Translations under genes and position numbers: made by a program
NCBI GenBank assembly: GCA_963751535.1
Contig: CAVVUW010000001.1
Coordinates: 167,955-231,954 of the forward strand
Direction of reading: 5' to 3'
DNA: 64,000 nt
Source of the DNA: an uncultured Alphaproteobacteria bacterium
Lineage (GTDB): Bacteria > Pseudomonadota > Alphaproteobacteria > Rhizobiales > Xanthobacteraceae
The notes under the pieces: model-generated
Told to the model about the DNA's origin: nothing
What the model saw: only the letters and a program-made list of their open reading frames with translations
The model's database searches: none
Shown here: piece by piece, positions 1-64,000 of the stretch
Position numbering within the stretch: position 1 is the first letter of the stretch
Layout: each line of letters begins with the position of its first letter

Positions 1-914
1 GCCTTCACCACTCCCGCACGTACCATCTTGTCGAAAAAGCTTTTCCAGTGAGCATCGGTCATGGCTCCGATCCCCAGTTTTACTGAGTCGCCAGAATCCA
101 CGATGCCGTGCGCTTTCATTTTGTCGACCGAATAGGCCAGCAGGCCGTCAGTCATTTCCGGATTTTAAATCTTGATAAGTTGGTTGCCCGGACGCCCGTC
201 GCCGTAGATGTAGTGATACCAACCGATCGCAGATGCGTCGACGAACCGTTTGACCATATCCGATTTCTTTTCCACGAGCTCGCGTCGCGTTTCGATCAGA
301 GTCGAGTACGCATCGAATCCCTGATCAGCAAGCAGGAACACAACCGGCTTGAACCCCGCCTCACGCTCGATCGCAAAGGGCTCCGACGTGACGTAACCCT
401 GCATCGCAGAATTCTTGTCGGCGAGGAACGGCTGAGCGTTGAAAGTATAAGGCTTCACCTTGGCTTCATTGAAACCGAACTCCGACTTGAGCCATTGGAA
501 ATACGTGGTCATGCCCTCCTTCGATACGAACAGCGTACGCGTTTTCAAATCGTCGAATTTCGTCACGTCCGGATGAGCAACAAAAACCTGCGGGTCCTTC
601 TGGAAAGCCGCGGCCACAACGACGGTCGGAATGTTGTTTGCAACGGCGTCAAATGACTGCAGCGAATTTGCGCTCATGAAGAAGTCGAGTTTGCCGGCCA
701 AAAGCTGGGTCCGATTGTTCACATTCGGCCCACCCGGCACGATGATCACTTCGAGCCCGTATTTCTTGTAAGTGCCGTCGGCCAGTGCCTGGTAGAAGCC
801 ACCGTGCTCAGCCTCGGCCACCCAATTGGTCCCAAAAACGACCCGCTCGAGCGGCTGCGCCTGCGCCGTCCAGGCCATCCCAATAAGCAGAAAGACCGTT
901 GAAATTCTTAGCAT
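1..914 (-). pseudogene. NMT1/THI5-like (nitrate/sulfonate/bicarbonate-type) ABC transporter periplasmic substrate-binding protein, interrupted by an in-frame TAA at 165-167; the 3' end runs off the window
   Basis: ORF 165-914 has a Sec leader (MLRISTVFLLIGMAWTAQA) and family-typical GTNWVAEAEHGGFY. Hand translation past the TAA in the same frame gives NPEMTDGLLAYSVDKMKAHGIVDSGDSVKLGIGAMTDAHWKSFFDKMVRAGVVKA with no further stop down to position 1. Confidence 0.8.
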
Positions 915-1048
915 TTTCCCAGTTTGTCACTGTTTTGGGGGGCCACGCAACTATCCGCCACGCCGTCCTTTGAACCTTTTTCCGGCGCCCGCGACCAATG
1001 GGTATCGCGGCTTTGACGCCGCCCCAATTCAACCGGATGGAGACCATC

Positions 1049-1315
1049 ATGACGAAGTCCAAGATCACCGCAGTCGCTCTGACCGCACTGACACTCGCAG
1101 GCAGCCTCGTCGCCACCAGCGGCAGCGCCCAGGCTCACTCTCACTGGGGCACCGGCGTCGGTATCGGTATTGCCGCCGGCGCGCTGCTCGGAGCCGCGGC
1201 CGTTTCCAACGCCTACGCGACCCCAGTTTATGTGACGGGCCCGTCTTGCCGTCTGGTCACGCGCTATGACCGCTTCGGAAATGCGCGCATGATCCAGGTC
1301 TGCAACTACTACTGA
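1049..1315 (+). CDS. small secreted hypothetical protein (Gly/Ala-rich segment, two Cys near the C-terminus)
   Basis: Internal ATG at 1049 gives MTKSKITAVALTALTLAGSLVATSGSAQA, a signal-peptide-like N-terminus. The hairpin at 1363-1395 follows the stop. Confidence 0.55.
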   Translation: MTKSKITAVALTALTLAGSLVATSGSAQAHSHWGTGVGIGIAAGALLGAAAVSNAYATPVYVTGPSCRLVTRYDRFGNARMIQVCNYY

Positions 1316-1362
1316 TCCGCTGGGATCGGCGCCTGACCGTCCATCCTCGCGCCGATCTGGAA

Positions 1363-1395
1363 GACCCGCCCGGCATGTCCCCGTCCGGGCGGGTC
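1363..1395. terminator. GC-rich hairpin between convergent genes (possible bidirectional terminator)
   Basis: GACCCGCCCGG (1363-1373) pairs with CCGGGCGGGTC (1385-1395). It lies between the stop at 1315 (+) and the stop at 1403 (-). There is no strong U-tract. Confidence 0.45.
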
Positions 1396-1402
1396 GCTTC
1401 AT

Positions 1403-2773
1403 TCAGAATTTGACGACTGAGCGGATGCCGGTGACTTGTGCGTCCGGGTAACGGATGCCCGTTCCGCTTGGATGCCAGATTGACGTGTACACCGGTTGGA
1501 CCGTCCAACCGGGGACAATCTGAGCAACATAGGTCAGCTCAAGATTGGTCTCATAGTCTCGTGGCGGAGTAAAAAGAGTGCCGAAATTGATCTGGTCCTG
1601 GTCGAAGCCGCGTATACTGTTGGAGAAGCGCGCGTAGATAACGCTGGCGCCGAACACATCCTTTGGTCGGTTCGGCACCATGCCGGCAAACACGATCCCG
1701 CCGTCAACATAGAAATTGACAGTGTTTTGCGCCGATGGACTGAATGATGCACGGCTGAAGACCGATATGCCGCTGTCACCGTCGCCCCCTGCGGGACGAT
1801 AGATCTGCTGGTCGATCACTCCATAGATTCCGTAGTCACCTCGAAGCATGAGCGGCATGCCGTTGCTAGCAGGACTCGCAAGCGGCACGCCGACGTTGTC
1901 ATATCGCTTGTCAGCGAATTGCCCGAGGTGAGCCCATCCGCCGATTTTAAGTGTCGTCGCGAGGTCAGTATCGTGTTTGCCGCGGTTGCGGCGAAATTGC
2001 AGCTCGCTGATCATGAACGCCGGGTCACTCATACGAAAATTGAGCCCGTAACGATTGCAGGTGTCGGGCTCGCCAGAACAAGGTCCCGCCGGGTCGCCGT
2101 TAAAAATCGCAAACAGAAATGATGCGTTTTTGGGGAATTCGTATTTTATGCGCGCGCCAACAGCGGACAGCGGATAAGCCGGTCCGCCGCTCGGCAAATT
2201 GACCGCCGTGATTGTCGCCCAATCGCTCTGCAGAAAGATCTGACTGAGATCGCTGTAGAAAAACTCGGCATCCGCGGCGAGCTGGCCAAATCTGATGCTG
2301 ACAGGCCCAATCCATCGCTCCAGCCACAATTCGGACAGTCTCACGGTGGGAGTGGCTTCGATTGCCGCAATTGTGTTCATGCCTCCGACATAGTCACGAC
2401 GGATGCGGCCATCGTTGTAGATTCCGAATGCGTTGGCGTAGAAGCTCCAGTTCTTCCATCCGGCAAGTTTTTCCAGGTCGACCAGAAGTTGGGCCTCAAG
2501 CTTGCCCTGATCGATCGTGCCGGTTCGGATGCCGCCGGACATATTGCCCAGCACGTCGTTGGTGTAGATCAAATTGTAGGTGACGCCACGATCGTTGAGC
2601 CATTTGCGGGTCCCGTAGGGATCGCCGTATTGCGGCAGACTCGTCGCGATTGACGGGACGGTGATCCCGATTCGCTCGGCCTCGCTCTGCGCCCACACCG
2701 GACCTGCGCCGAAAAAGAACAGCGCGATCAGGGCACAAGCAAGTCGCTCGCGATGCAATCTTATCCGGCCCAC
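1403..2773 (-). CDS. OprB-family carbohydrate-selective porin
   Basis: Conserved OprB-like core (YGDPYGTRKWLNDRGVTYNLIYTNDVLGNMSGG...). The signal-like segment LACALIALFFFGAGPVWAQ has no upstream in-frame ATG nearby, so I chose GTG at 2773 (TTG at 2758 is also possible). The ORF-track start at 2944 is probably too long. Confidence 0.85.
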   Translation of the reverse strand: MGRIRLHRERLACALIALFFFGAGPVWAQSEAERIGITVPSIATSLPQYGDPYGTRKWLNDRGVTYNLIYTNDVLGNMSGGIRTGTIDQGKLEAQLLVDLEKLAGWKNWSFYANAFGIYNDGRIRRDYVGGMNTIAAIEATPTVRLSELWLERWIGPVSIRFGQLAADAEFFYSDLSQIFLQSDWATITAVNLPSGGPAYPLSAVGARIKYEFPKNASFLFAIFNGDPAGPCSGEPDTCNRYGLNFRMSDPAFMISELQFRRNRGKHDTDLATTLKIGGWAHLGQFADKRYDNVGVPLASPASNGMPLMLRGDYGIYGVIDQQIYRPAGGDGDSGISVFSRASFSPSAQNTVNFYVDGGIVFAGMVPNRPKDVFGASVIYARFSNSIRGFDQDQINFGTLFTPPRDYETNLELTYVAQIVPGWTVQPVYTSIWHPSGTGIRYPDAQVTGIRSVVKF

Positions 2774-3116
2774 GCCGTCTCCTTTTGCATTGCAGCGGCC
2801 CCCTGCGGCACAAAGCACAAAACTGGCGACGAAAGCTGACAGGCGGATGACCCCACCCCATTTAAACCGCGAATGCGCAGAATAGCCGCGGAAAAGCACG
2901 TTCCCACAGGAAAAACAGCGGCCAAATGCGTTGAATCCGCGCATTTATTGCCAGCGCTGGTGCAAAGAAAACGACGGCAGGTTGCGGTGTACGCGGGCGA
3001 GCCCGGCGTCCCGGTTTACCGAGGTGAAATGTTTATATCGCGGTTATGCTGAAACGGGCCGGCAATTCACTATAACGCTCGCAAAGACAAAAAGAGAAAA
3101 TCCGGGAAGCAAGGCC

Positions 3117-4385
3117 TTGGAGCGATTCGGGACATTTTTGGCGCGGCTCAAGCAGCCGCAGGCTACGCGCAATGGCGCCATAGCTGCGGTTGTCCTCATT
3201 ATTTGTACATGGCTGGTTGTTGCCGCGACGACGCGAGCTCCCCATGCAAATGGAGAAGAGCAAGCCTCGACCCAGGGTCGTCGCGAAAACGGATTGTTTT
3301 ACCCGCCACCCAAGCAGTGGGCATCCCTGACAACCGTGCCCGTCAGCCCGGTCGTATTTCGCAGCGAGCATATGACCGAGGGCAAGATCTCCATTGATGA
3401 AGACCGCTCGACGCTCGTGTTCTCTCCCTATTCGGGACGGGTGATCAAACTGCTCGCCAAGCCCGGCGATATGGTCAAAGCCGGCCAGCCGCTTTTCACG
3501 GTTGAAGCGCCGGATATGGTTCAGGCACAGAATGATTTCATCGCCTCCATTTCCAACTTGAACAAAGCCAAGTCGGCGCTTGAGCTCGCCAAAATCGTAG
3601 AGCAGCAAAACAAGACACTCTTCGACTCGCGTGCCGGGCCATTGCGCGACCTGCAGACCAGCCAGGCAACCAGCCGCGCCGCCGAGAATGATGTGCGCTC
3701 CGCTCAGACTTTGCTGGAGATGACGCGCAACCGCCTGCGTATTCTCGGGATGACGGACGACGAAATCTTTAAGTTCAGCGACACTGGCTCGGTCAGTCCG
3801 CAGATGACGATCTATTCGCCGATAGCCGGCACCGTCATTCAGCGCAAGGTCGGGCCCGGCCAGTACGTGAACACATCCTCGCAGAATACGAACGCCAGCG
3901 ACCCGACATTCATCATCGGTGACCTTTCGACAGTGTGGTTGGTCGCCTATGTGCGCGAGTCGGACGCGCCCAATGTCCGCGTCGGTCAGGCCGTTCACTT
4001 CAGCGTTCTCGCATACCCAACCCGCATATTCCCGGCAAATATTTCATATGTTGCAACCTCGCTCGATACCGGGACGCGCCGTTTGTTGGTTCGCGCAACA
4101 ATCGACAACTCACAGCGGCTGCTTCGCCCGGAGATGTTCGCAAGCGTGAATATTCTGACCGGAGAAGGAGACAGCTCGCTGGCAGTGCCACGTGATGCTA
4201 TTATCTACGATGGAAAAACGGCTCATGTGTGGGTCGCACGTGACGACAAGGCCGTTGAGCGCCGCGAAATCAAGACCGGTCTGTCCAATGGCCAGATGAT
4301 CCAGGTCCTGGAAGGCCTAAACGAAGGCGAAAACGTCGTAAGCAAAGGCAGCTTGTTCGTCGACCGCGCTGCTGCAGGAAGCTGA
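3117..4385 (+). CDS. RND efflux periplasmic adaptor (membrane fusion protein), CzcB/HlyD-like
   Basis: Biotinyl-lipoyl-like and hairpin segments (SGRVIKLLAKPGDMVKAGQPLFTVEAPDMVQAQNDF...; IYSPIAGTVIQRKVGPGQYV). The TM anchor is AIAAVVLIICTWLVVAA. The start is uncertain: TTG at 3117 is preceded by AAGG, while the ORF track begins at 2931. Confidence 0.85.
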   Translation: MERFGTFLARLKQPQATRNGAIAAVVLIICTWLVVAATTRAPHANGEEQASTQGRRENGLFYPPPKQWASLTTVPVSPVVFRSEHMTEGKISIDEDRSTLVFSPYSGRVIKLLAKPGDMVKAGQPLFTVEAPDMVQAQNDFIASISNLNKAKSALELAKIVEQQNKTLFDSRAGPLRDLQTSQATSRAAENDVRSAQTLLEMTRNRLRILGMTDDEIFKFSDTGSVSPQMTIYSPIAGTVIQRKVGPGQYVNTSSQNTNASDPTFIIGDLSTVWLVAYVRESDAPNVRVGQAVHFSVLAYPTRIFPANISYVATSLDTGTRRLLVRATIDNSQRLLRPEMFASVNILTGEGDSSLAVPRDAIIYDGKTAHVWVARDDKAVERREIKTGLSNGQMIQVLEGLNEGENVVSKGSLFVDRAAAGS

Positions 4386-4392
4386 AGCATCC

Positions 4393-7300
4393 ATGCTGCG
4401 CAGTCTGATGTCGTTCTGCCTGTCGCGGCGGCCGCTGGCGATAGTCGGATTCATCTGCTTCGTGGCCGTCGGTTATGTGGCCTTCACGACGCTTAACGTC
4501 GAAGCCTATCCCGATCCCGCGCCCCCGATCATCGAAATCATCGCGCAATATCCCGGTCAATCACCGGAGGAAGTGGAGCGATATGTCACCATCCCGCTCG
4601 AGATCGCGGTCGCGAGCACGCCGGGACTCACATATATCCGGTCGAACACCGTGTTCGCTCTCGGATTCATCCGGCTCCAATTCGAATATGGCCGCGACTA
4701 CAATTTCGTACGACAGCAGGTCACCAACCGCCTGAAAGACGCAACGCTGCCCGCAACCGTAACGCCGGTCATATCCCCGGCTGGCGGCATCAGCGAGATT
4801 TTGCGCTACCAGCTCAAAGGTCCTCCCGGCATGGACCTGATCCAGCTTAAGACCATCCAGGATTGGGTAGTCGAGCGCAAACTGCGCATCGTTCCCGGCG
4901 TTGCCGATATCTCGCCGCTCGGCGGAAAAACAAAGGAATACCAGGTCGAAATCGATCTCGACCGAATGCGAGCCTACGGTCTCACATTGCCGCAAGTCAT
5001 CAATGCGATCTCCACCAGCAATGCCAATGTCGGCGGCCGGACGATCGCGATCGGTGAGCAGTCGGTCAATGTACGCGGCGTCGGCGTGCTGGGCTCGATC
5101 AGCGACATCAATAATATCGTGGTGAGCCAACAGGGCGGACTGCCCGTCGTGCTGTCCGACATCGCGCGTAACCAGATCGGCTATACCCCGCGGCTGGGGA
5201 TCGCCGCCCGCGACAACCAGGACGACATTCTTTTCGGCATCGTCCTGATGCAGAAGCTGGAACGGACGATGGACGTAGTAACGCGCGTCCGCGCAGCCAT
5301 CGAGCGCATCAACAACGACGGCAGCCTGCCACCGGGTGTCAGGATCGAGCCCTACTACGATCGCGGCGACCTGGTTGCCATCACCGTGCGCACGGTAATG
5401 CACAATATGCTGTTCGGGATTGCGCTGATTTTCCTCATTCAATGGATTTTCCTGGGAAACCTGCGCTGCGCCTTGATCGTGTCCGCGACAATTCCCGTTG
5501 CCCTTTTCCTTGCAGTCATCATCACCGTGCTGCGCGGCAACTCCGCCAACCTGCTGTCGGTCGGCGCAATCGACCTCGGCATTATTGTCGACGGCACCGT
5601 CATCATGGTGGAGAATATCTTCCGCCATCTCGCCCACCACGCGGCGCGCCACCCGAACGACGCCAGCCGGGGAGATCGGCTGCACCGGATTCTGGCGGCT
5701 GCCGTCGAGGTGGACAAACCGATCTTCTTTTCGGTGGTCATCACCATCGCAGCGTTCCTGCCACTTTTCACGATGCAGGGCGTCGAAGGGCAGATCTTCG
5801 GGCCAATGGCGCGCACTTATGCGTACGCCCTGCTCGGCGCGGTGATCGCGACGTTCACGGTGACACCGGTGATGGCCTCCCTTCTGTTGCCTGACAAGGT
5901 AACCGAGGTTGAGACCTTTCTCGTGCGTCACATTCGTAACGTGTACGAGCGTGTTCTCGTTCTGGCGGTGAAGAACGCGCGCGTCGCGGCCACGATCGCA
6001 CTTGCTTTTCTCATTCTGTGCGGCGCGCTCGGCTTACGCCTTGGTACGGAATTTTTGCCCAAACTGGAAGAAGGCAATCTCTGGATCCGCGCGCTGCTTC
6101 CGCCCACGATCACGCTCGACGCGGGTCGGGACACGGTCAACAAGATCCGCGCTGTGATCGCTAGTTATCCGCCGGTGCGCACGGTCGTTTCCGAGCAAGG
6201 CCGTGGTGAAGACGCGACCGACCCGGACGGATCGTTCGTCGCCGAATTTTTCGTACCGCTAAAACCGTTTGAAGAATGGCCCGCGGGTCTGACCAAGCCG
6301 AAGCTGGTGAAGGAACTGTCAGCCCGCCTTGAAAGTGAATTCATCGGAATCGACTTCAATTTCTCGCAATACATCCAGGACAACATTGAAGAGGCCGTCT
6401 CCGGTGTAAAGGGCGAGAATTCGGTCAAAATCTTCGGACGCGACCTCGGTGAGCTCGAACGCCTGTCGAAAGCGGTGAAGGAAGAGCTTTCGAAGGTCCC
6501 CGGCGTCACCGACGCGGGCGCGTTCAATCTACTTGGCCAGCCGAACCTGGTGATCCAGGTGGACCGCGCCAAAGCTGCCCGTTACGGCATCACTGTCGCC
6601 GACATGAACACCGTGGTTCAGGCCGCGATCGGCGGGCAGGAAGTCACCCGCATCTACGATGGCGAGATGAATTTCGCGTTGACCGTTCGCCTTGCGCCGC
6701 AATACCGGGACAATATCGATGCCATCCGCTCGGTCCCCGTGGCTTTGCCGAACTCCGACCCAAAATCGCCGACCGCCTATATTGCGCTGGGTGACGTCGC
6801 AGAAGTTCGGCTGGAAACGGGCGCAGCCTATATCTACCGACAAAATACGGAACGTTTCGTACCGATCAAATACAGTGTTCGCGGTCGAGACCTCGGATCG
6901 ACCGTTGCCGACGCGCAAGCGCGGATCGCGAAGAACATCCAGCTGAAGGAAGGTTACCGACTCGAATGGTCGGGTGAATTCGGCGCCCTCGTCGAAGCAA
7001 AAAAGAGGCTAGCCATCATTGTCCCTCTCAGCCTCTTGCTGATCATGATGTTGCTCTACAGCCTGTTCAATTCCATACGCGACAGCCTGCTCGCACTGGC
7101 GGGAATTCCGTTTGCCGCATGCGGCGGAATTCTCGGACTCTATATGTTTGGTCTGAATTTCAGTGTGTCGGCGGCCGTCGGATTCATTTCATTGTTCGGT
7201 GTGTCGGCTATGGACGGCATTTTGCTCGTCTCCTACATACGCCGCCGACTGGATGAGGGATTCGGCAAGGACGAGGCCATCATCGGCTCCGCCCAGGCGC

Positions 7301-7545
7301 GCATGCGCCAGATTTTCATGACCGGATTTTCCGCATGTATAGGTCTGGTGCCTGCAGCGTTTTCGACGGGTATCGGCTCGCAGGTTCAGCAGCCGCTTGC
7401 CTGCGTGATTGTCGGCGGCATGCTCCTGTCACCGATCTGCAGTCTTCTGGTCATCCCCACACTGGCCCGGCTTGTCATGCCGACCGTGCGGCGAACCGTG
7501 CCTGAGGGTCGTGAGCACGCCGCCGAACCGGGGCCGGCTGAATAG
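4393..7545 (+). CDS. CusA/CzcA-family heavy-metal-type RND efflux permease
   Basis: 1050-aa ORF with 12-TM RND architecture. The N-terminus (RRPLAIVGFICFVAVGYVAFTTLNVEAYPDPAPPIIEIIAQYPGQSPEEVERYVTIPLE) is typical of the CzcA family. It starts 8 nt after the adaptor gene. Confidence 0.93.
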   Translation: MLRSLMSFCLSRRPLAIVGFICFVAVGYVAFTTLNVEAYPDPAPPIIEIIAQYPGQSPEEVERYVTIPLEIAVASTPGLTYIRSNTVFALGFIRLQFEYGRDYNFVRQQVTNRLKDATLPATVTPVISPAGGISEILRYQLKGPPGMDLIQLKTIQDWVVERKLRIVPGVADISPLGGKTKEYQVEIDLDRMRAYGLTLPQVINAISTSNANVGGRTIAIGEQSVNVRGVGVLGSISDINNIVVSQQGGLPVVLSDIARNQIGYTPRLGIAARDNQDDILFGIVLMQKLERTMDVVTRVRAAIERINNDGSLPPGVRIEPYYDRGDLVAITVRTVMHNMLFGIALIFLIQWIFLGNLRCALIVSATIPVALFLAVIITVLRGNSANLLSVGAIDLGIIVDGTVIMVENIFRHLAHHAARHPNDASRGDRLHRILAAAVEVDKPIFFSVVITIAAFLPLFTMQGVEGQIFGPMARTYAYALLGAVIATFTVTPVMASLLLPDKVTEVETFLVRHIRNVYERVLVLAVKNARVAATIALAFLILCGALGLRLGTEFLPKLEEGNLWIRALLPPTITLDAGRDTVNKIRAVIASYPPVRTVVSEQGRGEDATDPDGSFVAEFFVPLKPFEEWPAGLTKPKLVKELSARLESEFIGIDFNFSQYIQDNIEEAVSGVKGENSVKIFGRDLGELERLSKAVKEELSKVPGVTDAGAFNLLGQPNLVIQVDRAKAARYGITVADMNTVVQAAIGGQEVTRIYDGEMNFALTVRLAPQYRDNIDAIRSVPVALPNSDPKSPTAYIALGDVAEVRLETGAAYIYRQNTERFVPIKYSVRGRDLGSTVADAQARIAKNIQLKEGYRLEWSGEFGALVEAKKRLAIIVPLSLLLIMMLLYSLFNSIRDSLLALAGIPFAACGGILGLYMFGLNFSVSAAVGFISLFGVSAMDGILLVSYIRRRLDEGFGKDEAIIGSAQARMRQIFMTGFSACIGLVPAAFSTGIGSQVQQPLACVIVGGMLLSPICSLLVIPTLARLVMPTVRRTVPEGREHAAEPGPAE

Positions 7546-7546
7546 A

Positions 7547-9064
7547 TTAGCCTGTACGCTTGGCAGGCTGCAGGAGTTCGGAAACCCGGCCTAAGGCTCT
7601 GCCGATCACGGGCCAGAACAGCAGAATGAACGCCAGCGTCGTGATTGTACCGACGAGTCCGTTCGACCAGAAGACGCGCAGATCGCCGCCGGCGCCGATC
7701 ATCGCAAGACGGAACGCATCCTCAGCGCGACTGCCGAGCACCAGCGCAAGCGTGAACGGCGCCAGTGGAATCCCGACCTTTTTGAAGACATAGCCGACGA
7801 CGCCAAATAGCAGCATCAGCCAGATGTCGAACATGGCATTCTGGATGGCGTAGGCACCGATCGCACAGGATACGACGATCATCGGCGCGATCGCAGCGAA
7901 TGGCACCCGCAGCACCGCGGCAAAGATGGGCACGGTGGTGAGCACGATTACCAGGCCGACGATATTGCCGAGATACATCGACGCGATGAGGCCCCAGACA
8001 AAGTCTTTATGCTCCACGAACAGAAGCGGCCCGGGATTGAGGCCCCACACCATCAGTCCACCAAGCAAAATGGCGGCAGTCCCCGAGCCGGGAATTCCCA
8101 GAGCCAGCATTGGCAACAGCGCGGCCGTGCCTGAGGCATGCGCAGCTGTTTCCGGCGCGAACACGCCTTCAATGCGGCCTTTCCCGAAGCTTTCGGGATC
8201 CTTCGAAAAGCGCTTGGCGAGATTGTAACCCATGAACGACGCGGCGATCGCTCCGCCTGGCGTTATGCCGAGCCAGGCACCGATGGCCGACGACCGCAAC
8301 AACGTGACCCAGTATCGCGGCATGTCTTTCCACACGTTCAAGAGCACGCGCAGACTGATGCGAGCCGAGTGCCCGCGCAGCGCCAGCCGCTCTTCCATGG
8401 TGAGCAGGATTTCGCTGATTCCGAACAGGCCGATAACCGCGACAAGGAAGTTGATCCCGCGCAGCAGATCGCTGAAGCCGAAGGTCATGCGCAACTGCCC
8501 TGAGACCGTATCCATGCCGACGCCAGCGAGCAGCAGGCCGAGCGCCATGGAAATGATTGTCTTGTGCTTGGCCTCCCGTCCCAGCCCGACGAATGAGCAG
8601 AACGTGAGAAGATAGACAGCAAAGAATTCCGGCGGACCGAACTGCAGTGCGAATGAAGCGATGCCGGGTGCCAGGAACGTAATGAGAAGCACCGCAAACA
8701 GTGAGCCGATAAAGGAAGACGTGAAAGCTGCAGTAAGAGCCTCCGCAGCTCGCCCTTGTTGGGCCATCGGGTAACCGTCGAACGTCGTCGCCACCGACCA
8801 CGCTTCGCCGGGAATATTGAAAAGGATCGATGTGATTGCGCCGCCGAAGAGTGCGCCCCAGTAGATGCACGACAGCATCACGATGGCGGAGGTCGGGTCC
8901 ATTGTGAAGGTCAGCGGCAACAAGATGGCAACGCCGTTCGGCCCCCCCAGCCCCGGGAGCACACCGACGAAAATGCCGAGCACGAGGCCGACCATCATTA
9001 AGGCCAGCGTTTTCCAGGTCAGAAGGACCGCAAAGCCGTGGACGAGGAGCGAGAAAGCTTCCAT
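7547..9064 (-). CDS. tctA: tripartite tricarboxylate transporter (TTT) large permease TctA
   Basis: 505-aa polytopic membrane protein with TctA-type repeats (GVLPGLGGPNGVAILLP...; GIPGSGTAAILLGG). It lies downstream of tctB and tctC. Confidence 0.92.
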   Translation of the reverse strand: MEAFSLLVHGFAVLLTWKTLALMMVGLVLGIFVGVLPGLGGPNGVAILLPLTFTMDPTSAIVMLSCIYWGALFGGAITSILFNIPGEAWSVATTFDGYPMAQQGRAAEALTAAFTSSFIGSLFAVLLITFLAPGIASFALQFGPPEFFAVYLLTFCSFVGLGREAKHKTIISMALGLLLAGVGMDTVSGQLRMTFGFSDLLRGINFLVAVIGLFGISEILLTMEERLALRGHSARISLRVLLNVWKDMPRYWVTLLRSSAIGAWLGITPGGAIAASFMGYNLAKRFSKDPESFGKGRIEGVFAPETAAHASGTAALLPMLALGIPGSGTAAILLGGLMVWGLNPGPLLFVEHKDFVWGLIASMYLGNIVGLVIVLTTVPIFAAVLRVPFAAIAPMIVVSCAIGAYAIQNAMFDIWLMLLFGVVGYVFKKVGIPLAPFTLALVLGSRAEDAFRLAMIGAGGDLRVFWSNGLVGTITTLAFILLFWPVIGRALGRVSELLQPAKRTG

Positions 9065-9069
9065 GGCTT

Positions 9070-9609
9070 CTAGTGTCCAAACAGGGCTTCAAGCGGCCCC
9101 TTCGGCATGATCACGTCGAACGCGATGTCGAAGGTGACGAACATGATCATCGAAAATACGAAGCTGGTGAGCAGCGACTTCCACAAAGCGATACGGCCCA
9201 CCATCCACATGAATCCCGCGATCAGCAGGAAGCTCGCCACGTAGAGCCCAAGCCATTGCGTGAACAGACAGAACAAAAATGTCGGGACGAACACCTGCAT
9301 GACACGGCGCAACTGATCGCGCGTGACGAAAGCTTCCCGCCCCTCCGACGGGTTCAGGATCGTGCTGCCGAGGCCATAGAGGCTGGCGCCCGCGAGAATG
9401 ACCGAAAGATAGAACGGAAAATATCCGGCTTGGGGGCCGTCCGACGCCCAGCCCATGCCGGTGCGCCAGTTGTCGACGGCGAGCAACAATGCCAATGCGG
9501 CGAGAACAACATAGACGGCGATTTCAACGACGCGCGTGCTGGTGACGGGCGGCGAATCTTCGGCCGGCGCGGTTGGGTCCTCGACGGCGATCTCGGTTTC
9601 GGATGACAT
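9070..9609 (-). CDS. tctB: TTT small membrane subunit TctB
   Basis: 179-aa four-helix membrane protein placed between tctC and tctA. Confidence 0.85.
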   Translation of the reverse strand: MSSETEIAVEDPTAPAEDSPPVTSTRVVEIAVYVVLAALALLLAVDNWRTGMGWASDGPQAGYFPFYLSVILAGASLYGLGSTILNPSEGREAFVTRDQLRRVMQVFVPTFLFCLFTQWLGLYVASFLLIAGFMWMVGRIALWKSLLTSFVFSMIMFVTFDIAFDVIMPKGPLEALFGH

Positions 9610-9650
9610 TGTTACCTGTCTTCAGTCATTGCGAGCGTGCATGGCACGAA

Positions 9651-9691
9651 CCCGGAATCCAGAGCGATGCGTGATGCTGCTGGATTCCGGG
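9651..9691. repeat. REP-like extragenic palindrome between tctC and tctB
   Basis: Perfect 12-bp inverted repeat: CCCGGAATCCAG (9651-9662) and CTGGATTCCGGG (9680-9691). It is preceded by GTCATTGCGAGCG (9626-9638), a motif I recognise from repeated extragenic elements of Bradyrhizobium/Rhodopseudomonas-type genomes. Confidence 0.55.
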
Positions 9692-9727
9692 CCCCGAACA
9701 GCACGCTGCCCGGGGCCGGCGCCATAT

Positions 9728-10718
9728 TTACTTTGCGACGAAGCCCGCTTCTTCCATGAGATTCGAATTCAGCTTGTCATCTTCTTCAAGGAATTTGACC
9801 ATGTCATTGCCGGTCAGGAAAATCGGCTTGAGTGCCTGTTTTTCCATGTAGTCCTTGTACTCCGGCGTTTCCGACACTTTCTTGAAGAGATCAATGTAGA
9901 AGGCTGTCTGGTCAGGGGTGACCTTGCCGGGCAGGAACATGGCGCGCAGCATCAGATACTGCACGTCGAGTCCTTCCTCCTTGCAGGTCGGTATGTCGTT
10001 CCAGGACTGCGTGTCCGTCACTTTGATCTTGTAAGAGATGCGTTCTTTGTCGAACACGCACAGCGCGCGCACCTGGCCGGCACGCCAGACTTCAAGATTT
10101 CTCCGACGGATTGTTGACATTTGACGCGGTGTGATTGCCGACCAGCTGGGTCGCCGCCTCGCCGCCCGACTTGTATGGCAGATACGCGAACTTCGCGCCG
10201 GTCTTCTTTTCCATGAAGACAGTCAAAATGTGATCTTCGCGCTTGGAGCCGGTGCCGCCCATTTTGAACGGCTGGGGGGAAGCCTTCGCCGCGTCGACAA
10301 ATTCCTTCACGTTCTTGTAGGGCAGTGTCGTGTTGTCCCACAAAACGAACTGGTCCATCGCAATCACCGAAACAGGTGTCAGTTCGCGCCAGTTGAACGG
10401 AATCTTCGCCGACAGCGGCAACATGTAGATCAGAGAATAGGCGATCAACACTTTGTTCGGATCGCCGTCACTTGATTTCATGTACATCAGCGCTTCGGCG
10501 CCGGACGCTCCGCCCTTGAGCGACACCACCATCGGCTGCTTCATCAGATTGTGTTTCTGAATGGCGGCCTGAATCATGCGCGCCATTTGATCGGAAGCGC
10601 CGCCTGCACCCGCAGCCACTACGATTTCGACCGGCTTGGTCGGCTCCCATGCCAGCGCCGGCGCATTTGCCAGCGCTATGGCCGCAACGGCCGAGCCGGC
10701 AACAACGAAATTTTTCAT
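9728..10718 (-). pseudogene. tctC: TTT periplasmic substrate-binding protein TctC (Bug family) split by a 1-nt frameshift
   Basis: ORF 10092-10718 (signal peptide, ...GGEAATQLVGNHTASNVNNPSEKS*) and ORF 9728-10120 (...NLEVWRAGQVRALCVFDKERISYK...) are the two halves of one Bug protein. Removing one A from GAGAAATCT (T-run 10098-10100 on the + strand) restores NNPSENLEVWRAGQ. Confidence 0.85.
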
Positions 10719-10776
10719 CGCATCCTCCCTTAAGGTGATTTTCCGGCTCCTCGGAAGTGGGAACCGCTGTACTTAT

Positions 10777-10807
10777 TATTGGGCCCATTTTGCGGGTATT
10801 GGGCCCA
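10777..10807. promoter_or_regulatory. tandem 11-bp direct repeat upstream of tctC (candidate regulator binding site)
   Basis: TATTGGGCCCA occurs at 10777-10787 and again at 10797-10807, offset by 20 bp. Each copy contains the palindrome TGGGCCCA. The repeats lie 59-89 nt upstream of the tctC start at 10718. Confidence 0.35.
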
Positions 10808-10826
10808 AGTTCAAGACGCCGACGGG

Positions 10827-11861
10827 CTAATCCTCGGCCTGCTCCAGTCGCACGATCGCCGCACCCCGCACCATTGCCTGCATTTTACCGAAGGCCACAT
10901 CGTGCGGCAGGTACTTCATCCCGCAATCGGGCGCAATCACGATTCGCTCGGCCCGCGCATGCGGCAACGCCCGCCGAATACGCTCGGCCACCGTTTCCGG
11001 TGTTTCGACGGTCATATCGGACAGGTCGATCACACCAAGGATGATTGTTTTCGACGGCAATTTTTCCAGAACGCCAAGATCGAGCTTCGGTTGCGCCGCT
11101 TCGATCGAGATCTGCGCGGCGCGTGACCCTTCCAATTCGGACAGAAACGAGTACCCGGTCGGCTTGTCATGCACGACCGCCGCGTAGCCGAAGCACAAAT
11201 GCACGGCGACCGTGCCACTGACGCCGTCGAGCGCGCGATCGAGTGCCTTGAGCCCGTATGCTCGCGCCTTGTCAGGGTGTTGTTGCATCCACGGTTCATC
11301 GATCTGCACGACATCGGCGCCGGCGGCGAATAGATCCTTGATCTCGTCGTTCACGGCGGCGGCGTAATCAAGCGCCATCGCCTCATCGGACTTGTAGAAC
11401 TCGTTCTGCGCCTGCTTGGACATCGTGAACGGCCCAGGCACGGTGATCTTCACGGATCTTTTCGTGTTCGCGCGCAGGAATTGGAGATCGCGCAGTTCGA
11501 CCGGATGCTTTCGACGAATCTTGCCGGTGACACGCGGCACCGGGATGGGCTTGCCGCTGCGATTGAGCGTCGACCCCGGGTTTTTGGTATCAACGCCCTC
11601 GAGCGCAGTGGCAAAGCGGTTCGAATAGCTTTCGCGCCTTTGCTCGCCGTCGGTAATGATATCGAGGCCTACGCGCTCCTGGTCTTTGATCGCAAGGAGG
11701 GTCGCCTCGTCCTGTTTCGCTTCGAGTTCCTTTGCATCGACCAGCCAGAGATCATCCATTCGCACGCGCGGCACCATCTTCGACAGCCGCGCGCGATCGA
11801 TCAGCCACTCCGGCTGGGGATATGAACCGACGAGAGATGTGGGAAAAAGTTTAGCAGGCAC
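10827..11861 (-). CDS. cobalamin-independent methionine synthase (MetE C-terminal domain)-like protein
   Basis: The N-terminus FPTSLVGSYPQPEWL and DIITDGEQRRESY are typical of the MetE-like / methionine synthase II family. Confidence 0.85.
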   Translation of the reverse strand: MPAKLFPTSLVGSYPQPEWLIDRARLSKMVPRVRMDDLWLVDAKELEAKQDEATLLAIKDQERVGLDIITDGEQRRESYSNRFATALEGVDTKNPGSTLNRSGKPIPVPRVTGKIRRKHPVELRDLQFLRANTKRSVKITVPGPFTMSKQAQNEFYKSDEAMALDYAAAVNDEIKDLFAAGADVVQIDEPWMQQHPDKARAYGLKALDRALDGVSGTVAVHLCFGYAAVVHDKPTGYSFLSELEGSRAAQISIEAAQPKLDLGVLEKLPSKTIILGVIDLSDMTVETPETVAERIRRALPHARAERIVIAPDCGMKYLPHDVAFGKMQAMVRGAAIVRLEQAED

Positions 11862-11879
11862 GAATCGACCTCTCGCGCT

Positions 11880-14828
11880 TCATTGCGCCGCTTCGAGACT
11901 CATCTTGAGGACGCGGGCAACGTGCAAGGCTTCCCGTTGACTGCCATCGTGGATCTGATGCCGGCACGATGTCCCGTCGGCAACAATCAGGGCGTCGGCG
12001 TCAGCCCTGCGTACGGCAGGCAGCAGTGATAGTTCGCCCATCTTGAGCGATACGTCGATGGTTTCCGCATCATAGCCGAACGAGCCGGCCATGCCGCAGC
12101 AACTGGAATCGATCGATTCGACGGAAAGCTTGGGAATGAGCCGGAGTGTGCTTTCGACCGCTCCCATCGCGTTGAAAGCCTTTTGATGGCAGTGGCCGTG
12201 CAGAAGGGCCTTCTTCGCCAGCGGCTCCAGCGGAAGGTTCAGATCTCCCGCACGGTGCTCGCGCGCAAGAAACTCCTCGAAAAGAAAAGCATTCGCCGCG
12301 AATGACCTGGCGACCTCATCTTTAAATAATGCCGGCAGTTCGTCGCGAAAGGTCAGCAGGCAGCTCGGTTCAAGACCGACAATCGGCAGACCACGCGCGA
12401 CATAAGGCGCGAGCGCATCCATGGTGCGTTGCATTTCGCGACGCGCCTGGTCAACGAGGCCAACCGAAAGAAAGGTACGGCCACAGCACAGCGGCCGGTC
12501 GTCCGGATCGGGCGGCTGCGGTGCGTAGACGCGATAGCCGCCTGCGACCAGTACGCTCATGGCATCGTCCAGATTTTCGCGTTCGAAATAGCGATTGAAC
12601 GTATCGGCGAACAATACGATTTCCCGCGCCGCTACGTTCTCCTGCGCCGTGGTGTAGCGCCAATCCGAGCGGTCTCGATATGTGTCTTCGCGCCACTTCG
12701 GCAGGCTGCGCCGGGAAGCGAAACGCGCAACCGTCTGCGACGCCTTGCGCAGAAGCGGACTGCGGTCTCGCAAATTGAAGAAGCGATGCCAACGCGACGC
12801 ATGGGGCGCGTAATGCGGGAGAAATCCGACGAGTTTTTCGTGCAGTGAGAGCTCGAACTTTGCCGCGCGTGCAGCCTGCACCTCGATCTTCATGCGGGCC
12901 ATGTCGACACCGGTCGGACACTCGCGGCGGCAGGCCTTGCACGAGACGCAGAGCTTCATGGCCTCGGCCATTTCATCGGCAATAAGCGCAGCCGGCCCGA
13001 GTTGTCCGGTGATGGCGAGCCGCAGCGAGTTGGCGCGCCCGCGCGTGACGTCCCGCTCATCGCGAGTCACGCGATAACTCGGGCACATGACACCGCCCGT
13101 CAATTTGCGGCACGCGCCGTTGTTGTTGCACATCTCGACGGCGCCCTGGAGGCCGCCACCCACGCCGGGATAGGGCGACCAGTTGAACTGCGTCTTCAAC
13201 GGCTCACCGTGATAGCCGGGACCGTAACGGAACAGATTGCGGTCGTCGAATTTCGGCGGACGCACGACCTTGCCCGGATTATAGAGACCGTTCGGGTCGA
13301 ACTGATCCTTCACCTCTTCGAAAGCACGGGCGAGCCGCGAGCCGAACATCGGTTCGTTGAATTCGGAACGCACCAGACCGTCGCCGTGCTCGCCGGAATG
13401 CGAGCCCTTGTATTCGCGCACCATCGCGAAAGCCTCCTCGGCGATCCCGCGCATGGTGTGCACATCTTTCTCCTGTCGCAGATTCAAGATCGGCCGCACA
13501 TGCAGGCAGCCTGATCCGGCGTGCGCGTACCAGGTACCGCGCGTGCCGTGCTTCTCGAAAATTGCAGTGAGGCGCGTGGTGTAATCGGCGAGGTGTTCGA
13601 GCGGCACGGCGCAATCTTCGACGAATGAGACCGGTTTGCCCTCGTCCTTCATCGACATCATGATGTTGAGGCCGCTTGTGCGAACCTCGGTGATCGCGGC
13701 CTGCAGATCGGGATTGAGTACTTCGACTACGCCACCCCATTTCGCGCCGGTCTTGTCCCAGCCGATCCCAAGATCGCCCATCAGGTCCTTGAGCTGCTGC
13801 AGGAAGCGCAGGTTGACTTCGTGATCGTCCTCGCCGAACTCCACGAGGAGAATGGCTTCGGGCGTCTCGCGCACGAACTTCTCTAGCGTCGGCTGGAAAA
13901 TCGGAATCTGGCGCGCGAGCTCGACCATTGTGCGGTCTATCAATTCGACCGCGATCGGTTTGAGGCGCACAATATGCTGAGCCGAATTCATTGCTTCAAA
14001 AAAGCTGCCGAAATGGCAGGCGCCCACGGCCCGACGGCCGAGCAACGGCGACAGCTTCAACTCGATGCGCGTAGAAAATGCGAGCGTGCCCTCGCCGCCG
14101 ACCAGTACATGGGCGAGATTGATGTCGTTCTTGCCCGGTACCAGCGCGTCGAGATTGTAGCCGCCGACCCGGCGCTGGACTTTCGGAAATCTTGCGGCAA
14201 TTTCGTCCGCCTCGCGCGCGCCGATGGCGAGCAGGTCCTTGGCGAGCGGGCGCAGCGGCGCCGGCACGTCCTTGAGATCTCCGCCGATGCGGCCAAAGTG
14301 CGCAAGCCTGCCGTCGGCGAGCAAGGCCTCGATCGAAATCACGTTGTCGCGCATCGTGCCGTAGCGCATCGAGCGGCCGCCGCAGGAATTGTTGCCGGCC
14401 ATGCCGCCGATCGTTGCGCGTGACGACGTCGAGATGTCGACCGGAAACCACAGGCCATGGGGTTTGAGCTGACGATTGAGGTCGTCGAGCACAATCCCAG
14501 GCTCGACCGTGCACCGGGCGCGCTTGACGTCGAGGTCGAGAATTCTCGTGAGATATTTCGAGCAATCAACAACCAGCGACTTGCCGACGGTCTGTCCGGC
14601 CTGCGACGTGCCGCCGCCGCGCGCGAGAACCGTTGCACCTTCGCTCCGGGCAATCGCTATCGCCCGATCGGCCTCTTCAATCGTTCGCGGTGCGACCACA
14701 CCGATCGGCATGACCTGGTAATGGGAGGCGTCGGTGGCGTATCGGCCGCGGGAGAATCGGTCGAATTGGACCTCGCCCGTCAATTCGGCTCTCAGCCGAC
14801 GTTCCAGACCGGGCATGACTACGGCCAC
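11880..14828 (-). CDS. FAD-binding oxidase fused to an (Fe-S)-binding domain (GlcD-GlcF-like fusion)
   Basis: 982 aa. The N-terminal FAD-linked oxidase part contains ARGGGTSQAGQ. The C-terminal part carries Cys clusters (CNNNGACRK, CVSCKACRRECP) and CCG-type motifs (SSCCGMAGSFG). GTG at 14828 or ATG at 14816 could be the start. Confidence 0.9.
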   Translation of the reverse strand: MAVVMPGLERRLRAELTGEVQFDRFSRGRYATDASHYQVMPIGVVAPRTIEEADRAIAIARSEGATVLARGGGTSQAGQTVGKSLVVDCSKYLTRILDLDVKRARCTVEPGIVLDDLNRQLKPHGLWFPVDISTSSRATIGGMAGNNSCGGRSMRYGTMRDNVISIEALLADGRLAHFGRIGGDLKDVPAPLRPLAKDLLAIGAREADEIAARFPKVQRRVGGYNLDALVPGKNDINLAHVLVGGEGTLAFSTRIELKLSPLLGRRAVGACHFGSFFEAMNSAQHIVRLKPIAVELIDRTMVELARQIPIFQPTLEKFVRETPEAILLVEFGEDDHEVNLRFLQQLKDLMGDLGIGWDKTGAKWGGVVEVLNPDLQAAITEVRTSGLNIMMSMKDEGKPVSFVEDCAVPLEHLADYTTRLTAIFEKHGTRGTWYAHAGSGCLHVRPILNLRQEKDVHTMRGIAEEAFAMVREYKGSHSGEHGDGLVRSEFNEPMFGSRLARAFEEVKDQFDPNGLYNPGKVVRPPKFDDRNLFRYGPGYHGEPLKTQFNWSPYPGVGGGLQGAVEMCNNNGACRKLTGGVMCPSYRVTRDERDVTRGRANSLRLAITGQLGPAALIADEMAEAMKLCVSCKACRRECPTGVDMARMKIEVQAARAAKFELSLHEKLVGFLPHYAPHASRWHRFFNLRDRSPLLRKASQTVARFASRRSLPKWREDTYRDRSDWRYTTAQENVAAREIVLFADTFNRYFERENLDDAMSVLVAGGYRVYAPQPPDPDDRPLCCGRTFLSVGLVDQARREMQRTMDALAPYVARGLPIVGLEPSCLLTFRDELPALFKDEVARSFAANAFLFEEFLAREHRAGDLNLPLEPLAKKALLHGHCHQKAFNAMGAVESTLRLIPKLSVESIDSSCCGMAGSFGYDAETIDVSLKMGELSLLPAVRRADADALIVADGTSCRHQIHDGSQREALHVARVLKMSLEAAQ

Positions 14829-15010
14829 GTTTTTTATCCTTTTTGGGCTGAACTTAGCCTATGCATTATGACTGGTTTGCCTTGCGGAAAACCGCTTGAC
14901 CGCAATGTTGCATTCATAGTTCAACGCCACAAGCGCCGCCCGGAATCGGGCCGCGCCCGTGGCTGAACCACGAAAAACCCTCAAAGCTGCCGTTCAGGAG
15001 CGGACTGTCT

Positions 15011-16219
15011 ATGGCTAAGAATTCCTCGCGTACGGTCGGGCGCCATTTTCTGCACATTCCGGGCCCCTCGCCGCTTCCGGACCGCGTCCTGCGGGCAATG
15101 GACACGCCGATCATCGACCATCGCGGTCCTGAGTTTGCACGGCTTGCGAAGAAGTGTCTTGAAGGCATCAAAACCATCTTCAAGACCACCAATCCGGTGA
15201 TCATTTACACCGCCACCGGCACAGGTGCGTGGGAAGCCGCGCTCGTCAATACGCTCTCGCCCGGCGACAAAGTGCTGATGGTGGAAACCGGGCAGTTCGC
15301 CGCGCTCTGGAAAAAAATGGCCGAAAAACTCGGCCTCGTTCCGGAGTTCATTGCCACAGACTGGCGCATCGGCGCCGACCCGGCCGCAATCGAAGCCCGC
15401 CTGCGCGAGGACAAGGGCAAGGAAATCAAAGCCGTCTGTTTCCTGCACAACGAAACTTCGACTGGCTGCCTTTCTCCCGTTGCGGAAATCCGCAAGGCGA
15501 TCGACAAGGCCGGCCATCCCGCATTGCTGATGGTCGACACAATTTCATCGCTGGCCTCGGCCGACTACCGGCACGACGAATGGGGCGTCGACGTATCCGT
15601 TGGCGGCGCGCAGAAAGGTTTGATGCTGCCGCCCGGCATGTCGTTCAACGCGATCAGCGACAAAGCGCTGGCGGCGAACAAGACGTCCACGCTCACCAAA
15701 TCGTTCTGGGCCTGGGACGAAATGCTGACGATGAACAAGCAGGGTTTCTTCCCCTACACGCCGGCAACTCAGATGTTGCACGGGCTCGCGGAAGGCATCG
15801 AGATGCTGCACGAAGAGGGTCTCGATAACGTGTTTGCCCGTCACGATCGGCTCGCGGAAGCAACCCGCCGCGCGATCAGGGCATGGGGCCTCGAAATCAT
15901 CTGCCGCGATTCGAAATATTATTCGCCGACGATCACTGCCGTATTGATGCCCGAGGGACATGACGCCGATGCGTTCCGCGCGCTGGCGCTCGAGCAATTC
16001 AATATCTCATACGGCGCAAGCTTTGGCCGTTTTGCCGGCAAGATGTTCCGCATTGGCCATCTCGGCGACATCAACGACGCGATGCTGCTGGGTGGACTTG
16101 CCGCGACTGAAATGGCGCTGGCGCTGGCCAATGTCCCGCACAAGAAAGGCGGCGTACAGGCGGCCATGGACTATCTCGTGTCGCAACACGGCAGCGCTGC
16201 AAAACAGGCGGCTGAATAA
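15011..16219 (+). CDS. class V aminotransferase (serine/alanine-glyoxylate aminotransferase family)
   Basis: GRHFLHIPGPSPLPDRVLRAM and SVGGAQKGLMLPPG (PLP-lysine region) are typical of this family. Confidence 0.88.
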   Translation: MAKNSSRTVGRHFLHIPGPSPLPDRVLRAMDTPIIDHRGPEFARLAKKCLEGIKTIFKTTNPVIIYTATGTGAWEAALVNTLSPGDKVLMVETGQFAALWKKMAEKLGLVPEFIATDWRIGADPAAIEARLREDKGKEIKAVCFLHNETSTGCLSPVAEIRKAIDKAGHPALLMVDTISSLASADYRHDEWGVDVSVGGAQKGLMLPPGMSFNAISDKALAANKTSTLTKSFWAWDEMLTMNKQGFFPYTPATQMLHGLAEGIEMLHEEGLDNVFARHDRLAEATRRAIRAWGLEIICRDSKYYSPTITAVLMPEGHDADAFRALALEQFNISYGASFGRFAGKMFRIGHLGDINDAMLLGGLAATEMALALANVPHKKGGVQAAMDYLVSQHGSAAKQAAE

Positions 16220-16241
16220 GGTCACGGTTATTTTCTGCTGA

Positions 16242-16272
16242 AATGGCCGGCCTCGCGCCGGCCATTCTTTTG
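16242..16272 (+). terminator. rho-independent terminator after the aminotransferase gene
   Basis: The stem is AATGGCCGGC / GCCGGCCATT with loop CTCGC, followed by CTTTTG. Confidence 0.7.
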
Positions 16273-16277
16273 GGAGG

Positions 16278-17090
16278 CTACGCCGCCCTCACCCAGTCAT
16301 TTGCGCGCAAAAGCCTGATCACAAATTCCGAGATCGCCTTGAGTGTCGGTTCGGGCGCTTCGCGCTGTGGCGAATGGCGCGCGTTCGGCAACAGCGCGAC
16401 TTCGACCGGGCAATAGCATTCTTCCTGTGCAACCTCGATTTGTTTCACAGTGCCGTACTGATCGTCCGCGCCCTGCACGATCAGGACGGGTACGCGGATA
16501 TAGGCGAGAAACTCCGTGATGTCCCATTTACGGAACTCGGGATCGAGCCAGGCGCCGTTCCATCCCTTGAACGCATTGTCGACGTCCGCGTGCCACCGCG
16601 ACAGGCGGGCGCGCAGGTCGCCAGTGTCATACGCTTTCCTCGCCTCGACGATCGACGCAATGCCCGGATCTTCAGTGAAGAAATGTGGGGCAATGAGCAC
16701 AAGTCCGCCAACGCGGTGATCCTGGTGACTGCCCGCGTAAATGGCCGCAATCGAGGCACCGTCACTGTGACCGACCAGGATGCCGCGCCTGAAGCCGATG
16801 ACATCGAGCAGGCGCGGCAGCGTCTCTCGCGCCTCGTCGTGCATGTAGGAAAGTGGCCTCGGCAACGCGACGGGGGATGATTTGCCATAGCCGGCGCGCG
16901 AATAGACGAAAACACCGAGACCCGTGGCCGCCTGGAGCTTTTCCGGAAAGTCACCCCACAGTCCGACGCAGCCCAGACCTTCATGCAGCAAAACCAATGT
17001 TGGCGCTGAATCCGGCCGCGGACCGATAAATCGATATTCCAGTCGCTGCCTGCCGATATCGAGAAAGCCGGAATCGGGAAGGTCTGTCAT
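16278..17090 (-). CDS. alpha/beta-fold hydrolase
   Basis: Nucleophile elbow GHSDGAS, an HEGLG oxyanion region, and a length of 270 aa. Confidence 0.85.
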   Translation of the reverse strand: MTDLPDSGFLDIGRQRLEYRFIGPRPDSAPTLVLLHEGLGCVGLWGDFPEKLQAATGLGVFVYSRAGYGKSSPVALPRPLSYMHDEARETLPRLLDVIGFRRGILVGHSDGASIAAIYAGSHQDHRVGGLVLIAPHFFTEDPGIASIVEARKAYDTGDLRARLSRWHADVDNAFKGWNGAWLDPEFRKWDITEFLAYIRVPVLIVQGADDQYGTVKQIEVAQEECYCPVEVALLPNARHSPQREAPEPTLKAISEFVIRLLRANDWVRAA

Positions 17091-17102
17091 TGCAGGCTGT
17101 TC

Positions 17103-18701
17103 TTATTGCTTCCCTTCGGCCCGCAGCACGAACCTCTGGATCTTGCCGGTTGCGGTTTTTGGCAAATCTTTGCGGAACTCGATCCAGCGTGGATATTTGT
17201 AGGGCGCGAGCTTCGTCTTGACGTGCTCCTGCAAAACGTGAATCAGCGCATCGCTGGCTTTTTCCGGTGACTTGAGCACAACAAAAGCCTTCGGCTTGAT
17301 TAGCTTTTGCTCGTCATTCCAGCCGACCACCGCGGCCTCAAGCACATCCGGATGCGAGGATAGAGCGGCCTCGACCTCGAACGGCGAGACGTACATGCCG
17401 GAAACCTTCAGCATGTCATCCTGTCGTCCGCAGCACATAAAGTATCCGTCCCCATCCTCGATATATTTGTCGCCGGAACGGGTCCACTCGCCCTGAAATG
17501 TCGCGCGCGATTTTTCGCGGTTGTTCCAGTACATTATTGCACTGGTCGGGCCGCGCACATACAGCTCGCCCATTTCGCCCTTTTTCACCGGCTGCCCGTC
17601 ATCGCCGACAAGCTTGATCTCATAGCCCGGCACCGCCCTTCCGGTGGTGCCGTATTTGGTCGCGCCGGGCGCGTTGGTGAGATAGATGTGCAGCATTTCG
17701 GTCGTGCCGAGCCCATCGGAAATCTCTACACCAAAACGTTCCTTCCATCGCCGCGCGATTTCCTCGGGCAATGCTTCGCCGGCGGAAATGCAGCGGCGAA
17801 TCTTCACCTCGGATTTCTGCGGAGCATTGGGGCTGGCAAGGAACGCTGCATAGAATGTCGGCACAGCGTAGAAAACCGTAACCGGGTGCTTGCGTAGCAA
17901 GGCGCCAACGCCATCGGGGGTCGGCCGGTCCGCGTTCAGCACGGTTGTCGCGCCGACTGTCATCGGAAAGGTCATGGCATTGCCAAGACCGTAGGCAAAA
18001 AACAACTTCGCCACCGAATAGCAGACGTCACTTTCCTTCAGGCCGACGACAGGCGTGCCGTAGAGATCGGCCGTGAGCTTGAGGCTTGCGTGGACATGCA
18101 CCGCACCTTTCGGCTTTCCCGTCGATCCCGAGGTGTAAAGCCAGAACGCCATGTCGTCGGCGGTCGTTGGCGCCGTGTGAGGCTCGGGTTTGCTGGCTCC
18201 GATCACGTCCTCGAACAGCCGATAGCCATGCGAGTTGGTCCCAGAGACAATGACGTGCTCGAGATCGGGGCTCTGCTTGATCAGTTTTTCGAATTTCGGA
18301 AATAGCGCCTCTGATACGACGAGGCATTTCGCGCGACTATCCGCCAGCATGAAACTGTAATCGTCTTCGGTGAGAAGCGTGTTTACCGGGACAGCTATGA
18401 TGCCCGCCTTCAGGCACCCCAGAAACGCCGTCGGCCAATCTGCGGTGTCGAGCAGCGCGAGCAGCACGCGCTCTTCGCGCTTGATACCCAACTCGCGCAG
18501 GGTCGCGGCGAACCGGGCGACGCGATCGGCAAGCTGGCCGTAGGTCAAGCTGCCGCGCGCGTCGATATAGGCGGCCTTGTCGGCACGACCGGCGGCGAGA
18601 TTGTTTTGCAGAACGTCGGCAGCGAAATTGTACTCCCGTGGGACTGCGCCCACAGGTACCGATGTAGCCGATCCTGCCGCGTGCGCTTCCGCGACTGTCA
18701 T
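17103..18701 (-). CDS. benzoate-CoA ligase family AMP-forming acyl-CoA synthetase
   Basis: AMP-binding motif YTSGSTGKPKGAV. The N-terminal region (YNFAADVL...AAYIDARGSLTYGQLADRV) resembles aryl-CoA ligases. Confidence 0.85.
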   Translation of the reverse strand: MTVAEAHAAGSATSVPVGAVPREYNFAADVLQNNLAAGRADKAAYIDARGSLTYGQLADRVARFAATLRELGIKREERVLLALLDTADWPTAFLGCLKAGIIAVPVNTLLTEDDYSFMLADSRAKCLVVSEALFPKFEKLIKQSPDLEHVIVSGTNSHGYRLFEDVIGASKPEPHTAPTTADDMAFWLYTSGSTGKPKGAVHVHASLKLTADLYGTPVVGLKESDVCYSVAKLFFAYGLGNAMTFPMTVGATTVLNADRPTPDGVGALLRKHPVTVFYAVPTFYAAFLASPNAPQKSEVKIRRCISAGEALPEEIARRWKERFGVEISDGLGTTEMLHIYLTNAPGATKYGTTGRAVPGYEIKLVGDDGQPVKKGEMGELYVRGPTSAIMYWNNREKSRATFQGEWTRSGDKYIEDGDGYFMCCGRQDDMLKVSGMYVSPFEVEAALSSHPDVLEAAVVGWNDEQKLIKPKAFVVLKSPEKASDALIHVLQEHVKTKLAPYKYPRWIEFRKDLPKTATGKIQRFVLRAEGKQ

Positions 18702-18870
18702 TGTTGATCCTCCCGAGACATTCTTATTATGCAGACGCTGCCAATACGCCGCAATGCGGCCCCACCATTCGTCAGGTCTGGCTTGATGCCTGGCATCCGC
18801 ATCTTGCTATAAGAAGTCGTGGATGGCCGGGACAAGCGGGCCACGACTATACCGACCTTCGGAGATTTTC

Positions 18871-20034
18871 ATGATTTTCAGCCGGGATCGCATCCTCACT
18901 ACCCACGTCGGCAGCTTGCCGCGCAACGAGAAATTGTCGGACCTGCTTGTCCGCCAGGAGGCCGGCGAAGCATTCGACGCAAAGGAAATGGCCTCGGAAA
19001 TGGACAAGGCCGTTCGCCACGTGGTGGAGAAGCAGCTCGCCGCAGGCATCGACATCGGCAATGACGGAGAGCAGCAACGCGTCGGCTTCCAGACCTACGT
19101 TCCCCAACGCATGAGCGGTTTCGGAGGCATTTCGAAGCGGCGGCGCGGGCGCGAGTTTGAGGAATTTCCCGAACTGGTGGCGAGCCTGATGCGGCGTTTT
19201 CCGCATGTCAGCAAGCAACAGAACGCGCCGGAATGTCAGGCCGAATTGAAATATCTCGACATCAAGCCGATCGAGAACGAAATCGCGCGCTTCCAGAAGA
19301 TTTCGGACGGAAAGTTTGCCGAGCGGTTCATGACCGCCCCCTCGCCCGGCATCATATCCTCGACGATGCTCGACGCTTTTTACGGCTCGCAGGACAAGTA
19401 TCTCACAGCGATCTCGCGTGAGATGAAGAGCGAATACCACGCCATTCACAAGGCCGGCCTGTTACTCCAGATCGACGCGCCCGATCTCGCCATGGATCGC
19501 ACCATGATGTACCGCGATTTGACCGATGCCCAATTCGTCAAGGCGGTGGAACGCCACGTGCAGGCGATCAATGACGGCATCCACGGAATCCCGCGCGACC
19601 GCGTGCGGCTGCATATCTGCTACGGCAACTGGGAAGGACCGCACGTTCACGACGTTCCGCTCGCGACAATTCTGCCGGCGTTGTATCAGGCGAACGTCGG
19701 TGCGCTGTCGATCGAGTTTTCCAATCCGCGGCACGCGCACGAATACGAGGCGCTCAAAAAACATCCGTTCCCGAAAGACATGCTGCTTATACCGGGCGTG
19801 GTCGAAACAACCAGCAACTTTGTGGAGCATCCGGAAGTGGTCGCGCGCCGCATCGAAGAAGCCGTGCGCGTTGTCGGCGACCGCGAGCGCATCATCGCTT
19901 CAACGGATTGCGGCTTCGGGACCTTCACCAATCGCGAGTGGGTGATTGAACCTGCGGTGTGGCTCAAGCTCGCTGCGATCCGACAGGGTGCTGATATTGC
20001 TTCAGCGAGGCTTTGGGGCAAGAAGGTCGCCTGA
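18871..20034 (+). CDS. cobalamin-independent methionine synthase II family protein (second MetE-like paralog)
   Basis: The start MIFSRDRILTTHVGSLPR at ATG 18871 is preceded by GGAGA. NDGEQQRVGF is a family motif. Confidence 0.85.
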   Translation: MIFSRDRILTTHVGSLPRNEKLSDLLVRQEAGEAFDAKEMASEMDKAVRHVVEKQLAAGIDIGNDGEQQRVGFQTYVPQRMSGFGGISKRRRGREFEEFPELVASLMRRFPHVSKQQNAPECQAELKYLDIKPIENEIARFQKISDGKFAERFMTAPSPGIISSTMLDAFYGSQDKYLTAISREMKSEYHAIHKAGLLLQIDAPDLAMDRTMMYRDLTDAQFVKAVERHVQAINDGIHGIPRDRVRLHICYGNWEGPHVHDVPLATILPALYQANVGALSIEFSNPRHAHEYEALKKHPFPKDMLLIPGVVETTSNFVEHPEVVARRIEEAVRVVGDRERIIASTDCGFGTFTNREWVIEPAVWLKLAAIRQGADIASARLWGKKVA

Positions 20035-20140
20035 GTTGGCCCGCCGTGGCGATCAACGCGGCTTTTGCAGAATCCATTTTGGCGCTGCGACCGTCAGTGG
20101 CTGATTGACGGACTGCGAACCGTCGATGCGCACTTGAATG

Positions 20141-20317
20141 TCAGTGAGATTTTACGGGGTCGTCGAATGCAAAGCGGACGATTGAGCAAAAAAGACCCGG
20201 TTTGGCGCGGGTACAATCGATCGCACCTACGATGAAAAGCGCAGGCAGTAGGACAAAAAGTGCCGCACCGAGAACAACACCGATAAGTCGGTGACTTCGC
20301 ATCCAACGCCCGCGCAT
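20141..20317 (-). CDS. possible small membrane protein
   Basis: MRGRWMRSHRLIGVVLGAALFVLLPALFIVGAI... contains one hydrophobic helix. I recognise no homology. ATG 20302 is an alternative start. Confidence 0.3.
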   Translation of the reverse strand: MRGRWMRSHRLIGVVLGAALFVLLPALFIVGAIDCTRAKPGLFCSIVRFAFDDPVKSH

Positions 20318-20401
20318 GCCGGAACCCCACGATGGATGCGGGAACTTATATGATGGAGGAGCGATCCTGCCTCCCGCCCGCTCGGCCAACGGCGCAACAT
20401 T

Positions 20402-20418
20402 TAAAGATAGTATCTTTA
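20402..20418. promoter_or_regulatory. AT-rich perfect palindrome upstream of the GntR gene (candidate operator)
   Basis: TAAAGATA-G-TATCTTTA lies about 50 nt upstream of the regulator ORF. Confidence 0.35.
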
Positions 20419-20464
20419 CTATTTTAAGCGGGAAGCCCATACTTGGCGCCTCCTTTGCGGAGAC

Positions 20465-21241
20465 GTGCCCATGCCGCGGACGGCGTTACGACAGCCGGTA
20501 ACAATGAGCGGTGACCTCACCGCGCGTATCATGTTTGCCGGCCGCTCCTCCTCGCTGTCGGCGCAAATGGTCGCCTGGGTACGCGACGCTCTCTTCGCGA
20601 AAAAGCTCAAGCCCGGCGATTTCCTCGGCACGGAAAAGGATCTTGCAGCGCGTTTTGGCGCCAGCCGTATCGTGGCGCGCGATGCGTTGCGTACGCTGGA
20701 AGCGCTCGGGATCGTCGAGATTCGAATGGGTAAGGGCGGAGGTGCGCGCATTGCCCACGGCAACCCGCGTCTGTTCGCTGAAGCTCTTGCCGTACAACTC
20801 GACCTCACCGGCGTCAGTGCCGCTGAAATTATGGACGCGCAACGCGCAATTGAAACGCTTGGTGCGGAACTTGCGGCGGAAAATGCAACGCCCGACGACA
20901 TCGCTAAATTGCGCCGGCTCTTAAGCGATGGCGAGGACGCGATCAGCGACCTCGACCTGTTCACTCGGCTATCGCGCGATTTCCACCTGGCTGTCGCCGA
21001 AGCCTCGCACAACCGCGTGCTGGTCGTGCAATTGATCTCCCTCGAACATGTTTCCTGGCCACGCCGCAACGTTACCGCGACACCTAAACTGGCGCGGCAC
21101 ATCCTCGGAATCCATGGAAAACTCACCGATCTAATCGAGCTGCGCGATGCCGCTGGTGCGCGCGCGCTCATGGACGACCACGTGAAGATGATCCGTGCCA
21201 GGCGCGTTGCCGAGCGCGATGAAGGGCAATCTTGTTGCTGA
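20465..21241 (+). CDS. GntR-family (FadR/FCD subfamily) transcriptional regulator
   Basis: Winged-HTH segment LKPGDFLGTEKDLAARFGASRIVARDALRTLEALGIVEIRMGKGGGA plus a helical FCD-like C-terminal domain. The start is uncertain (GTG 20465, ATG 20471, 20504 or 20531). Confidence 0.88.
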   Translation: MPMPRTALRQPVTMSGDLTARIMFAGRSSSLSAQMVAWVRDALFAKKLKPGDFLGTEKDLAARFGASRIVARDALRTLEALGIVEIRMGKGGGARIAHGNPRLFAEALAVQLDLTGVSAAEIMDAQRAIETLGAELAAENATPDDIAKLRRLLSDGEDAISDLDLFTRLSRDFHLAVAEASHNRVLVVQLISLEHVSWPRRNVTATPKLARHILGIHGKLTDLIELRDAAGARALMDDHVKMIRARRVAERDEGQSCC

Positions 21242-21256
21242 TTTAGGAGGACAGAC

Positions 21257-22129
21257 ATGGCGAAATTCCTCATCGAACCGCATTTCCGGCTGCAGGAATG
21301 GGTGGCCGAAGAGAAAGACTACTTCCGCAAGGAAGGGCTCGAATACGAATTCCGCGAGTTGATGCGATCAACCGGCGGCAAGATTTACGACAAGGGCGAC
21401 AAGGTCGGCGCCTATCAATCGTTTGAGGAAGGCCGCAAGTCGAACGTCAGCTGTGCCTGCCATTGGACCGTCAACGTCGCCGCCTCGAATGGTCACGGCA
21501 AGATGTACACCGACGTCTACTCGGTAGCCCCTGCCGGAGTTTTCGTCGCCAGCGACTCAAAAATTAAAGATCCGTCCGATCTTGCCGGAGTGCCGGTGTC
21601 GGTCGGTTACCAGTCAGGCAGTCACTATTCGACCGTTCAGGCGCTTGAGCAGTACCTCACGCCGGAGCAGATGAATCTTGTCTATTCGGATGGCATGCTG
21701 TTCGCCCGAATGGAAAAACTGTTCGAGGGCAAAGCACCGGCCGTGCACCTGTTCGGCGGCCCTTACTATTTCGCCGAGCAACTCGGCTTCCGCAAAGTCA
21801 TCGACGCGACTTTCATGATCGGCACCATGATCCACGGTGATCCCGATCCGGAAGATCTGCGGAAGTTTTTCCGCGCCCTGCGCAAAGCCCAACGCGATAT
21901 TGACCTGCGACCGGAGCTCTATACGCACTACTACAAGAAGGAATTTCCTGACCGCTTCCATGCCAAAATGGATACGCGGCGTTGGGGTCCTGGTGAACGC
22001 CTGGTGTTCGAGCCCTACACGAAAGAAGTCTATGAGGAATCCTTCGAGTGGATTGCCGCCCACGGGATCTTCCCCGAGGGCAAGATGGGCAGCAGCCAGT
22101 ACGAGCACGCCACCCTCTCGCTGACCTGA
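21257..22129 (+). CDS. leaderless periplasmic-binding-protein-fold (NMT1/PBP2-like) cytoplasmic protein of unknown function
   Basis: 290 aa with no signal peptide. The GVPVSVGYQSGSHY segment resembles type-2 PBP folds. It starts 16 nt after the GntR gene, preceded by AGGAGG. Confidence 0.7.
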   Translation: MAKFLIEPHFRLQEWVAEEKDYFRKEGLEYEFRELMRSTGGKIYDKGDKVGAYQSFEEGRKSNVSCACHWTVNVAASNGHGKMYTDVYSVAPAGVFVASDSKIKDPSDLAGVPVSVGYQSGSHYSTVQALEQYLTPEQMNLVYSDGMLFARMEKLFEGKAPAVHLFGGPYYFAEQLGFRKVIDATFMIGTMIHGDPDPEDLRKFFRALRKAQRDIDLRPELYTHYYKKEFPDRFHAKMDTRRWGPGERLVFEPYTKEVYEESFEWIAAHGIFPEGKMGSSQYEHATLSLT

Positions 22130-22171
22130 CAATTACTGTTTGCGCACTAATAGTTAGATATCCAACCAAAT

Positions 22172-22205
22172 GCGCCGCGACCTTATGGCCGCGGCGCTTT
22201 TCTTT
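22172..22205 (+). terminator. rho-independent terminator
   Basis: The stem is GCGCCGCGACC / GGCCGCGGCGC with one mismatch, followed by TTTTCTTT. Confidence 0.7.
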
Positions 22206-22267
22206 ACCTCTGACCTCAGGCATTCTAACGACAACAATAGAAGCGTCGATTTCAGGGGAGGACCATA

Positions 22268-23437
22268 ATGAAACGCTCGCTATTCGCCGGCGCGGCCTTG
22301 TTTGCGGCCGTCGTGCTGCCGGCGGGCGCCAATGCCCAGGACACCATCAAAATCGGTGTTATTTCCGCCTATTCAGGCCAGTTCGCCGACACGGCGGCGC
22401 AGATCGACAACGGCATCAAGCTGTATATGAAACAGCACGGCGACACCGTGGCCGGGAAGAAAATCGAAATCATCCGCAAGGATACCGGGGGACCGAACCC
22501 TGACGTTGCCAAGAGGCTCGCTCAGGAACTGATCGTCCGCGACAAGGCGGACATCTTGGCTGGTTTTACGCTGACGCCTGAGGCCCTCGGCGCCGCCGGC
22601 ATCTCGGCCGAAGCCAAGAAGCTGATGGTCGACATGAACGCCGCGACGTCGATCGTCACAGAGAAATCGCCCTACATTGTGCGCGTGTCCCTGACACTGC
22701 CGCAGATCGGCGAAACGCTCGGAACCTGGGCGGCCACCAAGGGCAAGATCAAGAAGGCCTACACGATGGTGACCGACTTCGGTCCAGGCATCGACGCCGA
22801 AACCGCGTTCCAGAAGGCCTTCAAAGCGGCGGGCGGCGAAATCGTCGGTTCGGTGCGCATGCCGATCGCCAACCCCGACTTTTCGGCTTTCGTGCAGCGC
22901 GCGAAGGATCTCAATCCCGAATCGATCTTCGTTTTCGTGCCGGGCGGCGCACAACCTGCCGCGATCGGCAAGGCCTTCGCCGAGCGCCAGATCGACCCCA
23001 AGAAGATCAAGATCATGTCGACCGGCGAACCGGTGGACGAGACCGCGATCAAGAGTCTGGGTGACCTTGCGCTCGACCGTATCAGCGCCTGGCACTACGA
23101 CTACAATCACAAGTCCAAAATGAATGCCGACTTCGTGAAGGCATTCAACGCCGAGTTCAAGCGCAACCCCGACTTCTTCGCGGTCGGCGGCTATGACGGA
23201 ATGCACCTCATCTACGAGGCGCTGAAGAAGACCAAAGGCAATGCCGACGGTGACGCATTGATCGCCGCAGCCAAGGGCATGAAGTGGGAAAGCCCACGCG
23301 GACCAATCTCGATCGATCCGGCGACCCGCGACATCGTGCAGAACGTTTACATCCGCAAGGTGGAAAAGGTCGGCAACAACATCGTCAATGTCGAGTTCGA
23401 CAAGGTCGAGAACGTCAAAGACCCGACACACAAATAA
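22268..23437 (+). CDS. LivJ/LivK-like (type 1 PBP) ABC transporter substrate-binding protein
   Basis: Signal peptide ...LPAGANAQ followed by DTIKIGVISAYSGQFAD, typical of branched-chain amino acid / amide-type binding proteins. Confidence 0.9.
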   Translation: MKRSLFAGAALFAAVVLPAGANAQDTIKIGVISAYSGQFADTAAQIDNGIKLYMKQHGDTVAGKKIEIIRKDTGGPNPDVAKRLAQELIVRDKADILAGFTLTPEALGAAGISAEAKKLMVDMNAATSIVTEKSPYIVRVSLTLPQIGETLGTWAATKGKIKKAYTMVTDFGPGIDAETAFQKAFKAAGGEIVGSVRMPIANPDFSAFVQRAKDLNPESIFVFVPGGAQPAAIGKAFAERQIDPKKIKIMSTGEPVDETAIKSLGDLALDRISAWHYDYNHKSKMNADFVKAFNAEFKRNPDFFAVGGYDGMHLIYEALKKTKGNADGDALIAAAKGMKWESPRGPISIDPATRDIVQNVYIRKVEKVGNNIVNVEFDKVENVKDPTHK

Positions 23438-23461
23438 GCCGCCCTAAGGTAAGCGATTCCC

Positions 23462-23491
23462 GGATGGGGCGATCGAAAGATCGTCCCATCC
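23462..23491 (+). terminator. strong intercistronic hairpin (attenuating terminator or mRNA stabiliser) after the binding-protein gene
   Basis: 13-bp stem GGATGGGGCGATC / GATCGTCCCATCC (one G-U pair) with a GAAA tetraloop. Only a weak T-tract (TTGTT) follows. Confidence 0.5.
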
Positions 23492-23623
23492 TTGTTATCA
23501 AGTGCGGACTTTAGGTTGTGTCCGACCCCAAAGGATGAGTGAATCGGGCCCCTCAGGACGAGTCACAGTCGGTCCCGTTGGATCGATCCGTGACGCGCAC
23601 ACTAGACAGCGATAGCCGCCATC

Positions 23624-24487
23624 ATGCTCCCCCCGGTTTTCGGTGTTCTGTTCGATGGCCTCGCCTACGGCATGTTGTTGTTTGTGCTGTCGGTCGGGCT
23701 GTCGGTGACGCTTGGGCTGATGAATTTCGTCAACCTTGCGCACTGCGCTTTCGCAATGCTCGGAGGTTATGTCACCGCTACGCTGGTGAATGAATTCGGT
23801 TGGCCGTTCCTGGCAACATTGCCGGTGGCCTTCGTCGCCGCGGCGATCGTCAGTGTCGTGCTCGAACGCACGCTCTACCGCAGGCTCTATCGCGCGAGCG
23901 ATCTCGATCAGGTACTGCTCACCATCGGCCTCGCTTTCATTTCGGTAGCCGTCGCCGCCTACATCTTCGGTACGACGCAACAGCCCGTTGAAACACCGAG
24001 TCTCTTACGCGGCTCCATCAACCTGCTTGGCCTCGGCTTGGGCAAATACCGCCTGTTCCTGATCGGTGTCGCCCTGGTGGTGACGTTGCTCTTGGTCGCC
24101 GGTCTGGAATACACGCGCTTCGGCGCTCAAGTGCGGGCAGCGGTCGACAACCAGCGCATGGCGCGCGGTCTTGGCATCGACGTTGATCGCACGTTTGCCT
24201 CCACCTTCGCTCTCGGCTCCGGACTTGCGGGATTGGGTGGCGCGCTTGCAATCGAGATCGTGGGACTCGACCCGAATTTTGCCTTCACCTATCTCGTCTA
24301 CGTTCTCATCGTTGTCTCTGTCGGTGGTCTGGGCTCGATTGCCGGCTCTTTCGCGGCCGCAATACTGATCGGCGTCAGCGACGTCGCCGGCAAATATTAT
24401 GCGCCCGAACTCGGCGCATTCCTGATCTATCTCGTCATGGTGGTGGTGTTGATGTGGCGGCCGACCGGCCTGTTCGGGAGGCGCTAG
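23624..24487 (+). CDS. branched-chain amino acid-type ABC transporter permease (LivH-like)
   Basis: 287-aa polytopic permease. The LGLMNFVNLAHCAFAMLGGY motif region is typical of LivH. Confidence 0.9.
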   Translation: MLPPVFGVLFDGLAYGMLLFVLSVGLSVTLGLMNFVNLAHCAFAMLGGYVTATLVNEFGWPFLATLPVAFVAAAIVSVVLERTLYRRLYRASDLDQVLLTIGLAFISVAVAAYIFGTTQQPVETPSLLRGSINLLGLGLGKYRLFLIGVALVVTLLLVAGLEYTRFGAQVRAAVDNQRMARGLGIDVDRTFASTFALGSGLAGLGGALAIEIVGLDPNFAFTYLVYVLIVVSVGGLGSIAGSFAAAILIGVSDVAGKYYAPELGAFLIYLVMVVVLMWRPTGLFGRR

Positions 24488-26272
24488 GTGATGGTCCCCG
24501 CCACCACGACTGTCACGCCCCAAGACTATCTGCAGGCGCGGAGCCGGTGGCATCCGTTTGAGATTGCTTTCTGGCTGGCAACGCTTTTGCCTTTCATTCT
24601 TTTTCCAAACTATCTGTCGTTGGCGAGCCAAATCGCTATCACCGCGCTGTTCGCTCTCTCCCTCGACATCATCCTCGGTTATGCCGGCATCGTCTCCCTG
24701 GGCCACGCGGCTTTCTTCGGCATCGGAGCCTATACGGCGGGGCTGATCTCCAAGTTCGGTTGGGGCGAGCCGATCAGCGGTCTGATTGTGGCCGCCGCCG
24801 TCGCCGGCCTCGTCGGCCTTGCGGTGAGCTTCGTCATCGCGCGGTTTCGCCATTTTACGTTGATCATGATCACCCTCGGTCTGGGTCTGCTCGCCTTCGA
24901 GACGGCAAATCGTGCACATTGGCTCACCGGTGGCAGCGACGGCCTGCAGGGCATTTCAATCTGGCCGGTACTCGGCCTCTTCAAGTTCGACCTCTATGGC
25001 TACACCGCGTACGCCTACTCGCTGGCCGTATTGTTCCTGGTCTTTCTGGGCGCGCGCAGGTTGATCAACTCCCCGTTCGGACTTGCGCTGCGCGGCATTC
25101 GCGAAAATTGGGTACGCATGCCGGCGATCGGCGCTGACAGCCGCGCGCACATCCGCAAGGCCTATATGATTGCGGCAGCAATCGCCGGGCTGGCCGGCGC
25201 TGTCCTCGCCCAGACCACCGAAAACGTCTCGCTCAAGTCGATCAGCTTCCAGCGCTCGGCCGATGTGCTGGTCATGCTGGTCCTTGGCGGCGCCGGGCGA
25301 CTCTATGGTGGGCTCGTGGGTGCCGTCATTTTCATGGTCGCGCGCGATCAGTTTTCGGGCATCGCACCGCAATTTTGGTACTTCTGGATCGGCGTACTGC
25401 TGATCACGGTCGTAATGTTGCTTCCAAACGGTATTGTCGGCGGACTGTCTGCAAATCTACGCACGGTGGAGACGGAAATGAGCTCGACGGTGCTTGCAGC
25501 AAAAGACGCGGCAACCGATCGCGCCATCGCCTTGGCCACCCGAGATCTGACGAAATCATTCGGCTCGCTCCCGGTCGCGCGCAATATTGAGATCAATCTG
25601 CCGGTCGGAGCGCGCTATGCGCTGATCGGTCCGAACGGCGCCGGCAAGACGACTTTGATCAATCTCATGACCGGGATGCTGGCCCCCAATGCAGGGCAAA
25701 TTCTTCTCGGCGGAGAGGACATCACGGAAATGGGCCCACAGGACCGCGTTCGGCGCGGGCTTGCGCGCACATTTCAGATCAACACGTTGTTCGCCGGCCT
25801 CAATGCACTTGAAGCAGTGACGCTCGCTGTACTGGAGCGCCGGGGGCTGTCAGGACAATTCTGGCGCGGCTTAGGCTCACACGCCGAGGCGATCGACGAA
25901 GCTTACGAGATCCTGCGTAAGCTGCGCCTGGGCGACTCCTGCTATCAGGTCACGCGCGAATTGCCATACGGTCGGCAGCGGCTCCTAGAGATCGCGTTGG
26001 CGCTCGCAACCCGGCCGAAGGTTCTACTGCTCGACGAACCTGCCGCCGGAGTTCCGCAAGAGGAAAGCGGCGACGTCTTTGAGGCCGTGGCGAGCCTTTC
26101 CGACGATCTCACGCTGCTATTCATTGAGCACGACATGCATGTGGTATTCCGTTTCGCAAGCCACATCATTGTGCTGGTCGGAGGCGCGATCTTCACTGAA
26201 GGCTCACCGGCCGAAATTGCAGCGGATCCCGGCGTGCGCGAAGTCTATCTGGGCAAACGCAAGCATGGCTGA
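24488..26272 (+). CDS. fused LivM-like permease / LivG-like ATPase
   Basis: The N-terminal ~330 aa are a permease (LGYAGIVSLGHAAFFGIGAY). The C-terminal part is an ABC ATPase (Walker A GPNGAGKTT, LLLDEPAAG). The start is GTG/ATG at 24488-24493. Confidence 0.9.
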   Translation: MMVPATTTVTPQDYLQARSRWHPFEIAFWLATLLPFILFPNYLSLASQIAITALFALSLDIILGYAGIVSLGHAAFFGIGAYTAGLISKFGWGEPISGLIVAAAVAGLVGLAVSFVIARFRHFTLIMITLGLGLLAFETANRAHWLTGGSDGLQGISIWPVLGLFKFDLYGYTAYAYSLAVLFLVFLGARRLINSPFGLALRGIRENWVRMPAIGADSRAHIRKAYMIAAAIAGLAGAVLAQTTENVSLKSISFQRSADVLVMLVLGGAGRLYGGLVGAVIFMVARDQFSGIAPQFWYFWIGVLLITVVMLLPNGIVGGLSANLRTVETEMSSTVLAAKDAATDRAIALATRDLTKSFGSLPVARNIEINLPVGARYALIGPNGAGKTTLINLMTGMLAPNAGQILLGGEDITEMGPQDRVRRGLARTFQINTLFAGLNALEAVTLAVLERRGLSGQFWRGLGSHAEAIDEAYEILRKLRLGDSCYQVTRELPYGRQRLLEIALALATRPKVLLLDEPAAGVPQEESGDVFEAVASLSDDLTLLFIEHDMHVVFRFASHIIVLVGGAIFTEGSPAEIAADPGVREVYLGKRKHG

Positions 26273-26984
26273 CTCCCTACTCAAACTTGATAACGTGACA
26301 GCCGGCTATGGTGACGCCGTCGTGCTGCACGGCATCTCATTGGACCTGCCGGAACATGGCAGCCTAGCGCTGTTGGGCCGCAACGGCGTTGGCAAGTCGA
26401 CGCTGCTGATGACCATCATGGGCTACACGCAGCTGCGCAGCGGACGGGTCGTCTGGAAAGGGCAGGACATCTCGCGCCTCCCGCCCAATCGACGCGCAGT
26501 GAACGGCATCGGCTGGGTCGCGCAGGAGCGCGAGATCTTCCCATCCCTGTCGGTCGAGGAGAACCTCACCGTCGCGTCGCGCTCTGGCTCTTGGGATCTT
26601 GACGCTGTGTTCAAGCTCTTCCCGCGGCTTTCCGAGCGCCGCCGCAATATGGGCAATCAGCTCTCGGGTGGGGAGCAGCAAATGCTCGCCGTTGCGCGTG
26701 CGTTGATGACCAATCCGGCACTGATGTTGCTGGATGAGCCGTTCGAGGGGCTCGCTCCGGTCATCGTCGATGAGCTTACGGCCGCGATGAAGACGATGCT
26801 TTCTGATCGTCGCATCGCCATCATTCTCGTCGAACAGCACACAGATATTGCGTTGGAACTGACGGCCGAGGCTATCGTGCTGGAGCGCGGCGCGGTAGCG
26901 CACCGCGCACCTTCGGCTCAATTGCAGAAAGACACTGCCACGCTCGAACGTCTGGTCGGGTTGCGCGTGGCCGCAACGGCATGA
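26265..26984 (+). CDS. LivF-like ABC transporter ATP-binding protein
   Basis: MADSLLKLDNVTAGYG..., Walker A GRNGVGKST, signature LSGGEQQM. The ATG at 26265 overlaps the preceding stop (ATGGCTGA). Confidence 0.9.
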   Translation: MADSLLKLDNVTAGYGDAVVLHGISLDLPEHGSLALLGRNGVGKSTLLMTIMGYTQLRSGRVVWKGQDISRLPPNRRAVNGIGWVAQEREIFPSLSVEENLTVASRSGSWDLDAVFKLFPRLSERRRNMGNQLSGGEQQMLAVARALMTNPALMLLDEPFEGLAPVIVDELTAAMKTMLSDRRIAIILVEQHTDIALELTAEAIVLERGAVAHRAPSAQLQKDTATLERLVGLRVAATA

Positions 26985-27022
26985 CATTCTAGCCATCTGC
27001 AAAGTCGATACAGGAACAGGCC

Positions 27023-27920
27023 ATGTCCAATCCGATGATTCCGCGCGAACGTTCCGACTACTCGGCGATCGTGGATCGCCCGCCACTTAAATTGCCGGGT
27101 AAAGCCCGCATCGTGTTCTGGACGATCGTTAACTACGAGGTGTGGGACATCGGCAAACCAATGGCACGACAGCTGCTGCCGGCCCCGACGGGCGTGCCGC
27201 TGATGCCCGACGTGGTGCACTGGGCGTTCCATGAATACGGCATGCGGGTCGGCTGCTGGCGCTTTCATGAGCTCTTCAAAAAGCTGGGAATCAAACCGAC
27301 GCTCGCCGCGAATGCGCGCATTTGCGAGGACTATCCGCGCGTTGCCGAGGAGGCCAAGAAAAGACGGCTGGGAATTCATGGGCCACGCCTACGAGCAGGG
27401 TCCGATCCACAAGGAAGCCGACCAGGCCGGCATGATCAAGCGGACCATGGATATCATGACAAAGTTCACCGGCAAGAAGCCGGTCGGCTGGCTCGGGCCT
27501 GGCCTGACCCAGACGCTCGACACGCCGGACTTGCTCGCCGCCGCGGGCGTCGAATATATCGGCGACTGGGTCTACGACGATGAACCGACGGTAATTCGCA
27601 CCACAAAGGGACCGCTGGTCACCCTGCCCTACACGGTCGAGCTCAACGATATTCCGATGATGCTGATCCAGCATCACGAGAGCGATTATCTGCTCAAGCG
27701 CACGATCGACCAGTTCGATCGGCTCTACGCCGAGAGCGCGAAGCGCGCAAAAATCTGCACGCTTGCGATCCATCCCTACATCAGCGGGCAACCGCATCGG
27801 ATCAAATATCTTGAGCAGATCTACGACTACGTGAACAAGCACGAAGGCGTTCTGCACTGGAACGGCGAGCAGATTCTCGACTGGTACCGCAGCATCGCCA
27901 AGATCGAGGCTGCCGCGTAG
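27023..27920 (+). pseudogene. polysaccharide-deacetylase-fold (PuuE-like) hydrolase, paralog 1, split by a 1-nt frameshift
   Basis: ORFs 27023-27583 and 27231-27920 align end to end with the intact paralogs at 31075 and 31986. The frames switch in the A4 run 27359-27362. Removing one A gives ...AEEAKKDGWEFMGHAYEQ, matching NWEFIGHGY and GWELNAHGY in the paralogs. Confidence 0.85.
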
Positions 27921-27970
27921 CGGCAGCTGCCGCTGCAAGACAGCAGATCGGCACGGCAGGGAGGATCCAC

Positions 27971-28975
27971 ATGCGTCTGAAGTCGATTCTTGCTGTGCTC
28001 GCGGCCGCATTTGCCCTGCTTGGCGTTTCAAATGCAACGGCTGAGGAAATCCGTCTCGCCCGGCAGTTTTCCATGGGCTACCTCCAGCTCAACGTGATGG
28101 AGCATCAGCAGCTCATCGAGAAACACGCCAAAGCGCTAGGGCTCAACGACGTGAAGGTCTCTTGGTTCACCTTCAACGGGCCGACAGCGGTCAACGAGGC
28201 ATTGATCTCCGGCAATATCGACGTCGGATCGGGTGGCGTGCCCGGCCTGCTGGTCCTGTGGTCGCGCAGCAAAGGCACGCCGCAGGAAGTGCGCGGCATT
28301 TCCGCGCTGAGTTCGCAGCCGTTCCTGCTCAATAGTCGCGATCCAGCCATCAAGACCATCAAGGACTTCAAGGACACCGATCGGATTGCGGTGCCCGCCG
28401 TGCGTTCGTCGGTACAAGCGATCACGCTGCAGATGGCGGCGGCGAAAGCGTACGGCACCAAGGAATTTGCGAAGCTTGACCCGCTCACCGTGTCGATGAC
28501 ACCGCCGGACGCGACGGTCGCGCTACTCAAAGGCGGCGCACAGATCTCGGCTGCGTTCAGCGTGCCGCCGTTCCAGAACCAGCAACTCGATGACCCGGCG
28601 GTTCACACCGTGCTTAATTCATTTGACGTGATGGGTGGCTCGCACACTTTCACGGCCGTGTGGGCGCCGGCAAAATTTCGCGAAGGCAATCCGGTGCTCT
28701 ACAAGGCGCTCGTGGCTGCCCTTAAGGAGGCGACCGAGATCGTCAACAAAGACAAGGCGGCGGCGGCGGCCTTGTGGATCGAGGATTCAAAATCAAAATT
28801 GCCGCTCGAGATGGTCGGCAAGATCGTTGCCGGGCCGCAGGTACGCTGGACCATGACGCCGGAAAACACCATGAAATATGCGGACTTCATGGTCGACGTC
28901 GGTACGCTCAAGACAAAGCCGGAAACCTGGAAAGACTATTTCTTTCCGGAGATTCACAACGAGAAGGGTAGCTGA
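27971..28975 (+). CDS. NMT1/SsuA-like ABC transporter substrate-binding protein (orphan: no adjacent permease or ATPase gene)
   Basis: Signal peptide ...LGVSNATA followed by a type-2 PBP fold (EEIRLARQFSMGYLQLNVMEH...). Confidence 0.85.
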   Translation: MRLKSILAVLAAAFALLGVSNATAEEIRLARQFSMGYLQLNVMEHQQLIEKHAKALGLNDVKVSWFTFNGPTAVNEALISGNIDVGSGGVPGLLVLWSRSKGTPQEVRGISALSSQPFLLNSRDPAIKTIKDFKDTDRIAVPAVRSSVQAITLQMAAAKAYGTKEFAKLDPLTVSMTPPDATVALLKGGAQISAAFSVPPFQNQQLDDPAVHTVLNSFDVMGGSHTFTAVWAPAKFREGNPVLYKALVAALKEATEIVNKDKAAAAALWIEDSKSKLPLEMVGKIVAGPQVRWTMTPENTMKYADFMVDVGTLKTKPETWKDYFFPEIHNEKGS

Positions 28976-28992
28976 GCCCGCTTCGAGCGTAC

Positions 28993-29223
28993 TCAGTTCA
29001 TTCTTTTATTCTTCTGTTGCTGAATAGGCTGCGGCGCCCTGACGCCTTGAGCCGTTGGCGTTTGCGTACACCGCTGATCGCACGTGGTAACCGGACCGTG
29101 TGTACCATGGTAGACGTGGCAATTGACCGGCACGCATTTAGGAGCGGCGGCAGAAGCCGGCTTTGTGTGCGCAAAGACCGCAACACTGGCGAAGCCGAGC
29201 GCAATAACAAAAAGTCCGCGCAT
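28993..29223 (-). CDS. small secreted 4-Cys protein (76 aa)
   Basis: Signal peptide MRGLFVIALGFASVAVFA and RBS GGGAG. It has four Cys and a C-terminal QQKNKRMN tail shared with the 29645-29866 product. Confidence 0.6.
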   Translation of the reverse strand: MRGLFVIALGFASVAVFAHTKPASAAAPKCVPVNCHVYHGTHGPVTTCDQRCTQTPTAQGVRAPQPIQQQKNKRMN

Positions 29224-29250
29224 TTTGAATCTCCCAATATTTTGGTTGGC

Positions 29251-29541
29251 TTACTTGCTTGACTGCTTCACGCCCGGCCCGACAGTTTTTGTCTTTGCTG
29301 CATTGGTAACGGCGGCCTTTGGCGCGGCGACGACGTCGTGCTGAACTTTGGCAGCCTGATGGGCCGCCTGGCGGGCGTGCAGCTGGCACAGAGAATAGGT
29401 CTTGGTGCAGAGGCTTCGTGCAGCGGTGCCCGAGCCTTTCCTTATGCTGCAATCCTTGAATTCGTTGCGACAATCGGCTGAAGCTGATTGTACGCCGACG
29501 AACGACGCGAGAGCGAAGGCGACGACGAGACCTTTGTGCAT
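29251..29541 (-). CDS. small secreted 4-Cys protein (96 aa)
   Basis: Signal peptide MHKGLVVAFALASFVGVQSASA and RBS AGGAAA. The Cys pattern is C-x6-C-x13-C-x6-C, followed by an Ala/Lys-rich tail. Confidence 0.6.
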   Translation of the reverse strand: MHKGLVVAFALASFVGVQSASADCRNEFKDCSIRKGSGTAARSLCTKTYSLCQLHARQAAHQAAKVQHDVVAAPKAAVTNAAKTKTVGPGVKQSSK

Positions 29542-29644
29542 TTCAATTTCCTAACGTTCTGATGTTGTACGCCGGACGCGCGTTGCGATTTACCGAACGC
29601 AGCACGGCCTCTCCGTGAATCGGAAAGTGCTGATCTAGCTGCCG

Positions 29645-29866
29645 TCAGTTCATCTTCTTATTCTTCTGGACAGTCGTTGATGAACCAGCACTCCCCTTCT
29701 TGATGCACTCCTGATGTGCCGAGAAACATCGCGCTTTGCCATTATGCATTTCCGATTGGTCGCACACCGTTTTGCAGGTTTGGGCGGCAGAAACCGGCTG
29801 CACGCCGGCGATAGCGCCGAAGCTCACAAGCCCGATGGTGATGATAAAAGCTTTGCGCATTTTCAT
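29645..29866 (-). CDS. small secreted 4-Cys protein (73 aa), paralog of 28993-29223
   Basis: Internal start MKMRKAFIITIGLVSFGAIAGVQPVSA with RBS AAGGA. It has four Cys and a C-terminal QKNKKMN tail. The 3' DNA is nearly identical to the 3' end of 28993-29223. Confidence 0.6.
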   Translation of the reverse strand: MKMRKAFIITIGLVSFGAIAGVQPVSAAQTCKTVCDQSEMHNGKARCFSAHQECIKKGSAGSSTTVQKNKKMN

Positions 29867-30105
29867 TTTCCTTTGTTTTAGTTTTGTCGCGTTGCACCAA
29901 TCGTTGCGCAGCCTAAAATTGCGTACATGAACTGCGACTAAATAGCTCGTGCAAGATTCATGTGCGCGAGCGAGTTCAGAAAAATAATTTCGCATGCACT
30001 GCCGACAATGCGCATCACCCGATCGGGGGATGCATCCGTCGCATGTGCGATTGTGCTAGTTTTGTGCTGAATAAAGCGCGCGTGAGAAAGCTGATAGTAC
30101 GCGAG

Positions 30106-31005
30106 TCATCCGAACGGAGGATACGGCGCGCGACGCGCGAGTGGCGACTGCATCGTCAAACTTGCCCGGCATTCACCACTTTGTGTCGTCTGCTCGCCGA
30201 GACCTTCGATAGAGGCGGTGACAACATCTCCAGGCTGCAAATAAGTCGGCGGCTTCTGACCCAGACCGACGCCTGCCGGAGTGCCAGTCAGAATCACATC
30301 ACCCGCCTGCAAGCTCATGAACCGGCTGATGTAAGAGATCAGCTCACTGACGGAGAAGATCATGTCTCGCGTCGAACCGCTTTGCTTTGTCGCACCGTTG
30401 ACGCTCAGACGCATCGAAAGCTTCTGCGGATCGGCGATCTCATCTTGCGTTGCGAGAAACGGCCCGAGCGGTGCGAAGGTATCTGCGCTCTTGCCTTTGA
30501 AGCCCTGCCCGCCACGGTTGAATTGAAAATCGCGTTCGGAGAAATCAATGCCGACGCAATAACCAAGCACGTGGTCAAGCGCCTCGCGCTCATTGATATA
30601 GACGCCGGGTTTCCCGATCACCACCGCAAGCTCAACCTCCCAGTCGACGCTTTTTGCTTCGCGAGGCATGACGAGATCGTCAGTGGGCCCGCACAGCGCA
30701 CTGGTCGCCTTCAAAAAAAGCGTCGGCTCTTTCGGCAGAGGCAAGCCCGTTTCCTCGGCGTGATCGCGATAGTTCAGGCCGACGCCGATGATCTTGCCGA
30801 CGCCCCGTAGGGGAGGACCGAGATCGGCATTCTTCGGCGCTTTCGACAACGCCTTTGTTGGTATCGCCGCAATCGCTTCGATATCGGCAAGCGTCGGCGC
30901 GCGGGGATTGAGCGAAGAAAAACTGCCGGACAGGTCGAAGACCTCGCCGCCCAAAATGAGACCGGGCTCCTCGCCGGTTGCAGAACGATAACGGACAAGC
31001 TTCAT
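30106..31005 (-). CDS. fumarylacetoacetate hydrolase (FAH) family protein
   Basis: GVGLNYRDHAEE..., DWEVELAVVIG and GTPAGVG motifs. The start MKLVRYRS is at 31005. Confidence 0.9.
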   Translation of the reverse strand: MKLVRYRSATGEEPGLILGGEVFDLSGSFSSLNPRAPTLADIEAIAAIPTKALSKAPKNADLGPPLRGVGKIIGVGLNYRDHAEETGLPLPKEPTLFLKATSALCGPTDDLVMPREAKSVDWEVELAVVIGKPGVYINEREALDHVLGYCVGIDFSERDFQFNRGGQGFKGKSADTFAPLGPFLATQDEIADPQKLSMRLSVNGATKQSGSTRDMIFSVSELISYISRFMSLQAGDVILTGTPAGVGLGQKPPTYLQPGDVVTASIEGLGEQTTQSGECRASLTMQSPLARRAPYPPFG

Positions 31006-31074
31006 GGCCTGTACAATATCCGGGGTAGCTGCAAAACTGCCAGCCGATCGATAGTCCCCCAAGGAAACCCGCGT

Positions 31075-31980
31075 ATGAATTTTCCTAAGCCCGCCGTCGG
31101 CATGTTGCCCAACGACCGCCTCGATTATTCCCCGATTACCGAACGCAAACCGCTAAAGCTGCCCAAGGGGGCACGCATGGTGGTTTGGACCATCACAAAT
31201 GTCGAGGAATGGGATCCGACGCAGACCATGCCGCGTACTGTGCTCACGCCCCCGGCCGGTGGTTCACCGATGCCGGATATTCCGAACTGGTGCTGGCATG
31301 AGTATGGAAATCGCGTAGGCTTCTGGCGGTTGCTGCAAGTCTACGATGATTTCAAGATTCCTGGCGTGATGAACATCAACGGCGTCGCCGTAAAGGCGTA
31401 CCCGGACATCGTGAAGGCCTGCGTCGATCGCAATTGGGAGTTCATCGGCCACGGCTACACCCAACGCAATATGCAGAAGGTCGAGAATGAGCGCGCCGAC
31501 ATCCGCAAAAGCGCCGAAGTGCTGGAAGAGGCGACAGGCAAGCGCCCGCGCGGCTGGTTGGGGCCCGGGCTGACTGAAACCTGGGAGACGCCCGATATTC
31601 TTGCCGAAGAGGGCTATGACTACGTCGCGGATTGGGTGCTTGACGACCAACCGGTGTGGATGAAAACGCGCGGTAAGCCGATTTTGAACATCCCTTACAC
31701 GCAGGAATGCAACGACGTCGCCATGATGCTGATCCAGCACCACAAGGCTTCCGAGTTCTATGAGCGGGCGATGGATCAATTCGAGCAGATCTACAAAGAC
31801 GCGAAAGGCTCGGCGCGGGTGATGGCGATCTCGGTGCATCCCTACATCATGGGCGCGCCGCATCGAGCGAAGTACTTCCGCAATATCTACGAGAAGATCC
31901 GGAAGAAGCGCGACGTGCTGTTCTGGACGGGCTCGCAGATTGCGGACTGGTACAAGAAAGTCGGCCCGAAGCCGGCATAA
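31075..31980 (+). CDS. polysaccharide-deacetylase-fold (PuuE-like) hydrolase, paralog 2
   Basis: Shares WHEYGNRVGFWR, GWLGPGLTET, MMLIQHH and HPYIMGAPHR blocks with the other two paralogs. ATG 31102 is an alternative start. Confidence 0.88.
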   Translation: MNFPKPAVGMLPNDRLDYSPITERKPLKLPKGARMVVWTITNVEEWDPTQTMPRTVLTPPAGGSPMPDIPNWCWHEYGNRVGFWRLLQVYDDFKIPGVMNINGVAVKAYPDIVKACVDRNWEFIGHGYTQRNMQKVENERADIRKSAEVLEEATGKRPRGWLGPGLTETWETPDILAEEGYDYVADWVLDDQPVWMKTRGKPILNIPYTQECNDVAMMLIQHHKASEFYERAMDQFEQIYKDAKGSARVMAISVHPYIMGAPHRAKYFRNIYEKIRKKRDVLFWTGSQIADWYKKVGPKPA

Positions 31981-31985
31981 TTTCC

Positions 31986-32861
31986 ATGCCCATGCATCCC
32001 CGCGAACGACTGGCCTATTCGCCGATCGAAGGCCGTCCGCTGCTGAAATTCCCGAAAGGCGTGCGGTTGGTCATTTGGCCGGTGCTGGCACTCGAGGAAT
32101 GGGACATGTCGCGTCCTATGGCGCGCATGGTGATTTCGCCGCCGCAGGGCCAACCGATGCTGCCCGACCATCCGAACTGGAGCTGGCATGAATACGGCAT
32201 GCGCGTCGGCTTCTGGCGGCTGCAAAAGATGATGCTGAAGCTCGGCATTTCGCCGACGGTCACGCTCAATGGCAGAGTCTGCGAAACCTATCCGACGGTG
32301 GTGAAGGCCTGCACTGACAACGGCTGGGAGCTAAACGCACACGGCTACGACCAGGTGCCGATGCACAAGCTCGACGATCAACGTGCCGTCATCATGAAAT
32401 CGATGGACGTGATCGAGAAATTTTCCGGCAAGCGCCCGCGCGGCTGGTTCGGTCCGGGGCTGACGCAGACCTTCGACACGCTCGACTATCTGTCGGAGGC
32501 CGGCGTCGAATATATCGGCGATTGGGTGCTCGACGACGAACCGGTGACACTCAAAACGACCCACAAGTCAGTAGTGGCGCTGCCTTACAATTTCGAGATC
32601 CACGACATCGTCATGATGGCTTTGCAGCATCTTCCGTCAGATCAATGGCACAGTCGCGCCCTAGACCACTTCAGGACTCTTTACGAAGAGTCAGCCGAGC
32701 GACCTAAAGTCATGGCGATGGCTTGTCACCCCTATCTCTCCGGCGTGCCGCACCGTATCGGCCACGTCGAACGGACCTTCGCTGAGCTGCTCGCGCATGA
32801 CGGCGTGGTCGCCTGGGATGGCGCGAAGATCCTCGATTGGTATCTCGCCGCCCGCAAATAA
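31986..32861 (+). CDS. polysaccharide-deacetylase-fold (PuuE-like) hydrolase, paralog 3
   Basis: Contains WHEYGMRVGFWR, GWFGPGLTQT and HPYLSGVPHR. It starts 6 nt after paralog 2. Confidence 0.88.
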   Translation: MPMHPRERLAYSPIEGRPLLKFPKGVRLVIWPVLALEEWDMSRPMARMVISPPQGQPMLPDHPNWSWHEYGMRVGFWRLQKMMLKLGISPTVTLNGRVCETYPTVVKACTDNGWELNAHGYDQVPMHKLDDQRAVIMKSMDVIEKFSGKRPRGWFGPGLTQTFDTLDYLSEAGVEYIGDWVLDDEPVTLKTTHKSVVALPYNFEIHDIVMMALQHLPSDQWHSRALDHFRTLYEESAERPKVMAMACHPYLSGVPHRIGHVERTFAELLAHDGVVAWDGAKILDWYLAARK

Positions 32862-32875
32862 GAGACGCAGTGCAA

Positions 32876-34072
32876 ATGACCCCGAAGGCCTATCGCAGTT
32901 GCTTCGTTCCGCACGACATCGCGGCGCCGATCAAAGGAGCCAAGAGTGGCCCGCTCGCCGGATTGAACGCCGTGGTCAAGGACATGTACGACATCGCGGG
33001 CGAGCGCACCGGCTGCGGTAGTCCGGAATGGCTCGCGACCCACGCTCCGGCCACTCGCAATTGTCCGCCGGTGCAGAAGATCCTCGACGCCGGAGCAACC
33101 ATTACCGGCAAGACGGTCTGCGACGAATTTTTCTATAGCGTCAGCGGCGCAAACGCGCATTACGGCACGCCGGTGAATGCGCGCGCGCCGGGCCGCCTGC
33201 CCGGAGGCTCGTCGGCTGGTTCGGCCGCTGCCTGCGGAGCCGGTTTATGCGACTTCGCGCTTGGCAGCGATACCGGCGGCTCAGTACGCGTCCCGGCCTC
33301 CTTCAACGGAATCTACGGCCTGCGGCCGACGCACGAGCGTATCGAACATGCCGGCGTCGCCGACATGGCACCGACTTTCGACGTGCCGGGATGGTTCGCC
33401 GCAACCCCGGGTGTATTCCGTAAAGTCGGTCCAGTGCTGCTCGACAGTCGTGCCGTCGCCGCGAAAATCGAACGAGTGGTCGTGCTGGAAGATGCTTTCG
33501 CGCAGGCAGAAGAACCCGTTGCTGACTTGCTGCGAACGGTGCTCGAATTCATGAGCGACGACCTGCCAGAGATGGTGCACGGGCGGATCGCACCGGAGGG
33601 TTTCGATCCCTGGCGCGAAGCGTTCCGGATCGTGCAGGCCTATGAAACCTGGCGGTCATTCGGCGAATTTGTCATCGCCCAGAAACCGAAAATCGGCCCC
33701 GGCGTGCGCGAACGCATCGAATTCGCAGCCACAGTGACAATGTCCCAAGCAGACGCCGCCCGCAACGTGCAACTCAAGGCGCGTGAGCACATTCGACAGA
33801 TAGTGATTCCGGGCACAATTCTGGCGTTACCGACCGCGCCCAGCATCGCGCCGAGGGTCGAAATTTCGGGCACAGAACTGGAAGAATTCCGCGTGAGGGT
33901 CATGCGCCTGACCTGTACTTCCGGCGTCTCCGGCCTGCCGCAAATGAGCATCCCCGCAGGCACGATCAACGGATGCCCCATCGGCCTCTCCTTCATCGGC
34001 TGGGCGGGAGGCGACGAGGCGCTACTCGATCTTGCCTGTGAATTGGCGCGTCACTGCGGCATGGCGGCGTGA
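32876..34072 (+). CDS. amidase (amidase-signature family)
   Basis: AS signature GGSSAGSAAA...GSDTGGSVRVPASFNG. The ATG at 32876 is 15 nt after the preceding stop. Confidence 0.9.
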   Translation: MTPKAYRSCFVPHDIAAPIKGAKSGPLAGLNAVVKDMYDIAGERTGCGSPEWLATHAPATRNCPPVQKILDAGATITGKTVCDEFFYSVSGANAHYGTPVNARAPGRLPGGSSAGSAAACGAGLCDFALGSDTGGSVRVPASFNGIYGLRPTHERIEHAGVADMAPTFDVPGWFAATPGVFRKVGPVLLDSRAVAAKIERVVVLEDAFAQAEEPVADLLRTVLEFMSDDLPEMVHGRIAPEGFDPWREAFRIVQAYETWRSFGEFVIAQKPKIGPGVRERIEFAATVTMSQADAARNVQLKAREHIRQIVIPGTILALPTAPSIAPRVEISGTELEEFRVRVMRLTCTSGVSGLPQMSIPAGTINGCPIGLSFIGWAGGDEALLDLACELARHCGMAA

Positions 34073-34123
34073 GGGATTTTGTGCTTTGACATAGCGATCT
34101 AGCGTCAGCAGGCCGCAATCGAC

Positions 34124-34819
34124 ATGACGTCCAATCAACTTCTCGACAAGAAAACCATCGCCGAACTTACCGCGCGGATGTACCTCGACACGGGTGCAGT
34201 CCGCTTCATGAGCGACAAGCCATTCATCTTCACGAGCGGCTGGGCGAGCCCGGTCTACAACGATTCTCGCTGGCTGATGTCGTTTCCTGATGTGCGCTCG
34301 ACCTTGATGGGCTTTGCAGTTCACTCGATCGAACGCGATATCGGGCGCGAAAAGATCGATGCTGTCGCGGGCGGAGAGACTGCAGGAATACCCTTCGCAG
34401 CCTGGGTGGCCGATCGACTGCACCTGCCGATGCAATATGTGCGAAAGAAAGCGAAAGGATTTGGCCGCGGCGCACAGATTGAAGGCCAACTGCTTCCCGG
34501 CCAGCGCGTGCTTCTTGTCGAGGATCTTGCCACAGACGGCAAAAGCAAGGTCAACTTCATCAACGCGCTACGCGACGCCGGTGGCACCTGCGACCATTGT
34601 TTCGTTATTTTCTTCTACGACATCTACCCGCAGGGCAAGAAAATCCTCGGCGATCTGGGTGTCACGTTGCACGCACTAACGACCTGGAGAGACGTGCTGG
34701 CAGTCGCCAAAGCAAGTGGCAAATTCGAGCCGAAGATGCTGGGGGAGGTCGAGAAGTTCATCGGCGATCCGGCCGGTTGGTCGAAAACGCATGGCGGAGT
34801 AGCTGAAGCGGCGGAGTGA
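34124..34819 (+). CDS. pyrE: orotate phosphoribosyltransferase
   Basis: FIFTSGWASPVY and PRPP-binding VLLVEDLATDGKS are typical of the ~230-aa alphaproteobacterial PyrE. Confidence 0.88.
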   Translation: MTSNQLLDKKTIAELTARMYLDTGAVRFMSDKPFIFTSGWASPVYNDSRWLMSFPDVRSTLMGFAVHSIERDIGREKIDAVAGGETAGIPFAAWVADRLHLPMQYVRKKAKGFGRGAQIEGQLLPGQRVLLVEDLATDGKSKVNFINALRDAGGTCDHCFVIFFYDIYPQGKKILGDLGVTLHALTTWRDVLAVAKASGKFEPKMLGEVEKFIGDPAGWSKTHGGVAEAAE

Positions 34820-34843
34820 TTTTCACTTGCATGGGAGGCCCTC

Positions 34844-35323
34844 ATGGCAAAAGCAAAACGCAAGGCAAAGGCAGGCAGGGCAAAAGCAAGAAAGACAAAA
34901 AAGAAGCTCGTCGCCAAATCCACCGCGCGCGCCAAGATGCGTAAGCCGCAGCGGTTCACCGCAAGCCATCACCGCGATGAGGATTTCGACTACGGCCTGC
35001 GCCCCTATTCAGCCTATCGTGACCTCGGCATCGCCAAGGCGACCGCCGGAATGGTGCAGGCGCACGTCATCCGGATGACCAAGCCCTTCAATGCGGACGA
35101 AGTCGCGATTCCGCACTACCACGACGTCGACTTCCAGATGGTCTACGTGCTCAGGGGCTGGTTCAGCAGCGAATTCGAAGGACAGGGCGTCCATACATTC
35201 CACGCCGGTTCATGCTGGATCCAGCCGCCGAAGATCAAGCACACCGTTCGCGGTTATTCTGACGATTGTGAATTGCTCGAAATCGTTCTGCCGGCGGATT
35301 TTGAGACGGTGACCCTGAAGTAA
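34844..35323 (+). CDS. cupin-domain protein with a Lys/Ala-rich N-terminal extension
   Basis: Cupin core HYHDVDFQMVYVLRGW...HAGSCWIQPPKIKH. The ATG at 34844 has a strong GGGAGG RBS and encodes MAKAKRKAKAGRAKARKTKKKLVAKSTARAK before the cupin domain. Confidence 0.8.
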   Translation: MAKAKRKAKAGRAKARKTKKKLVAKSTARAKMRKPQRFTASHHRDEDFDYGLRPYSAYRDLGIAKATAGMVQAHVIRMTKPFNADEVAIPHYHDVDFQMVYVLRGWFSSEFEGQGVHTFHAGSCWIQPPKIKHTVRGYSDDCELLEIVLPADFETVTLK

Positions 35324-35325
35324 GC

Positions 35326-36381
35326 TCACATCATCCGCGCCAGTAGCAGGCCACCGGTCACGACGGCAAATATCACCGCAGACGCGCCGAGCGCCGTCGT
35401 AATGTGTCTCCAGCCGAGGCCGATAATGGTTTTCACCGACGTGCCTAAACCGAGCGCGCCGATGGCGAGTAGCAGACCCCAGGTGGAGACCTCCACCAAT
35501 ACATTTCTAACGGGGGCATAGACCGGAGCCACAGATGGCACCAGCGGTACGGCGCTATTCAGCAAGCAGAGCAACAGAAACACGATCGCAAAGACCGGCA
35601 CCGGCACATGCGCCTCGCCGTGCCGCATGCCAATGCGCGTGAAGTACCAGCCGACACCGAGGACCATCGGTAACAGCAGGAACACGCGGAACAGCTTGAC
35701 GATTACCGCGGTGTTGCCGACCCCACCCGACACTGCGTAACCGGCGCCCACGACCTGTGCGACATCGTGGATAGTTCCGCCGAGCATGACCCCGGTGGTC
35801 TGCGCATCGAAACCGAACAAAATGCACAACGGCGGATAGATCAGCATCGCCAAAGTTGCCAGTGCGTTGACGGCAACTACCACGAAGGCAATGTCCGCCT
35901 CCTTGCCCTTGTAGTCCGGAACAACCGTCGAGGTCGCAAGCGTGGCAGAGGCGCCGCACACCGCGGTACCTACCCCCACAAGCGCCCCGAATCCGGGCGT
36001 CTGCCCGCTCCAACGCGCGAAAGCAAACCCCGACACCACGGTGATCGCCATTGCAACGACAATCAGCATCGCAGTTTGCGCGCCGAGCGCCGCGATGTCC
36101 CCGAGACCGACGCGCAGCCCAAGCAGCGCTACCGCCCAACGCAGCAAGATCTTGACGCAAAACTGCATACCCGGCTGCACCGCGGGCCGCGCTGCCAACG
36201 GGTTAAGTGCTATCCCGACGACAAGCGCTATCACCATGCTGGGGATCGGTACGAAGTGCGCCACATAGGGCGCGGTGACATAACCGATGGCTGCGACAAC
36301 CGCGGAGAGCGCGATCCCGGGAGCAAGCGCGGCTGCCGCCGATACCGACGGGCGCAAAGCTTGCATATTATCTGCGCTCAC
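35326..36381 (-). CDS. YeiH/UPF0324-family membrane protein (family usually annotated as putative sulfate exporter)
   Basis: Polytopic membrane protein (...IALVVGIALNPL..., GGTIHDVAQVVGAGY). GTG at 36381 is preceded by AAGGAA, and ATG 36366 is an alternative. The ORF-track start at 36606 overlaps the upstream gene and is unlikely. Confidence 0.85.
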   Translation of the reverse strand: MSADNMQALRPSVSAAAALAPGIALSAVVAAIGYVTAPYVAHFVPIPSMVIALVVGIALNPLAARPAVQPGMQFCVKILLRWAVALLGLRVGLGDIAALGAQTAMLIVVAMAITVVSGFAFARWSGQTPGFGALVGVGTAVCGASATLATSTVVPDYKGKEADIAFVVVAVNALATLAMLIYPPLCILFGFDAQTTGVMLGGTIHDVAQVVGAGYAVSGGVGNTAVIVKLFRVFLLLPMVLGVGWYFTRIGMRHGEAHVPVPVFAIVFLLLCLLNSAVPLVPSVAPVYAPVRNVLVEVSTWGLLLAIGALGLGTSVKTIIGLGWRHITTALGASAVIFAVVTGGLLLARMM

Positions 36382-36391
36382 AGGCGATTCC

Positions 36392-37297
36392 TTATTGGCT
36401 CGCGACAAGCTTGTTGCCGGCACGGCTGGATTTGAGGCCCGCAGAAACCGCATCGGCAATTTGCGACGGCGTATCGAGGACAGTAACGCCAGCCGCTTCA
36501 AGCGCCTGGCGTTTGGAAGCGTAGCCGCCGGCATTTCCCGTGACGATTGCGCCGGCATGGCCCATTTTCTTGCCAGCAGGCGCGGCCGCCCCGGCAATGA
36601 AAGCAACGATCGGTTTTGTCATCTTCTTAGCGTAAATGGCCGCATCTTCTTCCATCGCGCCACCGATCTCGCCGACGACGACAACCGCGTCGGTGCCGCT
36701 ATCCCTGTCGAGCGCCTCGAGTGCATCGCGCGTCGTCGTGCCGAGCATCGGGTCGCCGCCAATTCCGATGAACGCTGACTGGCCAAGGCCAGCGCGCGTC
36801 AGGTTGAGACAGATCAGCGTACCGAGGCTGCCGCTGCGCGAGATCACGCCGACGCGCCCAGACCTGAATACGCTCGGCACGAATGCAGGCATGATGCCGA
36901 CGAAGCACTCGCCGGGCGTCACTAGGCCCGCAGTATTAGGGCCAACGATGCGTGTGCCGTGCCTCGCCGCTGCGGCATGCATTGCCATGACATCCTGGGC
37001 TGGAATGTGTTCGGTCAGAACAACCAGCAACTTGATACCCGCCTCACCCGCAGACACCGCAGCATCTTTGGCCATCGCCGGGGGAATGAACATGACCGCA
37101 ACATCGCCCCCGACCTTCGCAACCGCTTCGGCTGTGGTCGCAAATATCGGCACGCCGACATGCGTTTCGCCGGCCCGCTTCGGGTTGACCCCCGCGACCA
37201 CGTTGGTCCCGTAGGCAATCATCTTCTCGCTCCAGAAAGTGCCCTGCTTGCCCGTAATTCCGAGCACTACGACACGATCTTTCTTGCGAACGATCAT
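36392..37297 (-). CDS. succinyl-CoA-synthetase alpha-subunit-like protein (CoA-binding subunit of an ADP-forming acyl-CoA ligase)
   Basis: [10 protein letters not shown] (CoA/Rossmann), SRSGSLG, and the phosphohistidine loop [10 protein letters not shown]. The start overlaps the beta-like gene stop (ATGA). Confidence 0.9.
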
Positions 37298-38421
37298 TGC
37301 GCTGCCTTCACCGCCGCCTGGATGGCGTCTTCCATGAACTCATAGGGCTCGATACCAAGCTCGTTGCGAACCAGCGCTAGCGCCTCCTTTTCACCCGTGC
37401 CGTGGATGGAAAAAAACACCGGCACACGCGGTGCAAGCTTGTGCCAAGCGCGCACTACACCTTCGGCCATTACGTCAGTACGCGCGAAGGCACCGCAGAA
37501 GTTGATTACCAGACTTTTCACGCCGGGATTGGAAAGCACCAGATCGAGCGCGATCTCCGACTTGGTGTACGCCTCGCCGCCGATTTCAAGGAAATTTGCT
37601 GGCTTGCCGCCGTAATACCGGATCACATCCATCGTGGTCATGGTGAGTCCCGCGCCGTTGGCCAGAACGCCCACATTGCCGTCAAGCTGAATGAGTTTGA
37701 GGCCATTCTCAGCCCCACGCTTCTCAAGCGCCGTCATCGAGCCAGCGGCCCCACCTTTGGCGAGTTCGGACTGGCGGTAGATCGCCGCATCGTCGAGCAC
37801 AAACTTGCAATCGAGCGCGACCACGCGGCCATCGCCGAGCAGCGCCAGCGGATTTATCTCGAGGAGCTCGGCGTCGCACGTGCGAAACGCCGTGTAGAGC
37901 CGCTCGAGAATTTTCACGGTATGTGTTTCGGCCGGACCAAGATCGAGCCCTTTCAGCATGGCAGCGATGTCGGCCCTATTCGGCTCGCCATCAATATCGA
38001 GCAGCAGGCGCCGGACGGCGGCGGGCTTCACCTGGGCGATTTCTTCGATGTCCATGCCGCCTTCAGTCGAAAACAGGATCAACGGCCTTCGCGCCACGAC
38101 GTCGTGAAGAACGGCGGCATAGAATTCGCGTGCAATATGCGCCTGCTCTTCGACAAGCAGGCGTTCGACCGTGTAACCGCCGATGCTCATCCCGAGGATC
38201 TGTTCGGCGGCCTTGCGCGCTTCGTCGGGCGTATGGGCAAGTTTGATGCCGCCGGCCTTTCCACGTTTTCCGGCCGGCACCTGCGCCTTGACAACACATG
38301 GTCCGATATTCGAAGCGGCCAACACCGCCTCTGCGGCAGTGGTGCAAAGCGCTCCACGGAGTGTCGGAATGCCCGCAGCATTCAGGACGAGTGACTTTGC
38401 CGCGTGTTCGTCAAAGTTCAT
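37294..38421 (-). CDS. succinyl-CoA-synthetase beta-subunit-like protein (ATP-grasp subunit of an ADP-forming acyl-CoA ligase)
   Basis: MNFDEHAAKSLV...VVKAQVPAGKRGKAGGIKLA is a divergent version of the SucC N-terminus (MNIHEYQAK...). The internal ATG at 38421 matches homolog N-termini. Confidence 0.88.
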   Translation of the reverse strand: MNFDEHAAKSLVLNAAGIPTLRGALCTTAAEAVLAASNIGPCVVKAQVPAGKRGKAGGIKLAHTPDEARKAAEQILGMSIGGYTVERLLVEEQAHIAREFYAAVLHDVVARRPLILFSTEGGMDIEEIAQVKPAAVRRLLLDIDGEPNRADIAAMLKGLDLGPAETHTVKILERLYTAFRTCDAELLEINPLALLGDGRVVALDCKFVLDDAAIYRQSELAKGGAAGSMTALEKRGAENGLKLIQLDGNVGVLANGAGLTMTTMDVIRYYGGKPANFLEIGGEAYTKSEIALDLVLSNPGVKSLVINFCGAFARTDVMAEGVVRAWHKLAPRVPVFFSIHGTGEKEALALVRNELGIEPYEFMEDAIQAAVKAAQ

Positions 38422-38462
38422 TACATATAATCTCGTGTGGCGCGCAGTCTGCTCGACATCAA

Positions 38463-39887
38463 TCAGCGTCCGTATTTTTTCCAATAGGCGCCGAACAGGT
38501 CTTCCTCACTCGGCTTGTCTTCCGGAATTGTCGTCACGAGGTGCGTAATGTTGAGGAAATGCCTGTAGTTCAAATTCTCCGTGATGCTGTTGCCTCCCCA
38601 GGTGCCGCACCCCATGCTGAGCGTGAAGTTGAGTCCGTTATCGAATCCCCCGCCATTCCCGAACGTGTGCGCCTGATTGATCAGCACGCGCACTACATCG
38701 GCGCGCTCAGCCAAAGTTCGGCCGCGCTTCATATCTTTTGTATGCAAGCCCACCGAGTGACCCCGTCCTTGGTGCGCGAGGATTTCATTCGCGCGCGCAA
38801 TCGCGGCGTCGAAGTCCTTGACGCGGTAAACGGCCAGTACCAGCGACAGCTTTTCGCTGGAAAACGGAAAACCACGGCCCACGCCGGTTTCCTCAACCAT
38901 GAAAAACTTCTTTGATTGCGCGGCATCGGGCAAACCACATCCGCGCGCAAACACATCGGCATCGCGCGCAATCAGCGTGCGGCTCAACTTGCCGTCGGGC
39001 CACAGCGCAGCCTGGATCGTCGACTTCTCGGCCGGCGAAGCCATGTAGCCGCCCGCGCGTTCGAGAGCCGCGATCGCCTTGTCATAGATCGCCTCAACAA
39101 GGATCACTGAGTTTTCCGACGAGCATGAGGTCGAATTGTCGAAAATCTTGGAAGCGCAAATCTTCTTTGCCGCATCGTCGAGATCGGCCGTTTCGTCGAC
39201 AATCACCGGGACATTGCCGGTCCCCACGCCGATCGCCGGTGTACCACTCGAGTAAGCGCGGCGCACATTGTCCTGGGAGCCGGTGGCCACGATCAGGTCG
39301 GCCGCGTGCATTAATGCCTGCGTCATATCCTTTGACGCGGGCGCCGGCAGAATTTGCACCAGATCTTCGGGCAAACCGATTTTCTTGAGCTCTGCGCGCA
39401 TGTATTCGACCGTCCGCACCGTGGTTTTCAATCCGGCAGGTGAGGCCGCAATAACGATGGCGTTTCGTCCCTTGATTGCCATCATCGCCTTGTTCACCGG
39501 CGTTGCACCCGGATTGGTCGATGGAGTGATGGCGCAAACAAGACCGACCGGTTTCGCGTATTTGACGATGCCGAGTTTCTTGTCTTCCTCAATGATACCG
39601 ACCGATTTCACACGCAGGAGGTCGCGCAATGTGCCGAAGGTCTTGCGCTGCTTCTTGGTAATCTTGTCGGGCACATTGCCGAGTTGAGTATCCTTGACCG
39701 CCAGTTCGGCCAGCTCTTTCGCATGCGCCGGGTTGTATAGAGACCAGGCAAGCGCTGTGACCGCTTCATCCACGCGCGCCTGGTCAGCCTTGGCAAATGA
39801 AGCCATCGCCGCACGCCCACGCCGCACTAGCTCGTCGACCACCGTCGTGACGTTCGAATCGGCCGCCGGTTTTACCGCGACAGTCAT
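38463..39887 (-). CDS. CoA-acylating aldehyde dehydrogenase (SauS-like candidate sulfoacetaldehyde dehydrogenase)
   Basis: ALDH-superfamily fold of the acylating type (ITPSTNPGATPVNK, catalytic Cys region FDNSTSCSSENSV). The SauS-like label comes from operon context with xsc only. Confidence 0.85.
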   Translation of the reverse strand: MTVAVKPAADSNVTTVVDELVRRGRAAMASFAKADQARVDEAVTALAWSLYNPAHAKELAELAVKDTQLGNVPDKITKKQRKTFGTLRDLLRVKSVGIIEEDKKLGIVKYAKPVGLVCAITPSTNPGATPVNKAMMAIKGRNAIVIAASPAGLKTTVRTVEYMRAELKKIGLPEDLVQILPAPASKDMTQALMHAADLIVATGSQDNVRRAYSSGTPAIGVGTGNVPVIVDETADLDDAAKKICASKIFDNSTSCSSENSVILVEAIYDKAIAALERAGGYMASPAEKSTIQAALWPDGKLSRTLIARDADVFARGCGLPDAAQSKKFFMVEETGVGRGFPFSSEKLSLVLAVYRVKDFDAAIARANEILAHQGRGHSVGLHTKDMKRGRTLAERADVVRVLINQAHTFGNGGGFDNGLNFTLSMGCGTWGGNSITENLNYRHFLNITHLVTTIPEDKPSEEDLFGAYWKKYGR

Positions 39888-39903
39888 GTCATCAGCTCCG
39901 CAT

Positions 39904-41691
39904 TCACAGATTGGCCGTTTGTTGTGGCCGCATGTCCTCGCGCCTTATGCCGGCCACGACCACCGGCTTCTTCATGGCATCGCGGCGGAACGGCTCACCA
40001 AGTTCCTGATTGAGAACTACCTCGATGAAGGTCGTGACGCGCTTCTTCTGCGCCTCGCAAGACTGCCGAAGTGCCTCCGTCAGTTCCGTCGCCGTTTTTA
40101 CTACTACGCCCTTGAGACCACAGGCTTCGGCCACCTTTGCATAGCTGAGATGCGGGTCGAGTTCGGTACCGACGAAATTGTCGTCGAACCAAAGAATCGA
40201 GTTGCGCTTTTCTGCGCCCCATTGGTAATTGCGAAAGACCACCATAGTGATGCCCGGCCACTCCTCGCGGCCAACCGAACTCATTTCGTTCATTGAGATT
40301 CCGAAGGCGCCGTCACCGGCAAACCCGATACAAGGCGTATCCGGATTGCCGATTTTGGCGCCTATGATGGACGGAAAGCCGTAACCGCAAGGCCCAAAAA
40401 GCCCCGGCGCCAGGTATTTCCGGCCTTTGTCGAATGTTGGATAGGCATTGCCGATAGCGCAGTTGTTGCCGATATCGCTCGAGATGATCGCATCCTTGGG
40501 CAGTCCGGCCTGAATGGCCCGCCAGGCCTGCCGCGGCGACATACGATCCGCATCCCGCTTGCGCGCATCCGCATTCCAGGTCGTACCTGGATCATCGTCT
40601 TCATGATCCATACTGGACAAAGTCTGAAGCCATTTGGACTTGGTCGTATGGATCAATGCCTTCCGATCTTCGCGTCCGGCATTCCCAGCCGAGGGAGACA
40701 GTTGCGCCAGAATGCTTTGGGCGACCAGCTTGGCATCGCCACAAATGCCGACGGTCACTGGCTTGGTCAGGCCGATCCGGTCGGCGTTGATATCGACCTG
40801 AATGATTTTGGCGGTCTTCGGCCAGTAGTCGATACCGTAGCCCGGCAAGGTCGAAAACGGGTTGAGTCTTGTCCCCAGCGCGAGAACCACGTCGGCCTTG
40901 GCAACCAGTTCCATTGCCGCTTTCGATCCGTTGTAGCCGAGGGGCCCGACGGCGAGCCTATGGCTGCCGGGGAAACTGTCATTGTGCTGGTAGTTGTTGC
41001 AAACCGGCGCGTCGAGCCTTTCGGCGAGCGCGACGCAATCGGGAATCGCGTTGCCAAGCACGACACCCGCACCCGAGAGAATAACCGGGAATTTGGCGCC
41101 CGAGAGAAGCCTCGCCGCGTCCGCCACCGCGTGGGCACCGCCCGACGGCCGCTCGAACTCGACGATGGCCGGCAAATTGATGTCGATCATTTGCGTCCAG
41201 TAGTCACGCGGGATGTTGATCTGCGCGGGCGCCGAAAGGCGCTTTGCTTTGGTGATGACGCGATTGAGAACCTCTGCCGTACGTGACGGATCACGCACTT
41301 CTTCCTGATAGCAGACCATGTCGCGAAACAACGCCATCTGCTCCACTTCCTGGAAACCGCCCTGACCGATCGTCTTGTTCGCCGCCTGCGGCGTTACCAG
41401 GAGCATCGGCGTGTGATTCCAGTACGCGGTCTTGATGGCGGTGACGAAATTCGTGATGCCTGGGCCGTTTTGCGCAATCGCCATAGCGATTTTCCCGGTC
41501 GATCGCGTGTAGCCATCGCAGATCAGACCGCCATTGGTCTCGTGGGCAACGTCCCAGAATGTAATACCGGCTTTGGGAAAGAGATCGGATATCGGCATGA
41601 ATGCCGAGCCGATGATGCCGAAGGCATGCTCGATGCCGTGCATCTGCAACACCTTCACGAATGCTTCTTCGGTAGTCATCTTCATAGTCAT
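39904..41691 (-). CDS. xsc: sulfoacetaldehyde acetyltransferase (ThDP-dependent)
   Basis: The N-terminus MKMTTEEAFVKVLQMHGIEHAFGIIGSAFMPISDLFPKAGI...TAYWNHTPMLLVTPQAANKTIGQGGFQEVEQ matches what I recall of Xsc proteins. By RBS spacing the likely true start is ATG 41685. Confidence 0.88.
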   Translation of the reverse strand: MTMKMTTEEAFVKVLQMHGIEHAFGIIGSAFMPISDLFPKAGITFWDVAHETNGGLICDGYTRSTGKIAMAIAQNGPGITNFVTAIKTAYWNHTPMLLVTPQAANKTIGQGGFQEVEQMALFRDMVCYQEEVRDPSRTAEVLNRVITKAKRLSAPAQINIPRDYWTQMIDINLPAIVEFERPSGGAHAVADAARLLSGAKFPVILSGAGVVLGNAIPDCVALAERLDAPVCNNYQHNDSFPGSHRLAVGPLGYNGSKAAMELVAKADVVLALGTRLNPFSTLPGYGIDYWPKTAKIIQVDINADRIGLTKPVTVGICGDAKLVAQSILAQLSPSAGNAGREDRKALIHTTKSKWLQTLSSMDHEDDDPGTTWNADARKRDADRMSPRQAWRAIQAGLPKDAIISSDIGNNCAIGNAYPTFDKGRKYLAPGLFGPCGYGFPSIIGAKIGNPDTPCIGFAGDGAFGISMNEMSSVGREEWPGITMVVFRNYQWGAEKRNSILWFDDNFVGTELDPHLSYAKVAEACGLKGVVVKTATELTEALRQSCEAQKKRVTTFIEVVLNQELGEPFRRDAMKKPVVVAGIRREDMRPQQTANL

Positions 41692-41717
41692 GTCCTCTCA
41701 GCCCCGTTCTTGATGGC

Positions 41718-42587
41718 TCAGGTCTTGTCCTGAAAAATCTCGGCTAGCTCGCTGGCGGCGCTTCTCAGCGCCGGCAAATGGCGGCGCGCTGTTTGAACAT
41801 TCATGCGTGCCTCTGGCGCCTGGATAGCAAGGGCCGCGAGCATCTCACCGTTGGTCCCCGTTACCGGAACGGCCATACAGACAACGCCCAGCAGATACTC
41901 TTGCCGGTCGAAAGAGACCTGCTCTTTTCGAATCTGACGAAGCTCGAACTCGAGCCGATCACTGTCGGTGATGGTGTTATCGGTGTATCGCCGCAGTTCC
42001 AGACTCTGCAGGAGCCGCTTGCGGCGCGGCGAAGCAGCCAACGCAAGGAATAACTTGCCGATGGCACTGCAGTGCAGTGGCACGCGTGAGCCACTGGTGT
42101 AGTGCAGGCGGAGGGGCCAATGCTCGGCTTCGACGCGATCGAGATAAACCACCTCGCCGTTCAGGAGCGTACCGATATTGCAGGTCTCGTTGAGCGTATG
42201 GACGAGGCGCTGAAGCACCACGTGCGGCGTGTCATGTCGCATCGAGGACGACAGCGCACCAAAGGCAAGATTCGCGAGTTTTGGACCGACAATCAGCCGG
42301 CGCCGTCCGGGCTCGCGCGCGAGATAGCCTTGCGTCACAAACCAATCCACCAACCGATAAGCCGTCGCCTTCGGCAATTTCACTGAAGCGATAATGTCGA
42401 GCACGTCGACCGGCGTACGTGAGCTTGCGACATGTTCGAGGATAGCGAAGGAACGTGCTGTAGCCCCGAGTTTGTGCTCGCGCGCGGCGCCCGTCTTCGA
42501 AGGACTAAGATGTGGTTTGAGCTCATCCACATTCCGCCCGGAGCCGGTACCAGTGGCCCTTTCGTGAATTCCGAGATTGCTACGCAT
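41718..42587 (-). CDS. IclR-family transcriptional regulator
   Basis: N-terminal wHTH (ARSFAILEHVASSRTPVDVLDIIASVKLPKATAYRLVDWF) plus an IclR effector domain (...GVVCMAVPV...). Confidence 0.9.
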   Translation of the reverse strand: MRSNLGIHERATGTGSGRNVDELKPHLSPSKTGAAREHKLGATARSFAILEHVASSRTPVDVLDIIASVKLPKATAYRLVDWFVTQGYLAREPGRRRLIVGPKLANLAFGALSSSMRHDTPHVVLQRLVHTLNETCNIGTLLNGEVVYLDRVEAEHWPLRLHYTSGSRVPLHCSAIGKLFLALAASPRRKRLLQSLELRRYTDNTITDSDRLEFELRQIRKEQVSFDRQEYLLGVVCMAVPVTGTNGEMLAALAIQAPEARMNVQTARRHLPALRSAASELAEIFQDKT

Positions 42588-42594
42588 GGATCAC

Positions 42595-44112
42595 CTACCT
42601 AGCCCCCGTTTGGACAGTCATCACGCGACTTCTGAATAGGCGCTGCACGAACGGCAGCAACAGGACGACAATGGTCAGTACAACGATGGTTCCAGAGATG
42701 GGTCGCGTGAAGAATACGGTCCAGTCATTCGAAAAACTGATCATCGTGTTCATGAACGCCTCTTCGGCAATCGGACCGAGGATGACGCCAAGTACGAGCG
42801 GCGCGACCGGAAATTTCAGGCGTTCGAAACCATAGCCTAGAATGCCGAACCCGATGATCAGCCAAAGATCCGTAATGTTGTTGCGGATCGACAGCGCACC
42901 GATGAAGCAGAGGATCAACACGTAAGCCGAGACAACCGCCTCGGGAAAATCGAGGATTTTCACGAGGGGCCGGATCGCGAAATAGCCGAGCGCGCACATC
43001 AGCGCCAAGCCGAGGAACAGTGATGCAAACACCGTATAGACAAGGGGCGCCGAGTTCGCGAGAACCTGCGGACCCGGTTGAATTCCGTGCAGCATGAAGG
43101 CACCGAGAATGACTGCGGTTGCACCGCTGCCCGGAATGCCAAGTGCAAGCAGATGAACCATGGCTCCGCCGACTGAAGCTGTCGCTGCGGCCTGCGGCGC
43201 GATGATCCCTTCGGCAATCCCCGTCCCCATCTGATCCTTGCGCTTGCCGAAACGCGCCTCGATTCCGTAGCTCACGAACGATGCAATAGTAGCGCCGGCG
43301 CCCGGCAACAGCCCGATGAGATCGCCGACCACCGAAGAGCGAAAAAACATGCCCTTCACCTCATTAAGCTCCTTGAGCGTCGGCAATTCGGTGCGTGCAT
43401 TCGAAATCTTGTCGAGTGGCTTGGTGGTAAAGCCTAATTCCAGACGCGTCAGAACTTCACCTACGCCATAGGCGCCGACCATGACCACGAGAAACTCGAT
43501 GCCGTCGGCGAGAATGGGTGAACCGAAGGTGAAACGGTAGGCGCCGTAGATCGGATCAGTGCCGACAGTTGAAATCAGAATGCCGACGCTCATGCTAATG
43601 AAGGCGTTGGCGAGTGATCCCTTGCCGATCGCTACCACGCTGAGCAAGCCGAACATGATGATCACAAAATACTCGGGCGAGGAAAAACGCAGAGCGAATT
43701 TGGCAAGCGGTTCTGTAAGCGCCACCATGACGACCGCCGAGAGAAGCCCGCCACCAAGAGCCGCGACCAGGGTCCAGCCCAGCGCCTTGGCTGGCTTGCC
43801 CTTGCGCCCCATGGTGTAACCGTCCCACAGCATGGGAACGTCAATGGGCTCCCCCGGAATTCGGAAGAGGATCGCGGTGAAAGCGCCGCCGTAAGTTCCC
43901 GATACGTACATCGCGGTGAGCAAAACGATCGAGGCGGTGACGTCCATCTTGTAGGTGAAGGGCAAGGCCAGCGCGACGCCCATGACCAACGTCAGCCCCG
44001 GCAACACGCCGATCAGCAGACCAATGACGATGCCGATCACAAGCATCGCCAGATTGAGCGGCGTCAGACAGTGCAGAAACCCCGAGGCCAGCTGAGCGAG
44101 AATGTCAATCAT
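42595..44112 (-). CDS. tctA: TTT large permease TctA (second system)
   Basis: The start MIDILAQLASGFLH is at 44112. TctA repeats are present (GVLPGLTLVMGVALALP, GIPGSGATAVILG). Confidence 0.9.
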   Translation of the reverse strand: MIDILAQLASGFLHCLTPLNLAMLVIGIVIGLLIGVLPGLTLVMGVALALPFTYKMDVTASIVLLTAMYVSGTYGGAFTAILFRIPGEPIDVPMLWDGYTMGRKGKPAKALGWTLVAALGGGLLSAVVMVALTEPLAKFALRFSSPEYFVIIMFGLLSVVAIGKGSLANAFISMSVGILISTVGTDPIYGAYRFTFGSPILADGIEFLVVMVGAYGVGEVLTRLELGFTTKPLDKISNARTELPTLKELNEVKGMFFRSSVVGDLIGLLPGAGATIASFVSYGIEARFGKRKDQMGTGIAEGIIAPQAAATASVGGAMVHLLALGIPGSGATAVILGAFMLHGIQPGPQVLANSAPLVYTVFASLFLGLALMCALGYFAIRPLVKILDFPEAVVSAYVLILCFIGALSIRNNITDLWLIIGFGILGYGFERLKFPVAPLVLGVILGPIAEEAFMNTMISFSNDWTVFFTRPISGTIVVLTIVVLLLPFVQRLFRSRVMTVQTGAR

Positions 44113-44116
44113 GCGC

Positions 44117-44659
44117 TCACCATAGGCTCGGAATCGCAAAGAAGATGTCGGTCGCGCGATCGAATGGCGGAACGCCACGCGGCAGTGAAACATAGGCAAT
44201 ACGCAAAAACAGAATTCCGCAGAAGATCGTCACAGCCGCGCTGGTGCCCCAGATCGCGCGGTGCTCGCGGTACCCGCCGACATACATGAAGGCGGCGAGG
44301 AATAGGAACGTGCCGAGGATGAACCCGAGCACAGGCACGAGGACGGCATAGATCGCCATCAGAACAATGCCGCCGACCAGCAATCGCGGATAAACGGGCT
44401 GTTTTTCCTCGACCTGCGGCTCTCGGTCGAATGCCTCCATAAATCCGGCGGCATCCTGATTGCCGACGATCAGCCGACGTGAGATTTCAAACAGGCAGGA
44501 GCCGCCCATCAGCAGGATTGCAAGGCGTGGCCACACGTCGGGCCCGAGTTGCCCGGGCCGAGGTGCGTAGTCGAATGTGCCTGCATAAAGATAAAGAGCG
44601 GCCGCGATGGCGAGACCCATCGCATAAGGCACAATCGAGCGGAACAGCGCCTTGTCCAT
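44117..44659 (-). CDS. tctB: TTT small subunit TctB (second system)
   Basis: 180-aa four-helix membrane protein between tctC and tctA. Confidence 0.85.
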   Translation of the reverse strand: MDKALFRSIVPYAMGLAIAAALYLYAGTFDYAPRPGQLGPDVWPRLAILLMGGSCLFEISRRLIVGNQDAAGFMEAFDREPQVEEKQPVYPRLLVGGIVLMAIYAVLVPVLGFILGTFLFLAAFMYVGGYREHRAIWGTSAAVTIFCGILFLRIAYVSLPRGVPPFDRATDIFFAIPSLW

Positions 44660-44678
44660 GAGACGTTGTCCGGCGATT

Positions 44679-45633
44679 TCAGTTCGTCGCTACGGTCTTT
44701 TTCATGTCGTCGAGCTGTTCGTTCACGAAGGCCGGAGCCTTCGACGCATCCTCAAAACTGTTCGGATCGGCGTATTGCTCCTCGAGGAACTTCTTGTACT
44801 CGGGTGATGCGTAGACCTTCGCCAGCGCTTCCGAAAGTTTCTTCACGACGTCGGGTGGTGTGCCGGCCCGCACGACGATCGCACGAAATTGCGGCAAGCG
44901 CCACCTTGTAGCCGAGCTCAAATGACGTTGGCACATCTTTGAATGCGTCCAGGCGCTTTTCACCGAACAGCAAAATGGGACGCATCTGTTTGCCGTTGAG
45001 GAACTGCGCAACATCGCCGGCCTGCTCGTAGAGTGCATCGGCGTGACCGCCGAGGATCGAGACATAGCGCTCGCTGGGCTTGGAGAACGGCACTTGGACG
45101 ACCTTGATGCCACCGCGGTCAAGCACGGTGAGCGAAAAATCATCGACACTGCCAAAGCCAAGCGTCGCAACCTTCAGTTTGTTCGGATTGGCCTTGGCTT
45201 CTTTGGCGAAGTCGTCCCAGGTTTTGAAGGGGCTATCCTCCTTCACGAAAATAAACGATGGACCCTTGATCATCACCGCGACTGGCGTGATGTCGTTCAT
45301 CGTCCAACGCGCGCTTTTTCCGGCGAGCAGCGCATGACTATCGGCGATATATATCGCCATGGAGTAGCCGTCGGCAGGCGCGGCAAGGAGTTTCGCCATA
45401 CCGGTCGCACCGGTGCCCCCAGGGACGTTCACAACCGGGATGCCCTGACCGAGCATCGGCTCCATCAGCTTGCTGACGAGGCGCGCGAGTTGATCGGCGC
45501 CACCACCTGGGCCCCACGGAACGATCAGTTCGATAGGTCGCTCGGGATATCCGGCCGCGACCGCCTTGCCCCCGAACAGCGCGGCACCAATGGCCAACAG
45601 CAAAATTGTGACGCTTCGCATGGTCGAACGCAT
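44679..45633 (-). pseudogene. tctC: TTT substrate-binding protein TctC (Bug family, second system) split by a 1-nt frameshift
   Basis: ORF 44752-45633 reads ...VPTSFELGYKVAL and then turns into nonsense. ORF 44679-45170 carries the Bug C-terminus LPQFRAIVVRAGTPPDVVKKLSEAL.... The frames join near 44895-44903 if one base is removed from AAGGTGGCGCTTGCCG. Confidence 0.85.
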
Positions 45634-45757
45634 GGACTCCTCCCTGCCAATCGGCCGCTTGCTTGCATGCCCTGCCTGCGGCCGAGCCCGGCTGGAATGC
45701 TAGTCCGGCTTGTGGTCGCCGGCTGATCGCCAAGGGCGGCGATCCGCCCTGGTGAAG

Positions 45758-45850
45758 TCTCGCCTAGTGAGACCTATGTTCCCAATACGCTAACAGAAGG
45801 TCTCGGTCCGGCAAGGGCGAATCCGAGGCGCCACGTCTCGCCAAGTGAGA
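45758..45850. promoter_or_regulatory. two copies of a 15-bp palindromic motif upstream of the TTT-xsc array (candidate IclR operator)
   Basis: TCTCGC-CTA-GTGAGA at 45758-45772 and TCTCGC-CAA-GTGAGA at 45836-45850. A third copy lies at 47077-47091. Confidence 0.5.
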
Positions 45851-45904
45851 ATTTGCTTCCGGGCGGCTTCGTCTTGGGAGGATTTTTTGGTGACGCGATG
45901 CCGC

Positions 45905-47047
45905 TTAGCGCTGCTCCAGGGGCACGTAGGTACGGGCGTCGGGCCCGTTATAAAGCGTGAGCGGACGCAGAAGGATGTTGTTCTCAAGCTGCTCGAGCAC
46001 CTGCACTACCCAACCGGGCACGCGACCGATCGCGAAGATCGGCACGAACAGATCGCGCTTTATGCCGAGCAGGTGATAGACAACGCCCGAGTAGAAATCG
46101 ACGTTCACGTTCACGCCATGACGCGCATAGGGCGCCATCGCCGCGACCACCGCCTGTAGGATCTCGAACCACTTTGGCTGACCCATTTCCTTTGAAAGGC
46201 GCTCCACGCCTGCGCGCATATGGCGGGCACGCGGATCTTCTGCGCGATAGACACGGTGACCGAAGCCGGTGACCGCTATTCCGGCCTTGCGTTTTTCCTT
46301 TACATAGTCCGCGGCACGCGACGGATCGCCAATCTCCTCGGCCATCTTCATAACGTCCTCCGCGGCGCCGCCATGCGCCGGGCCCGACAACGCCGCAATA
46401 GCCGCAACGATCGCAGCATGGAGATTTGCTTCAGTACCGATCACAACCCGCGCGGCGAACGATGAGGCGTTAGAGCCGTGCTCGGCATGCAGGATCAGAT
46501 CACGGTCGATCAGCTGTGCAGCGTCGACGCTTGGCTTTTTCCCCATCAACATCCAGAGCAGATTGGCGGAATGGTTGAGCGTCTGATCGGCCGGCACAGG
46601 ATCTTGATCGGCGCGGATGCGCGAATGTGCGGCGACGATCATCGGTATCTGCGAAGTCAGCCGAATGGCCTTGCGGAGCGTAGCTTCACGTGAGTTGTCC
46701 GCCGTTTCGGGATCAAACGCAGACAGAGCCGACGCTGCCGTACGTAGGACATCCATGGGATGCGCCGATTTGACGGCGTGAATGATGTCAAGGACGGGGG
46801 CTGGCAGCTTACGCGCCGCCTTTAGATCGGCATCAAAAGCAGCGAGCTGCTGCTTGCTGGGCAATTCGCCGTTAAGCAATAGCCAGGCAGTCTCCTCGAA
46901 GCTCGAATGCTCGGCGAGGTCATGAATTGAATAACCACGGTAGCGCAGTTCGCCCGCCTTGCCGTCGATGAAGGTACAGGGCGAACGATCAAAGTAAACG
47001 CCCTTCAGGCCGCGTTGAATCTTGATCGCTTCGGCGGTTTCGGTCAT
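45905..47047 (-). CDS. citrate synthase family protein (short ~380-aa type; citrate/2-methylcitrate synthase or citryl-CoA-lyase-like)
   Basis: The catalytic blocks HAEHGSNAS, GFGHRVYR and NVDFYSG are present. The start MTETAEAIK is at 47047. Confidence 0.88.
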   Translation of the reverse strand: MTETAEAIKIQRGLKGVYFDRSPCTFIDGKAGELRYRGYSIHDLAEHSSFEETAWLLLNGELPSKQQLAAFDADLKAARKLPAPVLDIIHAVKSAHPMDVLRTAASALSAFDPETADNSREATLRKAIRLTSQIPMIVAAHSRIRADQDPVPADQTLNHSANLLWMLMGKKPSVDAAQLIDRDLILHAEHGSNASSFAARVVIGTEANLHAAIVAAIAALSGPAHGGAAEDVMKMAEEIGDPSRAADYVKEKRKAGIAVTGFGHRVYRAEDPRARHMRAGVERLSKEMGQPKWFEILQAVVAAMAPYARHGVNVNVDFYSGVVYHLLGIKRDLFVPIFAIGRVPGWVVQVLEQLENNILLRPLTLYNGPDARTYVPLEQR

Positions 47048-47076
47048 TGATGCCCTCGCTCGCAACTTTGCGTCTT

Positions 47077-47091
47077 TCTCACGCGGTGAGA
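47077..47091. promoter_or_regulatory. third copy of the TCTCRC-N3-GTGAGA palindrome, in the citrate-synthase-like/pta divergent region
   Basis: TCTCAC-GCG-GTGAGA has perfect 6-bp arms. It lies 30-44 nt from the ATG at 47047 (-) and 4 nt before the pta ATG at 47095. Confidence 0.5.
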
Positions 47092-47094
47092 AGC

Positions 47095-48078
47095 ATGGAC
47101 TTGCTCAAGAAGCTTTTTGATATCGCACGGCAGCGCAATCGCAAAATCGTTTTGCCGGAAGGCGAAGATGAACGGATCATTATCGCTGCCGCACGCCTTG
47201 CGAGCGAGAAGATCGCCTCCCCTATCCTCCTCGGCTCTGCTGAGGAGCTTACGCGACTTGCCGGCCAGCATAGCGTCTCGCTATCCGGGATCGAGATTGC
47301 CGACCCGCGCAGCGACGCGCGACTGCAAAGCTATGGTTCAGCGCTCGCGCGGCTCCGCGAGTCGATGACCCCATCGGTGGCCATGCGTCTCGCGTCTAAA
47401 CCGATCTATTTTGGAGGCATGATGGTTCGGGAAGGCCATGCAGATGCGATGGTCGCGGGCTGCGCCAACCCGACGCGGCGCGTAATCGAGGCGGGGTTGA
47501 TGACCGTCGGATTGGCAGATGGCATCACGTTGCCGTCGAGCTATTTCCTGATGATCGTGCCGGATTTCCTTGGGCAAGGTCCAAGATCGTTCATCTTTGC
47601 CGATTGTGCGGTCAATGCTGATCCGACATCCGCCGAGCTTGCCGATATTGCGATCACTTCGGCACACAGCGCGAAGGCGCTACTCAAAGAGACTCCGCGT
47701 GTGGCGATGCTGTCCTTTTCGACCAAGGGCAGCGCACAGCACGCACGCGTCGATAAGGTGCGGGAGGCCATGAGTCTGGTGCGCCAACGCGAACCGGACC
47801 TTGCCATCGATGGGGAGTTTCAGGCTGACGCGGCCTTGGTGCCGAGCGTCGCGCGGAAGAAAGTAAAGGAGGACAGCGCGGTCGCCGGACAGGCGAATGT
47901 CCTGATTTTTCCTGACCTCGACTCGGGCAATATCGCCTACAAGCTCACGCAGTGGCTCGGCGGCGCCCAGGCAATCGGCCCATTCCTGCAGGGCTTTGCC
48001 AAACCAATCAGCGATTTATCGCGCGGCGCCACAGTTGAAGATATCGTCACAACGTCCGCCGTGGTGGCGGCGAGGTGA
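47095..48078 (+). CDS. pta: phosphate acetyltransferase
   Basis: MDLLKKLFDIARQRNRKIVLPEGEDERII...ADAMVAG...FADCAVN...LIFPDLDSGNIAYK are typical short-form Pta motifs. Confidence 0.9.
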   Translation: MDLLKKLFDIARQRNRKIVLPEGEDERIIIAAARLASEKIASPILLGSAEELTRLAGQHSVSLSGIEIADPRSDARLQSYGSALARLRESMTPSVAMRLASKPIYFGGMMVREGHADAMVAGCANPTRRVIEAGLMTVGLADGITLPSSYFLMIVPDFLGQGPRSFIFADCAVNADPTSAELADIAITSAHSAKALLKETPRVAMLSFSTKGSAQHARVDKVREAMSLVRQREPDLAIDGEFQADAALVPSVARKKVKEDSAVAGQANVLIFPDLDSGNIAYKLTQWLGGAQAIGPFLQGFAKPISDLSRGATVEDIVTTSAVVAAR

Positions 48079-48101
48079 CGCGACGGCCTCAGCCGCACCC
48101 A

Positions 48102-49691
48102 TTAGTGCTTCCACTCCGGCGCGGGCACCGGCTTCCACGCGCGCTTGAGCTTGAGGTCGTCGACGATCGCGTTGGCGGCAATGTAGCCCGGAGCCCCGTT
48201 GATACCTCCTCCGTTTCCCGACGACGAACCACAAAGATAGAGCCCTTCCACCGGCGTGCGGGATCCAGGCATCAGAGGATGCGGCCGGTTGATACCGAGC
48301 TGGTTCGGCACATAGGCCCCGACACGCACGGCACCCTGGCGCATGTTCGCATTGAGCTTTTCCACATCGAGCGGCGTGAACAAGTAGGTCCCAATCAGGT
48401 TGTCGCCTTCGAGATTGGACGCGTAGATACGCCAGTAATCGAGGACACGGCGAGTGTATTCGGCGCGATTGCGCTCCCATTCCTGCGGCGAGCCATCCAC
48501 TGAATAGGGAGCAAACGGCCACCAGAACGCAGCGTGCTTGCCACCGGGTGCGTAGCTCGGATCGAACATACTGTTGCACGCACCATTGCCCATCAGCACG
48601 CTGGGAAATTTTTTTGCCGCACAGTCTTCAAAGCAGCTCGCGACGTCGTCAATGTGATCCATGCCGAAAAAGATATTGTAGGCGCGCGAAATATCGGCAT
48701 CGAAAGCAGCTGCGCGGTAGGCCGGAGGGTCTTTGAGCGCGAGGTGCAACGTCACCAGGCTGTGGTTGCCCCAATGCCACGACTTCGCTTTTTCTCGCAC
48801 CGGCTCGGGAAATAATTCTTCGCCGGTCATTCGCACGGTCGTGGGAAAATCGATCGCACTTGCCACGAATTTGCGGCCATCGACCGTGCGACCATCGGCA
48901 AGCTTCACCCCGGTGGCCCGCCCGTTGGTGACTTTGATTTCTCTCACCTCTGCGTCTGTGATGATCTCGCCGCCGCCGGCCTCCACCACCCGCGCCAGCG
49001 CGAGCGCAAGAGAAACTGCGCCGCCAACCGGCAATGTAAAGCTGGCGATATTGGCAAAGATCGCCGGAAAGACGATTCCCGCGCCTGGCACATTTTCGGT
49101 CGTGATGACGTGCATGTAGGACGTGAACAGGGTTCGAATGCGCTCGTCGACAAAATGCTTCCGCACAACACTGAAGAGATCGTGCTGAGCATGCGAAAGC
49201 AGTTCCTTTGCCTTTGGTCCGCTCAGCCGGTCGATCAGTTGCTCGCGCGGCATCGGCGCGTTGTAAAGCAATGATACCAGTAACGGTCGCATTTCCTCGC
49301 AATAGGTGTGCCACAACGCGCGAAATGTCTCGGCGTCCTGCCGGGAAAATCGAGCAAGCGACGCGCAGCTCTTGTCTAGATCCTTGTAGATGACAATGCC
49401 GGTGCCATCACGGAAGACAGCCGCTTGCTGAACGGGCGGCTCGATATAGGAAAAGCCATAGCGATGGAGCTCAAGGTCCCGCAACAAAGGACAAAACCCG
49501 ATGCCCATGTAAAAATTCGCGTGCAGATTGAGCCTATAGCCGGGAAGAATGCGCTCCTCCGTGCTCGAACCCCCACCGATGCGGTTATTGCGCTCAAGTA
49601 CGGCAACTCGCATGCCCGCGCGCGACATATAAGCGGCAAGAGCGAGACCATTGTGGCCGGCTCCGATTACGACGCCGTCGAAATCCGTCAT
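48102..49691 (-). CDS. CrtI/phytoene-desaturase-family NAD(P)/FAD-dependent oxidoreductase
   Basis: N-terminal dinucleotide fold VVIGAGHNGLALAAYMSRAGMRVAVLERNNRIGG. It is 529 aa and starts 10 nt after the comE-like stop. Confidence 0.85.
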   Translation of the reverse strand: MTDFDGVVIGAGHNGLALAAYMSRAGMRVAVLERNNRIGGGSSTEERILPGYRLNLHANFYMGIGFCPLLRDLELHRYGFSYIEPPVQQAAVFRDGTGIVIYKDLDKSCASLARFSRQDAETFRALWHTYCEEMRPLLVSLLYNAPMPREQLIDRLSGPKAKELLSHAQHDLFSVVRKHFVDERIRTLFTSYMHVITTENVPGAGIVFPAIFANIASFTLPVGGAVSLALALARVVEAGGGEIITDAEVREIKVTNGRATGVKLADGRTVDGRKFVASAIDFPTTVRMTGEELFPEPVREKAKSWHWGNHSLVTLHLALKDPPAYRAAAFDADISRAYNIFFGMDHIDDVASCFEDCAAKKFPSVLMGNGACNSMFDPSYAPGGKHAAFWWPFAPYSVDGSPQEWERNRAEYTRRVLDYWRIYASNLEGDNLIGTYLFTPLDVEKLNANMRQGAVRVGAYVPNQLGINRPHPLMPGSRTPVEGLYLCGSSSGNGGGINGAPGYIAANAIVDDLKLKRAWKPVPAPEWKH

Positions 49692-49700
49692 GCTGCCCCA

Positions 49701-50324
49701 CTATGCGCTCGCGGCCTTTACCCCAAGACCGCGCATGAAACGCTCGCGAATTTGAACCGGGTCACGATCCGTCGTTGCTACCGCCGGTTTGTCGTCGATG
49801 CGAACGGCGATCAGGTTCGGCCCCTCACCCTTGAGTGCTGTTGTAACCAAGCGATCGAAGTCCGTCTCGTCAGCAGCCCAGACACTGCTTGCAATGCCGG
49901 CGCCACGCGCAATTGCGACAAGGTCAGCTGCCGGACTTGCGGTCGGCTGCGAGCCGGTGATCTGATAGATGCCGTTGTCCCAAACAACGATCGTGAGATT
50001 TTTCGGCGCGCGTTCGCCCACGGTTGCGAGACAGCCAAGCTGCATCAACAGAGAGCCGTCGCCTTCGAGCGCAAAAACATGTCGACGCGGTTGCGCAATG
50101 GCAACGCCAAACGCAATCGGTATTGCGAGCCCCATGCTGCCGAGCATGTAGAAATTTTGCGGGCGTTGACCACTAGCCCAAAGATCGAAATTGGCATTGC
50201 CGATGCCGCCGATGACGGCTTCCTCGTGCTTGAGCTGACCGACGAGCCGCTTGGTCAATTCGAAGCGGTTCATAACCTTGGCATTGTGCGCCGGTGTCGC
50301 TCCAGACGATTTCGTGTTCGTCAT
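49701..50324 (-). CDS. comE: sulfopyruvate decarboxylase beta-subunit-like ThDP enzyme subunit
   Basis: ThDP/Mg motif EGDGSLLMQLGCLATVGERAPKNLTIVVWDNG. The internal ATG at 50324 gives about 207 aa. A split phosphonopyruvate decarboxylase cannot be excluded. Confidence 0.75.
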   Translation of the reverse strand: MTNTKSSGATPAHNAKVMNRFELTKRLVGQLKHEEAVIGGIGNANFDLWASGQRPQNFYMLGSMGLAIPIAFGVAIAQPRRHVFALEGDGSLLMQLGCLATVGERAPKNLTIVVWDNGIYQITGSQPTASPAADLVAIARGAGIASSVWAADETDFDRLVTTALKGEGPNLIAVRIDDKPAVATTDRDPVQIRERFMRGLGVKAASA

Positions 50325-50328
50325 GGCG

Positions 50329-50865
50329 TCACCCTTCAAACACTTTGCCGCCTGTGAGCAACGGCGACAGGATAAAAGCAACAGGCGCTTGGGTGGCCAC
50401 GGCTTGCTTGATGGACCGATCAATCGTAAAGGCCAGTTCGTCCTGGCGTGTGATCGTGACGTTCTCGACCGCAAGTGAATTGAGCACCGGTCGCATCGTC
50501 TTGTACACCAGCGCCTGCCCGAGATTGAACTCGCCGAGCGTGCCGCGTTCCGAAACAAATATCAGCGCCGGAATCTGACAGGGCACAACAAGCGAGGCGA
50601 GTGCATTTGGAATAGTAGCGAAGCCGCTGGTCTGCATCAGGACGGCACCGCGTAGTCCACCCATCCACGCACCGGTAATGATGCCGATGGCTTCTTCCTC
50701 GCGCGTGGCAGCAAACGTCGTGAAAAACTGATCGGCGTGAAGGGACTTGATCAGCGGCGTGAACACCCGATCAGGCACATAAACGATGAGCTTGACGTTG
50801 TTCGCCTTGAGGGTTGCGAGAATGATCTCGTGCCAGTTGGTTGCCTGTGCTTGATCGTCTGTCAT
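50329..50865 (-). CDS. comD: sulfopyruvate decarboxylase alpha-subunit-like ThDP enzyme subunit (PYR domain)
   Basis: ~178 aa from ATG 50865. The REEEAIGIITGAWMGG block carries the conserved Glu of ThDP PYR domains. It lies 4 nt upstream of the beta-subunit gene. Confidence 0.75.
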   Translation of the reverse strand: MTDDQAQATNWHEIILATLKANNVKLIVYVPDRVFTPLIKSLHADQFFTTFAATREEEAIGIITGAWMGGLRGAVLMQTSGFATIPNALASLVVPCQIPALIFVSERGTLGEFNLGQALVYKTMRPVLNSLAVENVTITRQDELAFTIDRSIKQAVATQAPVAFILSPLLTGGKVFEG

Positions 50866-51023
50866 GGGCGGCAAAATTGCGTACACCTGTACTGAAATTC
50901 GTGTCGTTCTTGCCAAGCTATCGGCGCTTGCTTGAGGCCATTGCTCGCGCAAACGCAAAAGCTTAGCCTAACAGGAATAATGCAACTAATCAGAAAATTT
51001 TGCCGAAACTCAAGGGGAGGACG

Positions 51024-52040
51024 ATGACAAAAACAAATGGACACTCTGCGCCGTCACGACGCAGCATCATTAAAGGCGCTGGTGTAATGGCGGCCGGCGT
51101 CGCCGCTCCGTCAATCCTGAGCATGCGCTCGGCCTATGCCGCCTACCCCGACAGGCCGGTAAAAATAATCGTGGCCAATACGCCGGGCGGACCGTCCGAT
51201 ATTGTCGGGCGCATCACGGCAGGCGCGCTTCAGCAATCAACAGGCAAGACTTTTATCATCGAAAATATCGGGGGCGCGGGTGGAAACATCGGCTTCGGCA
51301 ACGCCGCGCACGCTGCTCCGGATGGCTACACCATCCTTCTTGCGACCAATGCGTGGTCGGTGAATGTCAGCCTCTACAACAAGATCCCCTACGATCCGCT
51401 GAAGGATTTTGTCGGCGTGAGCGAACTTGCAACCTCGCCCAATACGTTCGTCGTCAAGTCGGATTTGCCGGCGAAGACCATGCAGGAATTCGTTGCGCTT
51501 GCGCGAGCCAATCCCGACAAATTCAACTGCGCGACGCCACCGATCGGCACAACTCCCCAGATTCAGCTTGAGGTGCTCAAGATCCGGGAAAAACTGCCCA
51601 AACTTGAGAACGTGGTCTACAAGGGCGGCGGTGACGCCATTCAGGCCCTGCTGAGCGGAACCGCCCAACTGAGTTCCGGTTCGCTCCCGCCAGCGGCACC
51701 GCATATCAAGGCCGGCACAATGCGGTGCCTCGCGGTTACAGGCGAAGAACGCTGGCCGGATCTGCCGGACGTACCGACCATGGTGGAAGCAGGATACAAG
51801 GATTTCGTTTTCGCGACCGACACCAACCTGCTTGCTCCCGCAAAGACGCCCCCTGAAATCGTGAAATGGCTGGAAGCGGAAACGCTAAAGGTGCTCGGTA
51901 CTCCGGAAATGAAGGAGAAGTTATATCAGGCCGGTTTCCAGGTCCGGCCAAAGGGCGCCGATGCCGCCTGGGCCCGCGTGAACAAGGAAATCGATCTGTT
52001 CAGAAGCATCATCGACCAAGCCGGGATTCAGAAGCTGTAG
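51024..52040 (+). CDS. Bug-family (TctC-like) periplasmic substrate-binding protein with a twin-arginine leader
   Basis: MTKTNGHSAPSRRSIIKGAGVMAAGVAAPSILSMRSAYA is followed by YPDRPVKIIVANTPGGPSD, typical of Bug proteins. RBS GGGGAGGA precedes ATG 51024. Confidence 0.88.
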   Translation: MTKTNGHSAPSRRSIIKGAGVMAAGVAAPSILSMRSAYAAYPDRPVKIIVANTPGGPSDIVGRITAGALQQSTGKTFIIENIGGAGGNIGFGNAAHAAPDGYTILLATNAWSVNVSLYNKIPYDPLKDFVGVSELATSPNTFVVKSDLPAKTMQEFVALARANPDKFNCATPPIGTTPQIQLEVLKIREKLPKLENVVYKGGGDAIQALLSGTAQLSSGSLPPAAPHIKAGTMRCLAVTGEERWPDLPDVPTMVEAGYKDFVFATDTNLLAPAKTPPEIVKWLEAETLKVLGTPEMKEKLYQAGFQVRPKGADAAWARVNKEIDLFRSIIDQAGIQKL

Positions 52041-52068
52041 AACAATCGTCATCGGCCAAAACCCTCGC

Positions 52069-53190
52069 ATGCAAATCAAGACAATCGAGCCGATCGCAGT
52101 CAGCCTGCCTATGCTCAAACCCGTTATCATGGCGGGAGAGGAAGTCCGGCGTGCCGACAACGTGCTAGTGCGTATAGAGACCGACGGTGGCGTTATCGGC
52201 TGGGGAGAGGCCGCTTCTGCTCCGGTGATGACCGGCGAGACTCTCGAGAGCATCGTGTCCGCAGTTCGCTATCTGAGCTCCGTGTTGCGTGGGCGTGATC
52301 CGGAAGATATTGGCGGCGCACTCACTGCCATGGATGGCCGCATGTACGGCAATCATGGAGCCAAGGCCGCGATTGAAATTGCGTTGCACGATATTACCGG
52401 CCGGGCGACCGCGCGGCCCGTACATGCATTGCTTGGCGGGAAGAAGCGAAGCCGCATGCCCCTCCTGGGCGTGATAGGAGGCGGCGACCGTGACGGCGAC
52501 CTGCGCGACGCGGAAAAGAAGAAAGCAGCGGGAGTCACCGCTTACAAGATCAAGGTCGGCGTCGACACCGCAGAGAACGACGCGGCGCGCACGCGCGAGA
52601 TTTGCAAGGCTCTTGGCAGCGGCATGCTCATTTCAGCTGACGCGAACCAAGGTTTCAGTACTGGCCAGGCCATCGCCTATGTGCGTGCCGTAAAAGGCTC
52701 GGGACTCGATTTCTTCGAGCAACCTGTAGCGGCTGACGATCTTCATGGAATGGCGGCGGTAGCAGCCGCAACCGATATCGCGATCGGCTCAGATGAAGGT
52801 ATTCACTCGTCCGAAGACATCAGACGTCACCACGAGTGCAAGGCTGCGCGTGGTGTGAGTTTGAAGGCCATAAAATTGGGGGGTCTGAAGGCAGTGACCG
52901 AAGCCGGAAAACTTTGCGATAGTCTTGGCATGAGCGTGAACATTTCTTGCAAGACGGGCGAGTCGAGCGTCGCTTGCGCTGCGGCGTTGCACGTTGCTTC
53001 CGTCATTCCCAACATCGCCTGGGGGTTGACCCTCACCCATACGGGGATCGCAAACGACGTGGTGGCCCAGCCGATCCCGACCGCCAAGGGTCACGTGGAC
53101 AGCCTCGACCGACCTGGCCTTGGTATCGATGTTGACGAAGATCTCGTTCGCCGCCATCGCGTAATGATTGCTGCGCGCGACGTGGCCTAG
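52069..53190 (+). CDS. enolase-superfamily enzyme, muconate-lactonizing-enzyme (MLE) subgroup
   Basis: KxK motif (AYKIKVG), metal-ligand blocks ISADANQGF, FFEQP and IGSDEGI, and the second catalytic Lys region SLKAIKLGG. Confidence 0.88.
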   Translation: MQIKTIEPIAVSLPMLKPVIMAGEEVRRADNVLVRIETDGGVIGWGEAASAPVMTGETLESIVSAVRYLSSVLRGRDPEDIGGALTAMDGRMYGNHGAKAAIEIALHDITGRATARPVHALLGGKKRSRMPLLGVIGGGDRDGDLRDAEKKKAAGVTAYKIKVGVDTAENDAARTREICKALGSGMLISADANQGFSTGQAIAYVRAVKGSGLDFFEQPVAADDLHGMAAVAAATDIAIGSDEGIHSSEDIRRHHECKAARGVSLKAIKLGGLKAVTEAGKLCDSLGMSVNISCKTGESSVACAAALHVASVIPNIAWGLTLTHTGIANDVVAQPIPTAKGHVDSLDRPGLGIDVDEDLVRRHRVMIAARDVA

Positions 53191-53530
53191 GCCGGGGCCA
53201 GCCGGACAATATTGAGCGCGTCCATTGGAGTTGCGGTGCGACGACCAAATTCGTCCCACAAATCGCGCGCACACGTGCGATCAGTTCGGGTTTTTTCGTC
53301 GAGCGGTTGCGATCGAACTTGATGCCGTTTTCGAGACCGGTGCGCACACCGTCCTGCACTTGTGCGAAGAGCTACGGAATACCGGGATGAACTGCATCGA
53401 CGACGTCCATAAGCGAGTCTCTTAGCCGATTAAGGTCGAAGTCCGGTAGAGCAACGATAAATCAAACCGCAACCCGCGGGAGCTGCGGCCATTCTTGTTT
53501 CAGAAAAATACTCTTGCGAGTAGTGTATTC

Positions 53531-54171
53531 CTACTTGTTCTCACAGTGGTTGTGCGGTGTGTTTTCGATGCGACCATCGTCGCTCGGACAAGGCAGCGAT
53601 TTCATGCCGTGGATGTTTTTGAATTCTTTGTAGGATGCCAAGCGAACCATGACTTTGGTGATGCGTGCATCAATCATGGCTTCAACGCGCAAGATCTGCT
53701 CAAGTCGTTCCGGTTCGTATGCGCGAGCGACTAGCTCGTTATCGATAGTTGGCCCGGGCAACCGGCGCGGGCGCTCGAAATCGTGTCCATCCTTTTGGTG
53801 CGGGTCGTCTCCTAACCGCATCCTTTCAATCAATGCCTTCGCGAATTCCGACTTTTTGTTCAAGGCTGATGGACTTTGCTGTGCCAAATATCCGATCAGT
53901 TTTTTGGGTCCATGTTTTGCTGCCCTCGTCAATTCCGCCGGAGTCCTTTCCTTGTAGAATGGGAGGATCTGCCCCAACCTGAGCCGTCGCTTCCGCCAGT
54001 GCAGATCGGCCAACTCGTGCACGGCTTCCTCTTCAAGCGGACCTAACGGATTGAGGTCCTGGCGGAAGCCCTCATGGAATGTCGAAATTCCTTCGCGTCT
54101 TCCCACGGCAGCACGACGTCATGGGCGTACAGACCATGCGAAGTTGCGTTGTGTGTTCGCGCTTTTTTCAT
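53531..54171 (-). pseudogene. hypothetical protein gene split by a 1-nt frameshift
   Basis: ATG 54171 (RBS GGAGTGA) gives MKKARTHNATSHGLYAHDVVLPWEDAKEF.... ORF 53531-54106 continues ...TFHEGFRQDLNPLGPLEEEAVHELADLHWRKRRL. The frames join at the A/T run 54085-54087. Confidence 0.6.
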
Positions 54172-54431
54172 CTTGGTCACTCCAAAGCTTGATTGGTCAA
54201 AAGTAAAATCCTGGTGCGATGTGCACCAAGATCCTGTTGCTGCTTTGGTCTGCTGCTTTTAGGTCTTTTGAATTCGTCGACGGCGTAAGCGCGCTACCGA
54301 GCGACCTGCTGCCTAGAAGGCTTCAAACAGAGCAAGCCTGCCGCAACTTTGCTTTTTGGCCCGGCAAGCCCGCTCGCAATTCTGCAAAATCAGTGATTCG
54401 TCGCTCGCTGACAAGTTGCTTTCGGCAATAA

Positions 54432-54695
54432 CTACTTTCCACGATGGCGTTTGCGTAACCGAACGCCCGCCCCGCCCCCATTTTCCTGAATGAATTCGAT
54501 TCCGGCCCGCTCCAGTGCAGCGCGGATGGCCAGAATTGCTTGGCCCGACACCGGCCTTCTCGACTTTTCAAAGTCAACAATCGTTGAAAGTCCGAGCTTC
54601 GCGGCCGAAGCGAGCTCGGGCTGAGTGATCGCCAGCAAGCCCCGAGCGCCACGGCACTGGGCCGCAGTAATTTTATCAACATTTTCTGTTGACAT
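54432..54695 (-). CDS. XRE-family helix-turn-helix transcriptional regulator
   Basis: AAQCRGARGLLAITQPELASAAKLGLSTIVDFEKSRR is a classic HTH_XRE segment. It is divergent from the Gp157 gene. The ORF track's TTG 54707 is an alternative start. Confidence 0.8.
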   Translation of the reverse strand: MSTENVDKITAAQCRGARGLLAITQPELASAAKLGLSTIVDFEKSRRPVSGQAILAIRAALERAGIEFIQENGGGAGVRLRKRHRGK

Positions 54696-54748
54696 CCGAT
54701 TTAACAATCAATATAAAATGTTGACTGCTTACCAAAGGGAGTTGTGCC

Positions 54749-55246
54749 ATGAATCTTTCATTTGCTGCAATAAATTATCGATCAGTCCGCGACCGCATCC
54801 AGGCAGAAGACCCCAGCATCGACGAGCAGACCCTGGCCGACACGGTCGAGGGCCTCACCGATCTCTACGAGATCATCGCGGCCATCGTCCGCGCGGCACT
54901 GGCCGACGAAGCCCTGGCAACCGGGCTCAAGGGCCGCATCGCCGAGATGCAGGACCGGCTTGAGCGCCTGCAGGATTGTGCCGCCAAACGCCGGCAAATC
55001 GCCAAGGATGTGATGGTCGAGCTCGACCTGAAAAAGATTACGGCACCCGATTTCACGGTCTCGATCCGCCCCGGCATGCCGGCTCTCCTCGTGCTCGATG
55101 AAGCCGCCGTGCCGAGCATCTATTGGGAGCCAAGAGATCCGCGCCTGAACCGACAAGAACTGCTGAGTGACCTCAAAGGCGGCACCGAAATTGAGGGTGT
55201 CACCCTTTCCAATCCAGAACCTGTTTTGAGCGTGAGGACAAAGTGA
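54749..55246 (+). CDS. siphovirus Gp157-family protein
   Basis: A coiled-coil N-terminal half is followed by ...KKITAPDFTVSIRPGMPALLVLDEAAVPSIYW, typical of Gp157-like phage proteins. Confidence 0.7.
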   Translation: MNLSFAAINYRSVRDRIQAEDPSIDEQTLADTVEGLTDLYEIIAAIVRAALADEALATGLKGRIAEMQDRLERLQDCAAKRRQIAKDVMVELDLKKITAPDFTVSIRPGMPALLVLDEAAVPSIYWEPRDPRLNRQELLSDLKGGTEIEGVTLSNPEPVLSVRTK

Positions 55247-56244
55247 TGGGCTTCACCGCAAAACAGACGCAGGCGTTGCGGCGTGGCCTCAGCAGTCGAA
55301 GCATTCGGACGCGCGAGGCGAATGGACGCGAACTTTCATACATTGAAGGCTGGTATGCGATCTCGGAAGCCAACCGGATCTTCGGCTTCGATGCCTGGAG
55401 TCGCGAGACTACGGATTCGCGTTGTGTGCTGACGCGCGAAAACCGCGGCGCGTTCCTCGCCGTTTACATCGCCAAAGTGCGCATCACCGTTCAGGCCGAT
55501 GGAACGACGATTGTTCGGGAGGGGCATGGATCGGGTGAAGGTCGTGCCACCTCCCCTGGCGAGGCGCACGACACCGCACTCAAGGCTGCCGAAACCGACG
55601 CCACCAAGCGGGCGCTTTCGACCTTCGGCAGGCCATTCGGACTTGAGCTCTACCGCAAGGATAGAAATGCCGCCTTGGCGAGCCCGCCAACATTCAAGTC
55701 TACTGCGGTTGAAAGTCCGCCGACCCAGCCGCGTTATGGCGCACATCCAGACGATACAACGCCAATCCCGCGGCCGTCCCACTACTACGGTCGGCGGCAC
55801 CATAGCTCCATGGCAGACCTGCTCCGGCGGGATCAAACAAAAGCCAAAGAACGCACTACGGCAACTCCTCCTCCAGCTTCCGCCGCAGCTGACCTCCCTC
55901 CGACCCGGATCGACAAGAGCCAGCTCGCGATTGCCGAACCCAAACGACTGCGCGACAAGGCACACCTGAAATTCGTTGCGTCGCAGCCTTGCGTTATCTG
56001 CGGCCGGCAACCGTCCGATCCGCATCATCTGCGGTTTGCACAACCCAGAGCCATTGGCCTCAAGGTGAGTGATGAATTCACCGTGCCTTTGTGCCGCGGC
56101 CATCATCGGCAATTGCATCAAACCGGGGATGAACGCGCGTGGTGGGAAGGCCAGCGGGTGAATTCCCTGGAGATTGCGAGAGGTCTTTGGGAGAAAACCC
56201 ATCCCGCAATCAATCCGGCTTCACTCGAACAACATCCGTTATGA
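55246..56244 (+). CDS. Rad52/Rad22-type single-strand annealing protein fused to a C-terminal Cys/His (HNH-like) domain
   Basis: The N-terminal part contains LSYIEGWYAISEANRIFGFDAWSRET...ALKAAETDATKRALSTFG. The C-terminal part contains QPCVICGRQPSDPHHLRFAQ...VPLCRGHHRQLH. The ATG overlaps the Gp157 stop (TGATG). Confidence 0.75.
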   Translation: MGFTAKQTQALRRGLSSRSIRTREANGRELSYIEGWYAISEANRIFGFDAWSRETTDSRCVLTRENRGAFLAVYIAKVRITVQADGTTIVREGHGSGEGRATSPGEAHDTALKAAETDATKRALSTFGRPFGLELYRKDRNAALASPPTFKSTAVESPPTQPRYGAHPDDTTPIPRPSHYYGRRHHSSMADLLRRDQTKAKERTTATPPPASAAADLPPTRIDKSQLAIAEPKRLRDKAHLKFVASQPCVICGRQPSDPHHLRFAQPRAIGLKVSDEFTVPLCRGHHRQLHQTGDERAWWEGQRVNSLEIARGLWEKTHPAINPASLEQHPL

Positions 56245-56405
56245 GACGGGAACAACGAGTCGATCGATGGCCCGCTCTGGGCCGACCGAGCTAGCGTACT
56301 GGAAGGACGGGTCGTCGGCGCATCGGGAGGCGGTCAGGTCCAAGCTGACGCCGAACGCCGTTCGCTTATTTTTATTTTCGGATGGTATCGGCGCGACCAA
56401 CGCGA

Positions 56406-57095
56406 TTATCCGCCATCGGAACCTGACCCTTTTTGCACCTGCAACGATGGTTGCATGAACGCTCTAACGCCTACATGGTCAAGAACGTTCAACGGCATAT
56501 ACCGTTTGGAAAGCTGATCGGCCTCGGCAAGGACCGAGGAATGATTGTTGAGAAATATCCAACGGCCCTCTTCGTGGACCGCAACAAGCGCATGCTTTTG
56601 ATGCAGCACTTTGTCTTCGACAATCACAATCCGTATGGAATCGGGCGATAACCCCACGTCACGTAAGGCCGCATACTTTAAGATCGCATGCTGCTTGCAG
56701 TCTCCTGCACCATCGGCCAAGGCAGCCAGCGGAGATGTCCAATCAGTCGGCGCTGCATTCTTGATCCCTCGGATCGAGAGATTGACGGCGCGATTGATAT
56801 GCCCGATCCGGGCGAGACCTTGGTGAAGTTGACCTTCGCCGACAATTGCGATGAATCGAAGCGCGGCAGGCGATGAACAATCCTCAGGCCGCGCGCGACA
56901 GCGGGCGATGATCGTCCGATCCGCCTCAATTTCCTCCCGCAGATCTTCCCACGTTGCCGGCAGCAATCCGTCAGCAACCACAAACGTCGGGAGTCCAAAT
57001 GGTTCCTGGAGTTCAGTCTGAGCGGTGAGACCGAGGAGGAAAAGCGCCGCCCCTGCCCGGAAGATTCGCCGCGCCCAGTAAAACCGTATGTGCAT
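56406..57095 (-). CDS. bacterial transglutaminase-like cysteine peptidase (BTLCP family)
   Basis: Signal-like N-terminus MHIRFYWARRIFRAGAALFLLGLTAQT. The catalytic-type blocks GAGDCKQHAILKYAAL and HALVAV are present. Confidence 0.8.
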   Translation of the reverse strand: MHIRFYWARRIFRAGAALFLLGLTAQTELQEPFGLPTFVVADGLLPATWEDLREEIEADRTIIARCRARPEDCSSPAALRFIAIVGEGQLHQGLARIGHINRAVNLSIRGIKNAAPTDWTSPLAALADGAGDCKQHAILKYAALRDVGLSPDSIRIVIVEDKVLHQKHALVAVHEEGRWIFLNNHSSVLAEADQLSKRYMPLNVLDHVGVRAFMQPSLQVQKGSGSDGG

Positions 57096-57348
57096 ATTCG
57101 AAGTCATTCTCTGGCAATCGGATCGGGAACACACCGGACATACCGGTCCTGCAGCGTCGTCCGGCCATCAAATCGAAACTAACCAGCGGGCGAACACTCC
57201 CTGATGTCCAGTCAAATGCCTGTGTTCGGCGGAATCGATTGCCGCTGCCGCCACGGAATACCGTCTTTGCGTTTCCACCATCGCCACGGATGGGGGTATT
57301 CAAATGGAGCGCGAGGGTGTTCGTTCTGGCGAGCAAAAAGGTGTCACA

Positions 57349-57696
57349 ATGATCGCTGTCATATTTGAGGTTTGGCCAAAACCTTCCCGTAAGCAGGACT
57401 ATCTGAACATCGCAGCCGAGCTGAAATCTCTGCTGGAAAACATAGATGGCTTTATTTCAATCGAACGGTTCGAAAGCCTTTATGAGCCGGGAAAGATTCT
57501 TTCACTTTCATTCTTCCGCGATGAGGCCGCGGTGAAGGCCTGGCGCAACACCCTTGAACATCGGAAGGCGCAAGCAAAAGGCCGTCACGAAATCTTCGCA
57601 AAGTATCGTTTGCGGGTTGCAAGCGTCATTCGAGACTACGGAATGGATGAACGCGAACAAGTCCCCGCAGACAGCCGGGCGATCCACACAGCGTAA
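57349..57696 (+). CDS. antibiotic-biosynthesis-monooxygenase (ABM/Dabb) family protein
   Basis: MIAVIFEVWPK...GFISIERFESL...SFFRDEAAVKAWRN is a ferredoxin-like ABM pattern. Confidence 0.75.
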   Translation: MIAVIFEVWPKPSRKQDYLNIAAELKSLLENIDGFISIERFESLYEPGKILSLSFFRDEAAVKAWRNTLEHRKAQAKGRHEIFAKYRLRVASVIRDYGMDEREQVPADSRAIHTA

Positions 57697-57854
57697 GTTA
57701 CTGACTGGACGAAGCGGCAGAACCGGGTTCGCGAACCGGTCAGCAGTCAGAGCGCTTCGCGTTTGCGATCTGCTCGACCTCCGATCACGCCCCAGAAAGG
57801 CATCGCAAAGCGACCTCAAGCTCCACTACGCCTCTCTCATACTAAATGATGATA

Positions 57855-57893
57855 AGTGATAAATGTTGACTTTTATCACTAATCACATATCAT
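57855..57893 (+). promoter_or_regulatory. sigma70-like promoter overlapped by a 9-bp-arm palindrome (candidate TetR operator) for the RND operon
   Basis: The palindrome is AGTGATAAA (57855-57863) - N8 - TTTATCACT (57872-57880). The promoter is TTGACT (57866-57871) - N16 - TATCAT (57888-57893). The adaptor ATG is at 57914. Confidence 0.55.
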
Positions 57894-57913
57894 CGTTGGT
57901 CTGGAGGCTTTCC

Positions 57914-59011
57914 ATGTCGTACCAGGCTGTTTTCACCAGACTTCTCAATATCTTGGCTGTCCTGCCGGTTCTCGCGCTCACGGCCTGTGACCCGATGACG
58001 GCCCAGCCGACTGTCCCCGCCCGGCCAGTTCTCGTCACCAACGCGCACTACGAATCGCAAGTCAGCGAACGCAGCTTCGTCGGAACGATCCGGCCGCGAA
58101 TTGAGAGTGACCTCGGCTTCCGGGTCGCCGGAAAGGTCGCAAAACGCCTGGTCGAGGTCGGCACGCTGGTTGAAACGGGCCAGCCGCTGGCGCTACTCGA
58201 TGAGGCCGACCTCACGTTGCAGGCCGAACAGGCTACCGCAGAACTCTCCGCTGCGAATGGCGTCGTGGCGCAGGCAACCGCGGCGGAAACGCGCGCGAAA
58301 GAACTGCGGCAGAAGGGTTGGTCAACCGACGCGCAACTCGACCAGGCCAAGGCCGCCGCCGATGAAGCGCGTGCTCGCCTGAATCGGGCCGAGCGATCGG
58401 TTGAACTCACGAAAAACAGTCTCTCGTACGCGCGGCTTGTCTCCGACGCTCCGAGCGTGGTGACCGCTACACTTATCGAACCCGGTCAGGTCGTGAGTGC
58501 GGGGCAAACCGCCATTCGCGTGGCGCGCCTCGCCGAAAAGGAGGTCGTCGTTGCGATCCCTGAAACGCTGCTGGCACGCGCGAAGTCAGGTGAGGCACAA
58601 GTGTCTATCTGGTCCGAATCAAACAAGAACTATGTCGCCAAGCTTCGCGAACTCGCACCCTCGGCGGATCCCATGACACGAACCTACCTCGCGAAATTTT
58701 CCATACCCGGGGCCGGCGATGCCGTGCAACTCGGAATGACGGCAACGCTGACCCTGTCCGATCCCGCGAGCGAACGCGTGGCGCGCCTTCCACTATCTGC
58801 GTTGTTCAACCAGGGCGACGGGCCTTCGGTTTTCGTCGTCGACGTCAACACCGGCGCGATCACGCTGAAGCGTGTCTCCGTCAAGTCATATGAAAGCAGT
58901 GACATCCTGATCAGTGGCGGTGTGGAGGAAGGCGCAAGTGTTGTCGCCCTCGGCGTGCAAAAACTCGACCCCGCACAGAAAGTAAAGATCGTTTCGTCTT
59001 TGTCATTCTGA
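57914..59011 (+). CDS. RND efflux periplasmic adaptor lipoprotein
   Basis: Lipobox LALTAC, plus hairpin coiled coil and beta-barrel segments of the membrane-fusion family. Confidence 0.88.
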   Translation: MSYQAVFTRLLNILAVLPVLALTACDPMTAQPTVPARPVLVTNAHYESQVSERSFVGTIRPRIESDLGFRVAGKVAKRLVEVGTLVETGQPLALLDEADLTLQAEQATAELSAANGVVAQATAAETRAKELRQKGWSTDAQLDQAKAAADEARARLNRAERSVELTKNSLSYARLVSDAPSVVTATLIEPGQVVSAGQTAIRVARLAEKEVVVAIPETLLARAKSGEAQVSIWSESNKNYVAKLRELAPSADPMTRTYLAKFSIPGAGDAVQLGMTATLTLSDPASERVARLPLSALFNQGDGPSVFVVDVNTGAITLKRVSVKSYESSDILISGGVEEGASVVALGVQKLDPAQKVKIVSSLSF

Positions 59012-59056
59012 GTGCGGGTCAACGAAGTGCAGTTGGATCGCCAAAGGAAAAAGGCC

Positions 59057-62000
59057 ATGCGTCGCTTCAATCTTTCAGCGTGGGCGGTCAAGCATCCCGC
59101 CTTGATCCTGTTCCTGATTGTCATGTTCGGCGTCGCCGGGCTGATTTCCTATCGCAGCCTGGGGCGCGCTGAGGATCCATCGTTCACCATCAAGGTGGTG
59201 GTGGTGACTGCGATGTGGCCCGGAGCGACAGCCGCCGAAATGCAGGCGCAGGTCGCCGACCCGATCGAGAAGAAACTTCAGGAGTTGCCTTATTTCGATA
59301 AGGTGACGACTTACACGAAGCCGGCCTTTACCGCGATGCAGGTTGCGTTCAAGGACAACACGCCTGCACGCGATGTACCGCAGTTGTTTTACCAACTGCG
59401 CAAGAAGATCGTCGACATCAAGGATGACCTGCCGGCCGGCCTCATCGGTCCTTCCGTCAACGACGAATACGGCGATGTCGATTCGATTCTCTATATGCTC
59501 ACCGCCGATGGCGCAGACTATGCGCAGATGAAAAAGGTTGCCGAAGCTCTGCGACAGCGCCTGCTGAAGGTGAAGGATGTCACGAAGGTCAATCTCTACG
59601 GCACGCAGGCCGAGAAAATCTACGTTGAGTTTTCGCACGCGAAGCTTGCCACGCTTGGCGTAACCACCGACCAGATCTTCCAGTCGCTTGCCAGGCAAAA
59701 CGCCGTGGTCCCGGCCGGAATTGTCGAAGCGTCGGCACAGCGCGTGCCGCTACGCGTGACCGGAGCTCTCGATGGCGCCAAGGCTGTCGCGGAGACACCC
59801 GTCGAAGCCAATGGTCGCGTCTTTCGTCTGGGCGACATTGCAACCGTGACGCACGGCTTTACTGATCCACCGGATTTTATGGTGCGGCAGAAAGAGAAGC
59901 CTGCGATCGGCATCGGTGTCGTGATGGCGAAAGGTGCCAATATTCTAGAGCTCGGACCGGCCGTTAACAGCGCCACGGCCGATTTCATGTCAGCGGTGCC
60001 ACGGGGGTTTGATCTCGAGCAGATCGCCGATCAGCCGGCCGTCGTCGAGCATGCGGTCGGAGAATTTGTGCACTCCTTCATCGAAGCGCTGGCGATTGTG
60101 CTGTTCGTCAGCTTCCTCGCGCTCGGCTGGCGCACAGGCATCGTCGTCGCACTCTCGGTGCCACTCGTTTTGGCCATCGTGTTCGTCGTCATGAACGCCA
60201 TGGGGCTCGACCTGCACCGGATCACGCTCGGGGCACTGATCATCGCGCTCGGTCTTCTCGTCGACGACGCCATCATTGCTGTCGAGATGATGGTGGTGAA
60301 GATCGAACAGGGCTGGGACCGAATCCGGGCCGCATCTTTCGCCTGGGAATCAACCGCTTTCCCGATGCTGACGGGAACGCTGGTGACAGCGGCAGGCTTC
60401 CTGCCGATCGGCTTCGCCAATTCGTCCGTTGGCGAATACGCCGGTGGCATTTTCTGGGTGGTTGCCATTGCACTGGTTGCGTCGTGGCTGGTGGCGGTCA
60501 CCTTCACTCCGTATCTCGGGGTCAAGCTCCTGCCGACGCTCAAGCGGCTCGGCCACCGGCACGACCCGCATGCGATTTACGAGACCCGTGTTTACCGCGC
60601 ATTGCGCAGGGTCATCGAATGGTGCGTGCAGCGCCGTATCACTGTGGTGCTTGCAACGATTGGCGTGTTCACTTTGTCGATCGTCGGGTTCGGCCATGTC
60701 CAGCAGCAGTTCTTCCCTCTGTCGGAACGGCCGGAGCTCTTTTTTCAGCTGCGTCTGCCAGCGGGCACTGCGTTCGGCACAACGCTTGATTCTGTCAAAC
60801 GCGCTGAATGGTTGCTTAAAGGCGACGAGGATATCTCAACGTACACCGCCTACGTCGGTCAGGGTTCGCCGCGCTTCTGGCTAGGGCTTAACCCGCAGCT
60901 GCCGAATGAATCATTCGCCGAGATCGTCATAGTGTCGAAGGATGTCGAGGCGCGCGAGCGGATCAAGGCACGAATTGAAAAAGCGGTCGCGGATGGTGCG
61001 CTTTCGGAAGCACGCGTGCGCGTCGACCGGTTCAACTTCGGTCCCCCCGTCGGCTTCCCGGTGCAGTTCCGTGTCATCGGGCCGGATGCCAAGAAGGTGC
61101 GGGACATCGCCTATCAGGTCCGAGAGGTGATGCGCGCCAACGACCAGGTGATCGATCCGCATCTCGACTGGAACGAACAAACGCCTTCCCTGAAGCTCGT
61201 GGTTGATCAAGATCGCGTTCGGGCGCTGGGAATGACGCCGCAGGATATTTCCAAGTCGCTGAGCATGTTGCTCACGGGTGCGTCCATCACCACGGTGCGC
61301 GATGGCATCGAAAAGGTCGAGGTTGTCGCGCGCGCTGTCCCTGCTGAGCGGCTTGATCTGGCCCATATTGGGGACCTGTCGCTCTATTCGCGCAACGGAA
61401 TTGCCGTCCCTCTGACGCAGATCGCCAAGGTCGAATACACCCACGAGGAGCCGATCCTGTGGCGCATCAACCGTGACATGGCGATGACAGTCCGTGCCGA
61501 CGTTGTCGATGGCGTTCAGCCCCCCGACGTCACCAACGCCGTCTGGCCGAAGTTAAAGCCTATCCGTGACCATCTCGACCCCGCTTACCGGATCGAGATA
61601 GGTGGGGCCATTGAAGAATCGCAGAAGGGCAATGCATCGATCTTCGTGCTGTTCCCCGTCATGATCGGTGTCATGCTTACGCTGTTGATGATCCAGCTCC
61701 AAAGCATTTCGCGGCTCTTTCTGGTTTTCCTGACCGCCCCACTGGGCATCATCGGAGCCTCGCTAGCCTTGAACCTCACTGGCAAGCCGTTCGGCTTCGT
61801 CGCGTTACTCGGGCTGATCGCTCTGGCCGGCATGATCATGCGCAACGCGGTCATTCTGGTTGACCAGATCGAATCGGATGTTGGCCAGGGACTTACGCGC
61901 GGTGAGGCAATCGTCGAAGCGACGGTGAGGCGGGCGCGGCCAGTTATCCTCACGGCGTTGGCCGCCATCCTCGCGATGATTCCGCTGTCGCGTTCGGCCT

Positions 62001-62200
62001 TCTGGGGTCCGATGGCCATCACCATCATGGGTGGTCTGTTCGTGGCAACGTTTCTGACCCTGTTGTTCCTGCCAAGCCTCTATGCATTGTGGTATCGTAA
62101 GCGCCTCGATGAGCGCGGCGGAGCCGAAGATGAGCTGACGGATACATCGGACCACATGCAGTGGTCCGGCGTGGGTTCGCTTGCACCCGCTGGCAAATGA
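59057..62200 (+). CDS. AcrB/AcrD/AcrF-family (HAE1-like) RND efflux permease
   Basis: MRRFNLSAWAVKHPALILFLIVMFGVAGLISYRSLGRAEDPSFTIK, about 1047 aa from ATG 59057, with 12-TM RND architecture. Confidence 0.92.
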   Translation: MRRFNLSAWAVKHPALILFLIVMFGVAGLISYRSLGRAEDPSFTIKVVVVTAMWPGATAAEMQAQVADPIEKKLQELPYFDKVTTYTKPAFTAMQVAFKDNTPARDVPQLFYQLRKKIVDIKDDLPAGLIGPSVNDEYGDVDSILYMLTADGADYAQMKKVAEALRQRLLKVKDVTKVNLYGTQAEKIYVEFSHAKLATLGVTTDQIFQSLARQNAVVPAGIVEASAQRVPLRVTGALDGAKAVAETPVEANGRVFRLGDIATVTHGFTDPPDFMVRQKEKPAIGIGVVMAKGANILELGPAVNSATADFMSAVPRGFDLEQIADQPAVVEHAVGEFVHSFIEALAIVLFVSFLALGWRTGIVVALSVPLVLAIVFVVMNAMGLDLHRITLGALIIALGLLVDDAIIAVEMMVVKIEQGWDRIRAASFAWESTAFPMLTGTLVTAAGFLPIGFANSSVGEYAGGIFWVVAIALVASWLVAVTFTPYLGVKLLPTLKRLGHRHDPHAIYETRVYRALRRVIEWCVQRRITVVLATIGVFTLSIVGFGHVQQQFFPLSERPELFFQLRLPAGTAFGTTLDSVKRAEWLLKGDEDISTYTAYVGQGSPRFWLGLNPQLPNESFAEIVIVSKDVEARERIKARIEKAVADGALSEARVRVDRFNFGPPVGFPVQFRVIGPDAKKVRDIAYQVREVMRANDQVIDPHLDWNEQTPSLKLVVDQDRVRALGMTPQDISKSLSMLLTGASITTVRDGIEKVEVVARAVPAERLDLAHIGDLSLYSRNGIAVPLTQIAKVEYTHEEPILWRINRDMAMTVRADVVDGVQPPDVTNAVWPKLKPIRDHLDPAYRIEIGGAIEESQKGNASIFVLFPVMIGVMLTLLMIQLQSISRLFLVFLTAPLGIIGASLALNLTGKPFGFVALLGLIALAGMIMRNAVILVDQIESDVGQGLTRGEAIVEATVRRARPVILTALAAILAMIPLSRSAFWGPMAITIMGGLFVATFLTLLFLPSLYALWYRKRLDERGGAEDELTDTSDHMQWSGVGSLAPAGK

Positions 62201-62220
62201 CGGAAAGGCTGGGCTGTTAA

Positions 62221-62820
62221 ATGAGCTACGTGGCCGACCACATCGAACCGGATGTGCGGGAGCAAATACTCGTTACCGCGGAGCGCCTGTTTCGCGAGAT
62301 CGGCTACCAAAAGACAACGGTAGCCGACATCGCCAAGGCTCTGCGAATGAGCCCGGCAAACGTCTACCGCTTTTTCGATTCAAAGAGGTCGATCAATACG
62401 GGCGTGGCCCGGCGGCTGATGAGCGAGGTCGAACAGGCGGCGCAGACGATCGCCGCCAGCAAGGGAAGTGCAGCGGCGCGCCTGCGCAAACTGTTGACGA
62501 CGGTCCATCAGATGAATTCGGCACGTTATGTCGCTGATTCGAAGATGCATGAGATGGTCGCCTGCGCAATGGAAGAAAATTGGGATGTCTGCAAGGCCCA
62601 TATCGAATTCATCACGGGGGCAATCGGGTCGGTGATCACATCGGGCATTGCGTCAGGCGAATTCCATACCCGTGATGCCGGTACTGCTGCATTGTGCACC
62701 TGTGCCGCGATGATCCGATTTTTCCACCCCCTGTTTATCGCGGAATCCGCCGGCAAACCTGGTCCTACGCTCGATCAGATGATCGACTTCGTCGTCGCCG
62801 GCTTGCGTAGCCGCGAGTAA
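62221..62820 (+). CDS. TetR/AcrR-family transcriptional regulator
   Basis: The N-terminal HTH ILVTAERLFREIGYQKTTVADIAKALRMSPANVYRFF is present. It starts 20 nt after the RND permease gene. Confidence 0.9.
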   Translation: MSYVADHIEPDVREQILVTAERLFREIGYQKTTVADIAKALRMSPANVYRFFDSKRSINTGVARRLMSEVEQAAQTIAASKGSAAARLRKLLTTVHQMNSARYVADSKMHEMVACAMEENWDVCKAHIEFITGAIGSVITSGIASGEFHTRDAGTAALCTCAAMIRFFHPLFIAESAGKPGPTLDQMIDFVVAGLRSRE

Positions 62821-62929
62821 ACGGACACTCCGCGTAAAATCCGCTCTGCCTCAAGGAAAAATCCAGATCGTCTCCAAGCTTGCAGCCACCCGGTCGGCTA
62901 TTGCTCTGAGACTTCCCACTCCCCCATGG

Positions 62930-62967
62930 GCGGGCGACAGAATTTTTGTCGCCCGCTTCCCTTTTTC
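62930..62967 (+). terminator. rho-independent terminator after the TetR gene
   Basis: The stem is GCGGGCGACA / TGTCGCCCGC (62930-62939 and 62947-62956), followed by TTCCCTTTTTC. Confidence 0.65.
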
Positions 62968-63084
62968 TGCAGATGCCGGTCGATTCGCGGCCCTATCTGG
63001 CGATGGTGGAGGAAGCGCAACTGATAACAAAATTCTCTGTCCGTAATCACCGCATACGGTAGTATGGGAAAAGAGGTTCAGACG

Positions 63085-63753
63085 ATGCGGTTATGGCGTA
63101 TCTTGAGTTGGCTATCCGTTGCGCTGGCGGTTTCCGCCTGCGCCGATAACGCCAATAATCTGCAGAATTTCTACCTTGATCAGTATGCCAACCCGAATCC
63201 GACGCTGACGGATTTGACGGTATGCCACGGCTTCTACTGCGCCGAGCGGTCACCCGCGACCATTAACGAGGATCAGTGGCGGCGCGTCACGGCCCTGTTC
63301 AAACCGCGCGCGAAGAATGCGCGGGCTGAGCGGCATCAAATCGTGCGCGGCGTGGCAATGATCCAGACCATCGTCGCGCCGCAAACCGGAACAAATGCCC
63401 ACCAATGGACGCACAAGAACATGTACGTCCTCCCTAATGCTGGTGACTTGACGCAACTCGACTGCATCAATTCCTCGGTCAATACGTGGACTTACATGAC
63501 GCTCATGGAGCGCAGTGGGCTCTTCGCCTTCCACAAGGTGGCGCCGCTTTCCTACGCCCCCCTGCGCAATACCGCGGTCGTGCAGGAAATGAACGGCGGC
63601 TATTACGCCATCGACGCGAGCTTGGTAGACACGGGAGTGCCGCCGCCCATAATGCCACTCGCGGTTTGGTTGGCCTCCTGGCCGCCCGACCCTGCTGCGA
63701 TCGAGCGCGTGGATAAAGCGAACGCAACCGGGGCCAGTGCCGCCCTCAACTGA
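63085..63753 (+). CDS. hypothetical lipoprotein
   Basis: MRLWRILSWLSVALAVSAC contains a lipobox, and RBS AAGAGG precedes ATG 63085. I recognise no family. Confidence 0.6.
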   Translation: MRLWRILSWLSVALAVSACADNANNLQNFYLDQYANPNPTLTDLTVCHGFYCAERSPATINEDQWRRVTALFKPRAKNARAERHQIVRGVAMIQTIVAPQTGTNAHQWTHKNMYVLPNAGDLTQLDCINSSVNTWTYMTLMERSGLFAFHKVAPLSYAPLRNTAVVQEMNGGYYAIDASLVDTGVPPPIMPLAVWLASWPPDPAAIERVDKANATGASAALN

Positions 63754-63813
63754 AAGCACAGCGACACAAAGTATCGCTGCGCGTTCGATCGCCGACGACA
63801 CTGACGGGCTGGT

Positions 63814-64000
63814 TTAGAACCGCTTCGTTCGCACCACAGTCGGCCACCCGGCCTTTTCGGCGGCTGGCGACGCTACCCGTTCCGGCAGGAATTTCGGCCG
63901 ATCGCCGGTTGCCACCACCTGCACGACACGGAAGCCACGAGCCTTGAGCTCCTGGAGCAAGATTGGCAGTGCCGTAGCTGTGGCCGGATGAATGTCATGG
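63814..64000 (-). CDS. polysaccharide deacetylase family protein, C-terminal fragment (the 5' end lies outside the window)
   Basis: Hand translation of the minus strand gives HDIHPATATALPILLQELKARGFRVVQVVATGDRPKFLPE...RTKRF, with stop TAA at 63814-63816. It is not in the ORF track because no start lies in the window. Confidence 0.6.
   Translation of the reverse strand, partial: HDIHPATATALPILLQELKARGFRVVQVVATGDRPKFLPERVASPAAEKAGWPTVVRTKRF

Follow-up and report, generated by a model that had tools for sequence, protein, structure and literature searches.

Degradation of sulfoacetate has been described in Cupriavidus necator H16, where the sauRSTU genes act together with xsc/pta (Weinitschke et al. 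2010, summarised in PMC10413351); according to that summary, sulfoacetate is converted to sulfoacetyl-CoA and then by SauS to sulfoacetaldehyde, which Xsc cleaves into acetyl phosphate and sulfite, and Pta forms acetyl-CoA. Other components, namely the ADP-forming ligase SauCD and the TTT importer SauXYZ, have been described in Bilophila wadsworthia, whose cluster has the order sauXYZ-sauS-sauCD-tauF-iseGH (Liu et al. 2023, PMC10413351), the characterised SauC and SauD being E5Y8P8 and E5Y8P7 and BwSauZ being UniRef50_Q165A0. Genes in the neighbourhood of SauXYZ may encode SauCD or SauT, and also Xsc (PMC10413351). A sauSCD cluster with a TTT importer has also been predicted in a sponge symbiont MAG (2025, PMC12625764), outside the sulfite reducers and together with taurine and Xsc-type metabolism. 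Finally, a homologous aldehyde dehydrogenase and SucCD-fold ligase, SqwD and SqwKL, act on sulfoacetaldehyde, sulfoacetyl-CoA and sulfoacetate in the sulfo-transketolase variant (Chu et al. 2023, cited in PMC12890257), where, as that citing account has it, they run oxidatively in anaerobes, gaining ATP and excreting sulfoacetate.

The locus considered here very probably serves sulfoacetate catabolism and lies on the chromosome of a soil alphaproteobacterium of the Pseudolabrys type (Xanthobacteraceae). It was found in 64,000 nt from an uncultured Alphaproteobacteria bacterium (GCA_963751535.1 CAVVUW010000001.1:167955-231954; this whole stretch is called the window below), with its core array at 35326-45633. 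The chemistry would be that of C. necator H16, and the window aldehyde dehydrogenase passes the SauS equivalog model, but, as far as the summarised account of C. necator goes, the ligase is of the ADP-forming SucCD fold where SauT is AMP-forming, the importer is of the TTT type where SauU belongs to the MFS, the regulator is of the IclR family where SauR is LysR-type, and xsc lies inside the operon, with a citrate-synthase paralogue and a PF03601 exporter in addition. With B. wadsworthia the locus shares the TTT importer, the acylating sulfoacetaldehyde dehydrogenase and the two-subunit ADP-forming ligase; C-S cleavage, however, is assigned to the O2-insensitive Xsc, whereas Bilophila proceeds via isethionate and the glycyl-radical enzyme IseG, and the host is an aerobic-type soil alphaproteobacterium with a SauS of the Cupriavidus type. 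For the sponge symbiont, which is marine and known from prediction only, IclR/operator, citrate-synthase and YeiH components are not described (PMC12625764). Since its unusual parts have all been described in other bacteria, the locus adds an example to a known system and does not constitute a system of its own. The possible novelty that the initial annotation attached to the variant architecture is accordingly low, since SauCD with SauXYZ (PMC10413351) and sauSCD with a TTT importer (PMC12625764) are already published.

Gene content and conservation of the locus

Nine co-directional minus-strand genes, separated by at most 41 nt, had been read in the initial annotation as a variant sulfoacetate-desulfonation operon. 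All nine were recovered by ORF listing and HMM scans, and the reading is supported by Xsc and SauS, which both pass NCBIfam equivalog cut-offs, as well as by Pta, encoded upstream, which scores above its own. The features are as follows:

35326-36366, minus strand: PF03601 (YeiH/SuyZ, PSE family) membrane transporter, candidate sulfite/sulfate exporter (PF03601 200 bits)
36392-37297, minus strand: sauD-like alpha subunit (CoA-binding, phosphohistidine; PF02629 and PF00549), overlapping sauC by ATGA
37294-38421, minus strand: sauC-like beta subunit (ATP-grasp) of a predicted ADP-forming acid-CoA ligase (PF08442 and PF00549; below SucC cut-offs)
38463-39887, minus strand: sauS, CoA-acylating sulfoacetaldehyde dehydrogenase (NF047625 equivalog 788 bits, cut-off 600)
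39904-41691, minus strand: xsc, ThDP-dependent sulfoacetaldehyde acetyltransferase, EC 2.3.3.15 (TIGR03457 958 bits, cut-off 676; NF005713 1031 bits, cut-off 620)
41718-42587, minus strand: IclR-family transcriptional regulator, inside the operon (PF09339 and PF01614)
42595-44112, minus strand: tctA, large membrane subunit of the TTT importer (PF01970 442 bits, full length)
44117-44659, minus strand: tctB, small membrane subunit of the TTT importer (PF07331 55 bits)
44679-45633, minus strand: tctC, SauZ-like periplasmic binding protein of the TTT importer (PF03401), split by a 1-nt insertion
45758-45772 and 45836-45850 (span 45758-45850), no strand: two candidate operator palindromes, upstream of tctC at about 139 and 217 nt from its start
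45905-47047, minus strand: citrate synthase II/2-methylcitrate-synthase-family paralogue (TIGR01800 426 bits, cut-off 421; PF00285 401 bits)
47077-47091, no strand: candidate operator palindrome TCTCACGCGGTGAGA, within the 47 nt that separate the citrate-synthase gene from pta
47095-48078, plus strand: pta, phosphate acetyltransferase (TIGR00651 326 bits, cut-off 311; NF007233 351 bits, cut-off 310)

Running from tctC through tctB, tctA, the IclR gene, xsc, sauS and the SucC-like and SucD-like genes to the PF03601/YeiH-family gene, the intergenic distances are 19, 4, 7, 26, 16, 41, -4 and 25 nt; the earlier limit of 41 nt is correct, since the measured gaps run from -4 to 41, and the ATGA overlap of the SucC-like and SucD-like genes can be read directly. 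A sigma-70 promoter scan of the locus returned zero promoters and an intrinsic-terminator scan gave fewer terminator-like sites than shuffled sequences, both results being uninformative, so that it is from the spacing alone that we infer expression of the array as one transcript. Rfam and tRNA scans found nothing within the locus.

The locus exceeds the nine-gene array, as the citrate-synthase paralogue and the divergent pta also belong to it. The former is co-directional with the array, 271 nt upstream of tctC, and pta, which starts with the ATG at 47095, is divergent from it; their shared promoter region and that of tctC carry the same TCTC-N7-GAGA palindrome, and both genes are apparently part of one conserved, co-regulated locus.

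The ThDP enzyme, proposed earlier to be Xsc, is indeed of the Xsc family, its 958 bits on TIGR03457 standing against 281 bits on the best acetolactate-synthase model, so that a grouping with acetolactate synthases was not seen; it shares 80% identity with the protein annotated as Xsc in A. brasilense Sp7, and phosphate-dependent cleavage of sulfoacetaldehyde is predicted for it. The identification of the acylating dehydrogenase as SauS likewise stands on its NF047625 score.

A gene-neighbourhood survey of relatives, suggested with the initial annotation, found the order Pta|CS-TctCBA-IclR-Xsc-SauS-SauC-SauD (CS, citrate synthase) kept in about 55-60 of 60 species-level genomes of the Pseudolabrys lineage. 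SauS, Xsc and IclR were present in all 60, TctA in 59, CS in 57 and Pta, on the opposite strand, in 55; with the same order in about 60 species-level genomes, the arrangement is not due to chance. The same IclR/SauS/SucCD-like/Xsc/Pta core occurs in two cultured bacteria, A. brasilense Sp7 and Rhodococcus sp. DK17. In A. brasilense Sp7 (p3) and Indioceanicola the cluster holds IclR, a Pta-like gene, TctCBA, SauS, SucCD-like genes, a three-subunit molybdoenzyme and Xsc, the SauS equivalog score being 810 bits in Sp7 (of these two, the scan covered Azospirillum); no NCBIfam model matched the name SoeA for the Azospirillum molybdoenzyme, and 'Soe-like' denotes its three-subunit architecture alone. 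On pDK3 of Rhodococcus sp. DK17 are found Pta, Xsc, PntAB, an MFS transporter, a SauS equivalog (805 bits), SucCD-like genes, IclR and TauE. The citrate-synthase paralogue is absent from the Azospirillum and Rhodococcus clusters.

Beside the Pseudolabrys locus there is a further conserved module, consisting of a ComDE-like decarboxylase, an FAD amine-oxidase-family enzyme, an orphan TctC and an enolase-superfamily enzyme.

The two-subunit ligase

The proposal that a two-subunit ADP-forming ligase takes the place of SauT agrees with the SucCD fold, with the intact phosphohistidine loop GHAGA of the SucD-like subunit (starting at residue 246, His being residue 247) and with the position of the ligase genes directly after sauS, although such a ligase has already been published as SauCD (PMC10413351). 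It is encoded beside sauS in 60/60 relatives and also in Azospirillum, Indioceanicola and Rhodococcus. The SucC-like protein has 375 aa, the same length as in all homologues, and in it the signature NFCGAFARTDVMA / IGGEAYT-K replaces the canonical NIFGGITRCDEVA / IGGGA, the loop reading CGAFARTD against GGI(T/V)RCD in canonical SucC. CGAFAR was found in 120/120 close homologues and, of the 150 listed representatives at 50% identity, in 19, almost all of which rank among the top scorers, and by this sequence signature the ligase is a distinct subfamily.

That the pair might be a housekeeping succinyl-CoA synthetase in a coincidental sulfonate neighbourhood is hardly conceivable: the alpha subunit does just pass the SucD equivalog (339.8 against 336 bits), but the beta subunit stays below the cut-off of either SucC model (345.7 bits for 370, and 316 bits for 376), other residues stand where canonical SucC has its GGITRCD and GGGA loops, the linkage to sauS/xsc is strictly conserved across Alphaproteobacteria and Actinobacteria, and the RefSeq annotation in Azospirillum does not name the pair SucCD.

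The window ligase is probably separate from the Bilophila type, to judge by P0407, a homologue assigned to the anaerobe type by gene context (SqwD/SqwKL; SauS-SauCD-SauI). The window SauC is 39% identical to P0407, no closer than to canonical SucC (37-43%), which counts against the pathway reading; P0407, which shares the ARxDVMA motif and a one-residue deletion in the GG loop, groups apart in a quick neighbour-joining tree, and the ligase motif type of SqwKL (VTFGTIARADVMA) differs as well. The 50%-identity representatives were proteins without names, and a search with one of them, P0134, led to an anaerobe clade with the contexts OFOR + SucCD + TTT or GntR + TRAP; a clear SqwD/SqwKL and SauS-SauCD-SauI context was seen for P0407 only.

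Sulfoacetate is the presumed substrate of the ligase. As this specificity is predicted, the ligase and possibly the importer could instead act on another acid (3-sulfopropanoate, malonate or another short dicarboxylate-like anion), with Xsc serving a different C2 sulfonate. Bilophila SauCD has 20% activity with 3-sulfopropanoate and 7% with malonate, and the TTT module is exchanged among relatives, which have three transporter types and one locus without any; we nevertheless consider this unlikely, given that the SauS equivalog always adjoins the ligase and Xsc is always present (60/60 each), that Xsc requires a C2 aldehyde and that the conserved operon holds no alternative route to sulfoacetaldehyde.

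Import, regulation and sulfite handling

Three TTT components, TctC, TctB and TctA (PF03401, PF07331, PF01970), are encoded alongside the sau genes, so a TTT importer does stand in place of the MFS transporter SauU, as had been claimed, but this is not new, SauXYZ having been published (PMC10413351). A PDB sequence search for the TctC ligand matched uncharacterised TctC proteins only, the best at about 34% identity; the imported ligand would be sulfoacetate.

The frameshift noticed earlier in tctC was confirmed by alignment with three intact relatives, which places one extra T (minus strand) at window position 44897; the gene is split into ORFs 44752-45633 and 44679-45170. This is the only non-3n indel in the coding DNA of the locus relative to the closest genome (92.2% nt identity), and removal of the T restores a 317-aa TctC that matches the TctC of the closest relative (L001) almost residue for residue. 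With its binding-protein gene frameshifted, uptake may be defective here, and tctC could be a genuine recent pseudogene that disables the pathway in this genome, which would modify the proposed function and not replace it. We take this seriously but rather doubt it. TctC is truncated after about 245 correct residues and the gene is intact in 39/40 relatives; on the other hand, the reading frame stays open beyond the insertion, with about 94% conservation, the locus has no other lesion, another tctC, unrelated to this one and located at 9728-10718, is split too, and a comparable split occurs in relative L029, from a MAG collection, a pattern that sporadic indel errors typically leave in assemblies of long-read metagenomes. 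Because the second tctC of the window is likewise split, the frameshift may be an assembly error.

The IclR regulator, contrasted in the initial annotation with the LysR-type SauR, is confirmed by both of its domains and kept in 60/60 relatives; the clusters of Azospirillum, Indioceanicola and Rhodococcus likewise come with IclR genes. TCTC-N7-GAGA occurs at three sites in the 64-kb window (0.87 expected), all in the two promoter regions of the locus. The pta/citrate-synthase palindrome is kept in a TCTCACCGCGTGAGA-like form in 48/54 relatives, and the proximal tctC site lies, in 35/36 relatives and about 140 nt from the ATG, within the conserved block TATTGAGAAC-N4-GTCTCA-N5-TGAGACT. These candidate operators are presumably bound by the IclR protein. 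The exact 16-mer TCTCACTWGGCGAGAC was rejected as operator, only 2/80 loci matching it, whereas the relaxed TCTC-N7-GAGA is conserved.

As to the proposed YeiH-type exporter of sulfite or sulfate, a PF03601 protein is present and matches full-length (profile positions 1-303 of 304), but it scores 110 bits on the YeiH subfamily model TIGR00698, below the cut-off of 233, and is an optional accessory, its gene directly following sauD in 40/73 relatives' loci. Sulfite export has been proposed for the PF03601/SuyZ family (PMC11582611) and YeiH makes Salmonella resistant to sulfite (PMC12880088), recent literature thus favouring this function. As with SuyZ/YeiH (PSE family, TC 2.A.98), a PF03601 membrane protein is encoded beside a sulfite-releasing desulfonation enzyme; the window protein differs by its low TIGR00698 score and by being dispensable in about half of the relatives, and a transport role in this context is predicted for it as for the other members of the family.

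Counting against the pathway reading are the lack of the YeiH gene in nearly half of the relatives and of any sulfite dehydrogenase in the 64-kb window. The large ORF 11880-14828, considered as SoeA, was rejected, being a YdiJ/GlcD-type FAD/Fe-S dehydrogenase.

Proposed pathway and its meaning

In the pathway that we propose, which published biochemistry matches, a TctC-type protein would bind periplasmic sulfoacetate for import by TctAB, as in a SauXYZ-like TTT system, and the SauCD-like ligase would form sulfoacetyl-CoA, ATP being converted to ADP and Pi via the alpha-subunit phosphohistidine. SauS would then use NADPH to yield sulfoacetaldehyde, from which Xsc and phosphate would give acetyl phosphate and sulfite; the divergently encoded Pta would form acetyl-CoA, and the co-located citrate-synthase paralogue, whose role is suggested by its position, would condense this with oxaloacetate. 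Sulfite, or sulfate after oxidation, may leave via the PF03601/YeiH-type transporter, and the IclR-type regulator probably controls the pta/CS and tctC promoter regions through palindromes of the TCTCA-N5-TGAGA type.

The dehydrogenase and ligase reactions are reversible and are used oxidatively in anaerobes (PMC12890257), and P0407 lies in exactly such a sulfoquinovose cluster; the enzymes could therefore run, like SqwD/SqwKL, from sulfoacetaldehyde via sulfoacetyl-CoA to sulfoacetate and ATP, with sulfoacetate excreted and Xsc as a competing branch. This is very improbable, as binding-protein-dependent TTT systems are of the importer type, the cluster lacks any gene for making sulfoacetaldehyde out of taurine, isethionate or sulfoquinovose, Xsc is encoded together with Pta and CS, in Rhodococcus the genes go along with an NADPH-generating transhydrogenase, and the window dehydrogenase is a Cupriavidus-type SauS equivalog, whereas the SqwD-context one reaches 555 bits, below the cut-off of 600. 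The transhydrogenase and the sulfite-handling genes of the cultured clusters fit the reductive, desulfonating direction that we favour.

A wider reading, speculative and as a whole somewhat unlikely, joins three proposals: that the CGAFAR ligase of aerobes (Pseudolabrys, Azospirillum, Rhodococcus) arose from succinyl-CoA synthetase by a recruitment separate from that of the Bilophila/SqwKL type, that the Pseudolabrys locus is a self-contained IclR regulon leading from sulfoacetate to citrate, and that the neighbouring module could funnel a C3 sulfonate (cysteate/sulfolactate) via sulfopyruvate into the same Xsc.

The locus reveals no new chemistry. Sulfoacetate arises from sulfoquinovose and taurine turnover, and its mineralisation is thus part of the soil sulfur cycle. 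Conservation of the locus in dozens of Pseudolabrys-lineage genomes from uncultured bacteria, as well as in the cultured Azospirillum and Rhodococcus, suggests that ATP-cheaper, ADP-forming activation of sulfoacetate is common in aerobes, where the ligase is routinely mis-annotated as succinyl-CoA synthetase, and would thereby correct the impression that aerobes use mainly SauT. The sequence signature and the candidate regulator-operator pair could improve annotation.

Gene content of the sau locus

All nine genes named in the initial annotation (35326-45633) were recovered, on the minus strand and with the coordinates given there, from the ORF list and from Pfam and NCBIfam scans. Once start codons had been fixed by homologue length and HMM alignment, the eight intergenic gaps measured 19, 4, 7, 26, 16, 41, -4 and 25 nt, the negative value being the ATGA overlap of sauC and sauD, which was read directly in the sequence; we infer a single operon. 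TctA, TctB, TctC, the IclR regulator and the PF03601 protein gave clear Pfam matches, the last of these, the product of the final gene, scoring under the YeiH subfamily cut-off. The ThDP enzyme, initially recognised as Xsc-type from its N-terminus, proved to be Xsc (TIGR03457, 958 bits against a cut-off of 676; NF005713, 1031 bits; best acetolactate-synthase model, 281 bits), and the CoA-acylating aldehyde dehydrogenase, likened to SauS, is SauS according to the equivalog NF047625 (788 bits, cut-off 600). Both the family identities of the parts and their linkage are established, and the locus extends past these nine genes to include two more.

Additional genes of the sau locus
45905-47047, minus strand (same as tctC): citrate synthase II-family paralogue, 271 nt upstream of tctC
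47095-48078, divergent from the citrate-synthase gene: pta, 47 nt beyond it

A Pta step had been expected, with the enzyme encoded elsewhere; Pta is present, but as a divergent gene within the locus, and is therefore part of it.

Conservation, importer exchange and tctC frameshifts

The nearest proteins and genomes are those of Pseudolabrys and Undibacter MAGs (Xanthobacteraceae), with SauC identity of up to 93%, and the window also holds a Rhizobiales-2 RNA motif in line with this placement (1295-1395; 42 bits, slightly over the Rfam gathering threshold of 40). Among 60 species-level genome loci with flank long enough to judge, SauS, Xsc and IclR were each present in 60/60, a TTT system of any type in 59, citrate synthase in 57 and divergent pta in 55, and YeiH directly follows sauD in only 40/73 loci. 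The TTT module is exchangeable among relatives: of the 60 loci, 41 share the same TTT type, 13 have another with about 50% identity, five have a distant one and one has none. Swaps were seen within one bacterial lineage (loci L033, L041-L043, L047, L051, L052, L057, L073 and L080), the enzymes remaining 75-95% identical throughout; the distant type is about 30-37% identical with a different gene order, and some loci have lost the TTT system.

The same core occurs in cultured aerobes. Azospirillum brasilense Sp7 plasmid p3 (NZ_CP012917) and Indioceanicola profundi encode IclR, a Pta-like protein, TctCBA, SauS (810 bits, from a scan of the Azospirillum cluster), SucCD-like proteins (66-71% identical; WP_035683067 and WP_035683069 in A. 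brasilense Sp7), Xsc and a three-subunit membrane molybdoenzyme, which in Azospirillum is possibly a Soe-type sulfite dehydrogenase. Plasmid pDK3 of Rhodococcus sp. DK17 carries genes for Pta, Xsc, the PntAB transhydrogenase, an MFS transporter, SauS (805 bits), SucCD-like proteins (51% identical), IclR and TauE. In Azospirillum and Rhodococcus, annotation gives the SucCD-like genes either generic or succinyl-CoA ligase names.

The frameshift reported in tctC was located, by comparison with three intact relatives, to one extra T (minus strand) at 44897, the only non-3n indel in the coding DNA of the locus relative to the closest genome (92.2% nucleotide identity). Removing it yields a 317-aa TctC with a signal peptide, a nearly residue-for-residue match to the TctC of that closest relative. 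The frameshift is isolated, with the downstream frame open and conserved, which makes it either an error or a very recent event. A frameshift, in the region 10090-10125, likewise divides the tctC of another, unrelated TTT system in the window.

Second TTT system
7547-9064, minus strand: TctA
9070-9609, minus strand: TctB
9728-10120, minus strand: C-terminal part of the split tctC
10092-10718, minus strand: N-terminal part of the split tctC

A similar split was found in a relative from a MAG collection (L029). On balance, we lean towards sporadic assembly indels rather than real frameshifts. Of the three tctC genes in the window, two are interrupted, an odd outcome for random indels.

The ligase subfamily

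The ligase, made of two subunits, adopts the SucCD fold and carries the GHAGA phosphohistidine loop. That the pair is simply the housekeeping SucCD can be excluded in practice, given that the beta subunit fell under both SucC model cut-offs (345.7 vs 370 bits and 316 vs 376 bits), that its loops are altered and that its gene context is conserved. The canonical SucC loops NIFGGI(T/V)RCDEVA and IGGGA are replaced by NFCGAFARTDVMA and IGGEAYT-K in 120/120 close homologues, in the Azospirillum and Rhodococcus proteins, and in 19 of 150 listed 50%-identity representatives, almost all 19 ranking among the top scorers.

P0407, a SucC-like homologue, lies on a Spirochaete contig with a sulfo-transketolase variant (GH31, split transketolase, RpiB, ALDH and a SucCD-like pair) and was found again on a second contig, in an ALDH-SucCD-Na/sulfate-symporter cluster; these contexts correspond to the published SqwD/SqwKL and SauS-SauCD-SauI arrangements (PMC12890257, PMC10413351). 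One ligase type thus occurs in sulfoacetate-forming and sulfoacetate-consuming settings alike (L086, L087). P0407 is 39% identical to the window's SauC and falls into a separate clade of a quick neighbour-joining tree, the two having in common an ARxDVMA motif and a one-residue GG-loop deletion. From the altered loops and this comparison, the window's ligase is, as judged by sequence, a member of a distinct 'aerobe-type' subfamily, with P0407 as the anaerobe-type comparator, typed by gene context.

Candidate regulation and predicted pathway

The 64-kb window contains exactly three copies of the palindrome TCTC-N7-GAGA, where 0.87 would be expected.

Candidate operator palindromes of the TCTCA-N5-TGAGA type
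45758-45772: upstream of tctC
45836-45850: upstream of tctC
47077-47091: between the citrate-synthase gene and pta

Among relatives, 35/36 loci have the tctC-proximal palindrome some 140 nt from the start codon, embedded in the conserved block TATTGAGAAC-N4-GTCTCA-N5-TGAGACT; that between pta and the citrate-synthase gene was found in 48/54, and an IclR gene of the Azospirillum cluster has a similar palindrome upstream. Across the window and loci L001-L080, the only places that carry this conserved palindrome are the sau locus's two promoter regions. Conservation and position suggest a role for these palindromes as operators for the IclR regulator encoded within the locus, whose candidate regulon would comprise pta, citrate synthase and the tctC-to-yeiH operon. 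Promoter and terminator scans were uninformative.

A further module stands beside pta.

Module at 48102-53190
48102-49691, minus strand: FAD amine-oxidase-family protein
49701-50324 and 50329-50958, minus strand: two-subunit ThDP decarboxylase
51000-52040, plus strand (divergent): orphan TctC
52069-53190, plus strand (divergent): enolase-superfamily MR/MLE enzyme

The decarboxylase is closest to the sulfopyruvate/phosphonopyruvate decarboxylase ComDE, although it scores under the cut-offs; it shares 40% identity with an annotated Roseobacter ComE. The module, which contains no TCTC-N7-GAGA site, is linked to pta-CS-TTT-IclR-Xsc in three relatives and might channel a C3 sulfonate to Xsc via sulfopyruvate. 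Phage-like genes at 54749-56244 (Siphovirus Gp157 family; Rad52/22 recombinase fused to DUF968), where G+C is slightly lower, are possibly a prophage remnant.

Liu et al. 2023 characterised the ADP-forming SauCD, demonstrated binding of sulfoacetate by the TTT protein SauZ (Kd 0.13 uM) and surveyed SauXYZ neighbourhoods, finding SauT or SauCD, SauS and often Xsc, with mostly SauT in alpha- and gammaproteobacteria (PMC10413351); a sauSCD+TTT cluster was predicted in a sponge symbiont in 2025 (PMC12625764). The essentials of the variant architecture proposed initially have therefore been published. The relevant literature that we found did not describe how widespread the SauCD-type route is among aerobic soil bacteria, the consistent association with IclR, the candidate operator, the presumably co-regulated citrate-synthase paralogue or the signature sequence that marks the ligase subfamily.

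Substrate specificities and regulation are predicted from sequence. Sulfoacetate would be imported by the TTT system and activated with CoA by the ligase in an ATP-dependent, ADP-forming reaction; a different acid as substrate is disfavoured by the invariant linkage to SauS and Xsc. SauS would then reduce the CoA product. That the dehydrogenase and ligase instead run in the oxidative direction, with sulfoacetate as product, is unlikely, since the cluster has an importer-type transporter, lacks any sulfoacetaldehyde-producing gene and co-locates Xsc, Pta and citrate synthase. In the sulfoacetate-consuming direction, Xsc cleavage would give acetyl phosphate and sulfite. Sulfite export is the currently favoured role of SuyZ/YeiH proteins (PMC11582611; PMC12880088), and the PF03601 protein may provide the exit for sulfite, or sulfate, while Pta would supply acetyl-CoA and the citrate-synthase paralogue citrate.

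Follow-up and report, generated by a model that had tools for sequence, protein, structure and literature searches.

A succinyl-CoA synthetase-like subunit pair as the predicted sulfoacetate-CoA ligase of a sauS–xsc gene array in an alphaproteobacterium

The turnover of sulfoquinovose and taurine commonly ends in sulfoacetate, and the enzymes that activate this compound show which organisms can mineralise its sulfur. [quoted passage not shown] Which acid does this pair activate, and is it more than another succinyl-CoA synthetase (SCS)? Sulfoacetate, which the initial annotation had favoured as the most coherent substrate, is the best supported candidate because the synteny with SauS, Xsc and a TTT transporter, the altered residues of the succinate pocket and the AMP-forming ligase of the SauT type that relatives carry at this position all point to it. 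We put at roughly 0.8 the probability that the pair is a heteromeric, NDP-forming ligase of the SCS type, which makes sulfoacetyl-CoA from sulfoacetate and replaces SauT in the cluster.

The ligase genes and the array around them

The reading frames of the beta and alpha subunits overlap by ATGA and belong to a nine-gene array in the order tctCBA, iclR, xsc, sauS, beta, alpha and a yeiH-like exporter gene (Table 1). The pair had been described as lying directly behind the acylating aldehyde dehydrogenase and xsc; indeed, only 41 nt separate the beta gene from sauS upstream of it, and another 16 nt separate sauS from xsc. Both sauS and xsc are single-copy genes, with one match each over the model cut-off in the genome. 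Two candidate start codons of the yeiH-like gene (GTG at 36380 and ATG at 36365) are located just past the alpha stop codon, and TIGR00698, one of the models that its product matches, is named “putative sulfate export transporter”. The pta gene, the true start of which is probably slightly downstream of 47047, has a syntenic counterpart in the Pseudolabrys MAG L032. So does the citrate synthase family gene, with 91% identity; the association of this gene with the pathway holds at the genus level only.

Table 1. Features of the sauS–xsc array and neighbouring genes in the window
Feature	Position	Strand	Evidence
YeiH/PF03601 membrane protein, putative sulfate/sulfite exporter, array end	35326..36380	-	Pfam Cons_hypoth698 199 bits; TIGR00698
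alpha (CoA-binding, phosphohistidine) subunit, sauD-like	36392..37297	-	301 aa; Pfam and NCBIfam
beta (ATP-grasp) subunit, sauC-like, proposed sulfoacetate-CoA ligase beta	37294..38421	-	375 aa, ATG at 38421; Pfam and NCBIfam
sauS, acylating sulfoacetaldehyde dehydrogenase	38463..39887	-	NF047625 equivalog 788 bits, cut-off 600
xsc, sulfoacetaldehyde acetyltransferase	39904..41691	-	TIGR03457 958 bits
IclR-family regulator, co-directional, between tctA and xsc	41718..42587	-	Pfam IclR_C and HTH_IclR
tctA, large permease, tripartite tricarboxylate-type transporter, SauX/Y/Z-like	42595..44199	-	Pfam TctA 441 bits
tctB, small membrane subunit	44117..44659	-	ORF; tblastn to L032 TctB, 87% identity
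tctC, periplasmic binding protein, SauZ-like, frameshifted	44679..45633	-	match to L032 TctC
type II citrate / 2-methylcitrate synthase family gene, between pta and tctC	45905..47065	-	TIGR01800 426 bits
pta, phosphate acetyltransferase	47047..48078	+	NF007233 351 bits; TIGR00651 326 bits

The tctC gene carries a +1 frameshift near 44898: the L032 TctC (317 aa) aligns to frame -1 for residues 1-246 and to frame -2 for residues 246-317, and there is one extra C in the window gene relative to L032. The extra base is missing from the contigs of three soil runs. With tctC frameshifted in the assembly, uptake may therefore be broken here. A scan for promoters and terminators returned nothing exceeding chance. 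In two RNA runs, some 5% of the sampled words were present.

Divergence from the housekeeping succinyl-CoA synthetase

The Pfam domains are ATP-grasp_2 and Ligase_CoA for beta, and CoA_binding and Ligase_CoA for alpha; together the subunits have the features of the SCS superfamily (heteromeric NDP-forming acyl-CoA ligases of the SucCD type), phosphohistidine loop included. Pfam finds no AMP-binding domain in the pair, which sets it apart from the adenylate-forming fold (PF00501) of SauT. Among PDB entries, the pair matches 3ufx_B (E 8e-74) and 6mgg_A (E 2e-78) best. The alpha subunit keeps the phosphohistidine loop MGHAGA (MGHAGAIV, as first annotated) together with SRSG and GEIGG, and the beta subunit keeps KAQ, EINPL and the Asp of ALDCK (the D204 position); the catalytic residues of the pair are intact. 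Fold, subunit organisation and catalytic machinery are shared with canonical SucCD (E. coli 1JKJ, Thermus 3UFX, pig 5CAE), which occurs, however, in a TCA-cycle context, whereas the window pair is found in another genomic context, with the residues that bind the C4 carboxylate of succinate replaced.

A separate housekeeping sucCD, the presence of which elsewhere in the genome was the check suggested at the outset, is found on the same contig, in a canonical mdh-sucC-sucD operon (G000:C1:~370-373 kb). The window pair is not the housekeeping enzyme. The genome's own SucC and SucD score 598 bits with NF001913 and 456 bits with NF004230, respectively; the window beta subunit reaches 346 bits with the former model, under the equivalog cut-off of 370, and the window alpha subunit 340 bits with the latter, barely over the cut-off of 336. 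Identity to the genome's own subunits is 37% for beta and 42% for alpha. The beta N-terminus is as divergent as previously noted, with MNFDEHAAKSLV where the housekeeping SucC has MNIHEYQAK. The SucC and SucD models are nonetheless the best NCBIfam matches of the pair, with alpha slightly over its cut-off, and its relatives are named succinyl-CoA synthetase in public annotation, as would suit a second succinyl-CoA synthetase, a paralogue placed here by chance. With a canonical copy already in the genome and the beta score under the SucC cut-off, such a paralogue is very improbable, and pocket, phylogeny and gene linkage speak against it too.

In pig SCS (5CAE), two elements bind the C4 carboxylate of succinate: the hydroxyl group of alpha Tyr167 and the GIV motif of beta, the latter through its backbone (PMC11489063). 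These canonical residues (alpha Tyr; beta G-G-I-V/M/T) are absent from the window pair. The alpha subunit reads SRSGSLGTL where the canonical sequence is SRSGTLTYE, Tyr being replaced by Thr, and GPNTAG where the canonical subunit has GPNCPG; the beta subunit reads NFCGAFARTD against NIFGGI(V/M)(R/K)CD in canonical SucC, by which GGI(V/M) becomes GAFA and GIV becomes AFA. Substitution of the GG(I)(V/M) motif as well as of the Tyr that binds succinate argues against a second succinyl-CoA synthetase, and the pocket is, judged by its residues, of a non-succinate type. In a motif survey, this signature (alpha Thr, beta GAFA) was invariant across 24 related loci. The signature proposed for the HpfYZ type (alpha His in place of Tyr, beta G-I-N) is also absent, the window pair having alpha Thr and beta A-F-A. 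The motif pair of beta NFCGAFAR[TC]D and alpha SRSGSLGT provides a simple handle for re-annotating such genes, which are labelled “succinyl-CoA synthetase”, “ATP-grasp domain-containing protein” or “CoA-binding protein” in public records; under such generic labels, the SucCD-like module is missed by pathway surveys.

In the tree, the window clade (support 99/97) is a subclade separate from the SqwK type, and a branch supported at 100/98 puts the two together, apart from bacterial and archaeal SucC. The parting of the clade from every canonical SucC, archaeal included, is again at odds with a succinyl-CoA synthetase paralogue. Sequences of the GGINN type cluster with canonical SucC. In this phylogeny, the window clade appears as the deep sister of the SqwK type.

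Linkage to SauS and the predicted route

SauS is encoded directly upstream of the pair in 18 of the 24 related loci; it has the same position on p3 of Azospirillum brasilense Sp7, with TTT, SoeABC-like genes and xsc, and on pDK3 of Rhodococcus sp. DK17, with xsc, PntAB and TauE. The linkage is tight over 11 families, which argues further against a chance placement of a succinyl-CoA synthetase. Transporter genes of the tctCBA type occur in about nine related loci, and IclR genes flank many of them. In a sample of 200 genomes from the same order, SauS was found in 17 of the 19 carriers of the pair. Four SauS genomes of the order sample that lack the pair have an AMP-binding ligase immediately after SauS, and three of the four also have TTT genes upstream: in this slot, the pair displaces SauT. 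At least one of 400 genomes in a phylum-level sample carries the pair, a loose lower bound with four candidates scored per genome. NCBIfam accessions neighbouring the SauS model were considered as a possible SauT model and rejected, as they represent unrelated Leptospira families.

We infer that the pair would act on sulfoacetate, in the direction of activation and presumably with ATP in preference to GTP. Sulfoacetate would be imported by the TctABC-type (SauXYZ-like) transporter and converted by the ligase to sulfoacetyl-CoA at the cost of one ATP (to ADP), by the usual phosphohistidine and acyl-phosphate route. SauS would then use NADPH to convert sulfoacetyl-CoA to sulfoacetaldehyde, which Xsc would turn into acetyl phosphate and sulfite; Pta would make acetyl-CoA from the acetyl phosphate. 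The sulfite would be oxidised and/or exported, for which the YeiH-family protein and the sulfite-oxidase-family enzymes encoded elsewhere in the genome are candidates.

Two alternatives raised in the initial annotation, 3-sulfopropanoate as the substrate and a reverse flux, are both less likely than sulfoacetate activation. The activated acid could be 3-sulfopropanoate, malonate or another small dicarboxylate analogue, with only a loose tie to Xsc: the characterised SauCD of Bilophila wadsworthia (BwSauCD) also acts to some extent on 3-sulfopropanoate and malonate (PMC10413351), HpfYZ is a known 3-sulfopropionate-CoA ligase resembling SCS (PMC11489063), and the window pocket is unlike that of SqwKL. 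Moreover, the pair is not adjacent to sauS in the genus g12, but the g12 genomes have SauS elsewhere. Activation of another acid is improbable in view of the partner dehydrogenase, a SauS equivalog with a score (788 bits) far over the cut-off; the aldehyde formed from a C3 sulfonate would not suit an xsc operon, the HpfYZ signature (alpha His, beta GIN) is missing, and relatives have a SauT-type ligase in the same slot.

Were the flux reversed, SauS would oxidise sulfoacetaldehyde to sulfoacetyl-CoA, from which the ligase would yield ATP and sulfoacetate, like SqwD/SqwKL of the sulfo-TK variant. Ligases of the SCS type are reversible, and SqwD/SqwKL and HpfXYZ run in this direction in fermenters, HpfXYZ being reversible in vitro (PMC11489063, PMC12890257). 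The window cluster, however, includes a binding-protein-dependent importer, and the Xsc of the same operon uses up sulfoacetaldehyde, for which the Xsc and TauA models showed no other route in the genome (xsc is single and no TauA scored over the model cut-off). Since sister clusters in the same order hold an essentially irreversible AMP-forming ligase in that slot, and the PntAB transhydrogenase of the Rhodococcus cluster fits a demand for NADPH, we regard reverse flux as having only a slim chance.

Relation to described sulfonate-activating ligases

[quoted passage not shown] (J Biol Chem 2023; PMC10413351) described it as the SauCD of B. wadsworthia, found together with SauS and SauXYZ, a TTT transporter. 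BwSauCD has a KM of 1.07 mM for sulfoacetate, and its activity is 20% on 3-sulfopropanoate and 7% on malonate (PMC10413351). Liu et al. also mention Xsc-containing clusters and state that alpha- and gammaproteobacteria mostly use SauT (PMC10413351). As in the window, a two-subunit SCS-like ligase is encoded beside an acylating sulfoacetaldehyde dehydrogenase and a TctABC-type transporter, and the reaction is that proposed for the window pair (sulfoacetate + ATP + CoA → sulfoacetyl-CoA + ADP + Pi). In Bilophila, sulfoacetaldehyde is reduced to isethionate, which is cleaved by the glycyl-radical enzyme IseG, whereas in the window, that of an aerobic soil alphaproteobacterium, Xsc would cleave sulfoacetaldehyde directly. 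The comparison of the window pair with BwSauCD (E5Y8P8/E5Y8P7) made here covers published properties and gene context. The contig-scan matches listed comprise six clade members and canonical SucC, with no Desulfovibrionaceae amongst them. Protein searches from the seeds P0141 and P0122 led to Firmicutes, Methylomirabilales, Chloroflexota and other groups without reaching Bilophila. A Bilophila-like candidate, P0134, was rejected, as its locus (L134) is a 2-oxoacid:ferredoxin oxidoreductase cluster.

[quoted passage not shown] 2010, cited by PMC10413351), for the same pathway step and in the same slot behind sauS; the remaining route (SauS, Xsc, Pta) is identical, and the window SauS is of the C. 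necator type. The fold of SauT is, however, unrelated (PF00501, adenylate-forming), and it spends two ATP equivalents where the window pair would spend one, which would make the SucCD-like module cheaper by one ATP equivalent. HpfYZ resembles the window pair as an SCS-like enzyme re-tuned to a sulfonated acid and partnered by an acylating aldehyde dehydrogenase; it differs in its proposed signature of alpha His and beta GIN (PMC11489063, Fig. S9/S10) and in its HpfG/HpfD context.

[quoted passage not shown] (Chu et al. 2023, as cited in PMC11489063 and PMC12890257), falls into the same non-canonical superclade and is likewise partnered by a SauS-like acylating dehydrogenase; as reported in the citing papers, its physiological direction in fermenters is that of ATP formation. 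As a proxy we used the SqwK-like L141, which shares about 80% identity with the SqwK/L fragments in print. Identity of the window pair to this proxy (beta 39%, alpha 42%) is no higher than to the genome's own SucCD. The two types have derived features in common, namely beta A-R-x-D-V-M-A-E-G and alpha N-T-x-G, SGSL and the loss of Tyr (by comparison with PMC11489063, Fig. S9/S10). Their pockets differ: MCAGAGL, GTIA and alpha Asn in SqwKL versus LANGAGL, GAFA and alpha Thr in the window pair, which retains the beta Asn at a site where SqwK has Ala. The sister SqwK/GLVAR clade includes members in unrelated contexts (L134), so the wider group is not uniform in function.

The ADP-forming type was shown in anaerobes in 2023, and the window pair is therefore a putative aerobic branch of a known kind rather than a new system. 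Clusters of sauSCD with TTT genes from marine MAGs were reportedly described in 2025. As the enzyme type and the kind of cluster have already been published, novelty is lower, while the correctness of the finding is unaffected; the biology described here extends work published in 2023–2025.

The clade of the window pair, to be called the GAFAR clade, is defined by the retained beta Asn with G-A-F-A and by the alpha Thr, and it ranges over aerobic Alphaproteobacteria, Actinomycetota and several further phyla. SauS proteins score 750-815 bits with the SauS model beside a GAFAR ligase and 610-702 bits beside SauT. A tentative and rather doubtful reading is that the GAFAR clade is a separately specialised lineage of SCS-like ligases, its sulfonate pocket built unlike that of SqwKL and possibly unlike that of BwSauCD; this lineage and a SauS subtype of its own may have diverged together. 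ADP-forming activation would then be one of the main routes by which sulfoacetate is mineralised aerobically in soil, and its substrate range might be another. Azospirillum brasilense Sp7 and Rhodococcus sp. DK17 are cultured carriers of the pair.

The gene array and its surroundings

In the window, nine genes stand in a row on the minus strand, no more than about 40 nt apart. The SucCD-like pair reported in the initial annotation behind an ALDH and xsc is confirmed; the coordinates given there are correct, and the beta N-terminus MNFDEHAAKSLV and the alpha loop MGHAGAIV are present as described. The genome contains one xsc and one sauS, as well as five sulfite-oxidase-family molybdoenzymes; no TauA scored over the cut-off anywhere in the genome.

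Features of the sauS-ligase region in the window (cut-off of NF047625: 600 bits)
Feature	Position	Strand	Remark
tctC	45633-44679	-	first gene of the array; SauZ-like periplasmic binding protein
tctB	44659-44117	-	array gene
tctA	44199-42595	-	array gene
IclR regulator	42587-41718	-	array gene
xsc	41691-39904	-	TIGR03457, 958 bits
sauS	39887-38463	-	NCBIfam equivalog NF047625, 788 bits
SucC-like beta	38421-37294	-	array gene after sauS
SucD-like alpha	37297-36392	-	ATGA overlap with the SucC-like gene
YeiH/PF03601 membrane protein	~36380-35326	-	last gene of the array (operon); NCBIfam label "putative sulfate export transporter"
type II citrate/2-methylcitrate synthase	45905-47065	-	between pta and tctC
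pta	47047-48078	+	divergent; adjoins the cluster
flanking genes	48102-53190		flavin amine-oxidase-like gene; short ThDP-enzyme C-terminal-domain ORF; enolase-superfamily (MR/MLE) gene
second TctC-family binding protein	51000-52040		among the flanking genes

The citrate synthase gene just upstream of the array accompanies the cluster in a Pseudolabrys MAG, where it is 91% identical; other lineages do not conserve this linkage. The 5′ ends of the ORFs listed for pta and for the citrate synthase overlap, and the true start of pta is therefore probably further downstream. Relative to the syntenic Pseudolabrys MAG, tctC carries one extra C near position 44898, and the binding protein is broken at residue 246 of 317 as a result. 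Contigs covering the site in three soil metagenome runs from separate studies lack the base, which therefore reflects either an error of the assembly or a lesion (pseudogene) particular to the strain.

A ligase pair distinct from housekeeping SucCD

A separate housekeeping sucCD does exist elsewhere in the genome, in an mdh-sucC-sucD array on the same contig, whose products reach 598 bits on the SucC equivalog and 456 bits on the SucD equivalog. The window beta and alpha subunits are 37% and 42% identical to these proteins, and the beta subunit scores 346 bits on the SucC equivalog, below its cut-off of 370. The catalytic set is retained: the ATP-grasp Lys, the Mg ligands, the alpha SRSG and GEIGG motifs and the phosphohistidine. 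Judged by its sequence, the window pair appears not to be a housekeeping succinyl-CoA synthetase (SCS).

In pig SCS (5CAE), the C4 carboxylate of succinate is held by the hydroxyl of alpha Tyr167 and the backbone amides of beta G-I-V (PMC11489063, section 14). The window alpha subunit reads SRSGSLGTL where the canonical enzyme has SRSGTLTYE (Tyr to Thr), and GPNTAG replaces GPNCPG; in the beta subunit, CGAFART stands in place of FGGI(V/M)(R/K)C. All 24 related loci collected show these changes without exception, and the same changes pick out a coherent group when the family is represented at 50% identity; the substrate pocket is predicted to be changed relative to canonical SCS.

[quoted passage not shown] Clusters in alpha- and gammaproteobacteria mostly carry SauT, the AMP-forming ligase (PMC10413351); in 2025, MAGs of marine sponge symbionts were reported to carry sauSCD clusters together with TTT genes (PMC12625764). 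Such ligases and clusters are already known (PMC10413351, PMC12625764).

Linkage to SauS and displacement of an AMP-forming ligase

Among 200 genomes of the window's order, the beta subunit occurs at 55-63% identity in 19, from 11 families, well apart from canonical SucC (36-42%). SauS exceeds its cut-off in 36 of the 200, including 17 of the 19 ligase carriers; the assemblies of the other two are fragmented, with the ligase gene at the end of a contig. A tblastn search of the window's proteins against 24 related loci placed SauS immediately before the pair in 18; TTT genes were found in about nine and Xsc adjoined in five. Synteny with the window cluster is full in one Pseudolabrys sp. MAG (79-93% identity), and the nearest named proteins likewise come from Pseudolabrys MAGs. 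A Pseudolabrys-like alphaproteobacterium of soil is therefore the most likely source of the window.

In four SauS-positive genomes without the pair, the gene right after sauS encodes an AMP-binding ligase, and three of these genomes have TTT genes upstream; this is a clean non-orthologous displacement at the sulfoacetate-activation step, and the strongest argument for both sulfoacetate as substrate and the catabolic direction. The altered pocket, the SauS linkage and this displacement together support the substrate originally proposed. We consider the window pair, with a probability of roughly 0.8, to be an SCS-type sulfoacetate-CoA ligase that replaces SauT in an aerobic Xsc pathway.

In the order sample, SauS scores 750-815 bits on NF047625 where the SucCD-like ligase is present and 610-702 bits where an AMP-forming ligase follows sauS; the two bands suggest that SauS has co-diverged with its ligase partner. 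In one genus (g12, family f9), the pair is not beside sauS and SauS is encoded elsewhere in the genome: the ligase genes stand alone beside a divergent IclR regulator and a Pta-like gene (L027:7659-11550, L024, L015), and sauS (787-796 bits) is on another contig, so that the module is split.

The module is also present in two cultured strains. On plasmid p3 of Azospirillum brasilense Sp7, the order is IclR, Pta-like, TctCBA, ALDH, beta, alpha, SoeABC-like, xsc; on pDK3 of Rhodococcus sp. DK17, it is xsc, PntAB, MFS transporter, ALDH, beta, alpha, IclR, TauE. Their ALDHs score 810 and 805 bits, respectively, on the SauS model. In pDK3 (L113:1562-4600), the PntAB NAD(P) transhydrogenase separates xsc from the sauS-ligase genes.

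Relation to SqwKL

In the sulfo-TK variant, the related SqwKL runs the reaction towards ATP formation (PMC11489063, PMC12890257). Fragments of SqwK (MCAGAGL and VTFGTIARADVMAEG) and SqwL (GGNTSG and TRSGSLTNE) are printed in the PMC11489063 supplement, and both ligase subunits encoded on a metagenome contig (L141) match them at about 80% identity. The other genes of this contig, for an EamA transporter, a SauS-like dehydrogenase (522 bits), a Na:sulfate-symporter-family protein and a split transketolase, fit a sulfo-TK variant cluster. At 39% and 42% identity, the window pair stands no nearer to this proxy for SqwKL, the L141 pair, than to the genome's own SucCD.

In a tree of 64 sequences (LG+C20 PMSF), the window's clade, named GAFAR after its beta motif, has support of 99/97 and the SqwK/GLVAR clade 100/99. 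A branch supported at 100/98 separates these two and a Firmicutes GAYAR group from bacterial and archaeal canonical SucC and the GGINN group. With a root placed among the canonical enzymes, the GAFAR clade and the SqwK type would descend from a shared non-canonical ancestor as deep sister lineages with unlike pocket residues. On this phylogeny, the GAFAR clade, which is widespread and mis-annotated, would be a sister of the characterised SqwK type; its putative function is read from the genes around it and not from an orthologous protein that has been assayed.

The sister SqwK clade has members in quite other contexts, so function is not uniform over the superclade. One such pair (L134:5739-18477, Ga0078972_1001100; motifs LCTGAGL and VTFGLVARAD), sister to the SqwK type, clearly has no SauS context. 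Its neighbours are an NADPH-oxidoreductase-like gene, a three-subunit 2-oxoacid:ferredoxin oxidoreductase, TctCBA and a 953-aa fusion of an aldehyde:ferredoxin oxidoreductase with a class-III aminotransferase.

Follow-up and report, generated by a model that had tools for sequence, protein, structure and literature searches.

A conserved, predicted split thiamine-diphosphate decarboxylase of an uncharacterised family and its varying neighbour genes in Alphaproteobacteria

The best described relatives of the gene pair treated here are two decarboxylases. Sulfopyruvate decarboxylase ComDE (EC 4.1.1.79; TIGR03845/TIGR03846) is encoded by two adjacent genes, one for an alpha subunit with a PYR domain (about 180 amino acids) and one for a beta subunit with a PP domain (about 205), and phosphonopyruvate decarboxylase, including the split RhiEF (PDB 9IZ3), shares the fold and the divided architecture. 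A further two-subunit enzyme is LumK/LumL, a thiamine-dependent quinoxaline-carboxylate decarboxylase of riboflavin catabolism, the subunits of which are annotated as thiamine pyrophosphate binding proteins and show activity only when co-expressed as a 1:1 complex (PMC12746152). As its substrate is not sulfonated, enzymes of this two-subunit thiamine type also act on compounds other than sulfopyruvate and phosphonopyruvate. LumK/LumL may belong to the same lineage, to judge from the citation of RhiEF and ComDE in the paper describing it (PMC12746152); its own gene context of P450, Rieske dioxygenase and xanthine oxidase is a different one.

A ComDE-like pair had been noticed in a stretch of 64,000 nucleotides of an uncultured member of the Xanthobacteraceae, in the following called the window, and the original prediction had proposed that it forms a route into sulfopyruvate together with three neighbouring genes. 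All five open reading frames it had described are present and intact at 48102-53190 (Table 1). The tight packing seen on the minus strand is also real, with the comD stop codon TGA (50331-50329) followed after 4 nt (cgcc) by the ATG of comE at 50324, and the comE stop codon TAG (49703-49701) followed after 9 nt by the ATG of the CrtI-like gene at 49691, and the three genes form one tight operon here. A 158-bp intergenic region separates comD from the divergent Bug and MLE genes. The start of Bug was set to the ATG at 51024, which has GGGGAGG ahead of it, while the mechanically called reading frame begins at a TTG at 51000.

Table 1. Features of the region around the decarboxylase gene pair (positions in the window).
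Feature	Position	Strand	Remarks
CrtI-family (COG1233-type) FAD oxidoreductase	48102-49691	-	529 aa; Pfam and NCBIfam profiles
comE-like, beta (pyrophosphate-binding) subunit of predicted thiamine-diphosphate decarboxylase	49701-50324	-	207 aa; NF004813
comD-like, alpha (pyrimidine-binding) subunit of predicted thiamine-diphosphate decarboxylase	50329-50865	-	178 aa
Conserved element, divergent Bug/comD promoter region	50938-50971		intergenic alignment
Bug/TctC-family predicted periplasmic carboxylate-binding protein	51024-52040	+	PF03401; twin-arginine-type leader
MLE-subgroup enolase-superfamily enzyme	52069-53190	+	373 aa; MR_MLE_N and MR_MLE_C

Among the NCBIfam profiles the comE-like protein scored above the cut-off for NF004813 (PRK06163; 349.9 bits, cut-off 240), a curated family still named "hypothetical protein" at NCBI. 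It remained below the cut-offs for ComE (TIGR03846; 152.1 bits versus 221.5) and phosphonopyruvate decarboxylase (TIGR03297; 138.6 versus 312.5), as did the comD-like protein for ComD (TIGR03845; 104.1 versus 147.95). The pair shares about 40% identity and the thiamine-diphosphate motifs with ComDE: TPP_enzyme_C is clear in the comE-like protein, the GDG-X26-DN cofactor motif of which begins at residue 88, and in the comD-like protein TPP_enzyme_N is marginal (23.0 bits versus a gathering score of 26.8, E 7e-5), with a glutamate-rich TREEEAIG at the expected place of the cofactor-activating glutamate of the PYR domain. In a neighbour-joining tree the NF004813-type pair formed a separate long-stemmed clade, apart from the PGAP-annotated ComE of Leisingera (39.6% identity), which sits in an hpsN/O/P-comDE-slcD cluster for DHPS; identity to a RhiF-like protein was 39.2%, and the best match among solved structures was of the RhiF type with 84 bits. 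Few clusters at 50% identity lie between the query and the remainder of the superfamily, and the NF004813 score drops under its cut-off once identity falls below about 50%. NF004813-type decarboxylases are common in soil Bradyrhizobium and Pseudolabrys, in relatives the alpha gene always immediately precedes the beta gene, and the comE-like protein shows 75-96% identity among Pseudolabrys-like genomes and about 71% to its Bradyrhizobium counterpart. A grouping with phosphonate enzymes, which the original prediction had named as the case against itself, was not found: in addition to the low TIGR03297 score, neither a PEP mutase nor another phosphonate gene occurs in the window or the related loci examined, unlike the RhiEF-like locus of Priestia, which has one. 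Judged from its sequence the pair is a heteromeric (alpha/beta) thiamine-diphosphate enzyme of a distinct, strongly conserved, uncharacterised family, which by profiles and tree is sister to, yet outside, the sulfopyruvate and phosphonopyruvate decarboxylases. The predicted split ComDE/phosphonopyruvate-decarboxylase type was thus borne out, and so was the expectation of undescribed biochemistry, since a literature search on NF004813/PRK06163-type pairs found no characterisation.

The Bug protein matched TctC (PF03401) with 207.9 bits in Pfam and had Bug27 and BugD as best PDB matches. The twin-arginine motif it was said to carry is visible in the leader MTKTNGHSAPSRRSIIKGAGVMAAGVAAPSILSMRSAYA/AYP, yet the match to the Pfam TAT_signal profile stayed just under the cut-off (19.4 versus 22.7 bits). 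The KxK and Asp/Glu/Asp motifs reported for the MLE-type enzyme could be confirmed, as its catalytic residues K160-x-K162, D191, E217, D242 and K266 align with the motifs of the B. subtilis L-Ala-D/L-Glu epimerase 1jpm and of 2p88. These two and the muconate cycloisomerases share the KxK, Asp/Glu/Asp and second lysine set (about 150-167 bits), and no characterised member of the subgroup closer than these was found. The best PDB match, 2p88 with 167 bits, is named there only as MR/MLE family protein; we take it to be an N-succinyl-Arg/Lys racemase. The enzyme of the window differs from these relatives in scoring below the cut-off of the muconate cycloisomerase model (193.8 versus 334.95 bits), and the D-x-D ammonium-binding motif of dipeptide epimerases was not found in it.

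The neighbours of the pair vary between lineages. Upstream of comD, and usually divergent from it, an MLE gene is present in 57 and a Bug gene in 53 of 73 Pseudolabrys-like loci; about a fifth of the Pseudolabrys-like loci have comDE with no MLE, Bug or other feeder gene nearby, which could mean that the substrate is endogenous. In Bradyrhizobium a 2-hydroxyacid dehydrogenase gene lies upstream of comDE and faces it in all 27 loci, 16 of which have Bug and none MLE; CrtI and xsc were found in none of 21. The closest solved relative of this dehydrogenase (223 bits) is McyI, a D-2-hydroxyacid dehydrogenase converting 3-methylmalate to 3-methyloxaloacetate (PDB 9JNQ/8WPH; PMC11977255), which itself is a microcystin tailoring enzyme. 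By analogy the likeness suggests a feeder step from a substituted malate to a substituted oxaloacetate. A McyI-like dehydrogenase is absent from this window, where the MLE-type enzyme stands in its place. In addition, the Bradyrhizobium loci have either tartronate-semialdehyde reductase, hydroxypyruvate isomerase and glyoxylate carboligase beside the pair or else oxalyl-CoA decarboxylase, each scoring above its cut-off; that genes for glyoxylate and oxalate are adjacent may reflect no more than synteny inside the genus. Among other Alphaproteobacteria one locus (L173) has a co-directional operon Ldh_2-DUF1932/beta-HAD-TctB-TctA-comD-comE; in the related locus of Sinorhizobium the order is Ldh_2-TctB-TctA-comD-comE, and DUF1932 follows downstream on the opposite strand. 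Elsewhere TcuA and TcuB are divergent from comDE, and in six Pseudolabrys-like loci comE is directly followed by a beta-hydroxyacid dehydrogenase gene with tartronate-semialdehyde reductase as best match (151 bits, below cut-off). Across several lineages beta-hydroxyacid dehydrogenase genes of the HIBADH type are repeatedly neighbours of the pair, and in two contexts it has an aldehyde dehydrogenase gene at its side.

We give about an even chance to the explanation that the module combines a conserved decarboxylase with interchangeable feeders, acts on a carboxylate-bearing substrate and is not dedicated to sulfonate breakdown. The decarboxylase would remove C1 of a 2-oxo acid with a second anionic group to yield an acid semialdehyde, a reaction proposed from the chemistry of the nearest relatives with a carboxylate replacing the sulfonate or phosphonate. 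The exchangeable neighbour enzymes would turn various imported carboxylates into one and the same 2-oxo acid, and the Bug proteins at the same position in the two genera, which are only 35-38% identical as compared to about 71% for the decarboxylase, fit a fixed core with variable inputs. In the window the imported acid would be bound by a Bug protein exported through Tat and handed to a TTT transporter; the MLE-type enzyme would either dehydrate it or isomerise it ahead of an oxidation, for which the CrtI-like flavoprotein may have been recruited. The substrate might be a 3-substituted oxaloacetate, above all oxaloglycolate, to be converted to tartronate semialdehyde and on to glycerate. This choice is drawn from the neighbouring genes and is tentative, being more probably wrong than right. 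Tartrate dehydrogenase and the reductive decarboxylation of oxaloglycolate to glycerate (EC 1.1.1.93, EC 1.1.1.92) are known from the classical Pseudomonas literature. These enzymes would offer a parallel in leading from a hydroxy-dicarboxylate via oxaloglycolate and a C3 semialdehyde to glycerate, which matches the tartronate-semialdehyde reductase genes beside the NF004813 family, but they are not thiamine-dependent split decarboxylases. We know of no established reaction of an MLE-subgroup enzyme which yields oxaloglycolate. As the neighbours vary by lineage (MLE, 2-hydroxyacid dehydrogenase, Ldh_2, TcuAB), it is an assumption that all these loci share one substrate. It counts against the explanation as a whole that the nearest characterised relatives act on sulfopyruvate.

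That the five genes are no functional unit, with comDE, Bug-MLE and the CrtI-like gene being independent, their vicinity due to synteny and their packing a by-product of deletion, appears unlikely. The product of the CrtI-like gene scored above the cut-off for Amino_oxidase in Pfam (60.5 bits), with DAO and NAD_binding_8 in addition. The best NCBIfam matches were CrtO (177 bits, cut-off 1000) and crtI_fam (105, cut-off 238), so that by its sequence it is a member of neither, and the best PDB sequence match was the phytoene desaturase 4dgk with only 47 bits. The gene is no fixed partner: it abuts comE in 5 of 76 Pseudolabrys-like loci, and of 59 such loci 32 have it at a distance of up to 10 kb and 27 do not. 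Where it does not abut, it is either missing or located 3.7-8.5 kb downstream behind fixJ-fixL-fixK, which lie in between in most relatives, or behind other inserts. Only the window and its closest relatives show the adjacency to comE, and it goes together with a lack of fixLJK. One locus (L174) reads MLE-Bug/comDE/fixJL/fixK/CBS-BON/ccoNOQP with no CrtI gene. In another (L021) a terminator-like hairpin precedes the CrtI-like gene, which there has an upstream region to itself; this favours independence, as do the absence of CrtI from 27 of 59 loci, the fifth of the loci with comDE but no MLE or Bug and the completely different partners in other genera. MLE and CrtI nevertheless co-occur above chance (28/18/3/9, odds ratio 4.7, p = 0.049, phylogeny ignored), so the flavoprotein may be a real accessory. 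Against independence stands that the slot upstream of comD always holds a plausible 2-oxo-acid-making enzyme, often with Bug, that this recurs in independent lineages including all the Bradyrhizobium loci, and that L173 unites dehydrogenase, transporter and decarboxylase in one operon. Bug and comD moreover have a conserved element in common between them in 56 loci. It consists of a palindrome, TTAGGCTAA, followed by TTGC-N10-GCAA, most positions being conserved to at least 75-90% in an alignment of 56 intergenic regions, and is probably an operator or promoter. The element is not a FixK/FNR box; no TTGA-N6-TCAA site occurs in the window.

In the scheme of the original prediction Bug would import cysteate or sulfolactate, the MLE-type enzyme racemise it, the CrtI-like protein produce 3-sulfopyruvate and the comDE-like pair sulfoacetaldehyde, which Xsc and Pta would convert to acetyl-CoA and sulfite. 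Sulfopyruvate is chemically possible as a substrate, and is now an improbable, minority reading. ComDE and phosphonopyruvate decarboxylase are the nearest characterised families, but both subunits missed the ComD and ComE cut-offs and the pair is in a clade apart from the ComE of the DHPS cluster. Besides the window, three relatives (L004, L006, L020) have the module directly next to pta/xsc, but among the Pseudolabrys-like loci only 3 of 59 have xsc at a distance of up to 10 kb, and in Bradyrhizobium none of 21 does. At neighbourhood level the two are therefore not co-conserved, an outcome which the original prediction had itself named as refuting, and relatives of the pair show no linkage to sulfonate genes. 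Where comE lies beside xsc, its sequence has not diverged more than elsewhere (83-88% identity), and the placement next to sulfonate genes seems to be accidental and recent in this lineage. The adjoining xsc and pta belong to a complete, self-sufficient sulfoacetate cluster with a SauCD-like (SucCD-like) ligase, SauS (788 bits), Xsc (958 bits) and Pta, for which SauCD/SauS are the precedent (PMC10413351). These feeder genes already account for Xsc and Pta. The tight operon with the CrtI-like gene would suit the scheme, but is limited to the closest relatives lacking fixLJK, and the protein is closer to carotenoid ketolases and desaturases than to amino-acid oxidases. No known sulfopyruvate feeder was found among the genes scanned between 35 and 53 kb, as had been stated. 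In favour of the scheme, sulfolactate is reportedly imported by a TTT system (SlcHFG) in Roseovarius, a malate-type dehydrogenase could plausibly accept sulfolactate, and the Ldh_2 (ComC family) ahead of comDE in the Sinorhizobium-type loci has L-sulfolactate dehydrogenase as top match, albeit sub-threshold (214 bits, cut-off 500).

It is very unlikely that the pair is a non-oxidative 2-oxoglutarate decarboxylase forming succinate semialdehyde in a low-oxygen bypass of 2-oxoglutarate dehydrogenase, since the nearest relatives use C3 substrates, two carbons shorter than 2-oxoglutarate, no FixK box was found upstream, adjacency to fix genes may be synteny only and Bug and MLE would have no obvious role. 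To our knowledge no gene has been assigned to the 2-oxoglutarate decarboxylase activity of Bradyrhizobium japonicum, to which such a pair could possibly correspond. PMC10418658 cites this activity. In favour of this reading, the family is highly conserved and core-like in Bradyrhizobium as well as Pseudolabrys, and in Pseudolabrys-like genomes it adjoins the low-oxygen genes fixLJ-fixK-ccoNOQP. Several partners could yield 2-oxoglutarate, namely the SerA/McyI-type dehydrogenase from D-2-hydroxyglutarate, a DAO partner resembling L-2-hydroxyglutarate oxidase (196-207 bits, below cut-off), and TcuAB via aconitate. The products of the nearby HIBADH-type and aldehyde dehydrogenase genes could act on succinate semialdehyde.

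The layout at 48102-53190 was borne out in every particular, comprising the reading frames, the gaps, the leader of the Bug protein and the catalytic residues of the MLE-type protein, with the caveat that the Tat profile scores slightly below the Pfam threshold. The comE-like start codon follows the comD-like stop codon after 4 nt and the flavoprotein start codon follows the comE-like stop codon after 9 nt, both read directly from the sequence, and the genes for the Bug and MLE-type proteins diverge from comD over an intergenic region of 158 bp. Directly after the MLE gene lies a prophage or mobile remnant, including a recombinase gene and small open reading frames without family matches. It forms a synteny break, and the region past MLE is variable among relatives.

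Features in the window and in related loci
Feature	Sequence	Position	Strand	Remarks
CrtI-family flavoprotein gene	window	48102-49691	minus	529 aa
comE-like gene	window	49701-50324	minus	207 aa
comD-like gene	window	50329-50865	minus	178 aa
Conserved element	window	50938-50971		34 nt, Bug-comD intergenic region
Bug/TctC binding-protein gene	window	51024-52040	plus	ATG behind GGGGAGG; leader ...SRRSIIKGAGVMAAGVAAPSILSMRSAYA
MLE-type enolase-superfamily gene	window	52069-53190	plus	
Sulfoacetate cluster	window	35326-48078		YeiH-like exporter; SucD/SucC-like two-subunit ligase; SauS; Xsc; IclR; TctA/B/C; type-II citrate synthase; Pta
TctC gene of sulfoacetate cluster	window	44679-45633	minus	frameshifted; N-terminal 246 aa and C-terminal 73 aa in different frames
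Prophage/mobile remnant	window	53531-56244		
Rad52/DUF968 recombinase gene	window	55243-56244		within remnant
Second TctA gene	window	7547-9064		
Fusion of FAD-linked oxidase (GlcD-like) with 4Fe-4S dicluster domain	window	11880-14828		982 aa
TcuA/TcuB	L089 (Hyphomicrobiales genome)	5711-8249		diverge from comDE
TcuA/TcuB	L090 (metagenome contig)	5832-8328		diverge from comDE
TcuA/TcuB	L172 (Rhodospirillales MAG)	4729-7225		diverge from comDE
Low-oxygen block	L021 (related locus)	10679-16213		adjoins comDE
Low-oxygen block	L174 (related locus)	8616-16612		adjoins comDE
Split thiamine decarboxylase pair	L175 (Variovorax paradoxus CP063167.1)	5468-8089		

In architecture, and probably in chemistry, the comD-like and comE-like products match a split thiamine decarboxylase of the ComDE/RhiEF type. 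As in ComDE, the genes for the alpha and beta subunits are adjacent and encode thiamine-diphosphate motifs. The beta subunit has a GDG-X26-DN motif and a clear TPP_enzyme_C domain; the TPP_enzyme_N match of the alpha subunit is marginal (23.0 bits, gathering score 26.8), and a glutamate-rich stretch is found where the cofactor-activating glutamate is expected. Unlike ComDE, the pair scores below the cut-offs for ComE (beta subunit, TIGR03846, 152.1 bits, cut-off 221.5) and ComD (alpha subunit, TIGR03845, 104.1 bits, cut-off 147.95), and its relatives have no conserved linkage to sulfolactate, DHPS, cysteate or xsc genes. It also differs from phosphonopyruvate decarboxylase, as both subunits stay below the cut-off of 312.5 for TIGR03297 (beta 138.6, alpha 60.0 bits) and phosphonate genes are not nearby: the window genes scanned at 35-53 kb include neither PEP mutase nor other phosphonate genes, and neither do the related loci with neighbours listed. 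Among solved structures the best match, with only 84 bits, is RhiEF, a split phosphonopyruvate decarboxylase. The beta subunit does exceed the cut-off of 240 for NF004813 (PRK06163) with 349.9 bits, covering model positions 6-200 of 202. NF004813 is a curated NCBIfam family which still bears the name 'hypothetical protein', and a literature search found no paper that characterises it. The related proteins P0121 and P0123 score 337 and 247 bits against this model, more distant split decarboxylases 149-188. The family is narrow, since among 1.8 billion representative proteins scanned a few clusters stand at 58-64% identity, followed by a fall to 47% or less, in step with which the NF004813 score sinks under the cut-off. 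A neighbour-joining tree places the window protein on a long stem together with sequences from Bradyrhizobium, Sinorhizobium, Hyphomicrobiales and Rhodospirillales, and both RhiF-like proteins and Leisingera ComE (39.6% identity), which stems from the DHPS cluster hpsN/O/P-comDE-slcD, fall outside this group. Membership of the phosphonopyruvate enzymes with phosphonate genes alongside, named in the original prediction as refuting it, was not found; nor does the pair group with ComE. From the scores below both sets of cut-offs and from the separate clade, the pair is predicted to work like a ComDE/RhiEF-type thiamine enzyme while being a member of neither family. That heteromeric thiamine-dependent decarboxylases may act on quite different substrates is known from LumK/LumL (PMC12746152). 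A tblastn search of a plasmid collection with the comE-like protein gave just 35-41% matches, which were true ComE, RhiF-like proteins and other split decarboxylases, and no orthologous annotated context.

A genome scan yielded 80 species-level loci with comE proteins 75-95% identical to that of the window, titled Pseudolabrys, related Hyphomicrobiales or unclassified Alphaproteobacteria MAGs. Gene order was derived by mapping the window proteins onto these loci and clustering open reading frames; all counts refer to loci with enough flank, to neighbourhoods of 8-10 kb, and ignore shared ancestry. The usual order is MLE(-) Bug(-) / comD comE(+) / fixJ fixL(-) / fixK(+) CrtI-like(+) CBS/BON(+) ccoNOP(+). 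Upstream of comD, MLE is found in 57 of 73 loci and Bug in 53 of 73. The CrtI-like gene directly follows comE in 5 of 76 loci, and is located within 10 kb in 32/59. In L021 it has its own upstream region and sits behind a terminator-like hairpin after fixK, and from L174 (MLE-Bug/comDE/fixJL/fixK/CBS-BON/ccoNOQP) it is absent. MLE and CrtI-like genes are found together somewhat more frequently than by chance (28/18/3/9, odds ratio 4.7, p = 0.049, shared ancestry uncorrected). Six loci have a beta-hydroxyacid dehydrogenase gene directly after comE, the best match of which, below threshold, is tartronate-semialdehyde reductase. As the CrtI-like gene generally stands apart from comE and xsc is rare in these relatives, the tight comE-CrtI junction and the adjacency to xsc are traits of the small sub-lineage to which the window belongs and which lacks fixLJK. 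Next to xsc, the comE proteins have not diverged further than elsewhere. In most relatives fixJ-fixL, fixK, CBS/BON and the cbb3 oxidase genes ccoNOQP adjoin comDE; the window is devoid of this entire low-oxygen block at the comDE position.

For more remote lineages a representative of 64% identity was used as query, metagenome contigs were scanned, and Bradyrhizobium loci were named by exact-sequence look-up. The decarboxylase is about 71% identical between genera, and the adjoining binding proteins and enzymes are swapped. A D-2-hydroxyacid dehydrogenase gene faces comD in all 27 Bradyrhizobium loci with enough flank, with a Bug gene in between in 16 of these 27, the product of which is 35-38% identical to the Bug protein of the window; neither MLE nor CrtI-like genes occur in the Bradyrhizobium loci surveyed. 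The dehydrogenase is closest to McyI (223 bits), which converts 3-methylmalate to 3-methyloxaloacetate (PMC11977255). Downstream follow genes for a genuine tartronate-semialdehyde reductase, hydroxypyruvate isomerase and glyoxylate carboligase, or else oxalyl-CoA decarboxylase, corresponding to the known oxalate/glyoxylate region of B. diazoefficiens (PMC5996035). In the metagenome contig L173 an operon Ldh_2 - beta-hydroxyacid dehydrogenase-like - TctB - TctA - comD - comE is found, and in Sinorhizobium mexicanum Ldh_2 - TctB - TctA - comD - comE with a DUF1932 gene on the opposite strand further downstream. The flanks of both contain further hydroxyacid dehydrogenases, a TcuA-like flavoprotein and aldolases, and those of L173 also ETF genes. 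In three further loci, two of which (L090 and L172) have one layout, the gene pair diverging from comDE encodes TcuA and TcuB, far above the respective cut-offs.

In the MLE-type protein K160-x-K162, D191, E217, D242 and K266 align with the MLE-subgroup structures 1jpm and 2p88, so that the KxK at strand 2, the Asp/Glu/Asp metal ligands and the lysine at strand 6 are all present. It scores below the cut-offs for muconate/chloromuconate cycloisomerase (TIGR02534, 193.8 bits, cut-off 334.95) and dipeptide epimerase (NF041118, 113.6 bits, cut-off 500). Dipeptide (L-Ala-D/L-Glu) epimerases bind the ammonium group of the substrate by a D-x-D motif after strand 8; this motif is absent, with LTLTHT standing where 1jpm has FDFDAP. 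The CrtI-like protein likewise lies below the cut-offs for CrtI (TIGR02734, 104.7 bits, cut-off 238.1) and CrtO (NF045689, 177.4 bits, cut-off 1000), and the sole family threshold it exceeds is that of the broad Pfam Amino_oxidase domain (60.5 vs 19.8). That it might be a disguised TcuA homologue was rejected, the BLASTP similarity being confined to the dinucleotide fold. For MLE and CrtI-like proteins the plasmid collection gave just matches of about 31-33%. The Bug protein is well above the gathering score for PF03401 (207.9 bits, gathering score 27), with Bug27 and BugD as PDB matches, and in its leader the motif SRRSIIKG is visible along with a hydrophobic stretch and a cleavage-type site AYA (Tat profile PF10518 19.4 bits, cut-off 22.7).

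The slot next to comD usually holds an enzyme that can turn a carboxylate into a 2-oxo acid, and reductases or dehydrogenases of the kind acting on acid semialdehydes recur beside comDE. Together with the conserved decarboxylase amid swapped neighbours, this points to a fixed decarboxylation which would be supplied by lineage-specific feeders. The fixed step would be the decarboxylation of a 2-oxo acid bearing a second anionic group, the carboxylate counterpart of sulfo- or phosphonopyruvate. The feeders would be interchangeable, with the McyI-like dehydrogenase in Bradyrhizobium, the MLE-type enzyme in Pseudolabrys, and Ldh_2 elsewhere. In the window the acid taken up would be bound by the Bug protein, and the MLE-type enzyme would either dehydrate it to the 2-oxo acid or isomerise it; for oxidation after isomerisation, recruitment of the CrtI-like flavoprotein is conceivable. 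Because of the McyI-like partner and the neighbouring tartronate-semialdehyde reductases, the leading guess for the substrate is oxaloglycolate, which would be converted to tartronate semialdehyde and on to glycerate, a redox-neutral route from tartrate-type acids. NF004813 is on these grounds tentatively proposed as an unrecognised thiamine-dependent decarboxylase of 3-substituted oxaloacetates (oxaloglycolate, also oxaloacetate to malonate semialdehyde) at the core of a pathway of Bug/TTT transport, feeder and semialdehyde reductase, a possibility of rather modest probability. The sole partner which does not fit simply is TcuAB, the tricarballylate dehydrogenase, which makes cis-aconitate; its pairing with a 2-oxo-acid decarboxylase is unaccounted for by the proposed pathway.

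The five genes could instead stand together by synteny alone and have no functional link. This is unlikely, since the same slot is filled repeatedly in independent lineages and an element of 34 nt between Bug and comD, containing the palindrome TTAGGCTAA and TTGC-N10-GCAA, is conserved in 56 related loci, which argues for co-regulation of the two divergent units.

According to the original prediction, the CrtI-like, MLE-type and Bug proteins may feed cysteate or sulfolactate into sulfopyruvate, from which the comDE-like pair would supply Xsc. In favour of this route, ComDE is among the nearest characterised relatives, xsc adjoins the module locally, and the top match of the Ldh_2 partner, below threshold, is a sulfolactate dehydrogenase. 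The route was made to depend beforehand on co-conservation of the cluster with xsc, which fails at neighbourhood level: Xsc lies within 10 kb of comDE in 3/59 Pseudolabrys-like and in 0/21 Bradyrhizobium loci (Pta in 5/59 of the former). It further needs a CrtI partner, which is absent from that position in most relatives, and appears improbable. A complete sulfoacetate cluster is found on the chromosome upstream, with SauS (788 bits, cut-off 600) and Xsc (958, cut-off 676). As Xsc thus has a sulfoacetaldehyde supply of its own, input by the comDE-like pair is not needed to explain it. The make-up of this cluster is unusual, with TctABC replacing an MFS importer, with a type-II citrate synthase, and with a ligase of the ADP-forming, two-subunit SauCD type described for Bilophila (PMC10413351). 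The split of its TctC gene reflects either a pseudogene or a sequencing error; in the related loci L004, L006 and L020 the gene is in a continuous frame, as it is in the part covered by L003. The second TctA gene and the nearby 982-aa fusion are possibly another imported hydroxy-acid oxidation system. A role as 2-oxoglutarate decarboxylase in a low-oxygen bypass of the TCA cycle, to which the fix genes next to comDE in relatives and the activity reported for B. japonicum (PMC10418658) would point, is very unlikely, as the substrate would be larger than those of the related enzymes and FixK/FNR control of Bug-comD is rejected by the lack of a TTGA-N6-TCAA site in the window and in the conserved element.

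Rather than a sulfonate pathway, the module would represent a widespread enzyme family without assigned function in major soil bacteria. Many genomes of Bradyrhizobium and Pseudolabrys carry the decarboxylase family, as do soil metagenome contigs, and the searches gave thousands of homologous protein clusters. NF004813 is conserved like a housekeeping enzyme, yet has no assigned function and is readily taken for a sulfopyruvate or phosphonopyruvate decarboxylase in annotation; identification of its substrate would correct these annotations and end its use as a marker of sulfonate cycling in metagenomic surveys. If true, the proposed pathway could be a new entry of plant-derived hydroxy-dicarboxylic (tartrate- or malate-type) acids into the glycerate pathway and central metabolism of dominant soil Alphaproteobacteria. 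One fixed decarboxylase with swapped feeders and binding proteins is also a clear example from nature of how pathways evolve by modules. In Variovorax paradoxus another split thiamine decarboxylase pair was encountered, the beta subunit of which is mis-annotated as 'aldehyde dehydrogenase'; a LysR gene precedes it, a real aldehyde dehydrogenase gene follows and phosphonate genes are not nearby. Matches in Ralstonia and Sphingobium carry the same label over the matched stretch. The Variovorax pair may represent another branch of the superfamily that is still uncharacterised.
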